This document shows positions 1 through 64,000 of a DNA stretch of 64,000 nt, in pieces. Origin of the DNA: Ranitomeya imitator (Eukaryota); NCBI RefSeq assembly GCF_032444005.1, contig NC_091282.1, positions 489,676,001 through 489,740,000 on the forward strand. The letters run 5' to 3'. Positions within the stretch are counted from its first letter, which is position 1. Every line of letters starts with the position of its first letter. The notes under the pieces are model-generated. The model was not told the origin of the DNA. It saw only the letters and a list, made by a program, of their open reading frames with translations, and ran no database searches. Both the position numbers and the translations under genes were made by a program.

Positions 1-447
1 CTAGATATAGGTACTGTACACTGTATATGAAGTAAATTGATACACTGATATACCGTTCATAACAAAAAGAAACGTAAGTGTACTGTAGCTAAAAAGAACT
101 AAAGAGTGTACCAAGCTTGTTATAAAGCGGCGGTGACACACACTGTGCGTCACATGTGACTGTCAAATAACCTAGCAGCGTATAGGAGGCATATGAGCAG
201 AAAATGACCATGAGACGTATTAAACAACCAACACTAGAACGGGACCATACTGCCCCATGAAAACAATCATGAGCATCCCTCTATGTGTGTCAATACAATC
301 CCGGTCCTATGGAGAGATAACCTTTGCTGTCAGACACATTTGTGCCTATCTCCATATGGCTCAAAATACAGGATGGATCTCACCCAGTGTTGGAGAGCCT
401 GATCCCAACTCTCAAACGGTGAGACTGCCTTCACTACACCATAGCGT

Positions 448-486
448 CTCCCGACGCGTTTCGTCCAGATGGACTCATCAGGGGAG
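448..486 (-). ncRNA. Minimal type I hammerhead ribozyme (left arm copy)
   Basis: Reverse complement reads CUCCC-CUGAUGA-GUCC(AUCU)GGAC-GAAA-CGCG-UC/GGGAG. Confidence 0.85.
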
Positions 487-1652
487 TATAGAGGCCTGTA
501 GCTGCTGCTTACCGGGCTCCCCGCTACTGTGCCATTAAAATACTCCAAGCATGTAAGCGCGCCGAGGAGACCCCGCCCCTGGCGTGTGACGCGCTACCCA
601 TGCTTCACCATACTTCCGGTATTTCGGAGCTACACGGAAACAAACAGCGCTGGGCGCCATGGAGACGGGACGCTAAACGCCCCTCTCCACGGATCACCCA
701 GCGCCATCCGAAATGCGATGCAAGCTGCTACGAACCGGAGTGAGTGTACTGTAAGATCCAACAAGGATCTTATGTATTATATGCAGGTAAACTGTGCTCC
801 ATGCCCAAATGGACGAATGGCCAGATAAAATTCACCGCATATAAAAGGATGGACTCGAAATTGTCATAACAGTCACATCCACCCTATGATACGGTCCGGT
901 ATTCTACAGGCTCCTTTTCATTTCAAACAGTATTCTAAAGGACCACAGAGGCCAGATACAATCTCTTATACCAGAGCCAATCCAAAAGAGACAAAGAAAA
1001 AAGTAATCAATGAATATATATATACAAGTTCAGTGTGCTCAAAACTAGGCGAAAATAGCCGAAAAAAATTACGAACAGACCAATTCGTTACTGAGAGATC
1101 GCCAGTGAGCACATATATGAGAGATGAGGTAATAAGGAAAGAGGAGAACCGAACCCCATCTATGAACAAATAAGGAAAATAATAAAGAGTGCGAGACACC
1201 ACCGAGAAATGGGCTAGAAAGAGATGAAGGAAGGCCCCCTATTACGCCCTTTCATGACACCCTATCTTTCTGTACCCTACCTACCGCGGAGGTTGGCACC
1301 CTAGAGAGACCCTGCGCATATGGCGCCCCCACTCAACCTAGGCTGACCCTACCTACCTGACCCTATTTGCCCTAGTTAGGATAGACAGGAGTGAAAAAAT
1401 ATAGCCATATGCACATAATGAGTATACAAATTATAACGTTTGATATATGGGACAAAAGGTAATGTGCCTAGATAGTTTTAATTGCACTTTTAAACCTGCC
1501 TATCGCGGGGGTTGGCACCCTAGAACCTGACGCCTTGGCGCCCCCACTCGTCGACGGCTCTCCCTTCCTAAATGTCCCTAAAGTCTCATGAAAGTCATGT
1601 ATGGGTATATTTAAGGGGGGGCAAATATGGTATTTGACAAAACTATGTAACT

Positions 1653-3938
1653 CTATAAGAAACAGCTATAAGGTTGCAATTCATTAAGTCCTAATGGTTG
1701 GACTGTTTTTAAATAGAAAATCCATCTGCTTTCTTTTTGCAGGATTAATTTATCCCAGTCTCCTCCCCTCGTGGGTGGCTGAATTTTGTCTATTCCCACA
1801 AACATGATCTTTTTGATGTCACCCTGATGAAAGGAATTCATGTGGGTTGCCACTGGGGTTTCTCTCCTGTTGGCAATATCTCGAAGGTGCTCTCCCACCC
1901 TTTTACGAAACTCTCTTTTGGTTTTGCCCACATACTCCAAGCCACACTCACACTTCGCTTTATAGATAACACCTTTAGTACGGCAATTAATGAAGTGCCT
2001 AATGGAGTATGTGGTGCCTGTTACATTACTCGAGAATTCCTTTGCGGTCTGGATTGAGGAGCAAGCCTTACAACTGCCACATCTGAAACAGCCTTTGGTA
2101 TGGCCTAAGTGTGGAGTCAAATTACTTTTCGGGTCATAATGGCTATGAACCAACCTGTCCCCCAAAGATCTCCCTTTACTGTAGGTAATTTGTGGGTACG
2201 GGGCCACATATCCACTGATGTCCCTATCCATTAGGAGAATTGGCCAATGTTTTTGAAAGATTTCCTTGATGTCACTCGTACCCATTTACCCACTTTAACC
2301 CATTACATCATTTCCTTGATGTACCTCGTGATGAAGCGAATGGTCGTATCATTGTCCGATTTTACTCTAGTTGTTAAGAGATCTTTCCTTTCTTTTGCAA
2401 TAGTATCATTGTAGGCCTTCCTTAACACTCCCTCAGGGTAACCCCTATTCAAAAATCTGCCTCGGAGATCCTTGGCCTGTTCTTGAAAAGATACCGGATC
2501 CGAGCAATTCCTCCGAATTCTCAAATATTGGCCTTTGGGGATCCCTCTCTTCAGTGGGACCGGGTGATTACTCTCCCACCGAAGGAGGGAATTGGTAGCT
2601 GTGTCTTTCCTATGTGTCTTAGTGGAAATCGCCCCATTCCTGCCCCTTTCAATACAGATGTCCAAGAAAGCCAATTTTGTTGGACTGGCCTCGTATGTAA
2701 AATGTAGGCCAATGCTGTTCTTATTTAAACCCCTTACAAATGTGCCAAAATGATCAAGGCACCCTCTCCAGATGACCAGCACATCGTCGATGTACCTTAA
2801 CCATAATATTATCCTCTCATCTGGACCAGAGGTGTGCTCTCCAAAAACCACTGTTTCCTCCCACCAGCCCAGGAGCAGATTTGCATACGAAGGTGCACAA
2901 GGGCTCCCCATCGCGGTGCCCCTGAGCTGGTGGAAGTACTTGTGGTCGAACAGGAACACATTCTTGGTGAGACAAAACTCCAGGGCCTATAATACAAACT
3001 TGTTGTGTCTATCGTACTGTGTGCCCCTTGTGCTAAGGTAATGGTCCACAGCCAACAGACCTTTGTCATGCGGTATTGAAGAGTATAACGCTTCCACATC
3101 TATACTGGCTAGTATCATATCATCTTCCAGATAGATACCATCTAATTTGCCCAAGAGATCGGTGGTGTCTCGCACATAAGAGTTCAAAGCATTCACAAAG
3201 GGTTTTAAAATTTTGTCCACATATATTCCCAGTCTCTCTGTGAGGCTGTTATTGCCTGAGACTATCGGTCTTCCTTTAAGGGGGGTTGTACCTTTATGTA
3301 TCTTGGGGAGACAATAAAAAGTGGGAATGACCGGATTTCTTGGTATAAGAAAATCCCTCTCCTCTTTCCCCACCACCCCATCAACAAAACCCCCCTCAAC
3401 CATGGCAATCAACTCCGATAGAAAGGGGCCTGTTGGATTCTGACCCAAAACCTTATATTCATCTTTCTTGTTCAACAGTGAAAGGCACATCTCCCGGTAA
3501 TCCTTGGTGTTCATGATTACCACACTGCCCCCTTTGTCAGAGGGCTTTATTGTGATACTGTGATCCTTTTCAAGTTTACACAGGCTCGCCATTTCACTCT
3601 TGGACAAGTTGAATTGTCTTTTTCCCTTATGATTTGGCAGATTCATAATCTCTTCAGTGACCAAGTTCAAAAAAATGTCAATGGATCCGAGATCACCCAT
3701 TGGCGGGGGCATCCTAGAGCTCTTATTCCTAAGATCTGTGAAAGGGCCAGTACCATCTTGGTTGGGAATGGGATCACTCAGATGAAACAGAAGTTGCACG
3801 TCTTGGAGCAGTTCATCCGAAATGCCCAATTCCGTACATTGTCGTCTGTCTTCTCTGAGAAAGAATTTTTTCCATTTCAGCCGTCTCACAAATAAATTAA
3901 GGTCTTTGATGACCTCAAAAGTGTCCATATCAGAAGTG
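1653..3938 (-). pseudogene. Penelope-like RT-GIY-YIG ORF, 5'-truncated, with one in-frame stop (about 2987) and one frameshift (about 2300)
   Basis: RT motifs KPSDKGG, PTFYCLPKIHK, RPIVS, SIDVEALYSSIPH, GTAMGSPCAPSYANL, WLRYIDDVL; linker CFRCGSCKAC; GIY-YIG GVIYKAKCECGLEYVGKT...RVGEH...GLN. Pieces 2987-3973 and 2303-2959 share a frame separated by a TAG; 1653-2285 is in another frame. Confidence 0.9.
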
Positions 3939-4310
3939 GTAACAGGCACCACATACTCCATTAGGCACTTCATTAATTGCCGTACTAAAGGTGTTATCTA
4001 TAAAGCGAAGTGTGAGTGTGGCTTGGAGTATGTGGGCAAAACCAAAAGAGAGTTTCGTAAAAGGGTGGGAGAGCACCTTCGAGATATTGCCAACAGGAGA
4101 GAAACCCCAGTGGCAACCCACATGAATTCCTTTCATCAGGGTGACATCAAAAAGATCATGTTTGTGGGAATAGACAAAATTCAGCCACCCGCGAGGGGAG
4201 GAGACTGGGATAAATTAATCCTGCAAAAAGAAAGCAGATGGATTTTCTATTTAAAAACAGTCCAACCATTAGGACTTAATGAATTGCAACCTTATAGCTG
4301 TTTCTTATAG
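3939..4310 (+). pseudogene. Duplicated GIY-YIG endonuclease segment in the inverted arm
   Basis: ORF 3822-4310 ends in the same GIY-YIG sequence as ORF 1653-2285 (one visible change, PPTRGG vs PPARGG). Confidence 0.85.
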
Positions 4311-5476
4311 AGTTACATAGTTTTGTCAAATACCATATTTGCGCCCCCTTAAACATACCCATACATGACTTTCATGAGACTTTGGGGACATTTAGGAAGG
4401 GAGAGCCGTCGACGAGTGGGGGCGCCAAGGCGTCAGGTTCTAGGGTGCCAACCCCCGCGATAGGCAGGTTTAAAAGTGCAATTAAAACTATCTAGGCACA
4501 TTACCTTTTGTCCCATATATCAAACGTTATAATTTGTATACTCATTATGTGCATATGGCTATATTTTTTCACTCCTGTCTATCCTAACTAGGGCAAATAG
4601 GGTCAGGTAGGTAGGGTCAGCCTACGTTGAGTGGGGGCGCCATATGCGCAGGGTCTCTCTAGGGTGCCAACCTCCGCGGTAGGTAGGGTACAGAACGATA
4701 GGGTGTCATGAAAGGGCGTAATAGGGGGCCTTCCTTCATCTCTTTCTAGCCCATTTCTCGGTGGTGTCTCGCACTCTTTATTATTTTCCTTATTTGTTCA
4801 TAGATGGGGTTCGGTTCTCCTCTTTCCTTATTACCTCATCTCTCATATATGTGCTCACTGGCGATCTCTCAGTAACGAATTGGTCTGTTCGTAATTTTTT
4901 TCGGCTATTTTCGCCTAGTTTTGAGCACACTGAACTTGTATATATATATTCATTGATTACTTTTTTCTTTGTCTCTTTTGGATTGGCTCTGGTATAAGAG
5001 ATTGTATCTGGCCTCTGTGGTCCTTTAGAATACTGTTTGAAATGAAAAGGAGCCTGTAGAATACCGGACCGTATCATAGGGTGGATGTGACTGTTATGAC
5101 AATTTCGAGTCCATCCTTTTATATGCGGTGAATTTTATCTGGCCATTCGTCCATTTGGGCATGGAGCACAGTTTACCTGCATATAATACATAAGATCCTT
5201 GTTGGATCTTACAGTACACTCACTCCGGTTCGTAGCAGCTTGCATCGCATTTCGGATGGCGCTGGGTGATCCGTGGAGAGGGGCGTTTAGCGTCCCATCT
5301 CCATGGCGCCCAGCGCTGTTTGTTTCCGTGTAGCTCCGAAATACCGGAAGTATGGTGAAGCATGGGTAGCGCGTCACACGCCAGGGGCGGGGTCTCCTCG
5401 GCGCGCTTACATGCTTGGAGTATTTTAATGGCACAGTAGCGGGGAGCCCGGTAAGCAGCAGCTACAGGCCTCTATA

Positions 5477-5515
5477 CTCCCCTGATGAGTCCATCTGGAC
5501 GAAACGCGTCGGGAG
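5477..5515 (+). ncRNA. Minimal type I hammerhead ribozyme (right arm copy), predicted cleavage after GUC at 5510
   Basis: Stem I ctccc/gggag, core ctgatga, stem II gtcc/ggac, gaaa, palindromic stem III acgcgt. Confidence 0.88.
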
Positions 5516-6329
5516 ACGCTATGGTGTAGTGAAGGCAGTCTCACCGTTTGAGAGTTGGGATCAGGCTCTCCAACACTGGGTGAGATCCATCCTGTATTTT
5601 GAGCCATATGGAGATAGGCACAAATGTGTCTGACAGCAAAGGTTATCTCTCCATAGGACCGGGATTGTATTGACACACATAGAGGGATGCTCATGATTGT
5701 TTTCATGGGGCAGTATGGTCCCGTTCTAGTGTTGGTTGTTTAATACGTCTCATGGTCATTTTCTGCTCATATGCCTCCTATACGCTGCTAGGTTATTTGA
5801 CAGTCACATGTGACGCACAGTGTGTGTCACCGCCGCTTTATAACAAGCTTGGTACACTCTTTAGTTCTTTTTAGCTACAGTACACTTACGTTTCGTTTTG
5901 TTATGAACGGTATATCAGTGTATCAATTTACTTCATATACAGTGTACAGTACCTATATCTAGCGGCATTATATTTATATGGAGCTTATTTATGGTATATT
6001 TAGGTAGTACTTTGGGTTATTCATGCTCTATGATCCAAGTCACATATATAGACCTTAGTTTATTGGCTACATTTTAGTACCATTGTTTATATTGAGGATT
6101 ACTAGTAGCCTTGATGGTTTGATTACCATATCTCCATATAGGGAAATGTGACTTTGTCATTATTTTTGTACATACTTGTTTTCCCCATTCTGTGTTGGCG
6201 AGGGTCACATTGACACGTGGTTTCTCTTCCCCATTGTTTTTGTTTTATTTTATTTGTAGATGTTATTATACAGACCTAATAAAGGTTACGTTTTATCCAA
6301 TTGCTATTATATATCTGTCTGTTGCCTTG

Positions 6330-7440
6330 TCTATCCTGCTGTGTTTCCTTGTGTTCACCCCTTCTGCCCTTTGCTCCACATCCTGCGACTCTGCTGTTTG
6401 CTCTGCAATCTTCGGCTCTGCCCTTTGCTTCGCAATCTGCGGCTCTACCCTTTGCTCTGTGTCCTGTGGCTTTGCCCCTTGCTCCCCATCCTGTGGCTCT
6501 GCTCTTTGCTCCACATTCTGCAGCTGTCCTTTGCTCCGCATCCTGATGCTCTGCTCTTTGCCCTGAGTTCTGTGGCTCTGCTTTTGGCTGCACACCTTGC
6601 AGCACTTCTCTGCTCCGCCTCCTGCGGTTCTGTTCTGTTCCACCTCCTGCGGTTCTGCTCTGATCCGCCTCCTGTGGTTCTGCTTTGCTCTGCTCCTGCT
6701 CCACGCCCTGTTTGTCCTTTTCCTTCTAGTCTGTTCCTCCAGTCTGTACTGGTTCCTACCTGCTGCCTTATCCTACTCATACCTGCCTGTGTTTCCGTGT
6801 TTTTTTCTGAATCAGTTCCTGTCCCTCTAGTCTGAACTGGTTCCATTCTGTTCTCTATTCGGTACTGCCTGTGTTCCTGCCCTACCCGTTACCATCCTGA
6901 TTCCTTCAGTGTGTTCCGTACCCGCCTGCCTGCCTAGAGTGCCAGCTGTGCCTGCCTGCCTAGAGTGCCAGCTGTACCCACCCGCCTGCCTAGAATGCCA
7001 GCCGTGCCCGCCTTCCTGCCAACAGTGCCAGCCACGTTCGCCTGCCTGCCTAGTGTGCCAGCCGTGCCCGCCTTCCTGACAACAGTGCCAGCCACGTCCG
7101 CCTGCCTGCCCAGAGTGCCAGCCGTGCCCACCTGCCTGCCAAGAGTGCCCGCCGTGCCTGCCAAGAGTGCCGGCCATGCCCGCCAGAGTACCAGTCTTGC
7201 TCATCCATACTTGCTCGCACCTGTTAATAGTGTTTAGTCCCTCAATGGGATCAGCTGCTACAGCCAGACAACGCCCTGGAGTGGTACCTGGCAGCTACCT
7301 GCCACACAAGCCTGACCTCACTGTCAGAGGCTCCAGTGAACACCAAGGTAGCTGCTTAGTCACGCCCCTTCCAGGGTAGTCTGGTTTGTGGCACAGTGGG
7401 GCCACAATCCCCTTGCTCGCACCACCCGGTCAGGGCGTGA
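6330..7440. repeat. Two pyrimidine-rich minisatellite arrays (about 30-bp units) ending in an LTR-like terminus (...gggcgtga)
   Basis: Repeated ctgtggctctgctctttgctcc-like units at about 6330-6700 and gtgccagccgtgcccgcctgcctgcc-like units at about 6920-7190. The low-complexity ORFs here are artefacts of the repeats. Confidence 0.55.
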
Positions 7441-7554
7441 GTGTAACATTAGCGCTGAGATTCCCACATTAAAGATTGTTGATCGCACATGTGCCAGTTC
7501 ATGCATGTAGTTGTCAAATTATTGCAATTTTTGCCACTACTAAGTTTTCTTGCA

Positions 7555-7731
7555 TTATATGCTATGATGGGGCTGCATTATACTATATGAGGGCCACATA
7601 ATATTTTATGATGGGGCCTGCATTATACTATATGCGGGGGGCTACATTACATTCTATGAGGGGGACTACATTATATTCTATGAATGGGCTGCATTATATT
7701 CTATGAGGGGCTATGATATTATATGGGGACT
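7555..7731. repeat. Minisatellite (attatattctatgaggggct-like), interrupted by a SINE and resuming at about 8003
   Basis: About six degenerate units; the same motif resumes right after the SINE tail. Confidence 0.6.
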
Positions 7732-7846
7732 GCAGCACGGTGGCGCAGTGGTTAGCACAGCAGCCTTGCAGCGCTGGGGTCCTGGGTTCTAATCCCACCC
7801 AGGACAACATCTGCAAAGAGTTTGTATGTTCTCTCCGTGTTTGCGT

Positions 7847-7877
<31 letters not shown>

Positions 7878-8003
7878 ACATTCCAAAAGACATACTGATA
7901 GGAATTCTAGATTGTGAGCCCAATCGGGGACAGTGATGATAATGTGTGCAAACTGTAAAGCGCTGCGGAATATGTTAGCGCTATATAAAAATAAAGATTA
8001 TTA
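7732..8003 (+). mobile_element. tRNA-derived SINE (V-SINE-like core) with an L2-type 3' tail
   Basis: A-box-like ggtggcgcagtggttagc and B-box-like gggttctaatccc; core gtttgtatgttctctccgtgtttgcgtgggtttcctccggg..ctccggtttcctcccaca; tail ctagattgtgagccc...tgtaaagcgctgcggaatatgttagcgctatataaaaataaagattatt. Confidence 0.85.
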
Positions 8004-9859
8004 TATTCTATGAGGGAGGCTACCCTACCCCTGGTTTATTTAATTGAGACGTGTACTACCTTATATTATACCCTGATATTAGTGTGTTTATCCGCACAAT
8101 TGGTGGTCTTGTATTTATTTCTATGTAGCTACATAGTGTACCCCAAGAATGATTTTCTCTGGTGGGCCCAAGGTGCTCCAGTCCGACGCAGGCTATCAGT
8201 CACCTGTCACTAAATGAACAATCACTATTTTCATAGATAGATGTAACAATGTTGTTCAGGCACACTAATGATTTTTAAGTGAAAATCTTGCCATCTGATT
8301 TGTCCCTGAAACTCATTTTTTTCACAAACGATTTATAGTAGCAAATGGTGCCTGCGGAGACTGCCACAGTTTTTAAACAATCTAGTTAGATGCTGGAAGT
8401 TCGATTTCACACAGGACAGGATCCTATCTAGCAAACTGACAAGTTCACTTGCAGCACTATCAGGAGCGACTTGTCTGCACTATGACACCGAGCAAATGAT
8501 GACGGCAACATGATGTCTGCTTTTTATATTTCCAAATGTGACATAGGCAACCAAGACTTTGGAATCAACACACAAAGTTAAAGGAAAGAAAAGCGCCCCA
8601 TTCCTCTAACCCTCCCCTCATCAAACACGTAATCCAGACCCACCCACCCGCCCAATCATCATACAGCACCACTATCCAAGCTAAATTAATAAAGCATTAG
8701 TGGAAACGTGATGATTTACCGAAGTTTTCCTTACAAGTTTGCTCATCTCTAGTGATTGCAACATCCTGGGCACTGGAACGGCAGTTTGCAATTTTCACTC
8801 AGCAACATCAAATGCTGCTTGTTTCTGGAAAACACCCATAGAGTCAAAATCATCACTACACCTGTAGAAAAATTCTCATAGAGTACAATTTCCAAAATTG
8901 GGTAACTTGAGGGGGGATTCTGCTCTTCTAGCACTTAGGTGCTCTGTATATTAAGTCTGCAAACTATTCTAGCAAAATCTGCTCTCAAGGAGGCAACTAG
9001 CGCTCCGTCCCTCCCGAGTCTCGCCATGTGGCTAAACACTACTGTACAACCACATATGGAGTATTTCTACATTCAGCAGAAATTGTCAGACATATTTTAA
9101 ATGTGATGATACACCATATGTGGTTAAAAACTTCTTTTTGGGCACATGGCAGTGCTAGGAAAGAAAGTCTTGAATAGATTGTGAATATCATGTCGCATTT
9201 GGAGAGCCCCTGACATGTGAACACAGCAGAAACCCCTCACAAATGATGCAATTTTGGAAACTAGACCCCCTCAAGGACATATGACATTTTATTGCTACTT
9301 CCAATAGGTGGCACTAGAGTTCTAGTCCTCTTCATCTCTAAAGAGACAATTTGCATAGTGGTACAACTGTAATTTTTGTATTTGCCAGGCACACAAGGGT
9401 GAAACTAGTCCCCATAATTTATTGTGCAATTTCTCCTGCGGTGCTGCTCCACATGTCATCAGAAATTACTGTAAGGCCGGCATCACACTTGCGAGTTTTA
9501 CGGACGTATGAGCGCTGAAAATACGTCCGTAAAACTTGCAAAACAAACGGCACAATTATTCTCTATGCCTCTGCTCCTATCTGCCGTATTTTACTGATCC
9601 GTATTATACGGCTTTCTACGGCCGTAGAAAATCGCAGCATGCTGCGTTTGTCACCGTATTGCGCAAAAAAAATGCCAATGAAAGTCTATGGAAGCCCCAA
9701 AAATACGGATTATACACGGATCAGCAGTGTGACTTGCGAGAAATACGCAGCGCTGTTAGAGAGAAAAGCCGGCAATTCTGTGCGGTGTACAGTAAAATCA
9801 CACTGACAGCTTACATTAGAATAGGTAGAATAAATGTGTACACATGGAATAGGTATATA

Positions 9860-11511
9860 CAGTTAGGGCCAGAAATATTTGGACAGTGACACAATTTTCG
9901 CGAGTTGGGCTCTGCATGCCACCACATTGGATTTGAAATGAAACCTCTACAACAGAATTCAAGTGCAGATTGTAACGTTTAATTTGAAGGGTTGAACAAA
10001 AATATCTGATAGAAAATGTAGGAATTGTACACATTTCTTTACAAACACTCCACATTTTAGGAGGTCAAAAGTAATTGGACAAATAAACATAACCCAAACA
10101 AAATATTTTTATTTTCAATATTTTGTTGCAAATCCTTTGGAGGCAATCACTGCCTTAAGTCTGGAACCCATGGACATCACCAAACGCTGGGTTTCCTCCT
10201 TCTTAATGCTTTGCCAGGCCTTTACAGCCGCAGCCTTCAGGTCTTGCTTGTTTGTGGGTCTTTCCGTCTTAAGTCTGGATTTGAGCAAGTGAAATGCATG
10301 CTCAATTGGGTTTAGAGCTGGAGATTGACTTGGCCATTGCAGAATGTTCCACTTTTTGGCACTCATGAACTCCTGGGTAGCTTTGGCTGTATGCTTGGGG
10401 TCATTGTCCATCTGTACTATGAAGCGCCGTCCAATCAACTTTGCAGCATTTGGCTGAATCTGGGCTGAAAGTATATCCCGGTACACTTCAGAATTCATCC
10501 GGCTACTCTTGTCTGCTCTTATGTCATCAATAAACACAAGTGACCCAGTGCCATTGAAAGCCATGCATGCCCATGCCATCACGTTGCCTCCACCATGTTT
10601 TACAGAGGATGTGGTGTGCCTTGGATCATGTGCCGTTCCCTTTCTTCTCCAAACTTTTTTCTTCCCATCATTCTGGTACAGGTTGATCTTTGTCTCATCT
10701 GTCCATAGAATACTTTTCCAGAACTGAGATGGCTTCTTGAGGTGTTTTTCTGCAAATTTAACTCTGGCCTGTCTATTTTTGGTATTGATGAATGGTTTGC
10801 ATCTAGATGTGAACCCTTTGTATTTACTGTCATGGAGTCTTCTCTTTACTGTTGACTTAGAGACAGATACACCTACTTCACTGAGAGTGTTCTGGACTTC
10901 AGTTGATGTTGTGAACGGGTTCTTCTTCACCAAATTAAGTATGCGGCGATCATCCACCACTGTTGTCATCCGTGGACGCCCAGGCCTTTTTGAGTTCCCA
11001 AGCTCACCAGTCAATTCCTTTTTTCTCAGAATGTACCCAACTGTTGATTTTGCTACTCCAAGCATGTCTGCTATCTCTCTGATGGATTTTTTCTTTTTTT
11101 TCAGCCTCAGGATGTTCTGCTTCACCTCAATTGAGAGTTCCTTTGACCGCATGTTGTCTGCTCACAGCAACAGCTTCCAAATGCAAAACCACACACCTGG
11201 AATCCACCCCTGACCTTTTAACTACTTCATTGATTACAGGTTAACGAGGGAGACGCCTTCAGAGTTAATTGCAGCCCTTAGAGTCCATTGTCCAATTACT
11301 TTTGGTCCCTTGAAAAAGAGGACGCTATGCATTACAGAGCTATGATTCCTAAACCCTTTCTCCGATTTGGATGTGGAAACTATCATATTGCAGCTGGGAG
11401 TGTGCACTTTCAGCCCATATTATATATATAATTGTATTTCTGAACATGTTTTTGTAAACAGCTAAAATAACAAAACTTGTGTCACTGTCCAAATATTTCT
11501 GGCCCTAACTG
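9860..11511 (-). mobile_element. Tc1-family transposon, full length (1652 bp), TA target duplication
   Basis: TIR cagttagggccagaaatatttggacagtgacacaa at both ends, flanked by TA. Confidence 0.95.
10115..11152 (-). CDS. Tc1 transposase, intact, 345 aa, DD34E
   Basis: N-terminal HTH (IREIADMLGVAKSTV), GRPR, WTDETK, MDNDPKH, then 34 residues to the E of SPALNPIE. Confidence 0.95.
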   Translation of the reverse strand: MRSKELSIEVKQNILRLKKKKKSIREIADMLGVAKSTVGYILRKKELTGELGNSKRPGRPRMTTVVDDRRILNLVKKNPFTTSTEVQNTLSEVGVSVSKSTVKRRLHDSKYKGFTSRCKPFINTKNRQARVKFAEKHLKKPSQFWKSILWTDETKINLYQNDGKKKVWRRKGTAHDPRHTTSSVKHGGGNVMAWACMAFNGTGSLVFIDDIRADKSSRMNSEVYRDILSAQIQPNAAKLIGRRFIVQMDNDPKHTAKATQEFMSAKKWNILQWPSQSPALNPIEHAFHLLKSRLKTERPTNKQDLKAAAVKAWQSIKKEETQRLVMSMGSRLKAVIASKGFATKY

Positions 11512-12423
11512 TATATATATATATATATGTCAGTAAGACACATATATGTATATATATTATTACTTCATACAGCGCTAGATAGCTTTAAAGCCGGTAATTC
11601 AATTGCCGGCTTTTGCTATCTCCTTCCTAAACCCGACATGATATGAGACATGGTTTACATACAGTAAACCATCTCATATCCCCATTTTTTTGCATATTCC
11701 ACACTACTAATGTTAGTAGTGTGTATATGCAAAATTTGGCCGTTCTATTTACTAAATTAAAGGGTTAAATGGCAGAAAAAATTGGCGTGGGCTCCCGCGC
11801 AATTTTCTCCGCCAGAGTAGTAAAGCCAGTGACTGAGGGCAGATATTAATAGCCTGGAGAGGGTTCACGGTTATTGCCCCCCCCCCCCCCCTGGCTAAGA
11901 ACACCTGCCCCCAGCCACCCCAGAAAAGGCACATATGGAACATGCGCCTATTCTGGCACTTGGCCACTCTCTTCCCATTCCCGTGTAGCGGTGGGATATG
12001 GGGTAATGAAGGGTTAATGCCACCTTGCTACTGTAAGGTGACATTAAGCCAAATTAATAATGGAGAGGCGTCAATTATGACACCTATCCATTATTAATCC
12101 AATACTTGTAAAGGGTTAAAAAAACACAAACACATTAGTTAAAAATATTTTAATGAAATAAAAACAAAGGTTGTTGTAATATTTTATTCAACGCCCAATC
12201 CAGTCACTGAAGACCCTCGATCAGTAACAAAAAAACATAATAAACCAACAATATCCTTACCTTCCAAAGATCTGTAATGTCCAACGATGTACATCCATCT
12301 GAAGGGGTTAAAATATTTTGCAGCCACGAGCTTTGCTAATGCAACGTTGTTCGTGGCTGCAAAACCCCGGAGAATGAAGGTAAAGTAGGTCAATGACCTA
12401 TATTTACCTTCATTTGTGGTGAG

Positions 12424-12508
12424 GCGCCCTCTGCTGGTTGTTCCTAGATCGTGGGAACTTTCCTAGAAAGCTCCCAGGCTCGAGTTCATAAGAGGCGCCC
12501 TCTGCTGG
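12424..12508 (-). promoter_or_regulatory. Two tandem CTCF-consensus motifs (CCAGCAGAGGGCGC) at 12424-12437 and 12495-12508
   Basis: Plus-strand gcgccctctgctgg occurs twice and matches the CCASYAGRKGGCRS consensus; binding is not shown. Confidence 0.5.
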
Positions 12509-13175
12509 TTGTCCTCATATGAACTCGAGCCTGGGAGCTTTCTAGGAAAGTTCCCACGATCTATGTGTCTACTGACAGTATATACAGGTCCTTCTCAAAA
12601 AATTAGCATATAGTGTTAAATTTCATTATTTACCATAATGTAATGATTACAATTAAACTTTCATATATTATAGATTCATTATCCACCAACTGAAATTTGT
12701 CAGGTCTTTTATTGTTTTAATACTGATGATTTTGGCATACAACTCCTGATAACCCAAAAAACCTGTCTCAATAAATTAGCATATCAAGAAAAGGTTCTCT
12801 AAACGACCTATTACCCTAATCTTCTGAATCAACTAATTAACTCTAAACACATGCAAAAGATACCTGAGGCTTAAGGTACCTTCACACTGAGCGACGCTGC
12901 AGCGATATAGGCAACGATACGACCAAAAGGCGATCGCTGGAGCGTCGCTGTTTAGATCGCTGTAGAGACGTCAAACACACCAACGTTCGAACGATGCCGG
13001 AGCGATACAGTGACGTAACAGCGACTCACGGATCGTTGTCGCTGGTTGCTTGCTTCACGTCAAACAGCAGTGGTTAACGATCCGATGAATTGGCAGCGTA
13101 GTCAGATAGGTGTCACCCAGGTGGGTGACACCCAGATAGGTGTCACCCAGGATGTGACGTCCCGGCGTCTCAGAA

Positions 13176-13370
13176 TATAAACCGCGACTCTACAGCGATT
13201 GATTCACATTGTTCGAGAGCTGCGTATGCCTGTTTTTCCCTGCATTTCTAGCGTCCTGTCCGGAACGATCCTTCTCCAGCTACGATCCTCTTCTACCGTG
13301 AACGTTCTGTTCGGAACGCCGTACTCCACTGCCGGCGTCTTCATCGGTTCTTTTATTGCTCATCAACGGT
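13176..13370 (+). promoter_or_regulatory. Predicted TATA promoter and non-coding first exon of the transposase gene
   Basis: TATAAA at 13176-13181; donor cg/gtatgt at 13369; strong polypyrimidine acceptor ctttctcag at 16259, six bases before the transposase ATG. Inferred, no transcript data. Confidence 0.5.
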
Positions 13371-14148
13371 ATGTTCAATTTTTTTTTTTTTTGTATAGTA
13401 ATGGCTGTGTAGTAATGCTAGACGCAATGCTTATCTAAAGTATATGGTATAGTAATGTATAAAACATATCTGGCAGCTATCTTGTGCATCTGGTAAGCGT
13501 ACACACAAGATGGAGGCACTTTCGGATGCAGTTTGCAAACTATTTGGCGCTGTGTAGCATTTTTTGCGCAAACTATATGGTAAGGCCAACCAACTCTTTT
13601 GTGTCTACCTTGGCTTAGCTGTCCCTGGCCTGCTCCGCAAGTAAATAAAAACAGCTCACAACTGGTAAACTAAATTTTTTTTTTTCACAAACTGACCTTA
13701 TTTTTTTTTGATCAAGAGACAATCACTGTCACGCTATCTATATTCATCAAGTACGGTGTCAGAAAAATGAATTCATGATAAACATATACAGGCTCCTGAA
13801 TTCACTATTTCTGACACCTGGCAGGTGAGCATAGATATGTACCGTGTGACAACCATTGTCCCCTCAATTTGTGTGATTATGGAGATGCATGTAATATTTT
13901 TGGCCCACCTCATATCTGTATACTACAGACACACCAAGCTGCAGTCTTTTCATTTTTAACTACTGGAGATATTATGTGGGCCAAAAAGTGTGTGTGGCGA
14001 CGTTTCTTGGCGCACGGTGTGTTGCCGGTGGCTATAGACACAATAAACCAAACATAATTGTGTCAAATCAAACTTTTTTTATGTTGTTAACTGAAAAATA
14101 ACAAGTAACAGAACAATATCCCAAACAATGAAAGAAAAAAAAAAAAAA

Positions 14149-15753
14149 TCAGAACCTCCCACGCCTCAAGAGGTGTCGCAGCGTGCGGCCATGTTGCTGT
14201 ACTTGTTGCAGCATGAGCGCTGCTGTCCGCTCCAGGCGGTCTTGCTTGGCCAGCAGCTCTCTCACGGTGTCCGGTTCTGTGATAGAAGAGGTTGGAGAAT
14301 GGACAGTGATAAAGCTGCAACGGTGGCATGTGTTTACATAACCAGCAATTTTACCGTACCGTCAAAAATAACGATTTTTGTAACGATATCTTTGATTTCT
14401 GTGAAGTTTCAACGATATTGTTAACGCAATCGTTCTGTGTGACAGCGACCCAGCGACCACACAGTGACTTACCAACGATCACGACCAGGTCGTATAGCTG
14501 GTAATGATCGTTAGTAATTCGTTTATTGTAAAATGGTACTTGTAACTACACACTCAATTTTCTACTGCCCCAGAGGGCTTTTTTTAGGTTCAATGTTTTA
14601 GGGTCCGTTTAGTCGTTGTCAAATGTGACATCCCACCGATAACCCCCTCCCACTTTCTCAATACTTACGGAAAAGGGACGCCTGTTGCTCATCCGCGGAG
14701 CTGCTGACCACCCATCCCCTGGCTCGGGCCACAGCTCCTGCTGCTGAAAGGAAGCAAATACATATCTGGTTAACAATTGAACTCACTGTGGTGAAGCGCT
14801 CGCTGGTTTTGTCACTTACGAATGCTTGTCGCTGGAGAGAATGACGCCGACCCGGGGGAGGAAGATGGGTGTTGAAAGGGCGGGGTTGTGGCCTGCGGTG
14901 GGGTTACTGCACCTGTAATGTACACAATATTTAACCTCCCTACTAATGGCCCGTATGGCGTCATTAAATTCTAAAAAAGGGTGGTTAACTTACGTGACGA
15001 CACTGGCTGTGGGCTTCCGCTGCTAGCCGCTGTACTGCTGGCTGCAGTGGGTGCTGTCCTCTGCCGGCGGCGTCTCTCTACACCCCAAAAAAAGACACGC
15101 AAGGTTTAGACACCAGAAGTACAGAGCTGTCGACTTAAATAAAAAATTAAGTAGGCGCCATCGCAATTGCCAGACATGAGGGGTAACTTACGTGACGGCC
15201 CTGGCTGTGGGCGTACGCTGCTGGCCGCTGTAGTCCTCTGCTGGCGTTGTCTCTCTATACACAAAAAATAAAGAAACACAATGTTTACACACCAAAGTAC
15301 AGAGCTTCCGACACCCCCACAAATAACAAACCTAGGCCAGTGGCATAAAGGAATAAAATTTAAATTTAACTCCCCAAATCGAGGTACATATATAGAAGGT
15401 GGGAAGCGCCACACGGCAGTGCGAGTGTCCCTATTCCCCCCTCCCGATACTGTGTGTCTCCCAATTACACTATACTGTTACTTGCCTTGCCTGGTCTCTG
15501 CCCGCAACGTTGCCAGATAAAGTGGCTGTTTGTACCGGAGGTCGGCCCACTTTTTGCGTAGCTGCAGCGCACTGCGCCGGATGCCGAACCTCCGCTCCAT
15601 CTTCTGGGCAATGTGGCGCAACACCTCATTCTTATGTAGATTTGGGTGTGCTGGGCGACTCTCCCGGCCCTCATAGTCCATGGCATCCATTTTTTTTACA
15701 AAAAAGCGGACCTCTGTCTGCCCCAAAGGAGGACATCGCTGTCTCGCCGCCAT
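14149..15753 (-). CDS. Predicted 6-exon Myb/SANT-like DNA-binding protein (236 aa): exons 15753-15486, 15254-15192, 15077-14994, 14912-14820, 14743-14669, 14276-14149
   Basis: Exon 1 reads MAARQRCPPLGQTEVRFFVKKM...KNEVLRHIAQKMERRFGIRRSALQLRKKWADLRYKQ (Myb/SANT-like, MSANTD-type). All five introns are phase 1 (donors GCAAGT, then GTAAGT four times; AG acceptors). The joined frame is open for 711 nt and ends in a coiled-coil-like PDTVRELLAKQDRLERTAALMLQQVQQHGRTLRHLLRRGRF*. Confidence 0.75.
14357..14540. mobile_element. Degenerate MITE of the same Harbinger family inside the last intron of the Myb/SANT gene
   Basis: Ends gtaccgtcaaaaataacg and cgtttattgtaaaatggtact resemble the aggtaccgtcacac TIR. 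Confidence 0.4.
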
Positions 15754-16065
15754 TTTAGCAAGAGAGACGCTGTATGGCACCACCCAGCCACGCCCAGAGG
15801 AGGTCCTTGATTCTACCGTTCTGACGCGCAATTCGCAACGCTATAGCGTCTCCATTTATGCACACCGTCGCGGGTGTGACGTCGGCTCCAGAAGTCACTA
15901 TTTGGCGTTCCCGTTATAAATCAGCAGCGCTCATCGTCCTGTTTGTTTCAGTGGATGGTACATTTAATGGAGGGTATCTATGGGGTATGGCTGTTGTGTT
16001 AACGTTGCTTACAATTAGCCATGTATATCTCTGTGTATGTATATATGTATGTGTGTGTATGTATG

Positions 16066-16067
16066 TG

Positions 16068-16104
<37 letters not shown>

Positions 16105-16114
16105 ATATATATAT
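16066..16114. repeat. (TA)n microsatellite
   Basis: Run of ta repeats, directly visible. Confidence 0.95.
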
Positions 16115-16265
16115 AGTACCTTACATCCTATGTTAACATTTTTGTCAAATGGTGCAGCATCGGTGACGCAACGGAGAATGCATTACAGTATTGGATGTCT
16201 TGTGTAAGTTTTGAAAATGATATGTAGTAATTTTTTTTTTTTCTTTTTTCCTTTCTCAGGTTGCC

Positions 16266-17525
16266 ATGTCTCATTCGGATGTACCTGTGATTGTTGCGGC
16301 CGCGTTATTGGTAGAAGCTCACAACCAGCTGGAGGTTCAAGCGCGAAACAATCGTGTAAAGCGTCAGCGCCGCATGTGGACCAAACAGTGGCTGCAGAAG
16401 AGGAATCAATTGTCCCATATGGGCCTTATAAGGGAACTGCAGGATAACAACCCGCATGATTTTCGTAACTACCTGAGAATGTCGGAGGACTCATTTAATG
16501 TCCTACTTGCAGCTGTAGAACCTTATATCAGGCGGCAAAATACACAGATGAGAGCAGCTGTCCCTGTGGATGAGAGGCTGGCTGTCACGCTGCGTTTCCT
16601 GGCGACTGGCAGGTCTATGCAAGACTTGCATTACAGCGCAGCTATATCCCGATCCCTACTCAGCGTCATCATCCCAGAGACATGCAAAGCTATTGTCTCA
16701 GTTTTACACCGCAGTTACATGCCTTTCCCACAGACCCCGGATGACTGGAAAGAGATTTCTAGGGGATTTGAGGAGCAATGGCAGTTCCCGAATTGCGGTG
16801 GGGCCTTGGATGGCAAACATGTACGCATCACCCAACCACCACACTCTGGCTCCTTTTATTATAACTATAAGGGATATTTCAGCATAATTCTCATGGCCCT
16901 CGTAAATGCTAACTATGATTTCATAAGTGTGTCTGTTGGGATTAACGGGAGAGTATCCGATGGAGGAGTTTTGGAGCACACAGATTTTGGGGAACGCTTG
17001 AAAAATAATAAACTTGCCTTGCCGCCCAACAGTGACACAACAGAAAACATGAACTTTGTCTTTGTCGGAGATGAGGCTTTCCCACTGCATCCGAACCTTT
17101 TGAAGCCCTTCTCCCAGAAGACTCTGACACCGGAACGACGAATCTTTAATTACAGACTTTCAAGAGCTAGACGCGTTGTTGAAAATGCATTCGGAATTAT
17201 GGCAAACCGATTTCGGGTTTTCCACACAGCACTAAACATGAAACTAACGTCTATTGACTCTGTGGTGCTTGCTTGTTGTGTCCTCCACAACTTTCTACGT
17301 CGCCGTGATGCCACTGCATACAGCCCTACACAGTATGTAGACTCTGTGGACCAGGGTAACGGAGATGTAACCCAGGGCGAATGGCGTCTAGACGCGCACA
17401 GGGTTTGTGGTTTGGAAAGTCTGGGTTCTGGAAGGTACTGTGATGATGCAACTAATAGCAGGGACAAATACTCTGACTTTTTCAATGGGCCAGGGGCTGT
17501 CCCATGGCAGTATCAACAGCTGTAA
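16266..17525 (+). CDS. Harbinger (HARBI1-like, DDE_Tnp_4) transposase, intact, 419 aa
   Basis: FRNYLRMSEDSF, ERLAVTLRFLATG, catalytic GALDGKH / VGDEAFPL / RRVVENAFG, LACCVLHNFL. Confidence 0.95.
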   Translation: MSHSDVPVIVAAALLVEAHNQLEVQARNNRVKRQRRMWTKQWLQKRNQLSHMGLIRELQDNNPHDFRNYLRMSEDSFNVLLAAVEPYIRRQNTQMRAAVPVDERLAVTLRFLATGRSMQDLHYSAAISRSLLSVIIPETCKAIVSVLHRSYMPFPQTPDDWKEISRGFEEQWQFPNCGGALDGKHVRITQPPHSGSFYYNYKGYFSIILMALVNANYDFISVSVGINGRVSDGGVLEHTDFGERLKNNKLALPPNSDTTENMNFVFVGDEAFPLHPNLLKPFSQKTLTPERRIFNYRLSRARRVVENAFGIMANRFRVFHTALNMKLTSIDSVVLACCVLHNFLRRRDATAYSPTQYVDSVDQGNGDVTQGEWRLDAHRVCGLESLGSGRYCDDATNSRDKYSDFFNGPGAVPWQYQQL

Positions 17526-17858
17526 CGTAACTGTTGGCATAACTTATACCATGTATTATGGATGATATTGTTGGGGGGTTCAAGTGCTCTTGTGTAAAAG
17601 TGCTCATTTTTAACAATTTTTGGATGACCCATGATACTCCTTTTTCTGTAATAAATGTGAACATAACGATATATCTATTTGTTATTTCTTATTATTTTAC
17701 ATACATACCAATACATACCAATCAACATATATATCTATGAACATACTCTACTTCTGTATCAATCATATGAAACCTGTGAGTCTTCAGCATCCTATGCACT
17801 AGTGATTTCCTGATGTGTGTGTGTATATATATATTAGTAGATGTTCACCATATTCTAA

Positions 17859-18575
17859 AGGTACCTTCACACTCATCGACTCTGCAGCGATACCGACAAT
17901 GATGTCGATCGCTGTTTGGTCGCTGGAGAGCTGTCACACAGACAGCTCTCCAGCGAGCACCGATCCAGAAGTCCACGGGTAACCAGGGTAAACATCGGGT
18001 TACTAAGTGCAGGGCCGCGATTATTAACCCGATGTTTACCCTGGTTACCGTTGTAAATGTTAAAAAAAAATTACAATACATACTTACATTCACGCTGTAT
18101 AGTCATGTCCCTCGCCTTCAGCTTCCAGCACTGACTCAGCGCCGGGCGTAAAGTACAACGGTGATGTCAACGCTGTGCTTTACTACCGGACGGCGCTCAC
18201 CAGTCAGTGCGGGAAGCCGAAGGCGAGGGACTTGACCATACAGCGGGAATGTATGTACTGTTTGTTTTTTAAACATTGACAACGGTAACCATGGTAAACA
18301 TCACGTTACTAAGAGTGGCCCTGCACTTATTAACCCAATGTTTCCCTTGTTTCTTGTGACGACATCGCTGAATCGGCGTTACACATGCTGTGTGTAACGC
18401 CGATTCAGCGATGTCAGCGGGAGATTCAGCAACCACAAAAAGTGCTGTACTTTCCCCAGCGACCAATGATCTCCCAGCATACATTACCGTCACACAACAA
18501 TTTAGTTAACGATATCGTTGCTACGTCACAAAAAGCAACGATATCGTTAACAATATAGTTATGTGTGACGGTAAT
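17859..18575. mobile_element. Harbinger-family MITE copy between the convergent 3' ends of the transposase and MADF genes
   Basis: Starts taa|aggtaccttcacac; internal blocks (ggtaaccagggtaaacatcgggttactaag, catcgctgaatcggcg) shared with the MITE at 43279; right end degenerate. Confidence 0.7.
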
Positions 18576-18879
18576 GTATTGGGTATTCTAGCATTTGCAT
18601 GTCCCCGTCGCATATTGCCCAGCAACGTAGTATATTGACCAGCGGCGTCATTTATTGCCAAGCCAAAGAGACACGTAGTACATACACAAATTTAAGAAAC
18701 CAAAAATTTTATTATTTGTATTAAAAATTTTATTATTTGTTATTACAATACTTTTTTAATGTTGATGAGGCATAGGGGATTAATGACCGGGTGCCAGGAG
18801 GATGCCTGCAGGGGAGAAGGCATAGGGGATTACTTGTGGAGCATCTAAAACACAAGTCTCATTTATTTAAACTACAACA

Positions 18880-20180
18880 CTACAAATTTTGGTAGTAAGT
18901 GTCCTTCTCACTGTAGTGGTGCGTGGCTATAGGAGGTCCTTGTGATAAGTCACCAAAAGAAGGGGGTGCAGGTGGTGTCCGGAACTGAGAATTATGTGGC
19001 CCAGGTCTGCGGACAGGAGTGCTGTGCATGGGCTCCTGTTGGTGTCCCCAATAAAAATGGGCACTGGGCTGACGGACGTCAATGCTCAATGTTGATGTGT
19101 CGCATAGTTTTCCTGCGGCTGCCGCGTTCATAACGTCAAACATTATTCTCTCCGCGTGAGATCTTTGGGTATCATCCAGTCTGTTTAAACGTTCCTCAAC
19201 CAAGGATGCGAATGGGGAGAGTTTGGTTGTGACGTGCTTGGACAAGATGCTGTTGGCCACTGCCAGGAGATCCACAGGTGTGGCTGCTGTTGATTTTCTT
19301 TTTCTAGATGGGCGCAGTGGACATGTCTGCTCCTCGACAGACGGGCTACTGGAGGACTGAGGGGACTGGACATTGTTCGCTTCCGTTGTTTCCCGCTGTT
19401 GCAGAGGCACCTGCAATTACATGAAAAAGAAAAATTTAAAATAAATAACATACAAACGACTCTGCCACACAGCCCTAGAGAGCCCACACCTCCCCAAACA
19501 CCTCTATGCCCATTGGAACCTATGAGGAACAGTTACCTGGGTTAAAAAACAAAGGGGTTAAAGAGCTGTGCAGAACTACATTGGCCGGCAATACTGTACG
19601 AATGTGCGGAAGACACAATATGTTAATTACGGACACAGGAAGTGGCAGCTGTTATCATCAGGGGGATTAAACATGAACAACGTGACTCACTATTACTGGA
19701 AGCCATGCAGTCTCATAAACATACAAGACACACGGCATGCTACAAGAAGGGAAGCTTGGGGCTACTTACATGGTCGTCAGGAGACTCAGGCAGGATATCT
19801 TCGGGCGATGGCTCACAAAGGCTAGTCACAGTCTGGCACGGGCGAGGGATTTCTTGGTCTCTAGTGAATGCCATCAGGTCGTAATACCACAGCCTGGGCA
19901 CATAGACTTCCTCAGTTCCGGCCCCAGACTTCTTAGAATTTTCCACTTTGTTGACCTCTTTTTTGAAAACTGTGCGGAGAGCCTGGATCTTTTTCCTCAC
20001 AATGTTTTCATCCACGGTCTCTGTGGGATGATACTCCCTGTAGACGGCCACCAGCTTCTCATACGCTTCTCTCTTCATGTAACGGTTGCTATAATCCTTA
20101 GATTTTATCTTCCACAAACAGGGCAGGGAGCGGTACATCTCTATGAGTGCCCGAACACAGTCCTGCTCATTTGTAGACAT
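18880..20180 (-). CDS. Predicted 2-exon MADF-domain DNA-binding protein (313 aa): exons 20180-19770 and 19410-18880
   Basis: MADF signature LIEMYRSLPCLW...YSNR...AYEKL...VRKKIQALRTVFKKE...SGAG...YVPRLWYYDLMAF; phase-0 donor cat/gtaagt joins phase-0 acceptor tgcag/gtg; C-terminal helical segment FASLVEERLNRLDDTQRSHAERIMFDVM. Confidence 0.85.
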
Positions 20181-20642
20181 CTTTAAAAAATAAAAAAATA
20201 AAAGTTAAGAAACAGCAAAAAATAAAAGTTTGATGAGCCGTATGCCGTTCCTATTGTTATCAGTCATTTTTTGTATGGGATGGTCCGTGGGACTATTTCC
20301 ACCATTTAGGGGATGGGATGGGGGCCGTTTGTGTGTTTCCTCATAGCCACCATTTGGGGATGGGATGAGGGCTATTTTTATCCATTTTGAGCGTTGAAAA
20401 ATTTGTAAATTCTATTGGTTGCTATTTTGTCAATGGCCAAATTCATGTTGGTGAAACACACCATACTACAAAATCGTTTGCATTACCACTTAAAAGGGAA
20501 ATACTACGACGCTAAAGCGTCTTTGGTTATAAACGTGAAAGCTCTAAAAAAATCACTGCTGAGATGTAGTATACATCTATTTCTATACACATAAATTAGT
20601 ATTGCTGCATGGCAAATGAATACAGCACAAGGATATACTCAC

Positions 20643-20832
20643 CGTAGATGTACTAATTGAGAACGCTGCAGAGTTGAAGATCTACAAACAGGTCGCTCAA
20701 AAGTTACAGCCAAGACGCCCACGAGTTGATGGAGAAGGAACACGATGGATTTCGAACCAAGACGCACACGAGATGCTCGTGGATGGCAGAGTACGCACAA
20801 GTGATTGAAAAGTTGTAAAGTCGCGGTTTATA
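20643..20832 (-). promoter_or_regulatory. Predicted TATA promoter and non-coding first exon of the MADF gene
   Basis: TATAAA at 20832-20827; donor cg/gtgagt at 20642; acceptor ttttttaaag immediately before the ATG at 20180. Confidence 0.55.
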
Positions 20833-20899
20833 TTTCGGAACGCAGGTACACATGACCCCGATGTGACCTATCAGCGTTCTCAGTGAGACGTAACAACAA

Positions 20900-21320
20900 A
20901 GCCATTTGAAATATATAACGTTATGGCGTCACCTTTTGTAATGTAATAATGTGATTTAAAGGGGTCTTCTTTTGTAATAGTGATGCATTGTAAATACGCC
21001 CTTACGTAAAGTTCACACCTACCTCCTAGGCTGTCGTGACAGTTGGCGTCACCTTTTGTAATGTAATGTAAAGGGGTGCCTTTTTCAATGTAATAATGTG
21101 ATGTAGGCATCACCTTTTGTCTTTGGAATGCATTTGGGAGTATGGTGATAATTACATTACTATAATAATGTTCACACCATCTCCCAGGCCATTATGACAG
21201 ATGGCGTCTCCTTTTGTAATTTGTAATATATTGGGATCTTCGAAATAATTGCGTATCTATCTACGAGCGACATTGCTAAATTTAAAGGCGTCTCCTTTTG
21301 TAATGCATAACGCCTACCTG
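20900..21320. repeat. Dispersed subterminal repeats ggcgtc(a/t)ccttttgtaat, about 5 copies
   Basis: Copies near 20925, 21046, 21107, 21203 and 21287. Confidence 0.75.
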
Positions 21321-21611
21321 GCCACAACAAGACGCTGCGACGGCCCCTTTCATCGTTGCTGACGTCGTTGCTTTTCATGTCAAACACAACGATTCAGGCT
21401 GATCTAACGACCAAATAAAGTTCTGAACTTTCGGCAACGACTAGCGATGTCACAGCGGGATCCGGATCGCTGCTGCGTGTCAAACACAACGATATCGTTA
21501 TCCAGGACGCTGCAACGTCATAGATCGTTGTCGTTCTCGTTGCAATATTGCTCAGTGTGAAGGCACCTTTATATAAACTCCCTGCCTGGTTCATTACTCA
21601 AAACCCCCATC

Positions 21612-22616
21612 ATGGGTAAGACTAGCGACCTGACAGATGTCAAGAAGGCCATCATTGACACCCTCAAGCAAGAGGGTAAGACCCAGAAAGAAATTTCTCA
21701 ACAAATAGGCTGTTCCCAGAGTGCTGTATCAAGGCACCTCAATGGTAAGTCTGTTGGAAGGAAACAATATGGCAGAAAACGCTGTACAATGAGAAGAGGA
21801 GACCGGACCCTGAGGAAGATTGTGGAGAAGGACCGATTCCAGACCTTGGGGAACCTGAGGAAGCAGTGGACTGAGTCTGGTGTGGAAACATCCAGAGCCA
21901 CCGTGCACAGGCGTGTGCAGGAAATGGGCTACAGGTGCCGCATTCCCCAGGTAAAGCCACTTTTGAACCATAAACAGCGGCAGAGGCGCCTGACCTGGGC
22001 TACAGAGAAGCAGCACTGGACTGTTGCTAAGTGGTCCCAAGTACTTTTTTCTGATGAAAGCAAATTTTGCATGTCATTCGGAAATCAAGGTGCCATAGTC
22101 TGGAGGAAGACTGGGGAGAAGGAAATGCCAAAATGCCTGAAGTCCAGTGTCAAGTACCTACAGTCAGTGATGGTGTGGGGTGCCATGTCAGCTGCTGGTG
22201 TTGGTCCACTGTGTTTCATCAAGGGCAGGGTCAATGCAGCTAGCTATCAGGAGATTTTGGAGCACTTCATGCTTCCATCGGCTGAAATGCTTTATGGAGA
22301 TGAAGATTTCATTTTTCAGCACGACCTGGCACCTGCTCACAGTGCCAAAACCACTGGTAAATGGTTTACTGACCATGGTATTACTGTGCTCAATTGGCCT
22401 GCCAACTCTCCTGACCTGAACCCCATAGAGAATCTGTGGGATATTGTGAAGAGAAAGTTGAGAGACGCAAGACCCAACACTCTGGATGAGCTTAAGGCCG
22501 CTATTGAAGCATCCTGGGCCTCCATAACATCTCAGCAGTGTCACAGGCTGATTGCCTCCATGCCACGCCGCATTGAAGCAGTCATTTCTGCCAAAGGATT
22601 CCCGACCAAGTATTGA
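21612..22616 (+). CDS. Tc1 transposase, intact, 334 aa, DD34E
   Basis: HTH TQKEISQQIGCSQSAVS, FSDESKF, QHDLAPAH, then 34 residues to the E of NSPDLNPIE. Confidence 0.95.
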   Translation: MGKTSDLTDVKKAIIDTLKQEGKTQKEISQQIGCSQSAVSRHLNGKSVGRKQYGRKRCTMRRGDRTLRKIVEKDRFQTLGNLRKQWTESGVETSRATVHRRVQEMGYRCRIPQVKPLLNHKQRQRRLTWATEKQHWTVAKWSQVLFSDESKFCMSFGNQGAIVWRKTGEKEMPKCLKSSVKYLQSVMVWGAMSAAGVGPLCFIKGRVNAASYQEILEHFMLPSAEMLYGDEDFIFQHDLAPAHSAKTTGKWFTDHGITVLNWPANSPDLNPIENLWDIVKRKLRDARPNTLDELKAAIEASWASITSQQCHRLIASMPRRIEAVISAKGFPTKY

Positions 22617-23758
22617 GTGCATAACTGAACATTATTATTTGATGGTTTTTTTGTTTGTTATTAAAAAACACTTTTATTTGATTGGATGGGTGAAATATGC
22701 TAATTTATTGAGACAGGTTTTTTGGGTTATCAGGAGTTGTATGCCAAAATCATCAGTATTAAAACAATAAAAGACCTGACAAATTTCAGTTGGTGGATAA
22801 TGAATCTATAATATATGAAAGTTTAATTGTAATCATTACATTATGGTAAATAATGAAATTTAACACTATATGCTAATTTTTTGAGAAGGACCTGTATATA
22901 TATTTTTTTGACACATGGATCCCTTCTATAGCCGTATGTTGGTTTTGCAAGCCTGCGAGAAAAACACGCAGTACGGATGCCATACGGATTACATACGGAG
23001 GATGCCATGCGAAAAAAACGCTGACACACCCTGCCTACGGAGGAGCTACGGACCACTATTTTCGGGACTTTTCAGCGTATTACGGCCGTAATATACGGGC
23101 CGTATTGTCTTACGCTGTGTGTGACGCCGGCCTTAGGCCATATGTTAAGGCTGAGAAGGAAAAAGCTCTATTTGGCTTTTGGAGCACAGATTTTACAAGA
23201 ATAGTTTGCGGGTGACATTTGCAGAGACCTGAAGATGCCAAAGCAGCAGAAAAACTCCAAAAGTGATCACATTATAGAAATTGCACCTCTCACTTAATTC
23301 ATCTACAGCTGCAGTGACTTTTATAACATCCACGCTGTACTTTTTTTCTGAAGAATTGCAAATATGCCAGTTTAGTGCCCATACATTGTGCCCCCATACA
23401 GTGTAGAGCCCTCGTATATTGTAGCACCCTGTACATTGTGCCCAGCTTGTGCTTTTGCCGATACGCACCCCGTAAATTGTTACATGCTCTCTCCTGACAA
23501 CAATAATGCCAAACATGTGTCCGCTTACTGTAGCTTAGGCACAGTTGGGCATTTGGATTTTGGAGTGCAGAATTCACTGGATTTTATTTGAGGGGGGGGA
23601 ACCATGTTGCTTTTCCTTTATTCTACCAGTAACGTGTGAGCCCGATATAGTTCCAGTGACAGACGATGGACCTGACTGGGGCTGGTTTTGTGTGGAATAA
23701 ATTAGGGATTTTATTGATAACTTTTTGGGGTACATAATATTTTTTGAGAATAAGTTTA

Positions 23759-24152
23759 GGATCACATTCTTGTGTTCCACGGTGAGCACTTACTGTAACT
23801 TGAGGTTTCCGTGTAAATCCCACAAAAACGTGATTCAGACGGAACCATCGACTATAATGAGGCAGATGGAGACACTTTGGAGTCTGTTTGGCATCTGATC
23901 TGGTTGTATCCTTCTTTTTAGGAGTGCACAGATCTGTGTTTGACCATAATTGTGCGCTAAAAAGACGCTTCAAATTATGGGACACCGCCGAAACACAGAC
24001 CAGTCCAAGTTAAGTCCAAGTCTGCCTCATAAGTGAGTAGTTCCATCCAGGGTTTTTTGTCTGAACGGCGTTTTGGGGCAATTTACACGGAAACCTCGAC
24101 ATAAGCGCTCCACGGAGAGCGGGAGAGCGCTGGATAAATGTAAGCTGAGCCT
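23759..24152. mobile_element. Degenerate MITE with internal inverted repeats
   Basis: gaggtttccgtgtaaat (23802) is inverted relative to atttacacggaaacctc (about 24081-24097); TTA flanks. Confidence 0.4.
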
Positions 24153-24630
24153 TATTCAGATTTTTGGAAGGTAGAATGAACAAATGGACAGTAGTACAGT
24201 TGACATCCACGGGAATTGCGTTTGCCGTGAGAAGATATAGACTTATTCCTCAGCGCTAAGGAATAAGGCCCCTTAATGGCAACGGCAGAGAACGTTAAGG
24301 GTTTAAATACTGAATTAACCATATGTAAACACTAAATTTAATGTAAATACAACTGCTTTATTCATAAGGTATTAGCATTTGGCATCTTATAGATTTTTAC
24401 CGCGTCTTTGCTGCTGTCGTCTTTCTTTTTAAATTTTAGATATAAAATAGGGGCTACTTCCAAGCAAAAGCCACCTGAAGAACGGTAAGGCTGCTTCTTT
24501 TGGCCACTTCATGACTTTTGAAGCCTGAAGCGATTGAAAGAAGTTGCAAAAGACTGAACCTGTGCAAAGGAAGTCATTTTGATCATTGCAGTGCATATAA
24601 AACAAAAAAACACAGGTAGCACAACTGTTA

Positions 24631-25097
24631 GGCCGGGGTCACACTAGCGTATTGCATCCGATGCGAGAGCATCGGATGCAATATGCTAATGACACTCGGC
24701 TCCTGCTCGCAGCAGAGCAGGAGCCGAGTGTCATGCGTCTGTGCTCCGATTCTCTCGCACAGGGAGGATCGGAGCACAGCTGCGTAGGAGGCGGAGAAAT
24801 GACTTTCTCCATCTCCTCCATTGCTGGGGTCCGCTTATAGCGCACATCACTGGGATGATGTCCGAGTGGTGTGTGCTGTCTCACTCGCACCCATAGGCTT
24901 ACATGGGTGCGAGTGAGCCGAGAGTTTTCCTCGGTCAGAGACAATCGCAGCATGCTGCGATTGTCTCGGACCGAGGAAAACGGCTGACAAAAAGTCGGCT
25001 GGTGGGAGCGGCCCCATATGGTAACATTGGTCCGAGTGCAATGCGATTTTTTATCGCATTGCACTCGGCCGTATTACGGTCTAGTGTGACCCCGGCC
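24631..25097. mobile_element. Harbinger-type MITE (467 bp), TTA target duplication
   Basis: tta|ggccggggtcacactag ... ctagtgtgaccccggcc|tta. Confidence 0.9.
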
Positions 25098-25106
25098 TTA
25101 GTTTAA

Positions 25107-25434
25107 ATGAACTCTGTCACCTGAATTTGGAGGGAACAATCTTCAGCCATAGGGGAGGGGTTTTCGAGTGTTTGATTCACCCTTTCCTTACCAGCTGGCT
25201 GCGTGCTGGCTGCAATATTGTATTGAAGTTCATTCTCTGTCCTCCATAGTACACGCCTGTGGAAGGCAAGATTGCCTTGCGCAGGCGTGTACTACGGAGG
25301 ACAGAGAATGAACTTCAGTCCAATATTGCAGCCAGCATGCAGCCAGCGGGTAAGGAAAGGGTGAATCAGACACCCAAAAACCCTGCCCCTATGGCTGAAG
25401 ATTGTTCCCTCCAAATTCAGGTGACAGAGTCCCT
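25107..25434. mobile_element. T2/Kolobok-type MITE with long TIRs at a TTAA-like site
   Basis: actctgtcacctgaatttggagggaacaatcttcagccatagggg is inverted at 25386-25430. Confidence 0.75.
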
Positions 25435-26883
25435 TTATGTGTAATGTGTAGGTGCATCCTGGGGCCTTTAACAGACAAATATTACCTCAAAGTAAATAAG
25501 TAGTAAGGCTGGTTTTACATATGTTTCAGGAGGGCCGTGGATGGCTGTGTACTTCCACCGTGAAGCTCCGCCTACACAAAAGTACCCTATGTTTTTCATA
25601 TGTTACTATTTATTTACGTGTTGCAGTGTATCTACATATTTTTATTCTAGGTAGTATACTGCAGTGCCAATATTAATTTTTAATGCTTTTTTAGCACATT
25701 TTCAGGTGGAATCCACCTGAAAAAGACACCATATACACATACCCATTGGTGTAAATCACCAACAATCAGATGCTAGTGCAGCGCCCCAGGGTCCTGGTCA
25801 TTGCAGTAATGTAATTTTCCTCTAGGGGAGAGTGATATTACGTTTGGACGTAAAGAAGGACAACTGCATCCAGGCATCACAAACATGCAACACATTTCAC
25901 ACTCCAGGCCACCAGGGGAAGCTCTGCTCCTATTTATTAGGTCACTCCCCACACTTAGGTAAAAACTGGTTGTCTGGAGGGATAGTTAGTTGCTGGCTGA
26001 GCTTCGCTCAGATAGTTGGTCCCTGACAGGGGTGGGATCCTGTCAGAGATCGAGGAAGAAGGACACGGAGCTGTGCATGCCCTGAGAGCTGCAGCTTCTA
26101 GAAAGAGGCACTGAAGGAGAACTGTATTGCAGAGAGGGTGAAAGAAGTCGTAGATAAAGAGTGGATACCGAAGGGGGATCAGTCCTACACAGGCTGCCTC
26201 CTTCTGAGGCGCAAGATCCCGGTAGCCGGAACACCGAGGGAGCAACGATCCTTTATGACTGTCAGGACAGCTAATTTCACGTTACTTGCCCGTCCTACAC
26301 CCAGGAGGCAAGGTGGCACCCCTTAGAGGCTGGGGCATGATAGAGTCCCTGTAAAACGCCTCAAGCCACCGGTCATACGGTTTTGTCCTATCCTATCCGG
26401 GGGACAGAGAGAGAGACATAACATCTATAACATCTCTGAGGACCTTATGAGAAGCTTAGCATTAAGGGACTACAACACTGCAGCGCTAGAGGAAGGCTAC
26501 GGATCTCCACCTGGACAAGGGGTCTCTGGACTTGCCTCCAAACCGGCTGGACTCTGTCTGCCCTGAGATCCGGTGCTCTGGACTGTGGATGCTGAAGTCT
26601 TCAGTAAAGGTAAAGAGACTGCAACCTTGTGTCCTCGTTCTTCACTGCGCTTCTCACCATCCACCATCTGCACACTGGGAAGCCCTGGGGACATACTTCA
26701 CCTGTGGGAAGGTATACCATCTAGCTGCCATAACATCACCCCAGCAGACCCCTTAAAGCGGCATTGGTCACCCTGACTTAATACCACAGGTGGCGTCACG
26801 AACATTTCCCTTAACCCCTTCCTGACATGCGCCGTACTAGTACTGCGCTGTGGGAACTGTGTTCCCGCAAACCGCAGTACTAG

Positions 26884-27555
26884 GAAAATAGTATTGAAGC
26901 GAGCATATTAAATAGATAGTATAAATTGACAGTGTGTCAACCCAAATTGTAAATATGCATCAAGGATGTATAGGGATCAGCTGCCAAACATGTATAGAGA
27001 AGAAAAAAAGGAATCTAAACAGCCATAGAATCCCATAAAAGATAAAATTTTATTAGATAACATTAAAACCTCCAGACATATCAGCATAATTTACATACCC
27101 AGCATGTGCAGGACAGACAGGATAGAGGGGCGATCGGACCCGACCCCGACGCGCGTTTCGGAGCAGGCAGCTCCTTCATCATGGGGGTCACCCGCTGCAT
27201 ATGCTGGGTATGTAAATTATGCTGATATGATATGATATCTAATGTTCCCTATACGGTGGCATTGTCTATCCTGTATGTATTGGGTATGTAAATCAAGTTG
27301 TTATGATATCTTATGTTCCCCATATGGTGGCACTGTTCCATTACATTTGTTACAGTAATTATGGGTACTTCTTATAATGCATCCGAGCATTGTACGTAGT
27401 CAGGTTGTGGGTTAGTGCTTTGGCCCGTCAGTTATGGCCGTTTTTAATCCCCTGTGCTATGTTTCTGTATCTTATCTGGTGGTTTTAATGTTATCTAATA
27501 AAATTTTATCTTTTATGGGATTCTATGGCTGTTTAGATTCCTTTTTTTCTTCTCT
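26884..27555. mobile_element. Short inverted Penelope-like terminal fragment with a 15-bp target duplication
   Basis: TSD aaaccgcagtactag (26869-83) / aaactgcagtactag (27556-70); 26995-27070 inverted at 27480-27555 and 27080-27111 inverted at 27195-27226; contains a hammerhead-like motif and AATAAA. Confidence 0.65.
27142..27189 (-). ncRNA. Degenerate minimal hammerhead ribozyme
   Basis: GACCCC-C(A)UGAUGA-A-GGAGC(UGCCU)GCUCC-GAAA-CGCGC-GUC/GGGGUC; the core deviates from CUGAUGA. Confidence 0.5.
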
Positions 27556-28963
27556 AAACTGCAGTACTAGAACGGCGCTGCTATTTCCGGTCACCGCGCT
27601 GCATTGCGAGGTGACCGGGTGAGGACGGCTGCTGTGTCTAACAGCAGGCCATCCTGGCACGTCACCACGAGGGGCAGATCCGCCCCCCCGCGTCGGCGAT
27701 CGCTGTGATTGGCTGGTGAACTCTCACCAGCCAATCACAGCAAAGCTGACAATAAAGTTGTTAAAAAAAAGCATGTGACAGGCTGTGATTGGTGCTGTGT
27801 GACGTCGCACCAATCACAGCCGTCACAGGTGGGGTGATCGCCACGTCACCTCACCTGATTAACCCCTATGGCGCTGATTGGCTGAACAATAGCTTCTAGC
27901 CAATCTGCGCAAAAGGGGTTAATTTAAAATACCGATCACCGCCCTGCACGCCATCTTTCTCTCAGATTTGGCGTGCAGAGCGGTTGTCTAAGCCCCTCTG
28001 TCTGACCTGAGTGAAGGAATCCATTGGTGGCCAGTGTGATCAACCCGGCGATCTCCTGCCCTCCTGTGCTGTGCTGATTTCCTGCTCCAGCTTCGTTGTC
28101 TGTGCTCTCTGCTGCCATCTGCCTGGTGTGTGAGGCCTGTGATCACAGCAGCAGCAGCACCTCCCCCACCCCTTTCCCATCCCCCCATCCCTGTTCCAGT
28201 ACCCCTTCCCCCTCCCTCTCCTCTCTCCAATTGATTTTTTGCGCACTTTTTTTGCACTTTTTTTCCTGTGCACGGCGTCCCGCGCAGAGCATTCGTGCTC
28301 TTCCTGTGTCCGCAGCACTTTGATCAGTATCCCTGCTGATCAGAGACTGCGCCACGGTAATTTTTCTTTTTTAGCTAGTTAGTGTAGCGGACTTCGCAGT
28401 ATAAGCGACGTCCAAGTTTTTTTAGAAAAAAATAATAGTAGTTACAGCATAGTTTTAGATATAGCAAGGTAGCGTAGCCGGCGTCACATCGTTAGTGACG
28501 ACTGATCTTCTTTTAGAGAAAAAAAAATTGTACAGCGTAGTTTTAGTGGTAGCGTGTTAGTACAGCCGGCGTCACAGCATTAGTGACGACCGATCTTGTT
28601 TTAGAAAAAATAAAGTACAGAGTAGTTTTATAGGTAGGGAGGTAGCTTTTTTTTCTTGCATAAAAAGTGCTTTAGGGGAGCGTACGTCACATTGTTGGTG
28701 ACGCCCGTTTTTCTTCTGTAAAAAAGAATTTTCGTCAGATAAATTTATAGGGAGGGCATTAGTGTAGTGAACGTCTGTTTTTTTATACAAACTTTTTTAA
28801 AAATCTGATTTTTCTTCACATTTTTTCTTTTACATTTTACCTCTTTACTTCTTTTTTCTTTGTTTTGTTATAATAAAGAGTACCCTATACACAAGCCCCA
28901 CACATTACACGTGTAAAAGCACCACTTACATACACATCCCCGGGGTTTGGAAAAAAAATAAAA

Positions 28964-30613
28964 ATGGCCCATTCGTCAACAAGGCGCTATTCACCAGAGG
29001 AGGCTTACGCCATCTTTCCGTCCGACACGGATACAGCCAGTGAGGAAGATCCCACATTCCTCTGTTCTTCCTCCTCCTCCTCATCTGGTGAGGAAGGACC
29101 CCCAACAAGGCGCCCTAGGACCCAGGCATCTCAAGAAGCAATCGATCCCGTATGGATTGCACCCCCCGAAAATTTTCAGCCCGTCATTTCGGATTTCAGC
29201 AGCAGCTCAGGAATCCAGTTTGACACCACTGGCCTCACTGAAATTGACTTCTTCAAATTCTTTTTCTGTGAGGAAATAATAAATCTTATGGTGGCCCAGA
29301 CGAACCTGTATGCCCAGCAATTTTTCACCCAAAATCCCACGTCATCATACGCCAGATGGACCCCCGTAAATGCAGCAGAGATGATAACATTTTGGGGAAT
29401 TGTGCTGGATATGGGCATAATAAAAAAACAGAGATTCTTCAGTACTGGCGTACTGATATTCTCTACAGTACACTGGTATTCCGCATGGCCATGACAAGGA
29501 CACGATTTGAAGGGATCCAAAGATTTTTGCATTATAGTGATAATACGCAGTGTCCTCCCCGAGATGATCCTTACTTTGATCGTCTATATAAAATTCGGCC
29601 AGTGGTTGAACACTTCAGCAGAAAATTTGCTGAGGCGTACATACCCCAGAGGGACATCGCTATTGATGAATCTCTCGTTCATTTCAAATGGAAGCTAAAA
29701 TTCCGACAATACCTGCCCAGTAAGAGGTCCAGGTACGGAATAAAGCTGTACAAACTGTGCGAGAGTACTTCAGGGTACACCCACAGATTTAGGGTCTACG
29801 AGGGGAAGGACACCCAAATAAACCCCCCTGAATGCCCCTCTGTCCTGGGGGTGAGTGGGAAAATTATGTGGGAATTGCTGCACTCACTGCTGGATAAGGG
29901 TTATCACCTCTACATTGACAACTTTTACACCAGCATCCCACTCTTAAAGGCCCTTTCTGCCAGAGGTACAGTTGCATGTGGCACCGTGCGAAAAAATCAG
30001 CGAGGCCTCCCTAAGCCGCTAATTGGGAAAATGCTGAGAAAAGGGGAAAGCTGAGCCCAATGCAGCGACAACATGCTGGTGGTCAAGTATAAGGACAAAA
30101 GGGATGTCCTTATCCTGACCACCATACACAGTGACAACAGCACCCTTGTCACTGTTCGTGGGACCACAGCACAAGTCCGAAAGCCAGATTGTATCTTGGA
30201 TTACAATCGGTACATGGGGGGTGTGGATCTTTTAGATCCTCCAACCATACAGTGCCATGCGAAAATCCAAAGTATGGTACAAAAAATTAGCTGTGCACAT
30301 TGTACAGATAGCACTGTACAATGCTTTTGTGCTGTCCCGATCTGCAGGCAATACGGGGACCTTCCTTCAGTTTCAGGAGGAAGTCATCAAGGCCCTAATG
30401 TTTGGCACTCGGGGAGGTGAGTGCCCCAGTACTTCTGAATCTGATAATACCCGTATTGTCCCAGGTCAACACTTCCCAGGACAAGTTCCCCAAACAGCGA
30501 GGACAGGACGATCACAAAAACGGTGCAGAGTATGTTCCAAGAGGGAATCCGAAAGGACACAATTTACCATTGTGAAGGATTGTTTCAAAGTGTACCACAC
30601 GTCCACAAATTAA
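28964..30613 (+). pseudogene. piggyBac (PGBD4-like) transposase, broken by frameshifts and a stop
   Basis: Motifs EEIINLMVAQTNLYAQQ, MTRTRFEGIQRFLHY, IAIDESLV, YLPSKRSRYGIKLYKLC, LYIDNFYTS, YMGGVDLLD, WYKKLA and a truncated Cys-rich RCRVC tail, spread over four ORFs. Confidence 0.92.
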
Positions 30614-30690
30614 TAAAATTAGTTTATACCCTGTTGACACAACACACTTTTATAAATCTGATGTAGCCCGCACATCTTACATATAACACC

Positions 30691-31502
30691 TGTTGTGAAT
30701 TCCGCTCTTGGGCTCCCTCTGGTGGTTGTAAGTAGCATTTTTGTGAGTTCTGCTCTTGGGCTCCCTCCTGTGGTTTTGAGTGGTATAGCTGCTTCTTGGA
30801 TTTAGCTTCAGCAGCTGTTTTCACTGATCTTCTTTCTGGCTCGGCTATATTAATCTGGCCTTATCCCTCATTCTATGCCAGTTTTCAATTGTTCCTGCCT
30901 GGAGTCATTGCTCTTAGGATTTTCCTGACACTCTGACCAGTTCAGCAAAAGCTAAGTCCTTGCTTGTCCTTTTGTAGTTCACTTGTTGTGGACTTTGTTG
31001 TTCAGCACTTTCTATGTTTTGTCCATTTGTCCAGCTTATCAGTATGGATCTATTCAGCTAGGCTGGAAGCTCTGGGCAGCAGAGTTTGCCCTCCACACCT
31101 TTACTCAGGTGTGGAGATTTTTGCATTCCTCTGCGTTGGACTTTTTCTAGTTTTTATTACTGACCGCACAGCGTTCTGTCCTGTACTATTTCTATCTAGC
31201 TAGAAGTGGCCTCCTGTGCTTAATCTTGTTTCATATTACGTATGTCATTTCCTTCTCCTCTCACAGTCATTACTTGTGGGGGGCTAATCTATCCTTTGGG
31301 TATTTTCTCTGAGGCAAGATAGTTTTCCTGCTTCTATGTTTAGGGGTAGTTAGCTCTTAGGCTGTGACGAGATGCCTAGGCAGAGTTAGGAGCATTCCAT
31401 GGCTACTTCTAGTGTTGTGTCGAGCTTAGGGACTACGGTCAGTATAGTTACCACCTGCTCAGAGCTAGTCGCATGTCGCTCCTTAATCACCAGACCATAA
31501 CA
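30691..31502 (+). mobile_element. Solo LTR (812 bp, TGTT...AACA), 6-bp target duplication
   Basis: aacacc|tgttgtgaat ... cataaca|aacacc. Confidence 0.85.
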
Positions 31503-31595
31503 AACACCACATTATAAATTCATACACCAGTAAAACAAAAAGCATTATAATCAATACTATAAAACTATGCATCTAGACAAATTCATACAGGGGTG

Positions 31596-33060
31596 TAGAT
31601 TCCAAAATGGGGGTCACTTGTGAGGGGTTTCCACTGTTTAGGCACATCAGGGGCTCTGCAAATGCAACATGATGCCTGCAGACCATTCCAGCAAAATCTG
31701 CAATCCAAAACGTGACTCCTTCCATTCTGAGCCCTGCTGTGCGCACAAACAGTGGTTTTACCCCACATTTGGGGTATCAACGTATTCAGGAGAAAATGTG
31801 CAACAACTTTAGTGGTTTATTTTTACCCATTACCTTTGTGAAAATAAAAAATTGGGGCTAAAAGATAATTTTTCTGTCAAAAATGTGATTTTTTTTCATG
31901 GCTCTACGTTATAAACTTCTGTGAAACACCTGGGGATTCAAAGTGCTCACCACACAGCTACATAAGTTCGTTAACGGGTCTAGTTTCCAAAATGGGGTCA
32001 CTTGTGGGGGTTTTCCCAATGTTTAGGCACATCAGGGGCTCTGCAAATGCAACATGATGCCCGCAGACCATTCCATCAAAGTCTGCAATCCAAAACGGCA
32101 CTCCTTCCATTCTGAGCCCTATCGTGCGCACAAACAGTTGTTTTCCCCCACATATGGGGAATCGGCGTATTCAGGAGTAAATGTGCAACAACTATAGTGG
32201 TTAATTTTTTCCTGTTACCTTTGTGAAAATAAAAAAATTGGGGCTAAAAATCATTTTTGTGGAAAAAATTAGATTTTTTTTCACGGTTATAAGTTATAAA
32301 CTACTGTGAAGCACCTTGGGGTTCAAAGTGCTCACCACACAGGTACATAAGTTCGTTAAAGGGTCTAGTTTCCAAAATGGTGTCAATTGTGGGTGTTTTC
32401 CAATGTTTAGGCACATCAGGGGCTCTTCAAACGCAACATGGCGTCCACTCTCAATTTCAGCCAATTTTGCGTTCAAAAAATCAAAAGGCGCTCCTTCCCT
32501 TCCGAGCCATGCTGTGTGCCCAAACAGTGGTTTTCCCCCACATATGGGGTATTGGCATATTCAGGAGAAATTGCTCAACAATGTTAGTGGATCATTTTCT
32601 CCTTTTACACTTGTGAAAATAAAAAAATCATTGCTATAAGATCATTTTTGTGGAAAAAAATGTGATTTTTTTTCACAGCACTACGTTATAAACTTCTGTG
32701 AAGCACCTGGGGGTTCAAAGTGCTCACCACACAGCTACATAAGTTTGTTAAAGGTTCTAATTTCCAAAATGGGGTCACTTGTGGGGGTTTTCCAATGTTT
32801 AGGCACATCAGGGGCTCTTCAAACACAACATGGCGTCCACTCTTAATTCCAGCCAATTTTGCGTTCAAAAAGTCAAAATGCGCTCCTTCCCTTCCGAGCC
32901 CTGCTGTGCGCCCAAACAGTGGTTTTCCCCCATATATGGGGTATCAGTGTATTCAGGAGAATTTGCTCAACAATGTTAGTGGACCATTTGCTCCTTTTAC
33001 CCTTGTGAAAATAAACTAATTGATGCCGAATGGTCATTTTTGTGACTAACAAGTTAAATG
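31596..33060. repeat. About 385-bp tandem repeat, 4 copies, in the piggyBac 3' subterminal region
   Basis: Anchor ccaaaatgg...tttaggcacatcaggggctct at 31602, 31987, 32372 and 32764. Confidence 0.9.
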
Positions 33061-33959
33061 TTCATTTTTTCCTTCCACATTGCTTCAGCTCCTGTGAAGC
33101 ACCCGAAGGGTTAATAAACTTCTTGAATGTGGTTCTGAGTACCTTGAGGAGTGCAGTTTTTGGAATGGCATCACTTTTGGGTATTTTCTGTTATATAGAC
33201 CCCTCAAAGTAACTACAAGTATGAGGTGGTCCCTAAAAAAAAATGGTTTCCTACATTTTATTGAAAAAATGAAAAATTGCAGGTCATATTTTAACCCTTA
33301 TAACTTCCTGACCAAAAATTATTTTGGTTCCAAAATTGTGATGTATAGTACACATGTGGGAAATGTTATTTATGAACTAATTTTTGTGACATATCTCTCT
33401 GATTTAAGGGCATAAAAATTCAAAGTTCAAAAATTGCAAAATTTTCAAAATGTTCACCAAATTTCTGTTTTTTTCACAAATAAACCCAAGTAAAATCGAA
33501 GAAATTTTACAACTATCATAAAGTATAATATGTCACGAGAAAACATTCTCAGAATGACCAGGATCCGTTGAAGCGTTTCAGAGTTACGACCACATAAAGT
33601 GACAGTGGTCAGAATTGAAAAAAATAGCCTGGTCAGGAAGTTGAAAACAGGCTTTGGGGTGAAGGGGTTAAAGACCTTTCCCTTGTAAACGGATGTCCCA
33701 GGGCTATGGACCAGGTCAGCCACCGTGACATCCCCCTGTGAACCGAAGGACCCGGTACCGAGTACCCTGCTGCCCTTGGGGGCGATCCACTATGCAGATC
33801 ACAAACTTTTGAAGTCTACTCTGGGAAAGGTAATCATAAATTTATTTTTTTATTATTGAAGGGATATTAAAACTTTAAATACAAACATATTTGCATAAAG
33901 CCACTTCAAACAAAAAAAATTACAACCATTTTTTTTACACCCATTCTCTTGTATCCGAG

Positions 33960-35219
33960 CTAGTCCTTTGAGAAAAGTTTTTGAACAACATCATTAACTT
34001 TAGGCACCAAGGACCTCTTGTATCTCAAAATGAAGTCATCTTTGATCCAGTCTTTCTCTAGAATGTTCTTGTTTCTGGTACTTTTACAATGGAATACAGT
34101 AGCATCTCGTCTTAGAAAAAATGCTGAATATCCTTTAGCCTTTATAACAGAGTGGATTGAAGTGTGAATGACTTTTCGTGGATTCATGATCATTTTTGGT
34201 GCAGTTCTGGTCATGTTATTAATAGGTTCTCTATACAAATGTTGAAGAATATTATCTCCAGGGATATGATTCCATAAATTTAATCCAGATGATTGCTCTG
34301 AAGATAGAAAAATTTGGTTTTCAAAAATGAAGACATTTACATATGGATAACGTTTTTGCAGATTCCTCATTAAAGTTGACCAGTCCCAATATTTTACTGG
34401 AATGATAATCTCATCAATGTCGTTTAGGAGAACATATTCACTTTTAAACATATTTCTGTACATGCAGTCATTTAAAGATGCAATTTGTCCATAGTAGCCA
34501 ATTTCACTGTCGAGTCCTTCAACATATTTCCATTTTTTGGAGGTTTTCAGATATGTGTCTATTGGCCAGGGTATGACATCTACGACACCTTCTTGAATGT
34601 AATGTCTCAAAACCTTGTCCACATTGTCACCACAGCTCGTGTTATAGATGGTGACTCTAGAAGCTCCAAGTAATTTATACATTTCAATAGCCTGAATCAT
34701 TTGCAAAGCGTTATCATACTTCCCATAAAAGGCAGAAATACAAACAGTAAAATTGGCAGAAAATGGCCCTACTGGATCTTTTGAGATCTCAAACACTGGA
34801 ATTTTGCTTAGGCTTTTTGTGCGGTTTGTGTAAACAGATATGTAGTTAAAATCACAATCAGGTGGAATTTTACATAGGAGATTTGCGGTCTCATAAGGGA
34901 ATCCAAAGCCGTCCTGAACAATATCAATTTCTGCCGTAACATGCACATAACCAAACTGCTTACAGTAGAACAAACAGAAAAAGTTGTTTACTGTGTGATG
35001 GACTATAGCAAGTATTCTTATTAAACTGGATTCCCTGGGATCATAATATGGAGCAATGATGAGGGTCTTGTCATCCTGTAATGGTATTAAGGGCCCGATG
35101 GCAATGTTGGAAATGTAGCTTATTTTAGCATCCTGGGGTTGTAGCAGATAAAAGAGCAAGATGAAAAAGAGCACCAATAAATTGCATGCAATGAACTTCT
35201 GTTTTAATGAGCAGGACAT
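33960..35219 (-). CDS. Glycosyltransferase family 92 (DUF23 / GALT-1-like) type II membrane protein, 419 aa, single coding exon
   Basis: The ATG at 35219 follows acceptor tttttttacag (35240); N-terminal TM segment FIACNLLVLFFILLFYLL; motifs FTVCISAFYGKY, IEMYKLLGASRVTIY, YIQEGVVDVIPWP, YYGQIASLNDCMYR, VLLNDIDEII. The first 51 aa of the track ORF are intronic read-through. Confidence 0.88.
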   Translation of the reverse strand: MSCSLKQKFIACNLLVLFFILLFYLLQPQDAKISYISNIAIGPLIPLQDDKTLIIAPYYDPRESSLIRILAIVHHTVNNFFCLFYCKQFGYVHVTAEIDIVQDGFGFPYETANLLCKIPPDCDFNYISVYTNRTKSLSKIPVFEISKDPVGPFSANFTVCISAFYGKYDNALQMIQAIEMYKLLGASRVTIYNTSCGDNVDKVLRHYIQEGVVDVIPWPIDTYLKTSKKWKYVEGLDSEIGYYGQIASLNDCMYRNMFKSEYVLLNDIDEIIIPVKYWDWSTLMRNLQKRYPYVNVFIFENQIFLSSEQSSGLNLWNHIPGDNILQHLYREPINNMTRTAPKMIMNPRKVIHTSIHSVIKAKGYSAFFLRRDATVFHCKSTRNKNILEKDWIKDDFILRYKRSLVPKVNDVVQKLFSKD

Positions 35220-36228
35220 CTTTTCATCACGATTACCGACTGTAAAAAAAAAAAGAAAAATAATTAAAGTATAAAACATTATGTTATTGCACTGATAAAA
35301 CATCTTATTATGAGTCAGACAGTTTTGCAGAATTTCATATTGCAGATAATCTGAAACAAATTGGTATAACAATGTTCTTCAAGGTCGTTACTGACCACAT
35401 ACCATAGAGGCAGGCAGTGAATGGGTTCCTAGAAGACCAATGATCTAGGATGGTTGGTCCATTCCCATTGTCTACTGAGCTGCAAAAACCATAATAGGGA
35501 GCCCATTTTGATATTGACTATGGGACCATTTTGACACTTGCACCACCCTTATAAATATCAGTTTGATGTAAAATACCATACTTTTTCTACAGATTTTGGT
35601 TAAATGCAAAGTACATTTTTTCTAGTTTAGCACTAACATTCAAATGTCTGGAAATATCTTAAATGTCATCAATATTATGATGGTAAATATAGAGAAAAGT
35701 TAGTGAAGAAATGGAAAAAAAGCAAAAAGATGTTAAATAATTAAAAATCAGCAAATTGATTTGATGTTAATTGAGCTCATGCTGAATTTTATAAAATTGG
35801 CAAGTCGCACTCAATTCAAACAAACACTTGATTTGCACAAATCATCAAAATCAATTCTTACAAAGTGTGTCTGTCCCCAACAATTTTCCTTTTTTTTCAC
35901 ATCTATTTCACTAGTTGAATTTTACATCCGTACATAAGACAGCGCTATGTTGCAGGTGCTGGCTTTTTGGAAGTGTACCTACTGCCTACCTAGAATTTCT
36001 TATTATGTCATTGATTGGAAGTGGGTTAAATTTTCTTAAAAAAAACTTCTAGAAAAAAAGGTTTACATATAACTGCATGTCTTATTGCACACCTGTTTTA
36101 CTAGTCTAATTTGGCATCTTTACACAGCACAACTATACTCGGACGGGCTGCCACATTTAGCATTACTTATTTCATGACTTTTGGCATAGTTTGAATAAAT
36201 TACTCAACAGATTGGATTTTGACTATTA

Positions 36229-36673
36229 GGTCTCGCTCCCACTTGAGATGTAATCTGATGAGTGCAATCCAATAAAAAAATAAAGATCACATTGCAGTCG
36301 CTGAATGTTAACCCATGGGGCAGCTCACATCTGCAGTTATTTTCTCATGTAGATTCGGCATGCAAAAACAATCGCAGCATGCTTCGATTGCATCCGTGAA
36401 TCAGATCGCACGCACCCATATAAGTCTATAGATGCATGGAAAACATGCACTCAGATATCATCCGAGTGCAGTGCGATTCCCGCGGACGCCTTCAATGGAG
36501 GAGATGGAGAAATTAATTTCTCCATTTCCTCCGCAGCTGTGCTCCGATTCTCTCATGCGAGAGGATCGGAGGAAAGAGCATGAACACTCAGGCTCCCGCT
36601 CGATCCGAGTGTCATTAACATACCACATCCAATGCTCTCGCATCGGAAGGGATACGCTAGTGTGTCTCTGGCC
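36229..36673. mobile_element. Diverged copy of the 24631-type MITE, reverse orientation
   Basis: The right end catcggaagggatacgctagtgtgtctctggcc|tta is the reverse complement of the 24631 left end; TTA flanks. Confidence 0.75.
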
Positions 36674-36904
36674 TTATAGTATTGTAGGAAATATATATTA
36701 AAAGAAAAAGTTGTAATGCCATTAGAGACAATAGTGTAAAAGAAAAAAAGATAAAAACAAGCGTATTAGTGGGGCGGAAGTGAATACCATCATGAAACAT
36801 ATACCGTATATCATATCAGTTTTACTCACACTTTGGATGATGCCACTTCTGTCAGCGACATCATCAGTTTCAATCAGTGCTCGTCACAGACCACAAATGA
36901 CTAA

Positions 36905-37098
36905 GGCTGCCGTCACACTATCAGTATTTGGTCAGTATTTTACATCAGTATTTGTAAGCCAAAACCAGGAGTGGGTGATAAATACAGAAGTGGTGCATAT
37001 GTTTCTATTATACTTTTCCTCTAATTGTTCCACTCCTGGTTTTGGCTACAAATACTGATGTAAAATACTGACCAAATACTGATAGTGTGATGGCAGCC
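36905..37098. mobile_element. Hairpin MITE (194 bp, arms about 68 bp), TAA target duplication; a degenerate sister copy lies at about 37290-37472
   Basis: taa|ggctgccgtcacactatcagtatttggtcag... / ...ctgaccaaatactgatagtgtgatggcagcc|taa. Confidence 0.9.
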
Positions 37099-38263
37099 TA
37101 AGAGGGTTAACTTTTTTTAGTTTTTTTTCTTTTAATTTAAACATGATAAGCCCCTCAGTCTATTTTTGCATAGGCTGTTATTTCTAGGTTACCTTAATTT
37201 TCTATTTTGAGGTCATTTTGACATTACTGAGGTTCTGTTTGAGCTTGACAAGCGGTGAGGCACAGTCGTAGGAGACCGCCAGAAGCTAAGCCTCATTCAC
37301 ACATCAAAATGTTTGCATCAGTGATTGCATGCCAAAGCCAGGAGTGGAACTTACAGAGAAAAACTATAATTTAAAGATTGTCACCTGTTCTATGTTTAGG
37401 AGACACTCCTGGTTTTGACATACAGATACTGATGAAATACTGATGCAAAAATACTGGCATGTAAATGAGACCTTAAACACATTTTGATTTTTTGTGGTTC
37501 ACAGGAAATTGATTTACTGCAAGTCAAATATTTTGGAAAAATTCATCAAATCTGGTAAATTCAAGTTTCAGAAGATTATCTATAATGGAAATAACTAATG
37601 CAATAAAGAGTAGATTTTGAATACGGGACAAAGGCTTTTGACAAGTATAAGTAGGTAGCATAAGGATACAGTAGATGAAATGTTGGAGAATGTGTTACAC
37701 TCATGGTCAAAAATAGTTTTTATATGTGGAAAGATAAACATTAACTATAATAACTCCACAGAAGCTGGATATTTAACATTGTCTTTTCTTTGCATGGTTT
37801 GCTCTTAATGATGGACTCATTAAAAGGGGTTGTCTATGGCTTTCTACAGAATTTTTGTTTGGACCTAGGCTTCTGAATGCTGACAGTTTGTAATATACTC
37901 ACTATTAGCATCTGCATCATTGCCTAGATGCAAAATTGGCATGTGACCAGCCTCACTCCTGATTCTGGAGAAGTTGGTCACACCCTGACTAGAGTTTTCA
38001 GTTGAGAGACCAGACATTACGCCTGGTCTCCAGAAGGCCTTCCTCCTTCCACTTTGCTTCTACTGCGCAAGTGCTGGAAGTGATTCTAGCACTTGTGCGG
38101 AAAGCCTTTTCTTCCTCTTGCTGCCGAGGCAGTGCAGAGCTAGGTAGAGCAGGGCTGACCGTGAGAACGCCGACTGGACTGAGTCCAGCTGTGAGCAGGA
38201 GAGACATTTCAAGTATATTCACAATCAGCTGGACAGTTCAGTCCAATCAATGTTGGTGCCTCC

Positions 38264-38269
38264 TTTATA
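38264..38269 (-). promoter_or_regulatory. Candidate TATA box, possibly of the GT92 gene
   Basis: CTATAAAGG on the minus strand followed by unique-looking sequence and a donor-like caggc/gtaatg near 38020; the link to GT92 is speculative. Confidence 0.2.
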
Positions 38270-38326
38270 GGAGCTAGCGTTGTGTCAGGGTTGGTATAAT
38301 GGCTTTGGCAGGGAGGCATTTGCTTT

Positions 38327-38644
38327 GGCTAGGTTCACACTAGCGTTGCGCCGCCCTGCGTCGGCGACGCAACGCGCGACGCACGTAAAAACGCGCGCAA
38401 ACGCGCGCAAAAACGCGCGCGTTTTGCGACGCGTGCGTCGTTTTTGACGAAAATCGGACGCACAGAAAATGCTACATGTAGCGTTTTCTTGCGTCCGACG
38501 CTAGCGTCGGAAACGACGCACGTGGCGAAAAACGCCACCAAAACAACGCACGCGTCCCCTATGTTAAACATAGGGGCGCGTCGCCGCTGCGTCGCCGCTG
38601 CGTCGCCGACGCAACAGCGGCGCAACGCTAATGTGAACGTAGCC
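38327..38644. mobile_element. CpG-rich palindromic Harbinger-type MITE (318 bp)
   Basis: ttt|ggctaggttcacactagcgttgcg ... cgcaacgctaatgtgaacgtagcc|ttt. Confidence 0.85.
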
Positions 38645-39166
38645 TTTGAACCAGAATGGCTAATTTCCATACTGTATATCACTGACAAACTCATCAGATC
38701 TCCAGCAGAGCTCCCAATCTCTACCACACTCCCAGAATAGGCACAGCCAAGAATAGGAGCAAGGAAAGTGCAAAAAAAAAACAGTGAGAGGAGGTGGAAG
38801 GGGCTAGGGCACTGAGCACTGATCTACTCCTCCCATTGCAGCTGTCACTCCTCCCTCTGTTGTAATGTTACCAGCAGCTCCCCAGGAGTCAAGAAAGTTA
38901 GGGAGGACAGTGCTGAGACAATGCAAGACTAGGAGTAGGACATAATGGCTCAGGCCTGCATATACAATCCCTTCTGTCCTCCTACAAAATGGACGAATTA
39001 GAACTAATGTTGTTGGAGCATAATTATGACATGGTGGGGATATCTGAAACGTGGCTGGATGAGAGCCATGACTGGGCTGATAACTTGCAGGGCTATAGCC
39101 TGTTCAGAAATGACCGTACAGATAAGCGAGGGGGTGGGGTGTGTCTATATGTAAAATCGTCCTTAA

Positions 39167-40188
39167 AGGGCCACTGTCACCCCCCTCCAGCCGTTATAAA
39201 CTAAAAGAGCCACCTTGTGCAGCAGTAATGCTGCATTCTAACAAGGTGGCTCTTTTAGTTTTTGTTTCTGTTATTCCCACAATAAATGTATTTATAATTC
39301 TGATGAAATACCTATCTTTGCCCATGGAGGCGGGACTGAAGCCTCCTCTTAGAAGCGCCCAACTGCCGTCAGTCATCTCTTGTGTAGATTTTCGCCGCCC
39401 CCTCAGCACTGTTATTGTGTGAATTCCGGCGCCTGCGCTCTGCTCTTCTGCCTTGCGCAGGCGCATAGAGCATTTGCCGTCCTAGCGCTGGTGCCGGGTT
39501 CTGTTCTGCGCCTGTGCGGGCAGTGCGGCCACCCTGTTACTGAATCCCCGCCCCGCACTGTGTTATGCATTATGCACAGTGCTGGGCTGGGATTCCTGGG
39601 CATGCGCACTGCGCTTCCCAGACGCTCCCCAGGTCCCCCGCCTTTCAGCATTGCCGGAATATACAGGTATCCTTGCCGGCGTTTGGAACAGCCGCACAGA
39701 ACAACGCTGGAAGGCGGGGGACCTGTGGAGCGTCTGACAAGTGCAGTGCGCATGCCAAGGAATCCCAGCCCTGCACTGTGCATACTGCATAACACAGTGT
39801 GGGGCGGGGATTCAGTAACAGGCTGGCCGTACTGACCGCACAGGCGCAGAAAGGAACCCGGCACCAGTGCTCAGACGGATAATGCTCTATGCGCCTGCGC
39901 AAGGCAGAAGAGCAGAGCGCAGGCGCCGGAATTCACACAATAACAGCGCTGAGGGGGCGGCGAAAATCTACATAAGAGATGACTGACGGCAGTTGGGCGC
40001 TTCTAAGAGGAGGCTTCAGTCCCGCCTCCATGGACAAAGATAGGTGTTTCAGCAGAATTATAAATACATTTATTGTGGGAATAACAGAAACAAAAACTAA
40101 AAGAGCCACCTTGTTAGAATGCAGCATTACTGCTGCACAAGGTGGCTCTTTTAGTTTATAACGGCTGGAGGGGGGTGACAGTGGCCCC
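39167..40188. mobile_element. T2/Kolobok-type fold-back MITE (about 1 kb near-perfect palindrome), TTAA target duplication, inserted in the CR1 endonuclease
   Basis: ttaa|agggccactgtcac... gtgacagtggcccc|ttaa; mirrored ORFs 39141+/39933- and 39194-/39979+. Confidence 0.9.
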
Positions 40189-40749
40189 TTAAAACCCATC
40201 CTGCGTGATAACATAGGTGAATTTAATGAAAATGTAGAATCCCTGTGGGTGGAGATAAAGGAAGTGGGAAAAAATAATAAATTACTGATAGGGGTTTGTT
40301 ATAAATCTCCAAAAATAATGGAAGCAATGGAGAATATCCTCGTAAAGCAAATAGATGAAGCTGCGACTCAAGGAGAAGTCATTATTATGGGGGACTTCAA
40401 CTACCCTGAAATAGATTGAGGAACAGAAACCTGCAGTTCCAGCATAGGTAATCGGTTTTTGACAACTATGAGATAAAATTACCTTTTACAACTGGTTCAG
40501 GACCCAACAAGAAGGGAGGCACTGCTAGACCTAATATTAACCAACAGGCCAGACCGCATATCAAATATAAGGGTTGGGGGTCACTTGGGGAATAGCGATC
40601 ACAAAATAGTAAGTTTTCATGTATCCTTTAAAAAGATGTGTTATAGAGGGGTTACAAGGACACTAAACTTCAGGAGGGCAAATTTCCAACGGATGAGAGA
40701 GGATCTTGGTGCAATTAACTGGGACGATATCCTGAGACACAAGAATACA

Positions 40750-40916
40750 GAATCTTGTAGATTGTGAGCCCTCGCGGGCAGGGTCCTCTCTCCTCCTGTA
40801 CCAGTTGTGACTTGTATTGTTCAAGATTATTGTACTTGTTTTATTATGTATACCCCTCCTCACATGTAAAGCGCCATGGAATAAATGGCGCTATAATAAT
40901 AAATAATAATAATAAT
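40750..40916 (+). mobile_element. 5'-truncated L2/SINE 3' tail inserted in CR1
   Basis: tagattgtgagccc...tgtaaagcgccatggaataaatggcgctataataataaat(aat)n, with aataca on both sides. Confidence 0.8.
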
Positions 40917-41593
40917 AATACACAAAGAAAATGGGAGACGTTTATTAGCATCCTGGATAGGACCTGTGCACAGTATATACCGTATGGGAATAAACATAAC
41001 ATAAATAGGAGGAAACCAATATGGCTAAATAGAGCTGTAAGGGGCACAATAAGTGACAAAAAGAAAGCATTTAGAGAATTAAAGGAAGTAGGTAGTGAGG
41101 AGGCATTAAATAAATACAAAAAATTAAATAAATTCTGTAAAAAGCAAATCAAGGCAGCAAAGATTGAAACAGAGAGACTCATTGCTAGAGAGAGTAAAAA
41201 TAATCCCAAAATATTCTTTAACTTCATAAATAGTAAGAAACTAAAAAATGATAGTGTTGGCCCCCTTAAAAATAGTCTGGGTGAAATGGTGGATGAGGAT
41301 GAGGAAAAAGCCAATATGCTAAATGACTTTTTTTCATCAGTATTTACACAAGAAAGTCCCATGGCAGACAAAATGACTAGTGATAAAAATTCCCAATTAA
41401 ATGTCACCTGCTTAACCCAGCAGGAAGTGCGGCTGCGTCTAAAAATCTCTAAAATTTACAAATCTCCGGGCCCGGATGGGAAACACCCCGAGTACTGCAG
41501 GAATTAAGTACAGTCATTGATAGACCATTATTTTTAATCTTTAAAGACTCCATAATAACAGGGTCTGTACCACAGGACTGGCATATAGCAAAT

Positions 41594-42931
41594 GTGGTGC
41601 CAATATTCAAAAAGGGGACAAAAACTGAACTTGGAAATTATAGGCCAGTAAGCTTAACCTCTACTGTGGGTAAAATCCTGGAGGGCATTCTAAGGGATGC
41701 CATATTGGAGTATCTGAAGAGGAATAACCTCATGACCCAGTATCAGCACGGGTTTACTAGGGACCGTTCATGTCAGACTAATTTGATCAGTTTCTATGAA
41801 GAGGTAAGTTCCAGACTGGACCAGGGGAACCCAGTGGATATAGTGTATATGGACTTTTCAAAAGCTTTTGATACGGTGCCACACAAAAGGTTGATACATA
41901 AAATGAGAATAATGGGGATAGGGGAAAATATGTGTAAGTGGATTGAGAGCTGGCTCAGGGATAGGAAACAAAGGGTGGTTATTAATGGAGCACACTCGGA
42001 CTGGGTAGCGGTTAGCAGTGGGGTACTACAGGGGTCAGTATTGGGCCCTCTTCTTTTTAACATATTTATTAATGACCTTGTAGGGGGCATTCAGAGTAGA
42101 ATTGCAATATTTGCAGATGACACTAAACTCTGCAGGGTAATCAATACAGGGGAGGACAATTTTATATTACAGGATGATTTATGTAAACTAGAAGCTTGGG
42201 CTGATAAATGGCAAATGAGCTTTAATGGGGATAAATGGAAGGTCATGCACTTGGGTAGAAGTAATAAGATGTATAATTATGTGCTTAATTCTAAAACTCT
42301 GGGCAAAACCGTCAATGAAAAAGACCTGGGAGTATGGGTGGATGACAGACTCATGTTCAGTGGCCAGTATCAGGCAGCTGCTACAAAGGCAAATAAAATA
42401 ATGGGATGCATTAAAAGAGGCATAGATGCTCATGAGGAGAACATAATTTTACCTCTATACAAGTCACTAGTTCGACCACACTTAGAATACTGTGCACAGT
42501 TCTGGTCTCCGGTGTGTAAGAAAGACATTGCTGAACTGGAGCGGGTGCAGAGAAGAGCGACCAAGGTTATTAGAGGACTGGGGGGTCTGCAATACCAAGA
42601 TAGATTATTAGACTTGGGGCTATTTAGTTTGGAAAAGCGAAGACTAAGGGGTGATCTTGTTTTAATGTATAAATATATGAGGAGACAGTACAAAGACCTT
42701 TCTGATGATCTTTTTAATCATAGACCTGAAACAGGGACAAGGGGGCATTCTCTACGTTTGGAGGAAAAAAGGTTTAAGCATAATAACAGACCCAGATTCT
42801 TTACTGTAAGAGCAGTGAGACTATGGAACTCTCTGCCATATGATGTTGTAATGAGTGATTCATTACTTAAATTTAAGAGGGGACTGGATACATTTCTGGA
42901 AAAGTATAATGTTACAGGGTATATACACTAG
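41594..42931 (+). pseudogene. CR1 reverse transcriptase segment (upstream frameshift near 41480)
   Basis: NYRPVSLTS, QHGFTRDRSC, YMDFSKAFDTVPH, QGSVLGPLLFNIFINDL, FADDTKL, HLEYCAQFWSP, LERVQRRATK. Confidence 0.92.
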
Positions 42932-43144
42932 ATTCCTTGATAGGGCGTTGATCCAGGGAACTAGTCTGATTGCCGTATGTGGAGTCGGGAAGGAATTTTT
43001 TTCCCCAAGGCGGAGCTTACTCTTTGCCACATGGTTTTTTTTTTGCCTTCCTCTGGATCAACATGTTAGGGCATGTTAGGTTAGGCTATGGGTTGAACTA
43101 GATGGACTTATAATCTTCCTTCAACCTTAATAACTATGTAACTA

Positions 43145-44170
43145 TGTACCTCTCCCACTCCCTCTTCAACCACTTACAATCTACCTTCAGATTTACCTCT
43201 CTGGACCAAATATCACCTCCTTACGAACCAGAATCCCACAATGATATCTTTCTTCTCTGCTAGATTTCTAAAACTTAAAGGTTCCGTCACACTAGACAAT
43301 ATCGCTAGCGATCCGTGACGTTGCAGCGTCCTGGCTAGCGATATCGTCCAGTGTGACAGGCAGCAGCGATCAGGCCCCTGCTGTGATATCGCTGGTCGGG
43401 GAAGAAAGTCCAGAACTTTGTTTCGTCGCTGGATCTCCCGCTGACATCGCTGAATCGGCGTGTGTGACGCCGATTCAGCGATGTCTTCGCTGGTAACCAG
43501 GGTAAACATCAGGTTACTAAGCGCAGGGCCGCGCTTAATAACCCGATGTTTACCCTGGTTACCATCATTAAAGTAAAAAAAACAACCACTACATACTTAC
43601 CTACCGCTGTCTGTCCTCGGCGCTCTGCTTCTCTGCTCTGGCTGTGAGCACAGCGGCCGGAAAGCAGAGCAGTGACATCACCGCTCTGCTTTCCGGCTGC
43701 CCGGCGCTCACAGCCAGAGCAGAGAAGCACAGCGCCAAGGACAGACAGCGGTAGGTAAGTATGTAGTGGTTGTTTTTTTTACTTTAACGATGGTAACCAG
43801 GGCAAACATCGGGTTACTAAGCGCGGCCCTGCGCTTAGTAACCCAATGTTTACCCTGGTTACCGGGGACCTCGGGATCGTTGGTCGCTGGAGAGCTGTCT
43901 GTGTGACAGCTCTCCAGCGACCAAACAGCGACGCTGCAGCGATCCGGATCGTTGTCGGTATCGCTGCAGCGTCGCTTAGTGTGACGGTACCTTAACATGG
44001 TTAAAATAAAATTAATCATCTTTCCCCATCTCACTCAACCACTTCCAACAGATTTATCCATCAAAGTCAATGGCTGCTCACTCTCCCAAGTTAACCCTTG
44101 ACTGTGATCTCCCATTTAAACCACATATCCAAGCCCTTTCCACTTCATGCCGACTCCAACTCAAAAATAT
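43145..44170 (+). mobile_element. Old L2 fragments (43145-43270 and 44005-44170) flanking a MITE
   Basis: 44100-44170 (tttaaaccacatatccaagccctttccacttcatgccgactccaactcaaaaatat) resembles the L2 copy at 47310-47370. Confidence 0.5.
43279..43992. mobile_element. Harbinger MITE (714 bp), TAA target duplication, ends homologous to the autonomous element at 12874-21568
   Basis: taa|aggttccgtcacac ... gtgtgacggtacct|taa; terminal 100-150 bp align by eye to both ends of the full-length element. Confidence 0.9.
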
Positions 44171-44515
44171 GTGTCTAGCCTGAGACTGGCGAGCGACTGG
44201 TTGAATGCACCTAGCGCCCACCAAATCCGTCCAATCAGCAGTTTCAGTGCTGGCATAGCACTGTATAAATGCATAAATTATTTAGAAGGATTGACATTTC
44301 AAGTATTATCACAGCACTGGCTCCTATGCAGGGGATGCCAGCTCTGAAACAGTTCATTACCCCTTAACTAACGCCAATACGGCTTTTACGGCAGCCGTTA
44401 AGCGACCTAATTCCTCAGCACTGCTTTTTCATGTCAGAGGAGTAAATGTATAGCGCCTCCAGTGGGCAGAAATCCAGAAGATGAGAGCTGCATATGACAG
44501 CTGACATCCTGCAGC

Positions 44516-45140
44516 TGTCACGATCCATGTGGCAGATCTGGCTTCTCAGATTAAAACTGTTTTCTTTCAGGCTATCTGGTTTAATGCAGTTTTTCCCCAG
44601 TGGTCGCTGGTGTAATTACAATGCTGCCTAGTCTTCTGATGTAAGTGGTGACCACTTCCACTATCCTTCAAAAGGTCACCTGATGCATCAGCTGACTGTT
44701 GAGACCAACCTAGCTGGAGAAGAAGCTTGCGGAATACTGTTGTTCTACAGCTGAATACTGATATCTAGCACCTTACTCTGCTGTGCAGTGCATTGCAGCA
44801 GAGAAAGCTAAGTGTGGGGTTTATTGTTTCTTTGTCCCTTTGTTGTCTGTAACTCTCCTTGTGTTGTATTAGTGCAGTGGTGGGACCAGTGCTCTCACCT
44901 GCCAGTTCCCTACTTAGGGATAGGAGCAGGGTAAGTGAGGGATATGGTATCCTGGTCAACGACGGGGTGAAATAACCCGTATAGGGATGATAGTAACAGC
45001 AGGGCACTTCCTCAGGTGAGTGCAGGAGGTGTCCAATTCTCCGTTCCCTACCGACAAGGCCCACCATTGTTAAAGTGTCCCTGGTGTACCCTTGTGTGTT
45101 TTGCCGTTTTGTGACCGTCCCTTCGTCGGGTCATGTCACA
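44516..45140 (+). mobile_element. Possible solo LTR remnant
   Basis: Starts tgtcacg and ends tgtcaca with LTR-like composition; no TSD found. Confidence 0.3.
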
Positions 45141-46769
45141 CTAGGACAATCCCTTTGTGACAGTAGCATTGACCCAGTCCAATTTTTGAAATGACATTCC
45201 CCTGTGAACCAAAGGACCCGGTACCGAGTGCCCTGCTGCCCTGACGGGGCGATCCACTTACTTTGTGGCTTCCACGTAAATCCCAAAAACCACGATTCAG
45301 AAAAAACCCCAGTGGAACTTGAAATCCCATCCACTAAGCTGTACAATCTAGCCGCTGCGAGTTGGATGCTGCTGAGGTACGCAGCATCCAACCCGCAGCA
45401 TTTACTGACCGTAGGAACATACCCTAAGAGAAATGGTCATGTTGCGGATTTGAATCATACAGCTCTGGTCAGTTTATACTGAGGGAAAAAGAAGCACAGT
45501 GGGCTTAAGATTTCTATAAAGTCCATCCACTTTGCTGGAACTGACGCTGAATTTTTGACACAGTGAAAATATGCAGCGTCAAAAACTCACCAAAAACTTA
45601 TCCTGGGCACACAGCCTTAGTGTGACCAGCCAACCATCTGATGTTTATGTGGGATCCCGGACAAATGTTGTCGGAGGAGATACGGATCAGGCAGATGGAA
45701 TTTCATCTTCAACTCCTTTTGCCTTCAAAGAGATGGACTGCAGTGCTGTCAGCGAAGAGCAGCAGAGCTTTCTCCCCTTTACACATATAGTATGTTCAGC
45801 TAAGCCAAGTGACCAGAGAAACTGCTGTATGCAGAACGAACGTGTATGGCCAACCTTAGCTGGACCAAGAACAATGGAATGTTTAACAAATTTTCTGAGC
45901 CAAGAAGAATCAACCAAAAACCTAATTCATGGATAATAGCATAAGGACTGATTATGGTGCAAGCACAATGTAAGAACATTTTGTGTTAGGCATACTCACC
46001 AGGCCCCAGAAAACTTTGAATTTGAGTTTTTCTACCATTAATTTACATGCACAAAGTCTTATCCGATTTAGAGAAAGACAATTTGAAAAGTTCTTTGCTG
46101 ATGGAGTTTTCAATCTTCCCAAAGTAAATTCTTAATTTGTATGTAATTTTAACACTGTATATAACGTAAAAGGTCCACAGTAAAAGTCCATAGGCCAGGT
46201 TCAGGAAAGATAGGAGGCATTAAATCATGCTCTTCTCAACAGCTGGACATTCATTCATTTGTCAGTCAATAAATCGAAAAAGTCCTGAAACCAAGCAAGT
46301 TATTGTTAGCCTTTAACTCTTTATTAAATTCTCAAGAGTGAATTAAATTAATGAGTAGCGATAAAGAAAATAATCAATATAGCTATTATAATCTATAAGT
46401 TCACAACATTGTTTTGAGACAACTTGTCAGCAGGGCTGTATTTGCCACTAGGCACTTGAGGGCACGTGCCTAGGGTGGGAGGATGCGGGTGGCGGCACTT
46501 GAGCAAGTTTTTTGTTCTGTTTATTTTTTTTAAAATTAAAGTCCAGGCTTTTTGCAATTATCTTTGATTGTTGGCATTCTGCACACAAATAACAAAGAAG
46601 CTTTACATTGCTATTACTAAAACATGAAATTTAACTTTTTGAAAACAATATTTATAAATAAACAAATGAAAAATCATAAAAACTTCAACCTTTTTAGAAA
46701 GAAAAAAGAAAAACTGAACATGTTCATGCGTTTTTACACTGAACACAATAATAAGACACATGTCCTTTA

Positions 46770-47220
46770 GGCCAGTCTCACACGTCCAGATAATTCCGGT
46801 ACCGGAAAAATCGGTACCGGAGTTATCCGTGTCCGTGTGTCCGTGAGCTCACGTAGGCCATCCGTGTGGCACACGTGTGGCACACGTGTGCCGCCCATGT
46901 GCCGACTGGGTACCACACGGAGCGTGCACGAGACAGCGCTAGAGATAAGCGCTGTCCCCTGCATCTGGTGCTGAAGCCGCCATTCATATCTTCTCTCCAG
47001 CAGCATTCGCTGGTGAGAAGATATGAAAAATCCTTTTTTTTTTCGTGTTTAAAATAAAGATCCCTGTCCGACACCCCTCCCACCACCTGTGCGCCCCCCC
47101 GCTGTTAATAAAATACTCACCCGGCTCCCTTGCAGTGTCCTGTCCTCGCCGCAGTTTCTCCTGTATGAGCGGTCACGTGGTGCCGCCCATTACAGTCATG
47201 AATATGCGGCTCCACCCCTA
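46770..47220. mobile_element. Harbinger-type MITE left part
   Basis: tta|ggccagtctcacacgtcc... with internal palindromes (ccggtaccgg); right end not found. Confidence 0.55.
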
Positions 47221-47221
47221 T

Positions 47222-47620
47222 GGACCTATCTATCGCAATCAATGACATCATGCTTTCCCCCGTACCGGAAGTCCGCTGCTTCGGAGTAACCTTCGACTTT
47301 GCCCTGTCCTTCAAACCGCACATCCAAGCTCTTTCCACCTCCTGTCGCCTCCAGCTCAAAAATATCTCCAGAATCTGTCCTTTCCTCAACCGTCAATCTA
47401 CTAAAATGCTTGTGCATGCCCTCATCATCTCCCGCCTTGACTACTACAACATCCTTTTCTGCGGCCTCTCTGCTAACACCCTTGCACCTCTCCAATCCAT
47501 CCTTAACTTTGCTGCCTGACATATTCATCTCTCTCCTCGCTACTCCTCCGCTTTGCCCCTCTGCAAATCTCTTCACTGGCTCCCACTCCCTCACCGTATC
47601 CAGTTCAAATTACTAATACT
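47222..47620 (+). mobile_element. L2 LINE ORF2 C-terminal fragment
   Basis: LKNISRICPFL...TKMLVHALIISRLDYYNILFCGL...LQSILNFAA. Confidence 0.85.
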
Positions 47621-48701
47621 GTCCAAACAAACAAGGCAGCACACTGTAGCGCCAAAACATGTTTGATCGCAGCAGGTCCATTACCCCTCCACAGAGAGAA
47701 ATTTAGTCTAAAAAGAGGTTTCACATGTACCCATTCAGATGAAGACGTTTGTTCTCAGCAGGGAAAGCGTAGGACCTGGTATACGAGAGATGCCGTAAAG
47801 TGGCTACCAGATACACGTAAATTGGCCAATTTATGCGCTAAACGCTCTCATTTTTTCATATTTCTAGTGCAGTAATGCAGTCTAACTTTCATATTTTATC
47901 TTTGCATGTTTTGGCGCTACAGTGTGCTGCCTTGTTTGTTTGACTGTGTATGAGTTGGTGACTCTAGGTTCAGCACCTGTTCACACTTGATCTATGTTTG
48001 GATGTGACGGTCAGTTTTTTGAAATTTGTATTTACTAGCCTTCTGACCGAGCAATCCGCCTCTTAGCCACAGGTGTTTTAATCGCAGTAGGTCCATTACC
48101 CCTCCACAGAGAGAGAGAAATTTAGTCTAAGAAGAGGTTTCACAGTTACCCATTCAGATGAAGACATTTGTTCTCATCACGGAAAGTGTAGGACCTGGTA
48201 TACGAGAGATGCCGTAAAGTGGCTACCAGGTACACGTAAAATGTTCCTCACAAAAATGATATTTTAGCCCCAAATTTAGCATTTTCATAAGGGTAACAGG
48301 AGAAATTGCACTATAAAATTTATAGTGTAATTTTTCCTGAGTATGTCGATATCAAGGAGAAAACTACATTTGAGGTACAGTGCAAAGCTCAGAATGGAAG
48401 AGGTGCCATATTGGAGTTCAGTTTTTGCTGAAATGGTTTGAGGGTGCCATGTCACATTGGCAGAGAATTTTATACCACCGGACTCTATATACACATAGCC
48501 CCTATTTGATGGAATTTCTTCAGGAAAGCCTACAGCCCGCAATAACAATTCTGCCGCCTCACCACCACCTCACCACCACCCGAGCTGCCGCCTCACCACC
48601 ACCCAAGCTGCCGCCTCACCATTACCCAAGCTGCCACCTCACCACCACCAGAGCTGCCGCACCCCCGACATTGTCTCTTCCCCATTATCCCATAGAATGA
48701 A

Positions 48702-50318
48702 CAGTACAGACCAAAATTTTGGATACACCTTCTCATTTAAAGATTTTTCTGTATTTTCATGAATATGAAAATTGTACATTCACACTGCAGGCATCAAAAT
48801 TATGAATTAACACATGTGGAATTATATACTTAAGAAAAAAGTGTGAAAAAACTGAAAATATGTCTTATATTCTAGATTCTTCAAAGTAGCCACCTTTTGC
48901 TTTGATGACTGCTTTGCACACTCTTGGCATTCTCTTGATGAGCTTGAAGAGGTAGTCACCGGGAATGGTCTTCCAACAATCTTGAAGGAGTTCCCCGAGA
49001 TGCTTAGGACTTGTTGGCCCTTTTGCCTTCACTGTGCGATCCAGCTCACCCCAAACTATCTTGATTTGGTTCAGGTCTGGTGACTGTAGAGGCCAGGTCA
49101 CTGGCGTAGCATCCCATCACTCTCCTTCTTGGTCAAATAGCCCTTACACAGCCTGGAGGTGTGTTTGAGGTCATTGCCCTGTTGAAAAATAAATGATAGT
49201 TCAACTAAACGCAAACCGGATGGAATAGCATGCCGCTGCAAGTTGCTTGGTAGCCATGCTGGTTCAGTATGCCTTCAATTTTGAATAAATCCCCAACAGT
49301 GTCACCAGCAAAGCACCCCCACACCATCACACCTCCTCCTCCATGCTTCACGGTGGGAGCCAGGCATGTAGAGTCCATTCGTTCACCTTTTCTGTGTCGC
49401 ACAAAGACACGATAGTTGGAACCAAAGATCTCAAATTTGCACTCATCAGACCAAAGCACAGATTTCCACTAGTCTAATGTCCATTCCTTGTGTTATTTAG
49501 CCCAAACAAGTCTCTTCTGCTTGTCGCCTATCTTTAGCAGTGGTTTCCTAGCAGCTATTTTACCATGAAGGTCTGCTGCACAAAGTCTCCTCTTAACAGT
49601 TGTTGTAGAGATGTGTCTGCTGCTAGAACTCTGTGTGGCATTGACCTGGTCTCTAATCTGAGCTGCTGTTAACCTGTGATTTCTGAGGCTGGTGACTCAG
49701 ATAAACTTATCCTCAGAAGCAGAGGTGACTCTTGGTCTTCCTATCCTGGGGCGGTCCTCATGTGAGCTAGTTTCTTTGTAGCTCTTGATGGTTTTTGCAA
49801 CTGCACTTGGGGATACTTTCAAAGTTTTCGGACTGACTGACCTTCATTTCTTAAAGTAATGATGGCCACTCGTTTTTCTTTACTTAGCTGCTTTTTTCTT
49901 GCCATAATACAAATTCTAACAGTCTATTCAGTAGGACTATCAGCTGTGTATCCACCAGACTTCTACACAACATAACTGATGGTCCCAACCCCATTTATAA
50001 GGCAAGAAATCCCACTTATTAAACCTGACAGGGCACAGCTGTGAAGTGAAAACTATTTCCGGTGACTACCTCTTGAAGCTCATCAAGAGAATGCCAAGAG
50101 TGTGCAAAGCAGTCATCAAAGCCAAAGGTGGCTACTTTGAAGAACCTAGAATATAAGACATATTTTCAGTTGTTTCACACTTTTTTGTTAAGTATATAAT
50201 TCCACATGTGTTAATTCATAGTTTTGATGCCTTCAGTGTGAATGTACAATTTCATAGTCATGAAAATACAGAAAAATCTTTACATGAGAAGGTGTGTCCA
50301 AACTTTTGCTCTGTACTG
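48702..50318 (-). mobile_element. Decayed Tc1 transposon with long TIRs; transposase disrupted
   Basis: TIR cagtacagaccaaaa..ttgga.acacct; remnant peptides WSDECKFEIFG, TVKHGGGGVMVWGCF, WPLQSPDLNQIK, RMPRVCKAVIKAKGGYF. Confidence 0.9.
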
Positions 50319-50319
50319 T

Positions 50320-50450
50320 AAGTCAGCAAGGACAGGGTCCTCTCCCCTCAGTACCAGTCTGTCATTGTAAATTTGTCTACTGTAAACGATAACCCCTTTC
50401 TCATGTACAGCACCATGGAATTAATGGTGCTATATAAATAAATAATAATT
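50320..50450 (+). mobile_element. L2/SINE 3' tail fragment
   Basis: cagggtcctctcc...tgtacagcaccatggaattaatggtgctatataaataaataataat. Confidence 0.7.
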
Positions 50451-50544
50451 ATAGGGAATTTTCCACCAGAGGTTCCGTCTGAATCAGGTATTTCAGAGAT
50501 TTAAGCGGTCAGCACAGAGCACAGGATAAATGTGTAAAGAAATG

Positions 50545-51105
50545 TTTTCAAACATTTCCTGTGAAGCACCTAAAGGTTAATTAACTTTTTGAACGTGGTT
50601 TTGAGCACCTTGAGGGTGCAGTTTTTAGAATGGTGTCACTTTTGGGTATCTTCTATCATATAGAACCCTCAGAGTGACTTCAAGTGTGATGTGGTCCCTA
50701 AAAAAATGGTTTTGTACATTTTGCTGGGAAAATGAAGAATCGCTGGTCAACTTTTAACCCTTATAACTTCCAAAATTGTGTAGAGGTGAAGTAGACATGT
50801 GAGAAATGTTATTTATTAACTATTTTTGTGACATATCTCTGATTTAAGGGCATGAGAATTCAAAGTTGGAAAATTGTAAAATTTTCAAAATTTTTGCCAA
50901 ATTTCCATTTTTTTAACAAATAAATGCTAGTCATACTGAAGAAATGTTATCACTATCATAAAGTACAACATGTCATGAAATAAACAATCTCCGAATCACT
51001 GGGATCCACTGAAGTGTTTCAGAGTTATTACCTCATAAATTGACAATGGTCAGAATTGTAAAATTTGGCTTGATCATTAACGTGCAAACCACTTTCGGGG
51101 GTAAA
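50545..51105 (+). mobile_element. Fragment homologous to the piggyBac 3' end (33090-33667)
   Basis: Shared cctgtgaagcacc..aaggttaat, tgcagtttttagaatgg.gtcacttttgggta and gacagtggtcagaattg blocks. Confidence 0.75.
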
Positions 51106-51201
51106 GGAGTTGTCCATTTTTTTCTTACTTAAATGCATGCAGTTGGGACTAAAAATCATTTTTTGCAATTTAGTTAATTACAAATTTGCACCATTTGCCA
51201 A

Positions 51202-52090
51202 TGTGGCACCCCTAGGGGTATTTGCCACAAAAATAGTTACTGACAGTAAATGCAAATACTAAAATAGCAAGACTGCACTACCACCTCCGGCCAGAAGGGG
51301 GAGCTCCAGAGACTCCCCTTGATCCATTCTGGTCTGAGAGAAGAACTGGCAGTTGGGCTAAGGAGCTGAAAGTGAGAGGTCATACAGTTGAATCTCTAAC
51401 AGCCCTGTGACTGTTACCAGGCCTAAATCACCGGCCTGAGGAGAAGAGGGATAGAGAAAAAGGACATTGTGAGAACCGGGTAGCATTAATCACTACCCAG
51501 AACAGGCGCAAAGACGGATACCGGATCCGTGGCTGTATTCATTACATATAATACAGCAACCGGAAAAACGTGAGGTGATATCAGCTTCACTAGGGTCGGA
51601 CGCAGCAACAGACACAGAGTTCAGCGGTACTCCTGGAGGGGGTAAGCCGATAAAAGGACTTGGGTTGCCCGTCGAACCAGGACCCGGAGGGGACAGATTG
51701 GGCCGGCAGCCAGTTCACATACAGCAGCAGGGCCACACAGATATTGCGTACAATAAGAGGCGAAGACCCCGGCAGGGTCAAAGTAACTCAGAGTTCCCAT
51801 ACAGACTCCGGTGACAGGACTGGTTGTAAATCCTTTTTTGTTAAAGTAAACTGGTTAAACGTTTCAGTGCCTCAGTCTTTCATTTGGACAATAGCCATCT
51901 ATCCAGGATTGGGATCATCACCGCTGGGAGAACCTGCTGCTGATCAAGTAAGTGCCTGTTCCCTCACAATACCCTTTACACTGTGCATTGCCTGAGGCCA
52001 CAGCACCGGGTCAAGCCACCCGTGACACCCCCCTCAACAGACAGACCCCATTGGTCCGGTGCTGGGTACCCCGGTCTCTTGGGCGTCACA
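51202..52090 (+). repeat. Gypsy LTR 1 (889 bp)
   Basis: tgtggcacccc...gggcgtcaca; repeated at +6998 bp. Confidence 0.95.
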
Positions 52091-52092
52091 AT

Positions 52093-52110
52093 TGGCGTCA
52101 CGAACAGGAT
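52093..52110 (+). other. Primer binding site TGGCGTCACGAACAGGAT (tRNA-Ser-type; repeated at 59091-59108)
   Basis: Directly after the LTR; complementary to my recollection of the 3' end of a vertebrate tRNA-Ser(CGA), not checked. Confidence 0.7.
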
Positions 52111-52560
52111 CTAGCCAGCCCGTATACCGGGTATTGTGTGCCGTGATTGGAGCCCAAAACTGTGAAAACTTGGATAAAAAATCTTGAAAATTGACTTTAT
52201 TAAAGAAAAATCCATTCTCCATTGAAAACTATTGAAAGTGACTTTTCCCCATTGGTTATAATGGAGTAAAGATGGCCGCCATCCCCTGAGGTAATCACTT
52301 CATAACCGTTAGGCACGAGACTGTTAATTGAGCTACGCCATCACCTGAGCCCCAGTCTAACTGAAAAACTTCAGAATCCGCCATTACAGAGCGCGGTGGG
52401 TGGGAGCAGCAGGGGGCGTGTCATTGTGGGCGGCACCAAGCTGAGCGCTCTGACATCAGAGCAAGGGGAAAATCGATCCTGCTGCACAGCGGAACGAATC
52501 TACACTATCCCGACGGAAGCGGAGGACCGGAAGGGTCCGGATTAACTAAGGGGGCACAGT

Positions 52561-53601
52561 ATGTCGCAGCACGGAGACGCCGCAGCACCCGGCGACGCTA
52601 ATGCAGCTGAAAGACAGAGTGTCGATAGAGAGTCCGGTAGCGCAGCGGTGCAAGGAGTGGCGCCCATCATGCCGGTGCTGATGCCATATACCCCGGGTGG
52701 CCCATGGCTTCCAATGTATGAAGGTGAGCCTAATACCCTTGACGATTTCAGAGAAAAGATGCTGGCCCATTTTGACATGTTCCCTGTGGGTGAAGTTCAG
52801 CGTGTTAGTCTCCTGATGATGCAGTTAAGTGGCCATGCTAAGCGAGAAGTCACAGCATGGGCAGCTGATCTAAAAGGCACTGTTGAACGCATATTTGCTG
52901 GATTAAAAGCTACATTTGAAACCACTGCCAGCAGCAAAGCTAAAGTACGATTCTTTAATTGCAAACAAAAAGTTAATGAGGGCGTGAGAGACTTTGCCTT
53001 AAACCTGCAGGAAGCCCTTAAATCACTTACACTGGCTGAACCCATTTTTAACACCGGAGCGGATAAACTGCTAAGAGATCAATTTATTGAGGGACTCTAC
53101 ACCCCTTCTCACCGGGGGCATGTGAGCATGCTTGTTTTTAAGAACCCTGAATTGACATTTGCCCAATTAAAGGAGAGCGTTATACGTCTCCAGCTGGCAG
53201 AGGCACCTCGGGATCAGGATCCTGCGCAACTCATGGCAGAGGCTCCTCAACAACATGGAGTACCAGTGACATCAGCTATGTCCGGGGCCATTGCTAAGCC
53301 CCTGGGGCCCAGTACTAATGAGGCTCTTCAACAAAAGCTTGACTCTTTAACTGATGTTGTTGCTTCAATGGCTAAAACCATGCAGGAGATGAGAGGACCC
53401 AAGATGGAGTTGTCAAACCGTAGAGAAGGTGTTCCATGGATGAGACCCCGGAGATACCCGACATGGAGAGGACGACCCCGCGACCGCTACCAACCGGATG
53501 GACAGCCCATTTGCCACCGTTGCCAGCAGCCAGGCCACTTTGCACGAGATTGTGATTTAAACGGGAATCCCCTGGGAATGCGGGCCGCTTCGCAGGAATG
53601 A
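52561..53601 (+). CDS. gag: Gypsy Gag (346 aa) with a CCHC zinc knuckle
   Basis: LLRDQFIEGL capsid-type segment; CHRCQQPGHFARDC. Confidence 0.92.
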   Translation: MSQHGDAAAPGDANAAERQSVDRESGSAAVQGVAPIMPVLMPYTPGGPWLPMYEGEPNTLDDFREKMLAHFDMFPVGEVQRVSLLMMQLSGHAKREVTAWAADLKGTVERIFAGLKATFETTASSKAKVRFFNCKQKVNEGVRDFALNLQEALKSLTLAEPIFNTGADKLLRDQFIEGLYTPSHRGHVSMLVFKNPELTFAQLKESVIRLQLAEAPRDQDPAQLMAEAPQQHGVPVTSAMSGAIAKPLGPSTNEALQQKLDSLTDVVASMAKTMQEMRGPKMELSNRREGVPWMRPRRYPTWRGRPRDRYQPDGQPICHRCQQPGHFARDCDLNGNPLGMRAASQE

Positions 53602-54488
53602 ACTTTCAAGGCCCAACACCCTGGCACGACAGGTACATCGGAGGACGACCCATTATCCCTATCGTGCTGGACGGAATGCCCCTCAACGCTTTGCTGGACA
53701 CAGGTTCCCAGATTTCATCTATACCGTATATCCTTTATAAGAGGTACTGGGCTGATGCAGATATTGATAAAGGGCCCTCTGATGTTGAACTAGATATATG
53801 GGCCAGTAATGGTAAGTTGGTACCGAAACTAGGATTCAGGGAGATGACCATAAAGATTGGTAAAGTAGAATTGAAGAAACAGGGTATAATTGTTGTTGAT
53901 GTTGACCGGCGGAACTGTGAACCAACTGTATTGATAGGAATGAATGTGTTAGAGAACTGCTTTTCCGAAGTCATTTCTGTCTTACAGCAAATTGCTGAAA
54001 CTGCCCAATCCTGCCAGCAGAGAGTTCTCCAGAGGGAAATAAAAGTATTGATGTTAAGGCAACAGGTAGAAGTTGCAGGTGGAGAAATCGGCAGTGTGAG
54101 GGTAAGTGATCCAACATCTATTGTAATCCCACCAAAAACAGAAATGCTGGTATGGTGTAGAGCAGCCATTGGTACTAAGGGACGAGATTATCAAGCCTTA
54201 ATAGAACCAGTGTACACCGACAGCAGGCCCACTATACTCACAGCACGAGGGATAGTCGAGGTACACCGGGGACGAGTGCCGGTACGACTTTTGAACTGTG
54301 GAGAGGAAGAGGTCACTTTACCAAGGTATTCTACAATGGCAAAGCTATATACTGTTGACAACAATGCCATCACAACCATTGAGCCCTTAGAACCAACCTG
54401 TCAGGTGGAAGGCAATGGCTCAGATGGAGAAATAGCTACACGTGGGCATAAATTCAACACCTACCCATCAAAAACAAGGGGTGTATAG
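53556..54488 (+). CDS. Aspartic protease region of pol, in the -1 frame relative to gag
   Basis: ALLDTGSQISS and VLIGMNVL; the frame is open from the slippery site at 53556. Confidence 0.85.
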   Translation, partial: FKRESPGNAGRFAGMNFQGPTPWHDRYIGGRPIIPIVLDGMPLNALLDTGSQISSIPYILYKRYWADADIDKGPSDVELDIWASNGKLVPKLGFREMTIKIGKVELKKQGIIVVDVDRRNCEPTVLIGMNVLENCFSEVISVLQQIAETAQSCQQRVLQREIKVLMLRQQVEVAGGEIGSVRVSDPTSIVIPPKTEMLVWCRAAIGTKGRDYQALIEPVYTDSRPTILTARGIVEVHRGRVPVRLLNCGEEEVTLPRYSTMAKLYTVDNNAITTIEPLEPTCQVEGNGSDGEIATRGHKFNTYPSKTRGV

Positions 54489-57400
54489 GCTAGTGACGGA
54501 ATATGAACAAGTCTTCAGTAAACACCCATTGGACTTCGGACGGATAGAAGGGGTAGAGCACACAATCCCCACCAGTGACCATCCCCCAATAAAAGAAAGA
54601 TATAGACCCATACCGCCCGCTCACTATCAATGTGCAAAAGATATGCTGAGGGAGATGAAACAGGCCGGGGTAATAAGAGACAGCTGTAGCCCCTGGGCGG
54701 CCCCTCTAGTGATTGTCAAAAAAAAGGACGGAACCATGAGAATGTGCGTAGACTACCGGAAGATTAATAACATCACCCATAAAGACGCCTACCCCTTGCC
54801 TAGGATAGAAGAGTCCTTAACTGCTTTGAAATCTGCTAATTATTTTTCCACCTTAGACTTAACAAGCGGGTATTGGCAAGTCCCTGTGGCTGAGCGAGAT
54901 AAGGAAAAGATGGCATTCACCACACCAATGGGTCTATGTGAATTTAATCGCATGCCGTTCGGACTCTGCAACGCATCCGGTACCTTCCAGTGGCTGATGG
55001 AATGCTGCCTCGGACACAAGAACTTCGAGACCGTCCTCCTGTACCTAGATGATGTGATCGTCTACTCAAAGACTTACGAACAACACTTAATAGACCTGGC
55101 AGAAGTGTTCGAAGCCTTATCCAGGTATGGCATGAAAGTCAAGCCATCCAAATGTCACCTTCTCAAGCCAAAGGTACAGTACCTGGGACACATCGTGAGT
55201 TCGGAGGGAGTAGCACCAGATCCCGAGAAAATAAGCGCCATAAGGGATTGGCCAAGACCTACCAGCGCAAAAGAAGTGAGACAATTCCTGGGATTGGTGG
55301 GTTACTATCGCAGATTTATAAAAGGATTTACCAAGTTGGCAGCACCCTTGCAAGACACCTTGGTAGGGCAGACGAAGAAACCTTCAAACCGAAACCCTCC
55401 TTTTCAGTGGAACGACGAAAGGGAAGACTCCTTTGAACAACTAAAGAAGGCACTAACCGGAGAAGAGGTTCTGGCATACCCAGATTACCATCAACCTTTC
55501 ATCCTCTACACCGATGCCAGTAATGTGGGACTAGGAGCGGTGCTGTCACAAAAGCAAGAAGGTCGGGAGAAAGTCATCGCCTTTGCAAGTAGAAAGCTCC
55601 GGCCTACTGAAAGAAATTCAGAAAATTACAGCTCCTTCAAATTGGAACTACTGGCAGTAGTTTGGGCTGTGACTGAACGTTTCAAACACTATCTGGCCGC
55701 TGCAGAATTTATTGTCTATACTGACAACAATCCGTTGACCCACCTGGACACAGCCAAATTAGGTGCGTTAGAACAGCGATGGATAGCCCGGTTATCTAAT
55801 TACAACTTCAAGATCAAGTATCGAGCAGGTCGCAAGAATGGAAATGCCGATGCCCTATCCCGGATGCCACACTTGAGAGATGTAGAAGAAGAAATGGGGG
55901 AGCTTGAAGAAATTGAACTACCAGCCTTCCATCATCCCAAGGCAAAACATCATCAGTCAAGTACCTATCAGAAACAACAAGAGGTGAATTTAAATCCGTT
56001 AGCACACCATAGATGGGCTGACACCCAAGACAGCAATCCGGCTGTGAAGTTGGTGAAGGAACTGTTAACTGAGCAAAGTGCATATCCCGATGAGGATGCC
56101 CCAGAAGAGACGCATCAACTCTGGAAAGAGAGAGGCAAAATGTTCCTGTATCAAGGGAAGCTCTGTAGAAGGTACACCAATCCGAAAACACATGAATTGG
56201 TTTGGCAGATTATTGTGCCTAAACAAGATGTCAAGATGGTCCTCGAAGCTTACCATAATGGTGCTGGTCACTTCGGTTGGAAAAAGTTAGAAGTACTTCT
56301 AAGAGAAAGATTTTATTGGGTCGGGATGAGAAAATCAATCGAACAGTGGTGCAGAAATTGTGGCCCGTGCAACCTCAGAAGAAACGATCAAAAGAACCAA
56401 AGAGCACCACTGCAGCCCATAATCACCAAACAACCACTTGAACTTGTAGCCATGGACCACGTGAAGTTGACACCAAGCCGGTCTGGCTATGTCTATGCCT
56501 TGACCATCGTGGACCATTATTCACGCTTCTTGGTAGTAGTACCCATAAAAGATCTGACAGCAAAAACAGCAGCCAAAGCGTTCCAAACGTACTTTTGTAG
56601 ACCCCATGGATATCCGGAACAGGTTCTCACCGACCAAGGTACAGCCTTTGAATCAGAGATCTTCAGAGAATTCTGTAATATGTATGGTTGCAAAAAGATC
56701 CGGACGACGGCCTATCATCCACAAACAAACGGCTTATGCGAGAAGATGAACCATATTGTAATAGAACTACTAAAGACTTTACCTGAGGCAGAAAGGAATC
56801 AATGGCCAGAGAAATTGCCTGACTTGGTGGATCTGTATAATCATGTCCCGGTGAGTTCCACCAATTGCACCCCAGCTTACCTTATGCGTGCAAGACCCGG
56901 CCAATTACCAATCGATCTAGAAATGGGAATTCTGAAACCAGACGCAGAAGTCCAAGACTCCAATTGGGATATCATACGGCAAAAGCAGTATCGCCAAGTG
57001 CAAGAGAGTGTGGAAAGAAGCCTTCAGCAAACTAGAGAAAGACAAGAGCGAACTTTCAACCAGAATGCTCTAGCGACCCCATTAAGACCAGGTGACCAAG
57101 TGCTCAAGAGAAATCGTCGAACCAATAAACTGGACAATCAGTGGGAAGCCGTACCCTACACAGTTTTACCAACAAGAGTGGATAATCCTAAAATGTGTCT
57201 CATTAGCAAAAACGGAGGCTTAACATCTGTACTAGTGTCAAGAGACAATCTTAAATTATGTCCGGAAGCATTGAAAGAGCCAGACGTTGTCCAGCCAGAA
57301 CCAGAAGTTATTCAACCCATACAGGTTCAACCAGTAAAGGAAAAAGAAGAGGAAGTGTATCACACCTGTATAGGAGACTTTCCCAAAACCCTACTAACAT

Positions 57401-57717
57401 ACCATGGTGCAGTAGTGGTTCCCATGGTGGCCTTTTACCCAACACCAAACCCAATACCAGAAGTCCCAAGACAGGAAGAGGCTGACCCCGTACTACAGGA
57501 GGTTCCAGGCCAGGAAGAACAGATTCCTGGTCAGAGTAATCCCATTCACGGTGGACTTGCCAACTCCATAGTCGTGGAATTATCTATAGCAGAGCGGGCA
57601 GATACTACATCCGCAGTAGACAGTAGTACACCACATGAAGAGACACCGCTATTACGTAGATCACAGCGTAGTACCCAGGGTCAATTACCGGCCAGGTATG
57701 CAGATTACCAACTATAA
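54436..57717 (+). CDS. pol: Gypsy Pol (RT, RNase H, integrase); frame-disconnected from the protease
   Basis: SPWAAPLVIVKKKDG, MPFGLCNA, YLDDVIVYS, TDASNVGLGAVL, HNGAGH..CRNCGPC, DHVK/TDQG/E integrase core, C-terminal RRSQRSTQGQLPARY. Confidence 0.95.
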   Translation, partial: LHVGINSTPTHQKQGVYRLVTEYEQVFSKHPLDFGRIEGVEHTIPTSDHPPIKERYRPIPPAHYQCAKDMLREMKQAGVIRDSCSPWAAPLVIVKKKDGTMRMCVDYRKINNITHKDAYPLPRIEESLTALKSANYFSTLDLTSGYWQVPVAERDKEKMAFTTPMGLCEFNRMPFGLCNASGTFQWLMECCLGHKNFETVLLYLDDVIVYSKTYEQHLIDLAEVFEALSRYGMKVKPSKCHLLKPKVQYLGHIVSSEGVAPDPEKISAIRDWPRPTSAKEVRQFLGLVGYYRRFIKGFTKLAAPLQDTLVGQTKKPSNRNPPFQWNDEREDSFEQLKKALTGEEVLAYPDYHQPFILYTDASNVGLGAVLSQKQEGREKVIAFASRKLRPTERNSENYSSFKLELLAVVWAVTERFKHYLAAAEFIVYTDNNPLTHLDTAKLGALEQRWIARLSNYNFKIKYRAGRKNGNADALSRMPHLRDVEEEMGELEEIELPAFHHPKAKHHQSSTYQKQQEVNLNPLAHHRWADTQDSNPAVKLVKELLTEQSAYPDEDAPEETHQLWKERGKMFLYQGKLCRRYTNPKTHELVWQIIVPKQDVKMVLEAYHNGAGHFGWKKLEVLLRERFYWVGMRKSIEQWCRNCGPCNLRRNDQKNQRAPLQPIITKQPLELVAMDHVKLTPSRSGYVYALTIVDHYSRFLVVVPIKDLTAKTAAKAFQTYFCRPHGYPEQVLTDQGTAFESEIFREFCNMYGCKKIRTTAYHPQTNGLCEKMNHIVIELLKTLPEAERNQWPEKLPDLVDLYNHVPVSSTNCTPAYLMRARPGQLPIDLEMGILKPDAEVQDSNWDIIRQKQYRQVQESVERSLQQTRERQERTFNQNALATPLRPGDQVLKRNRRTNKLDNQWEAVPYTVLPTRVDNPKMCLISKNGGLTSVLVSRDNLKLCPEALKEPDVVQPEPEVIQPIQVQPVKEKEEEVYHTCIGDFPKTLLTYHGAVVVPMVAFYPTPNPIPEVPRQEEADPVLQEVPGQEEQIPGQSNPIHGGLANSIVVELSIAERADTTSAVDSSTPHEETPLLRRSQRSTQGQLPARYADYQL

Positions 57718-58190
57718 AGCTCATAATGTGAATTGTATATATGTTATGCCGTATATAGTTAAACAGAAAATGTAGTATAGTCATTGTTATCAGTCTGCAA
57801 CGTTTAAGCCCAGTGCCTACAGAGACTTGTCTGTATGAACTTCTTGCATATTCTTGAACTTTTTATCAGCCCGGAGGCACTAAATCAAAGCTCCGGAAAG
57901 ACTGCTTTTTGAACTTTGCTCCTCGCTCTTTTTGAACTTTCTTTAGACTTTATATTGATAACTCCGTTGGAAAAATGGAACTAAATTCCTGGACACAAAG
58001 TGCAGTGCCTTTCCTAGTACCTTCAAGGATAGAACTGTATTAATGGACGCTATTTGAAGTGACTTTGTACAGAACTATATTTTTGTGTCCTCAAGTGGTT
58101 TTTGTAACTTTTCATTTTTAAGACTCTGTACATATTAATTGTTATTTCAAAATGTTATTGTCCCACAGTCCCGGAGTACTGTTCTTAACT

Positions 58191-58199
58191 AAGGGGGAA
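58191..58199 (+). other. Polypurine tract aagggggaa
   Basis: Immediately 5' of LTR 2. Confidence 0.8.
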
Positions 58200-59088
58200 T
58201 GTGGCACCCCTAGGGGTATTTGCCACAAAAATAGTTACTGACAGTAAATGCAAATACTAAAATAGCAAGACTGCACTACCACCTCCGGCCAGAAGGGGGA
58301 GCTCCAGAGACTCCCCTTGATCCATTCTGGTCTGAGAGAAGAACTGGCAGTTGGGCTAAGGAGCTGAAAGTGAGAGGTCATACAGTTGAATCTCTAACAG
58401 CCCTGTGACTGTTACCAGGCCTAAATCACCGGCCTGAGGAGAAGAGGGATAGAGAAAAAGGACATTGTGAGAACCGGGTAGCATTAATCACTACCCAGAA
58501 CAGGCGCAAAGACGGATACCGGATCCGTGGCTGTATTCATTACATATAATACAGCAACCGGAAAAACGTGAGGTGATATCAGCTTCACTAGGGTCGGACG
58601 CAGCAACAGACACAGAGTTCAGCGGTACTCCTGGAGGGGGTAAGCCGATAAAAGGACTTGGGTTGCCCGTCGAACCAGGACCCGGAGGGGACAGATTGGG
58701 CCGGCAGCCAGTTCACATACAGCAGCAGGGCCACACAGATATTGCGTACAATAAGAGGCGAAGACCCCGGCAGGGTCAAAGTAACTCAGAGTTCCCATAC
58801 AGACTCCGGTGACAGGACTGGTTGTAAATCCTTTTTTGTTAAAGTAAACTGGTTAAACGTTTCAGTGCCTCAGTCTTTCATTTGGACAATAGCCATCTAT
58901 CCAGGATTGGGATCATCACCGCTGGGAGAACCTGCTGCTGATCAAGTAAGTGCCTGTTCCCTCACAATACCCTTTACACTGTGCATTGCCTGAGGCCACA
59001 GCACCGGGTCAAGCCACCCGTGACACCCCCCTCAACAGACAGACCCCATTGGTCCGGTGCTGGGTACCCCGGTCTCTTGGGCGTCACA
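58200..59088 (+). repeat. Gypsy LTR 2 (shared between the two tandem units)
   Basis: No difference from LTR 1 seen by eye; followed by a second PBS and leader. Confidence 0.95.
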
Positions 59089-59558
59089 ATTGGCGTCACG
59101 AACAGGATCTAGCCAGCCCGTATACCGGGTATTGTGTGCCGTGATTGGAGCCCAAAACTGTGAAAACTTGGATAAAAAATCTTGAAAATTGACTTTATTA
59201 AAGAAAAATCCATTCTCCATTGAAAACTATTGAAAGTGACTTTTCCCCATTGGTTATAATGGAGTAAAGATGGCCGCCATCCCCTGAGGTAATCACTTCA
59301 TAACCGTTAGGCACGAGACTGTTAATTGAGCTACGCCATCACCTGAGCCCCAGTCTAACTGAAAAACTTCAGAAACCGCCATTACAGAGCGCGGTGGGTG
59401 GGAGCAGCAGGGGGCGTGTCAATGTGGGCGGCACCAAGCTGAGCGCTCTGACATCAGAGCAAGGGGAAAATCGATCCTGCTGCACAGCGGAACGAATCTA
59501 CACTATCCCGACGGAAGCGGAGGACCGGAAGGGTCCGGATTAACTAAGGGGGCACAGT

Positions 59559-60815
59559 ATGTCGCAGCACGGAGACGCCGCAGCACCCGGCGACGCTAAT
59601 GCAGCTGAAAGACAGAGTGTCGATAGAGAGTCCGGTAGCGCAGCGGTGCAAGGAGTGGCGCCCATCATGCCGGTGCTGATGCCATATACCCCGGGTGGCC
59701 CATGGCTTCCAATGTATGAAGGTGAGCCTAATACCCTTGACGATTTCAGAGAAAAGATGCTGGCCCATTTTGACATGTTCCCTGTGGGTGAAGTTCAGCG
59801 TGTTAGTCTCCTGATGATGCAGTTAAGTGGCCATGCTAAGCGAGAAGTCACAGCATGGGCAGCTGATCTAAAAGGCACTGTTGAACACATATTTGCTGGA
59901 TTAAAAGCTACATTTGAAACCACTGCCAGCAGCAAAGCTAAAGTACGATTCTTTAATTGCAAACAAAAAGTTAATGAGGGCGTGAGAGACTTTGCCTTAA
60001 ACCTGCAGGAAGCCCTTAAATCACTTACACTGGCTGAACCCATTTTTAACACCGGAGCGGATAAACTGCTAAGAGATCAATTTATTGAGGGACTCTACAC
60101 CCCTTCTCACCGGGGGCATGTGAGCATGCTTGTTTTTAAGAACCCTGAATTGACATTTGCCCAATTAAAGGAGAGCGTTATACGTCTCCAGCTGGCAGAG
60201 GCACCTCGGGATCAGGATCCTGCGCAACTCATGGCAGAGGCTCCTCAACAACATGGAGTACCAGTGACATCAGCTATGTCCGGGGCCATTGCTAAGCCCC
60301 TGGGGCCCAGTACTAATGAGGCTCTTCAACAAAAGCTTGACTCTTTAACTGATGTTGTTGCTTCAATGGCTAAAACCATGCAGGAGATGAGAGGACCCAA
60401 GATGGAGTTGTCAAACCGTAGAGAAGGTGTTCCATGGATGAGACCCCGGAGATACCCGACATGGAGAGGACGACCCCGCGACCGCTGCCCATCGAACCAG
60501 GACCCGGAGGGGACAGATTGGGCCGGCAGCCAGTTCACATACAGCAGCAGGGCCACACAGATATTGCGTACAATAAGAGGCGAAGACCCCGGCAGGGTCA
60601 AAGTAACTCAGAGTTCCCATACAGACTCCGGTGACAGGACTGGTTGTAAATCCTTTTTTGTTAAAGTAAACTGGTTAAACGTTTCAGTGCCTCAGTCTTT
60701 CATTTGGACAATAGCCATCTATCCAGGATTGGGATCATCACCGCTGGGAGAACCTGCTGCTGATCAAGTAAGTGCCTGTTCCCTCACGATACCCTTTACA
60801 CTGTGCATTGCCTGA
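59559..60815 (+). CDS. Truncated Gag fused in frame to LTR-derived sequence (418 aa; zinc knuckle lost)
   Basis: Matches gag (one visible R>H change) up to RGRPRDR, then continues as the 111-aa LTR ORF (CPSNQDPEG...). Confidence 0.7.
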   Translation: MSQHGDAAAPGDANAAERQSVDRESGSAAVQGVAPIMPVLMPYTPGGPWLPMYEGEPNTLDDFREKMLAHFDMFPVGEVQRVSLLMMQLSGHAKREVTAWAADLKGTVEHIFAGLKATFETTASSKAKVRFFNCKQKVNEGVRDFALNLQEALKSLTLAEPIFNTGADKLLRDQFIEGLYTPSHRGHVSMLVFKNPELTFAQLKESVIRLQLAEAPRDQDPAQLMAEAPQQHGVPVTSAMSGAIAKPLGPSTNEALQQKLDSLTDVVASMAKTMQEMRGPKMELSNRREGVPWMRPRRYPTWRGRPRDRCPSNQDPEGTDWAGSQFTYSSRATQILRTIRGEDPGRVKVTQSSHTDSGDRTGCKSFFVKVNWLNVSVPQSFIWTIAIYPGLGSSPLGEPAADQVSACSLTIPFTLCIA

Positions 60816-60910
60816 GGCCACAGCACCGGGTCAAGCCACCCGTGACACCCCCCTCAACAGACAGACCCCATTGGTCCGGTGCTGGGTACCCCGGTCTCTT
60901 GGGCGTCACA
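60486..60910 (+). repeat. Gypsy LTR 3, 5'-truncated (last about 425 bp)
   Basis: Matches 51666-52090 with two visible substitutions (gcccatcg, ccctcacgat). Confidence 0.93.
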
Positions 60911-61268
60911 CCTCCTAAAGCCAATGGATTACATTGTATTTTGCTGGCTACAGAATGAGTTAACGGAGTTTATCATATTTTTATTTTAACAGATTTTTGG
61001 GGGGACATGATTAGCAGGCTCTTGCTATTATATGTCAGGATCCTCCTGCTCTTTCCTCACAGACCGCACAGCGCTACAGTCCATAAAATGGCTGCTGGTG
61101 GAGGATTATGTGATCAGACCTGTCCAATTGAAAATGTGGCATGAGAAAACTGCTTTTCTATTAAAGGAGACTGATGGACAGGCCTGGTCACATGCTCCTG
61201 CACCAGCAGACATTGTATGGACAGGAGACCTGTGCGAAAAGCCGCACTAACAAGAGAAAATCCTGTCA

Positions 61269-61830
61269 TCTACAATATAACGCTGGGAGCATCACTCTGT
61301 CCGAAGCCTTTATAGACTGCGCAAGCGCAAGCATCGGCGCAGTCTGGACCCCACAGAGTGACGCTCCCAGGAGATTGCGGTATGCGTAAACACTGAACGC
61401 ACACCGCGATCTCCAACGGAGAAGAAGGGACGCGTCAGGAGGGTAAGTATCGGCTATATTCACCTGTCCCCCGTTCCAGCGCTGCGTGCGGCTCCGTCTC
61501 CGACTCCCGGGTCCTCTGCCTGTGACGTTCACAGTTCAGAGGGCGCGATGACGCGCTTAAAGCGTGCCACCCTCTGACTGAACAGTCACAGCCAGAGGAC
61601 CCGGAAGAAGCGGCACACAGCGCTGGATCAGGGCCAGGTGAATATAGCAAGTGTCGGGGGCCTGAGCTAGCGGCGATACCGGCACCTGACCCCCACAGCG
61701 TGCCAGTGTCCCCGCCTGCTCAGGCCCCCAAGCACTCGGCGCCCAGCGACGATAGGTGAGTATGGTATTTTTTTTTTATATATCGCAGCAGCATACGGGG
61801 CATATAATACTATGAAGCATGTTATGGGGG
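61269..61830 (+). mobile_element. Possible Helitron-like non-autonomous element 5' part
   Basis: a|TCtacaatataa start followed by a nested hairpin (61283-61370); leads into minisatellites; 3' CTRR end not in the window. Confidence 0.35.
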
Positions 61831-61835
61831 CCATC

Positions 61836-62647
61836 TGTTGTGAATTCTGTGGCAGAGCTCCCTCCTGTGGTCACAAGTGGTACTTCGGCTGAGTCTGTCT
61901 GTGAGCTTCCGTTGGTGGAGGAGAGTGGTACTGCGGCTTCTGAGTTTCCTTCCTCAGGTGATGTGGTGAAGTCGTTAGGTGCTTCTCTATTTAACTCCAC
62001 CTAGTGCTTTGATCCTGGCCTCCAGTCAATGTTCTAGTATAGGACTTGCTTCCTCCTGGATCGTTCCTGTGGCCTGCTGCTCTGCATAGCTAAGTTCCGC
62101 TTTTGTTATTTTGTTTGCTGTTTTTTCCTGTCCAGCTTGCGTACTTGTTTTTTCTTGCTTGCTGGAAGCTCTGGGACGCAGAGGGTGTACCTCCGTGCCG
62201 TTAGTTCGGTACGGAGGGTCTTTTTGCCCCCTTTGTGTTTGTTTGAAGGGTTTTGTGTTGACCGCAAAGTTACCTTTCCTATCCTCGCTCTGTTCAGAAA
62301 GTCGGGCCTCACTTTGCTAAATCTATTTCATCTCTACGTTTGTATTTTCATCTTACTCACAGTCATTATATGTGGGGGCTGCCTTTTCCTTTGGGGTATT
62401 TCCTTGAGGCAAGGTAGGCTTATTTTCTATCTTCAGGCTAGCTAGTTTCTCAGGCTGTGCCGAGTTGCATAGGGAGCGTTAGGCGCAATCCACGGCTGCC
62501 TCTAGTGTGTGTTGGTGAGGATTAGGGATTGCGGTCAGCAGAGTTTCCACGTCTCAGAGCTCGTTCTTTGCTTTTGGGTTATTGTCAGATCACTGTATGT
62601 GCTCTGGCTTCTATGTCCATTGTGGTACTGAATTGCCTATCATAACA
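61836..62647 (+). mobile_element. Solo LTR (812 bp, TGTT...AACA) related to 30691-31502
   Basis: tgttgtgaatt...cataaca; flanks gccatc/gccata; shared blocks (gctggaagctctggg, gtgggggct.....tcctttgggtatt). Confidence 0.85.
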
Positions 62648-63720
62648 GCCATAAACCTTTATGGAGCAGTGTACGGGGCATATAGTATGGAGCATCTTAT
62701 GGGGGCCATGATAAACCTTTATGGAACAGCGTACGGGGCATACACTATGGAGCATCTTATGGGGCCATCAACCATAATGGAGCAGTGTACGAGGGCATAT
62801 ACTATGGAGCATCTTATGGGGGCCATAAACCTTTATGGAGCAGTGTACGGGGGCATATACAATGGAGCATCTTATGGGGGCCATCAACATTTATGGAGCA
62901 GTGTACAGGGTATATATTATGGATCATCTTAAGGGGGCCATAAACCTTTATGGAGCAGTGTACGGGGTATATAGTATGGAGCATCTTATGGGGGCCATAA
63001 ACCTTTATGGAACAGCGTACGGGGCATACACTATGGAGCATCTTATGGGGCCATCAACCATAATGGAGCAGTGTACGAGGGCATATACTCTGGAGCATCT
63101 TATGGGGGCCATAAACCTTTATGGAGCAGTGTACGGGGGCATATACTATGGAGCATCTTATGGGGGCCATAAACCTTTATGGAACAGCGTACGGGGCATA
63201 CACTATGGAGCATCTTATGAGGCCATCAACCATAATGGAGCAGTGTACGAGGGCATATACTATGGAGCATCTTACGGGGGCCATAAACCTTTATGGAGCA
63301 GTGTACGGGGGCATATACAATGGAGCATCTTATGGGGGCCATAAACCTTTATGGAGCAGTGTATGAGGGCATATACTATGGAACATCTTATGGGGGCCAT
63401 AAACCTTTATGGAGCAGTGTACGAGGGCATATACTATGGAGCATCTTATGGGGGCCATAAACCTTTATGGAGCAGTGTATGGGGGCATATACTATGGAGC
63501 ATCTTATGGGGACCATAAACCTTTATGGAGCAGTGTACAGGGTATATAATATGGAGCATCTTATGGGGGCCATAAACCTTTATGGAGCAGTGTACAGGGA
63601 ATATACTATGGAGCATCTTATGGGGTCATCAACCTTTATGGAGCAGTGTACGGGGCATATACTATGGAGCATCTTATGGGGGCCATAAACCTTTATGGAG
63701 CAGCGTATGGGGCATATGGA
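62648..63720. repeat. Satellite, about 57-58-bp unit atggagcagtgtacgggggcatatactatggagcatcttatgggggccataaaccttt
   Basis: About 18 tandem copies. Confidence 0.95.
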
Positions 63721-64000
63721 TGGGAGCAGCAAATTAAAGAACGGTGTCGCAGGATGGGAGCAGCACATGACAGAACGGGGGCGCAGGATGGGAGCAGAAC
63801 ATGACAGAATAGGGCAGCACATGACAGAACGGGGGTGCAGGATGGCAGCAGCACATGACAGAACGGGTGCAGGATGGAAGCAGCACATGACAGAATGGGG
63901 GCGCAGGATCGGAGCAACATATGACAGAACGGGGGCGCAGGATGGCAGCAGCACATGACAGAACGGGGGTGCAGGATGGAAGCAGCACATGACAGGATGG
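63720..64000. repeat. Minisatellite, about 33-34-bp unit gcaggatgggagcagcacatgacagaacgggggc
   Basis: About 8 copies running to the window end. Confidence 0.92.

What the first reader, a model, noticed from the sequence alone, without database searches (positions are those of the whole stretch)
12874..21568. Apparently autonomous three-gene Harbinger transposon with two different DNA-binding proteins
Canonical PIF/Harbinger elements encode a DDE transposase plus one Myb/SANT/MADF protein (established). This 8.7-kb copy has matching TIRs, an exact TTA TSD, an intact 419-aa transposase, an intact spliced MADF gene and an additional intact spliced Myb/SANT-like gene unrelated in sequence to the MADF one. 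The second DNA-binding protein could be a regulator, anti-silencing factor or targeting factor (inference). Whether this layout is already described for amphibian Harbingers cannot be judged without a search.
Basis: partly seen in the sequence, partly recalled or inferred. Interest (0 to 1): 0.85.

Follow-up and report, generated by a model that had tools for sequence, protein, structure and literature searches.

The report
Three-gene Harbinger transposon in frogs
A young, probably still mobile Harbinger "jumping gene" in the mimic poison frog carries a real, spliced third gene for a second DNA-binding-type protein besides its transposase and MADF partner. The same three genes sit together in Harbinger copies of two other frogs, so this is a conserved variant of a transposon normally described as having two genes.

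Summary
Window 12874-21568 (Ranitomeya imitator) is a complete PIF/Harbinger element with these features:
- 19-bp termini with one mismatch, and an exact TTA duplication on each side.
- An intact 419-aa DDE_Tnp_4 transposase.
- A 313-aa MADF gene whose intron is confirmed in RNA.
- A 6-exon, 236-aa gene (14149-15753, minus strand) inside the presumed 5'UTR intron of the transposase.

The third gene is not a nested insert:
- No inverted repeats flank it.
- Its DNA word depth matches that of the other two genes.
- A second species holds it almost unchanged.
- NCBI models reproduce its exons.
- RNA contigs show its last intron spliced.

Its homologues lie beside a Harbinger transposase and a MADF gene in Anomaloglossus. 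In Xenopus laevis they lie inside a TAA-flanked 5.8-kb element in which all three genes are homologous to the window's.

Its N-terminal domain folds like the NAIF1/MSANTD/GT-1 trihelix class, which is the usual vertebrate Harbinger partner type. It falls just below Pfam thresholds.

Its function is inferred only. I propose a second element-encoded DNA-binding factor that acts on one of two repeated subterminal motif classes.

I found no paper describing this layout; Repbase and Dfam could not be searched. The scan reached the same conclusion before on other DNA of this genome (s1-274988).

The parts
12871..12873 (.). Left target-site duplication, TTA
   Evidence: matches 21569-21571
12874..12918 (+). 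Left terminal inverted repeat (AGGTACCTTCACACTGAGC...)
   Evidence: (I7)
12970..13066 (+). Two GTCAAACA subterminal motifs (12970, 13059). Candidate binding sites, class A.
   Evidence: 4 of the 7 window matches lie within 190 bp of the two ends
13103..13151 (.). 15-bp tandem array, 3.3 copies, with core GGTGTCACC. Motif class B, just upstream of the left TATA.
13159..13368 (+). Left promoter (TATA at 13174-13181) and non-coding leader exon of the transposase, ending at a GT donor (13369). Mirror image of the right end.
   Evidence: I6; 71% identity to the reverse complement of 20560-20880, donors in register. Transcription start and splicing not shown; inferred.
13369..16259 (+). Presumed 5'UTR intron of the transposase (GT..polypyrimidine-CAG), which holds the third gene in antisense
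   Evidence: sequence; not confirmed by RNA
14149..15753 (-). Third gene: Myb/SANT(trihelix)-like plus C-terminal helix protein, 236 aa. Exons 15753-15486, 15254-15192, 15077-14994, 14912-14820, 14743-14669, 14276-14149. Intron 1 is GC-AG.
   Evidence: in frame; joint 14276/14669 in RNA runs X4 and X13 only; NCBI P0183 100% identical over exons 2-6; R. variabilis P0180 full length
14352..14467 (.). MITE fragment inside intron 5 of the third gene
   Evidence: I2, I13; word depth about 120,000
16021..16126 (.). (TG)n/(TA)n microsatellite between the third gene's promoter and the transposase
16266..17525 (+). Transposase CDS, 419 aa, single coding exon
17859..18575 (+). Nested MITE or MITEs with the same terminal motif. 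Part of the family's master copy, because the transposase-to-MADF spacing is constant across copies.
   Evidence: D11; depth 10^5
18880..19410 (-). MADF gene, last coding exon (basic patch; BESS-like helix by eye only)
19770..20180 (-). MADF gene, first coding exon (MADF domain)
   Evidence: (joint 19410/19770 in RNA)
20643..20849 (-). Right promoter (TATA at 20835-20827) and non-coding leader exon of the MADF gene. The 5'UTR intron is 20642-20181.
   Evidence: (I6); splicing of this intron not tested
20925..21295 (.). Dispersed GGCGTC(A/T)CCTTTTGTAAT repeats (4 exact cores, 6 loose copies). Motif class B.
21378..21493 (+). Two TGTCAAACACAACGAT motifs, 100 bp apart. Motif class A.
   Evidence: D7
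21524..21568 (-). Right terminal inverted repeat
21569..21571 (.). Right target-site duplication, TTA

Best explanation
This is a full-length, recently active PIF/Harbinger DNA transposon of an anuran lineage whose standard gene set is three genes, not two.

Shown:
- TIRs and a TTA duplication.
- A DDE transposase with its catalytic triad.
- A spliced MADF gene.
- A spliced third gene whose product has an N-terminal trihelix Myb/SANT-like domain of the NAIF1/MSANTD/GT-1 type, a low-complexity linker, and a conserved C-terminal helix.
- The third gene is carried by most copies of the family.
- Its homologues are linked to a homologous transposase and MADF in Anomaloglossus and Xenopus.

Inferred:
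- The two ends carry mirror-image promoters and leader exons that drive the transposase and MADF inwards.
- The third gene has its own promoter and lies antisense in the transposase's 5'UTR intron.

Proposed mechanism (inference, about 35-40% likely). MADF is the cognate 'gene 2', since it is the partner of the related insect transposases. It would bring the transposase to the subterminal sites and into the nucleus. The third protein would be a second sequence-specific factor of the element. It would bind the other of the two repeated subterminal motif classes (GTCAAACA near the tips; GGYGTCWCC arrays just upstream of both TATA boxes), and so either help assemble the ends or tune the element's own transcription. 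The confidence figure refers to the identity claim: an integral, conserved third gene of a three-gene Harbinger.
For: Anatomy.

Copy number and youth:
- The identical 419-aa transposase is encoded at 11 or more places, with MADF at constant spacing.
- The host Tc1-like copy has 205-bp TIRs that are 100% identical.

The third gene is integral:
- Word depth of near-identical DNA contigs is 347-418 for the third gene, about 550 for the transposase and 392-540 for MADF. Organism B holds all three.
- The gene is called over the same 1605-bp span on two chromosomes.
- No flanking inverted repeats.

Expression:
- RNA-only joints at 14276/14669 and 19410/19770.
- No RNA cover of the MADF intron, which argues against DNA contamination.

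Conservation:
- Anomaloglossus locus: transposase 418 aa (+), third gene 247 aa (+), MADF 304 aa (-).
- R. imitator paralogues lie next to MADF genes.
- X. laevis L001:6427-12188 has TAA duplications and 23-bp TIRs. Its transposase is 57-61% identical, MADF 51%, and the third gene 32% with E = 3e-15.
- The C-terminal helix is conserved across families.

Fold: pLDDT 87.7. Best matches are GT-1, Zeste, MYPOP, FSBP, TSNARE1, NAIF1 and MSANTD3/4.

Motifs.
Against: - No function is shown for the third protein.
- Pfam hits are below the gathering scores (26.0 vs 27; 20.2 vs 21.7).
- RNA contigs run unspliced through introns 1-4 (14842-16021). Only intron 5 is confirmed directly by RNA; introns 1-4 rest on NCBI models.
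- The gene's position and orientation differ among the three frogs, which also fits a mobile passenger.
- Most NCBI copies have no model for it.
- The motif classes were picked after seeing the sequence.
- No DNA of other R. imitator copies could be fetched, so the ends of other copies were not compared.
- No dN/dS was computed.
Confidence: 0.8

Rival explanations
1. The third gene is a passenger: a host or foreign Myb/SANT gene captured by an ancestral frog Harbinger and carried along, transcribed but with no role in transposition.
For: Its place and orientation differ between R. imitator, Anomaloglossus and Xenopus. Family members also occur fused to a KRAB box (P0125) and as solitary longer genes in Bufo and Hyperolius. 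The insect relatives of the transposase manage with MADF alone (PMC9710019).
Against: It has been retained with open frames in lineages whose transposases are only 57-70% identical. Both the domain and the C-terminal helix are conserved while the linker drifts. Most young copies carry it. All 8-10 listed between-copy variants in its span fall outside its exons; this is a partial list (table 3).
Confidence: 0.15
2. The Myb/SANT segment is a separate element nested in this copy, or is specific to a minority of copies.
For: It lies in an intron-like 2.9-kb stretch that the right-hand mirror side lacks. MITE debris is present in it.
Against: No TIR or TSD lies around it. Its word depth equals that of the other genes, and it is present in a second species. 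The same gene span is annotated on two chromosomes. The trio recurs in two other genera.
Confidence: 0.03
3. The 8.7-kb unit is a chance pairing of two MITE ends around unrelated genes, not one transposon.
For: The same terminal 14-mer heads very abundant MITEs, one of them nested here.
Against: The TTA duplications match exactly. The mirrored promoter, leader and donor lie inside both ends. Both flanks are the two halves of one Tc1-like element. Gene spacing is constant across 6 or more copies. The homologous Xenopus element has its own TIRs and TSD around the same three genes.
Confidence: 0.02

Closest known systems
Insect PIF/Harbinger elements with a MADF 'gene 2' (Drosophila PIF-like elements; PMC9710019)
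   Same: DDE_Tnp_4 transposase that is 46-54% identical to beetle, moth, aphid and fly proteins. A MADF-domain partner gene. TWA target duplication.
   Different: Those elements have two genes. This one adds a third, unrelated Myb/SANT-like gene, mirrored promoters with leader exons, and introns.
Zebrafish Harbinger3_DR and its domesticated pair HARBI1/NAIF1 (Sinzelle et al. 2008, as cited in PMC9710019 and PMC9392472)
   Same: The third protein's domain has the fold of NAIF1, MSANTD3/4 and TSNARE1 (TM 0.61-0.68), which are the vertebrate Harbinger Myb-like partner class. A DNA-binding domain followed by a C-terminal interaction-type region.
   Different: No sequence-level membership: only sub-threshold Pfam hits, and homologues are found only in frogs. 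In Harbinger3_DR this type of protein is the only partner. Here it coexists with MADF.
Xenopus laevis element at L001:6427-12188 (chromosome record CM030341.1)
   Same: All three genes are homologous. TAA duplication. The TIR starts with AGGT. CGAT-rich subterminal repeats.
   Different: Gene order is transposase(+), MADF(-), third gene(+). Transposase and MADF exons are interleaved. The transposase frame is broken near 8525. It is 5.8 kb instead of 8.7 kb.
ISL2EU and Spy branches of the Harbinger-like superfamily (PMC9179366)
   Same: DDE transposase of the same superfamily; these are examples showing that the accessory gene set can vary.
   Different: ISL2EU pairs the transposase with a YqaJ exonuclease. 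Spy has one ORF and no duplication. Neither has two DNA-binding accessory genes.

Membership tests
PIF/Harbinger DNA transposon | DDE transposase of the DDE_Tnp_4/Plant_tran type with an intact catalytic triad | tested here: met
   (116 bits against a cutoff of 24.8). D182, D269 and E306 are invariant in 11 homologues.
PIF/Harbinger DNA transposon | 3-bp TWA target-site duplication flanking terminal inverted repeats | tested here: met
   TTA on both sides; 19-bp termini with 1 mismatch
PIF/Harbinger DNA transposon | Second gene for a Myb/SANT/MADF protein | tested here: met
   MADF 56.8 bits against a cutoff of 22; spliced in RNA
PIF/Harbinger DNA transposon | Multiple dispersed copies; evidence of mobility | tested here: met
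   11 or more places with the identical transposase. Inserted in a young Tc1-like copy. Actual transposition is not testable here.
PIF/Harbinger DNA transposon | Two-gene organisation (textbook definition) | tested here: not met
   Three genes lie inside the TIRs, here and in Xenopus L001. This is the point of difference.
Myb/SANT-like trihelix domain (Pfam Myb_DNA-bind_4 / Myb_DNA-bind_5; NAIF1/MSANTD/GT-1 class) | Score at or above Pfam's gathering threshold | tested here: not met
   26.0 vs 27 and 20.2 vs 21.7. 15 and 14 of 23 homologues give sub-threshold hits.
Myb/SANT-like trihelix domain (Pfam Myb_DNA-bind_4 / Myb_DNA-bind_5; NAIF1/MSANTD/GT-1 class) | Three-helix fold superposable on solved or predicted members | tested here: met
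   Model pLDDT 87.7. GT-1 probability 0.98, TM 0.58-0.60; Zeste TM 0.58-0.69. MYPOP, FSBP, NAIF1 and MSANTD3/4 TM 0.61-0.68. Foldseek E-values are weak (0.1-1) for this small domain.
Myb/SANT-like trihelix domain (Pfam Myb_DNA-bind_4 / Myb_DNA-bind_5; NAIF1/MSANTD/GT-1 class) | Sequence-specific DNA binding | not testable with these tools
   Needs EMSA, DAP-seq or similar
MADF-BESS proteins | BESS motif C-terminal to MADF | tested here: not met
   No BESS hit on the last exon at E <= 0.1 (protein 3). There is only a helix that looks BESS-like by eye and is conserved with Xenopus.

The most novel reading that the evidence does not exclude
Frog Harbingers of this lineage are true three-component (in some families four-component) transposons. 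The NAIF1-like third protein would be required for, or would set the rate of, transposition by binding its own class of subterminal sites. The two ancient 'flavours' of Harbinger partner, MADF and trihelix Myb-like, would then work together in one element.
Probability: 0.35. Interest if true: 0.65.

Novelty: new variant of a known kind. Interest (0 to 1): 0.55.

Why it matters
Harbinger elements are the textbook two-protein DNA transposons. They are also the source of host gene pairs such as HARBI1/NAIF1, ALP1/ALP2 and HDP1/HDP2.

A lineage that has kept two different DNA-binding partners from pipid to dendrobatid frogs, and that appears to be still active, offers three things:
- A natural system to ask what each partner does: targeting, nuclear import, end synapsis or self-regulation.
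- A candidate active vertebrate transposon with related high-copy MITEs.
- An explanation for many 'uncharacterized protein' models in frog annotations.

It also warns annotators that TE-internal multi-exon genes are being called as host genes.

Tried and rejected
DNA of other dendrobatid copies:
- It could not be fetched with the look-up of encoding contigs ('file too large'). Only gene tables were usable, so ends of other copies and dN/dS could not be done.
- Two X. laevis isoforms were not on record.
- The Hyperolius and Phyllobates loci were uninformative: long gene spans with no neighbours.

Sequence and structure searches:
- A PDB sequence search with the domain profile gave nothing meaningful.
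- Rfam found nothing in the element.
- No uninterrupted copy of the host Tc1-like element exists in the window to serve as an empty site.
- The search for homologous proteins could not reach the 219-aa NCBI product of the window's family because of its length window; P0138 was used instead.

Considered and rejected:
- A nested-element origin of the third gene.
- Chance MITE pairing.
- DNA contamination as the source of the RNA signal, because the MADF intron has zero RNA depth.

Literature searches for a three-ORF Harbinger returned only unrelated papers.
Full report
**Origin.** The transposase ORF is 100% identical to an NCBI protein of Ranitomeya imitator (assembly GCA_032444005.1). The nearest relatives come from other dendrobatoid frogs, then other anurans, then insects at about 46-54% identity.

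**Observation: ends and transposase.**
- The element runs from 12874 to 21568.
- The left end reads TTA|AGGTACCTTCACACTGAGC and the right end reads GCTCAGTGTGAAGGCACCT|TTA.
- The first 19 bp differ at one position, and the arms stay about 78% complementary for 46 bp.
- The terminal 14-mer occurs four times in the window against 0.04 expected. Two occurrences are the element's ends and two are ends of MITEs.
- The 419-aa ORF at 16266-17525 is a DDE_Tnp_4/Plant_tran transposase (E = 1.4e-33). D182, D269 and E306 are invariant across 11 homologues.

**Observation: MADF gene.**
- On the minus strand, 20180-19770 plus 19410-18880 encode a 313-aa MADF protein (MADF E = 2.9e-15).
- The joint 19410/19770 is present in contigs of two RNA runs and in neither DNA run.
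- NCBI calls a 313-aa MADF gene at the same offset from the transposase in at least five of the six places shown (313 aa; 299 aa in the sixth).

**The third gene.**
- On the minus strand I modelled six exons: 15753-15486, 15254-15192, 15077-14994, 14912-14820, 14743-14669 and 14276-14149. The first intron is GC-AG and the others are GT-AG.
- They join into 711 nt with no stop, giving 236 aa.
- The NCBI product P0183 (222 aa) is 100% identical to exons 2-6 of this model but starts inside intron 1.
- The R. variabilis protein P0180 (227 aa) is full length and supports the exon-1 junction.
- NCBI also has a 219-aa product over exactly the same 1605-bp span next to a transposase and MADF.
- The joint 14276/14669 (intron 5) is seen in both RNA runs and in neither DNA run.
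- The same RNA runs contain contigs that run unspliced from 14842 to 16021. Introns 1-4 are therefore supported by the annotations, not directly by my read laying.
- DNA contamination is unlikely to explain the RNA signal, because the MADF intron and the 18740-18939 stretch have essentially zero RNA depth.

**Is the third gene part of the element?**
- No inverted repeats or duplications bracket it.
- In the DNA run of the same species, near-identical contigs have word depth 347-418 over the third gene, about 550 over the transposase and 392-540 over MADF. Most copies therefore carry it.
- A DNA run of a second, coded species holds near-identical pieces of all three genes at matching depth.
- The gene is annotated with the same span on two different chromosome records, so at least one of these is not the window.
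- The variants between copies that the tool listed in 14140-15940 all fall in introns or upstream sequence. This is suggestive only, because the list is partial and some variants lie in a MITE fragment (table 3).

**Relatives.**
- An exhaustive HMMER search with exon 1 found 49 representative clusters. Every named one is an anuran: dendrobatoids, Hyperolius, Xenopus, Rana/Lithobates/Aquarana, Nanorana, Eleutherodactylus, Engystomops and Bufo.
- In Anomaloglossus baeobatrachus, the homologue P0123 lies between a 418-aa DDE_Tnp_4 gene and a 304-aa MADF gene.
- Two more distant R. imitator paralogues lie directly beside MADF genes.
- A 70%-identity transposase family has, in one copy, two upstream antisense genes without Pfam hits. 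This fits the scan's notes of four-gene variants.
- For Xenopus laevis the DNA was available (L001). A 5.76-kb element at 6427-12188 has TAA on both sides and TIRs reading AGGTGGCCATACA(T/C)GGGCA.
- That element contains a transposase 57-61% identical to the window's, a MADF gene 51% identical, and the third-gene homologue P0174 (32% identical, E = 3e-15).
- The trio is therefore old in frogs, or has travelled together. The transposase is the most conserved of the three and the third gene the least.

**What the third protein is.**
- Homologues share an N-terminal domain of about 88 aa, a low-complexity P/S/A/R-rich linker and a conserved C-terminal helix of about 40 aa.
- Pfam gives only sub-threshold matches to Myb_DNA-bind_4 and Myb_DNA-bind_5. 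These occur in 15 and 14 of 23 members.
- An AlphaFold model from the 23-sequence alignment is confident (pLDDT 87.7).
- Its best solved matches are the Arabidopsis GT-1 trihelix domain and the Drosophila Zeste DNA-binding domain.
- Its best Swiss-Prot matches are MYPOP, FSBP, TSNARE1, NAIF1 and MSANTD3/4 (TM 0.61-0.68).
- NAIF1, TSNARE1 and the MSANTD genes are Harbinger Myb-like derivatives (PMC9392472).
- BLASTP finds no similarity to the element's MADF protein.
- The element thus carries both partner types: the MADF type of the related insect elements and the trihelix type of vertebrate Harbingers.

**Layout.**
- The two ends are mirror images beyond the TIRs.
- A TATA-containing block (13159-13207 and 20801-20849) is followed on each side by a non-coding leader of about 190 nt and a GT donor in register (71% identity).
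- The right leader would splice to the MADF start codon (intron 20642-20181).
- The left leader would splice to a polypyrimidine-CAG acceptor six bases before the transposase ATG (intron 13369-16259). That intron contains the third gene in antisense, with its own TATA-like box near 15860.
- These two 5'UTR introns are inferred from sequence only.

**Candidate binding sites.** Two repeated motif classes sit in both ends.
- GTCAAACA occurs twice within 190 bp of each terminus (the longer TGTCAAACACAACGAT repeat at the right end is D7).
- GGYGTCWCC occurs three times just upstream of the left TATA and four times upstream of the right one. The window holds 11 against 1.15 expected.
- I chose these patterns after seeing the sequence, so they are leads. 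Two motif classes and two DNA-binding proteins suggest a division of labour.

**Youth and activity.**
- The identical transposase is encoded at 11 or more places.
- This copy sits inside a Tc1-like element whose 205-bp TIRs are 100% identical (12583-12785 and 22695-22897) and whose 334-aa transposase is open.
- MITEs with the same terminal motif reach word depths of 10^5, against a few hundred for the autonomous element.

**Comparison with the literature.**
- Recent papers state that two genes are the defining layout of PIF/Harbinger (PMC9710019, PMC13668399, PMC9179366).
- ISL2EU pairs the transposase with an exonuclease, and Spy has one ORF (PMC9179366).
- Searches for a three-ORF Harbinger found none.
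- Repbase and Dfam could not be searched. Xenopus Harbinger consensus sequences may already contain the third ORF.
- The scan itself reached the same conclusion on another piece of this genome (s1-274988) and noted four-gene variants (s1-294663, s1-288129). I tested the Xenopus claim independently.

**Verdict.** The element is a new variant of a known kind, of moderate interest. The function of the third protein is open. My preferred mechanism is a second element-encoded DNA-binding factor acting at its own subterminal sites, and it is an inference.

Noticed in passing
window:12583-12785 and 22695-22897; ORF 21612-22616 (+): The Harbinger is inserted in a Tc1/mariner-like element with 205-bp, 100% identical IR/DR-type TIRs and an open 334-aa DDE_3 transposase. 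It is itself a very young copy.
   Followed up: partly
L001:6672-9506 (Xenopus laevis): Transposase and MADF exons are interleaved on opposite strands. The MADF last exon (7924-7460) lies between the transposase N-part (6672-7193) and DDE part (8061-8525+). The transposase frame breaks near 8525.
   Followed up: no
window:17859-18575, 14352-14467, 43400-43992: MITEs sharing the AGGTACC(T/G)TCACAC terminus have word depths of 10^5 in DNA and also high depth in RNA runs. They are probably the non-autonomous partners of this Harbinger group.
   Followed up: partly
P0125 (Phyllobates terribilis, 346 aa): An annotated protein joins a KRAB box to the third-gene Myb/SANT-like domain. It is either a chimeric gene model or a domesticated fusion.
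   Followed up: no
P0166/P0200 (Bufo bufo, B. gargarizans, 656 aa): A long protein with this domain is more than 90% identical between two toad species. It may be a host gene derived from the third gene.
   Followed up: no
window:15254-15192 and 15077-14994: Exons 2 and 3 of the third gene, with their upstream intron ends, are an internal duplication. The R. variabilis homologue has only one of them.
   Followed up: partly
R. imitator family with 70%-identical transposase (P0006): One copy has two upstream antisense genes (399 and 161 aa, no Pfam hit) besides MADF. This possibly matches the four-gene variants noted by the scan.
   Followed up: no
window:62648-63743: Satellite of about 19 copies of a 57-58-bp unit.
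   Followed up: no
window:51200-51965, 58198-58963, 60486-60785: Stretches of 300 bp or more repeated at 100% identity, 7.0 and 1.8 kb apart. They may be a recent duplication, a very young repeat or an assembly artefact.
   Followed up: no

What the first reader, a model, noticed from the sequence alone, without database searches (positions are those of the whole stretch)
14149..15753. Hidden 6-exon Myb/SANT gene, antisense inside the predicted 5'UTR intron of the transposase
The ORF track shows only exon 1. By hand, five phase-1 introns (first donor the non-canonical AG/GCAAGT, the others GTAAGT) join exons of 268, 63, 84, 93, 75 and 128 nt into a stop-free 236-aa protein: Myb/SANT-like domain, then an S/P/A-rich linker, then a coiled-coil-like tail. 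Five consistent-phase junctions are unlikely by chance. The gene sits head-to-head with the transposase CDS and within its inferred 2.9-kb leader intron (13369-16259), which suggests transcriptional interference or mutual control.
Basis: partly seen in the sequence, partly recalled or inferred. Interest (0 to 1): 0.8.

Follow-up and report, generated by a model that had tools for sequence, protein, structure and literature searches.

The report
Third gene in frog Harbinger transposon
The predicted six-exon gene is real: it encodes a small Myb/SANT-type (trihelix) DNA-binding protein carried inside a recently active Harbinger jumping gene of a poison frog, next to the transposase and a MADF gene, whereas such elements are described with two genes; its first splice and the claimed nesting in a transposase leader intron remain unproven.

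Summary
On the minus strand of 14149-15753, six exons join into a stop-free 711-nt CDS of 236 aa. All five introns are phase 1, with the first donor AAG|GCAAGT, four GTAAGT donors and good acceptors. Spliced RNA contigs show introns 4 and 5 exactly. RefSeq proteins of Ranitomeya imitator are 100% identical to exons 2-6. R. variabilis proteins are collinear with all six exons.

Exon 1 folds as a trihelix Myb/SANT-like domain of the NAIF1/MSANTD/GT-1 type. A disordered S/A/P/R linker and a conserved long C-terminal helix follow it.

The gene is not a host gene. It lies inside a 7.7-kb PIF/Harbinger element (about 13136-20871, CAG flanks), with a 419-aa DDE_Tnp_4 transposase found identical at 11 or more places and a 313-aa MADF gene. 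The same three genes co-occur in other frog Harbinger families, in different orders.

Three points are not shown:
- splicing of the GC-AG intron 1 in this family;
- the 2.9-kb transposase leader intron;
- any transcriptional interference.

The scan had already found this gene on other copies in this genome (s1-312543, s1-274988, s1-294663). I rate it a new variant of a known kind, of moderate interest.

The parts
15486..15753 (-). Exon 1 (ATG at 15753): 89 codons plus 1 nt encoding the trihelix Myb/SANT-like domain. It ends CAAG|GCAAGT, a GC donor.
   Evidence: Pfam Myb_DNA-bind_4 E=1.2e-5 and Myb_DNA-bind_5 E=5.8e-4, both just under the gathering score. AF2 pLDDT 86.8 with four helices. Fold matches to GT-1, Zeste, MYPOP, FSBP, TSNARE1, NAIF1 and MSANTD3/4/5.
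15255..15485 (-). Intron 1, phase 1, GC-AG (GCAAGT ... TTTTTTGTGTATAG). This is the least supported junction.
   Evidence: Not seen spliced. Supported by collinear R. variabilis proteins. The intron position and phase are the same, with a GT donor, in the distant relative L001.
15192..15254 (-). Exon 2 (63 nt), an arginine-rich then S/A/P unit. It is a tandem duplicate of the exon 3 unit.
   Evidence: Protein identical in RefSeq P0057/P0061/P0062.
14994..15077 (-). Exon 3 (84 nt), the second copy of the duplicated exon-plus-intron unit.
   Evidence: P0063 and P0054 differ by exactly one such 28-aa unit.
14820..14912 (-). Exon 4 (93 nt), P/S/T-rich linker.
   Evidence: The joint 14743->14820 in run X7 gives its 3' junction.
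14669..14743 (-). Exon 5 (75 nt), end of the linker with the conserved ARGW..SSS..E motif.
   Evidence: Joints 14743->14820 and 14276->14669. Alignment of tails.
14149..14276 (-). Exon 6 (128 nt including the TGA at 14149-14151): conserved long C-terminal helix.
   Evidence: Joint 14276->14669 in X1, X6 and X7. Tail conserved across families. Helix 185-225 at pLDDT 85-90 in the model of homolog P0054.
15754..16265 (.). 512-bp divergent intergenic region between the Myb ATG and the transposase ATG. It holds TATA-like boxes on both strands, a GC box, a (TA/TG)n microsatellite at 16022-16122, and the acceptor TCTCAG| at 16259.
   Evidence: Sequence. A promoter function is inferred, not tested.
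16266..17525 (+). PIF/Harbinger transposase, an intact 419-aa single ORF.
   Evidence: DDE_Tnp_4 E=1.4e-33. The exact protein is found at 11 or more places in GCA_032444005.1.
18880..20180 (-). MADF gene of two exons (20180-19770 and 19410-18880), 313 aa, convergent with the transposase.
   Evidence: MADF_DNA_bdg E=2.9e-15. Model. A 313-aa MADF gene is annotated at this offset in every copy shown.
13136..13368 (+). Left terminal region: imperfect TIR starting ATAGGT after a CAG flank (13133-13135), the shared 16-mer AATATAAACCGCGACT (13174-13189), and a putative leader exon ending at the donor CAACG|GT (13368/13369).
   Evidence: The TSS and the splice are inferred only.
20643..20871 (-). Right terminal region, a mirror image of the left: TIR ending ...ACCTAT before CAG (20872-20874), the same 16-mer, and a leader exon ending CTACG|GT. 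The intron 20642-20181 ends directly before the MADF ATG.

Best explanation
The six-exon gene is a transposon gene. It is the trihelix 'Myb-like' accessory protein of an autonomous, recently amplified PIF/Harbinger DNA transposon of a dendrobatid frog (the genome matches Ranitomeya imitator GCA_032444005.1).

The element spans about 13136-20871 with CAG flanks and carries three genes: <-Myb-like, transposase->, <-MADF.

Shown:
- the exon structure and part of the splicing;
- the trihelix fold of exon 1;
- a disordered basic/S-P-A linker built from duplicated symmetrical (phase 1-1) exons;
- a conserved C-terminal helix;
- multi-copy linkage to the transposase and MADF genes;
- retention of the same three genes in diverged frog Harbinger families.

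Inferred by analogy with Harbinger3_DR and rice Ping/Pong (as summarised in PMC9392472, PMC9710019 and PMC13668399): the protein binds a subterminal motif of the element. The 16-mer AATATAAACCGCGACT present once at each end is the obvious candidate. Through its C-terminal helix and/or trihelix it would contact the transposase, helping its nuclear import (the arginine clusters in exons 2-3 are candidate NLS) and its recruitment to the ends. How the work is divided with the MADF protein is unknown.

Expression most likely starts from the 512-bp divergent region shared with the transposase. Whether the transposase mRNA instead starts at the left end and splices over the whole Myb gene is open.
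For: - Gene model and statistics.
- Spliced RNA contigs for introns 4 and 5.
- RefSeq proteins identical to exons 2-6, and collinear R. variabilis proteins across all exons.
- Trihelix domain: Pfam near-threshold hits. 14 and 12 of 24 family members hit Myb_DNA-bind_5 and Myb_DNA-bind_4. AF2 pLDDT 86.8. Best folds are GT-1 and Zeste in the PDB, and MYPOP, FSBP, TSNARE1, NAIF1 and MSANTD3/4/5 in Swiss-Prot, at TM 0.6-0.68.
- Architecture of the full-length homolog. Conserved tail.
- Transposon membership: the exact transposase is at 11 or more places, always with the MADF gene at the same offset. A gene with exactly the window's 1605-bp span is annotated at the same offset.
- Same layout in R. 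variabilis.
- Other layouts with the same three genes: Anomaloglossus, Tnp-> Myb-> <-MADF. A second R. imitator family, Myb-> <-MADF. The Logan contig L001, Tnp / MADF / Myb.
- Element ends.
Against: - Intron 1 was never seen spliced. Contigs 14842-16021, 15016-16009 and others cross introns 1-3 unspliced, and unspliced depth exceeds spliced depth in run X1.
- The runs are only guessed to be RNA, and they also hold DNA-like contigs across the element end.
- R. imitator RefSeq models leave the Myb domain out.
- All Pfam hits are below the gathering score, and no solved structure matches by sequence.
- Identity among copies shows recent amplification, not selection. No dN/dS could be computed, because no DNA of other copies was obtainable.
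- No binding, interaction or transposition data exist.
- The MADF protein could be the only functional partner and this gene a passenger or a regulator.
Confidence: 0.78

Rival explanations
1. Regulator rather than helper. The MADF protein is the cognate transposition partner. The trihelix protein is a transposon-encoded modulator, for example a repressor competing for the ends or titrating the transposase. Its antisense position within the transposase's primary transcript would couple its expression inversely to transposase expression.
For: - MADF is the canonical partner in insect and nematode PIF/Harbingers (PMC9710019, PMC13668399), and it is annotated in every copy.
- Both ends carry homologous leader-like regions ending in a GT donor. 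The transposase ATG lies 6 nt behind a strong acceptor, so a left-end transcript would have to run antisense through the Myb gene.
- A relative (L001) interleaves antisense exons of MADF and transposase.
Against: - No 13368^16260 joint was seen.
- In sister families the Myb gene lies downstream of the transposase on the same strand, so antisense nesting is not a conserved requirement.
- The trihelix type is the canonical partner of vertebrate Harbingers (NAIF1/MSANTD relatives; PMC9392472).
Confidence: 0.12
2. Passenger or decaying gene. A captured or formerly functional Myb-like gene now rides along without function. The open frame is kept only because the copies are young.
For: - Copies are near-identical, so the intact ORF in this family alone proves little.
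- Intron 1 splicing is unproven, and transcripts look mostly unspliced.
- The paralog P0018 is N-terminally truncated and has no transposase or MADF neighbour.
Against: - The frame, the domain, the intron position and phase, and the C-terminal helix are retained between families only 29-63% identical and in three gene orders. Neutral decay does not explain this.
- The family is found across anurans.
Confidence: 0.07
3. Domesticated host gene that merely sits beside a transposase.
For: The proteins are annotated as ordinary 'uncharacterized protein' loci by RefSeq.
Against: - There are at least six annotated identical copies on several chromosomes, always at the same offset from the identical transposase and MADF genes.
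- The gene lies between terminal inverted repeats.
Confidence: 0.03

Closest known systems
Myb-like protein of vertebrate Harbinger elements (Harbinger3_DR of zebrafish) and its domesticated descendants NAIF1 and MSANTD1-5, MYPOP, FSBP, TSNARE1
   Same: - N-terminal trihelix Myb/SANT-like domain of the Myb_DNA-bind_4/5 type. These proteins are the best fold matches.
- Encoded as a separate gene inside a PIF/Harbinger element beside a DDE_Tnp_4 transposase.
- Expected role: binding subterminal DNA and recruiting and importing the transposase (PMC9392472, PMC9710019).
   Different: - Sequence similarity is below Pfam thresholds.
- The protein is short (236 aa), with a disordered linker made of duplicated phase-1 exons and a family-specific C-terminal helix.
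- It shares its element with a second, MADF-type DNA-binding gene.
- Its function is untested.
MADF-type accessory gene of insect and nematode PIF/Harbingers (Drosophila PIF-like elements, Caenorhabditis Turmoil)
   Same: It is the second gene of a two-gene Harbinger, often head-to-head with the transposase (PMC13668399), and it is a Myb/SANT-like fold.
   Different: The window gene is not a MADF protein (MADF E=0.039, below threshold). The MADF role is filled here by a separate gene at 18880-20180.
Plant trihelix factors (GT-1) and Drosophila Zeste DNA-binding domain
   Same: These are the best solved-structure matches to the exon-1 model (2ebi and 5cqq, TM 0.58).
   Different: They are host transcription factors. 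There is no sequence-level relationship beyond the fold (12-25% identity).
NCBI RefSeq models XP_069602021.1 / XP_069601395.1 / XP_069615936.1 (R. imitator) and XP_077132157.1 / XP_077116461.1 (R. variabilis)
   Same: - Same locus type.
- The R. variabilis models share all six exons' worth of protein.
   Different: - The R. imitator models replace the Myb domain by read-through of intron 1, reached through a 14-nt first exon and weak splice sites.
- None carries a domain or a transposon annotation.

Membership tests
PIF/Harbinger Myb-like accessory protein | Trihelix / Myb/SANT-like DNA-binding domain | tested here: met
   Pfam Myb_DNA-bind_4 at 26.0 bits (cut-off 27) and Myb_DNA-bind_5 at 20.2 bits (cut-off 21.7). 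14 and 12 of 24 relatives hit these two families. The AF2 model has pLDDT 86.8 and matches GT-1, Zeste, NAIF1 and MSANTD3/4/5. By sequence alone it is sub-threshold.
PIF/Harbinger Myb-like accessory protein | Encoded within the same element as a DDE_Tnp_4 transposase | tested here: met
   The transposase lies 512 bp away. The same offsets recur at multiple genomic copies. The co-occurrence recurs in other families.
PIF/Harbinger Myb-like accessory protein | Element bounded by TIRs with a 3-bp target-site duplication | tested here: inconclusive
   The ends start ATAGGT on both sides and are flanked by CAG/CAG. The terminal approx 265 nt are homologous but imperfect. No empty site or second copy's flank could be read.
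PIF/Harbinger Myb-like accessory protein | Binds subterminal repeats, interacts with the transposase, imports it, and is required for transposition | not testable with these tools
   Only a candidate site (a 16-mer at both ends), candidate NLS clusters and a conserved C-terminal helix.
MADF domain proteins (PF10545) | Significant match to the MADF profile | tested here: not met
   E=0.039, 14.7 bits against a cut-off of 22. 1 of 24 relatives matches at E<=0.01.
Domesticated Harbinger-derived host genes (NAIF1/MSANTD type) | Single-copy, syntenic, without TIRs or a linked active transposase | tested here: not met
   Multiple identical copies are linked to identical transposase and MADF genes.
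GC-AG (U2-type) intron | GC donor in an otherwise consensus 5' splice site, an AG acceptor, and an observed spliced product | tested here: inconclusive
   The site is AAG|GCAAGT with a strong acceptor. The intron position and phase are the same as in L001, which has GT. Proteins of R. variabilis are collinear. No spliced contig was seen.

The most novel reading that the evidence does not exclude
A frog lineage of Harbinger transposons has evolved an obligate three-protein system: a transposase plus two unlike DNA-binding partners, a MADF protein and a trihelix protein with a coiled-coil-like tail. Its genes are nested or interleaved antisense within each other's introns and driven from mirror-image terminal promoters. 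Splicing and antisense transcription would then set the ratio of the three proteins and so time transposition.
Probability: 0.25. Interest if true: 0.65.

Novelty: new variant of a known kind. Interest (0 to 1): 0.45.

Why it matters
PIF/Harbinger elements are defined in the literature I could search by two genes, a transposase plus one Myb-like or MADF partner (PMC9710019, PMC9392472, PMC13668399, PMC9179366).

Here both kinds of partner sit in one young, multi-copy, apparently autonomous element, and the trio recurs in diverged frog families. That gives a natural system to ask what each DNA-binding partner does: end recognition, nuclear import or regulation. It also bears on how NAIF1/MSANTD-type and MADF-type host genes could each have been recruited.

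There is a practical point too. The R. imitator RefSeq models of this gene lose the DNA-binding domain, and the whole anuran family is labelled 'uncharacterized'. Transposon genes are therefore being counted as host genes.

Tried and rejected
- Chance ORF: rejected.
- Host or domesticated gene: rejected by multi-copy linkage.
- MADF or classical Myb membership: rejected.
- Sequence search of solved structures with the family profile: nothing meaningful.
- Tail (exons 2-6) against Pfam: no family.
- Leader intron 13369-16259 in four RNA runs: no joint found, but contigs cannot show absence.
- DNA of other copies or orthologs, to test splice-site conservation and dN/dS: every large-genome locus came back without DNA. 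Xenopus proteins were not on record. Only the distant Logan contigs L001 and L002 gave DNA.
- The unknown sequence joined to the exon-2 acceptor in run X7 is not in the window.
- The Sinzelle 2008 and Smith 2012 papers are not held, so Harbinger3_DR facts are cited second-hand.
- I did not submit the spliced 236-aa protein as typed letters. It was searched as exon 1 by reference and as P0057:76-222, which is identical to exons 2-6.

Full report
**1. Observation**

| Exon | Coordinates | Length (nt) |
|---|---|---|
| 1 | 15753-15486 | 268 |
| 2 | 15254-15192 | 63 |
| 3 | 15077-14994 | 84 |
| 4 | 14912-14820 | 93 |
| 5 | 14743-14669 | 75 |
| 6 | 14276-14149 | 128 |

- They give a 711-nt frame of 236 codons ending in TGA.
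- All five introns are phase 1.
- The first donor is CAAG|GCAAGT, with a TAA in frame just inside it. The other four are GTAAGT.
- All acceptors are AG behind pyrimidine runs.

Chance does not explain this:

- The unspliced stretch has 13-28 stops in each frame.
- The chance of 147 stop-free codons (exons 2-6) at this composition is about 7e-4.
- There are five GTAAGT on this strand where 0.43 are expected.
- Exons are 61% GC and introns 42%.

Exon 2 with its intron and exon 3 with its intron are a diverged tandem duplication. Because every intron is phase 1, such units can be gained or lost without breaking the frame.

**2. Transcript and annotation evidence**

Four public runs, labelled RNA by guess and kept as Logan contigs, were laid on 13100-17700.

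- Contigs skip exactly 14277-14668 in three runs from three studies. These ends read CT..AC, which is GT..AG on the minus strand.
- Contigs skip exactly 14744-14819 in one run.
- Introns 1-3 were crossed only by unspliced contigs (for example 14842-16021).
- One contig uses the exon-2 acceptor but joins it to sequence that is not in the window.

The exact 419-aa transposase of the window is on record at 11 or more places of assembly GCA_032444005.1. Other look-ups tie this assembly to Ranitomeya imitator. At one of those places a 219-aa gene is annotated at precisely the window's 14149-15753 offset.

RefSeq models compare as follows:

|---|---|---|---|
| P0062 | R. imitator | 219 | 100% identical to residues 90-236, confirming junctions 2-5 |
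| P0061 | R. imitator | 223 | same |
| P0057 | R. imitator | 222 | same |
| P0054 | R. variabilis | 227 | collinear with residues 1-235, junction 1 included, 63% identity |
| P0063 | R. variabilis | 255 | same; one extra 28-aa linker unit |

The N-termini of the R. imitator models jump after 4-5 codons into intron 1 and read it through. Placed on the window sequence, this needs GACA|GCGATG and an acceptor without a pyrimidine tract.

In a distant relative for which DNA was available (Logan contig L001, 29% identity), the first exon ends AAAAG|GTATTT. This is the same alignment column and the same phase as the window's intron 1, with a canonical GT.

Intron 1 is therefore well supported by comparison but not by direct RNA evidence in this family.

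**3. What the protein is**

- Exon 1 scores just under the Pfam thresholds for Myb_DNA-bind_4 (E=1.2e-5) and Myb_DNA-bind_5.
- An exhaustive HMMER search found 49 relatives. All those looked up are from frogs and are named 'uncharacterized' or misnamed. The genera are Ranitomeya, Phyllobates, Anomaloglossus, Eleutherodactylus, Hyperolius, Lithobates, Aquarana, Xenopus and Bufo.
- Of 24 aligned domains, 14 hit Myb_DNA-bind_5 and 12 hit Myb_DNA-bind_4.
- The AlphaFold model of exon 1 is confident (pLDDT 86.8).
- Its best structural matches are the GT-1 trihelix and Zeste DNA-binding domains.
- Among reviewed proteins the best matches are MYPOP, FSBP, TSNARE1, NAIF1 and MSANTD3/4/5 (TM 0.6-0.68). 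This group includes the known Harbinger-derived Myb-like genes (PMC9392472).
- A model of the full-length homolog P0054 shows the trihelix domain (residues 12-96), a disordered stretch (about 100-184) and one long helix (185-225, pLDDT 85-90).
- That tail is recognisably conserved between families whose Myb domains are only 45-50% identical.
- The linker is S/A/P/R/Q-rich, and an arginine cluster opens each duplicated unit. These clusters are candidate NLS, which is an inference.

**4. Context**

The gene is part of a transposon.

- The transposase (16266-17525, DDE_Tnp_4 E=1.4e-33) starts 512 bp from the Myb ATG on the other strand.
- A two-exon MADF gene (20180-19770 and 19410-18880, 313 aa) converges on the transposase.
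- The two ends of the unit are homologous in inverted orientation for about 265 nt. Each starts ATAGGT next to a CAG (13133-13135 and 20872-20874). They share a 16-mer, AATATAAACCGCGACT. Each ends at a CATCWACG|GT donor.
- All copies looked up keep the same offsets, and R. variabilis has the same layout.

Other families carry the same three genes in other orders:

| Source | Gene order |
|---|---|
| Window family (R. imitator, R. variabilis) | <-Myb, Tnp->, <-MADF |
| Anomaloglossus | Tnp-> Myb-> <-MADF |
| Second R. imitator family | Myb-> <-MADF |
| L001 | Tnp, MADF, Myb |

In L001, MADF exon 2 lies antisense inside an intron of the transposase CDS.

The papers I could read describe PIF/Harbinger elements as two-gene elements whose partner is either Myb-like/trihelix or MADF (PMC9710019, PMC13668399, PMC9392472, PMC9179366). 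I found none describing both in one element. This is a limited search, not proof of absence.

**5. The leader-intron claim**

- The transposase ATG lies 6 nt behind a strong acceptor (…CCTTTCTCAG|).
- The MADF ATG lies directly behind one (…TTTTTTAAAG|).
- Each end offers a donor about 235 nt in.

Against or undecided:

- No joint 13368^16260 appeared.
- Contigs run unspliced across the left donor, and even across the element end, so the runs contain DNA-like or read-through material.
- A TATA-like box at about 15912 with nearby GT donors offers a short-leader alternative.
- In sister families the Myb gene is not between the end and the transposase.

Interference or mutual control is therefore an untested idea.

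**6. Mechanism**

The most likely reading is that this is the canonical vertebrate-type Harbinger accessory protein. The trihelix would bind a subterminal motif, and the helix and/or trihelix would contact the transposase. Nuclear import and recruitment to the ends would follow, as shown for Harbinger3_DR and rice elements according to PMC9392472 and PMC9710019.

All of this is by analogy. The anatomy and the linkage are shown. Binding, interaction and requirement for transposition are inferred.

Rival readings are a regulator, a passenger or a host gene. They are weighed in their own sections.

**7. Verdict**

- The gene model is real.
- The Myb/SANT reading is correct.
- The gene belongs to a known kind (the Harbinger Myb-like gene) in an unusual three-gene setting.
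- Earlier entries of this scan had already reached the same gene on other copies (s1-312543, s1-274988, s1-294663), and this element was noted as a whole (s1-294680, s1-295112).
- My tests agree with them, including the doubt about the first splice. To that doubt I add the conserved intron position and phase in L001 and the collinear R. variabilis proteins.

Noticed in passing
L001:1-4705 (Logan contig of SRR27853841): A distant relative of the element has interleaved antisense genes. The transposase CDS is split by an intron (about 458-1105). That intron contains, on the other strand, the second exon of the MADF gene (596-1027). MADF exon 1 (2081-2572) lies beyond transposase exon 2. The Myb-family gene follows at 2880-3190 and onwards.
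   Followed up: partly
window 15255-15753 versus RefSeq P0057/P0061/P0062: NCBI models of this gene in the same genome keep the ATG and exons 2-6. They drop the Myb domain by joining a 14-nt first exon to read-through of intron 1, using weak splice signals. Three different N-termini are annotated for near-identical copies.
   Followed up: yes
window 13390-14131: Other copies seen in RNA-run contigs replace this approx 740-bp stretch by 26-36 other letters. It lies between the left donor with its poly-T and the poly-A-like run at the Myb gene's 3' end. It is therefore a copy-specific insertion, or a deletion in the others. It holds the 3' UTR of this copy's Myb gene.
   Followed up: no
window 14345-14470 (inside intron 5), 17841-18579 and 43379-44007: A palindromic MITE-like repeat family. 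The fragment in intron 5 has 10-100 times the contig depth of its surroundings in all four runs, so the repeat is abundant and transcribed somewhere in the genome.
   Followed up: no
window 13103-13135: Just outside the left end lies a second partial copy of the terminal sequence (CAGATAGGTGTCACCCAGG), followed by its inverted fragment. Together they form a palindrome. It is possibly a footprint or the remnant of an earlier insertion at the same target.
   Followed up: no
window 10115-11152 (-): An intact 345-aa Tc1/mariner-type transposase ORF lies 2 kb left of the Harbinger.
   Followed up: no
window 15256, run X7: A contig uses the exon-2 acceptor but continues upstream into 178 nt that are not in the window. 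It may be a chimeric transcript in which another exon splices into the transposon gene, or a diverged copy.
   Followed up: partly
window 14983-15312; proteins P0054 and P0063: The exon-plus-intron unit encoding the arginine-cluster plus S/A/P segment is tandemly duplicated here. It varies in number between annotated R. variabilis copies: the 227-aa and 255-aa proteins differ by exactly one 28-aa unit.
   Followed up: partly
window 16022-16122: A (TG/TA)n microsatellite sits between the divergent promoter region and the transposase acceptor. Contigs break there.
   Followed up: no
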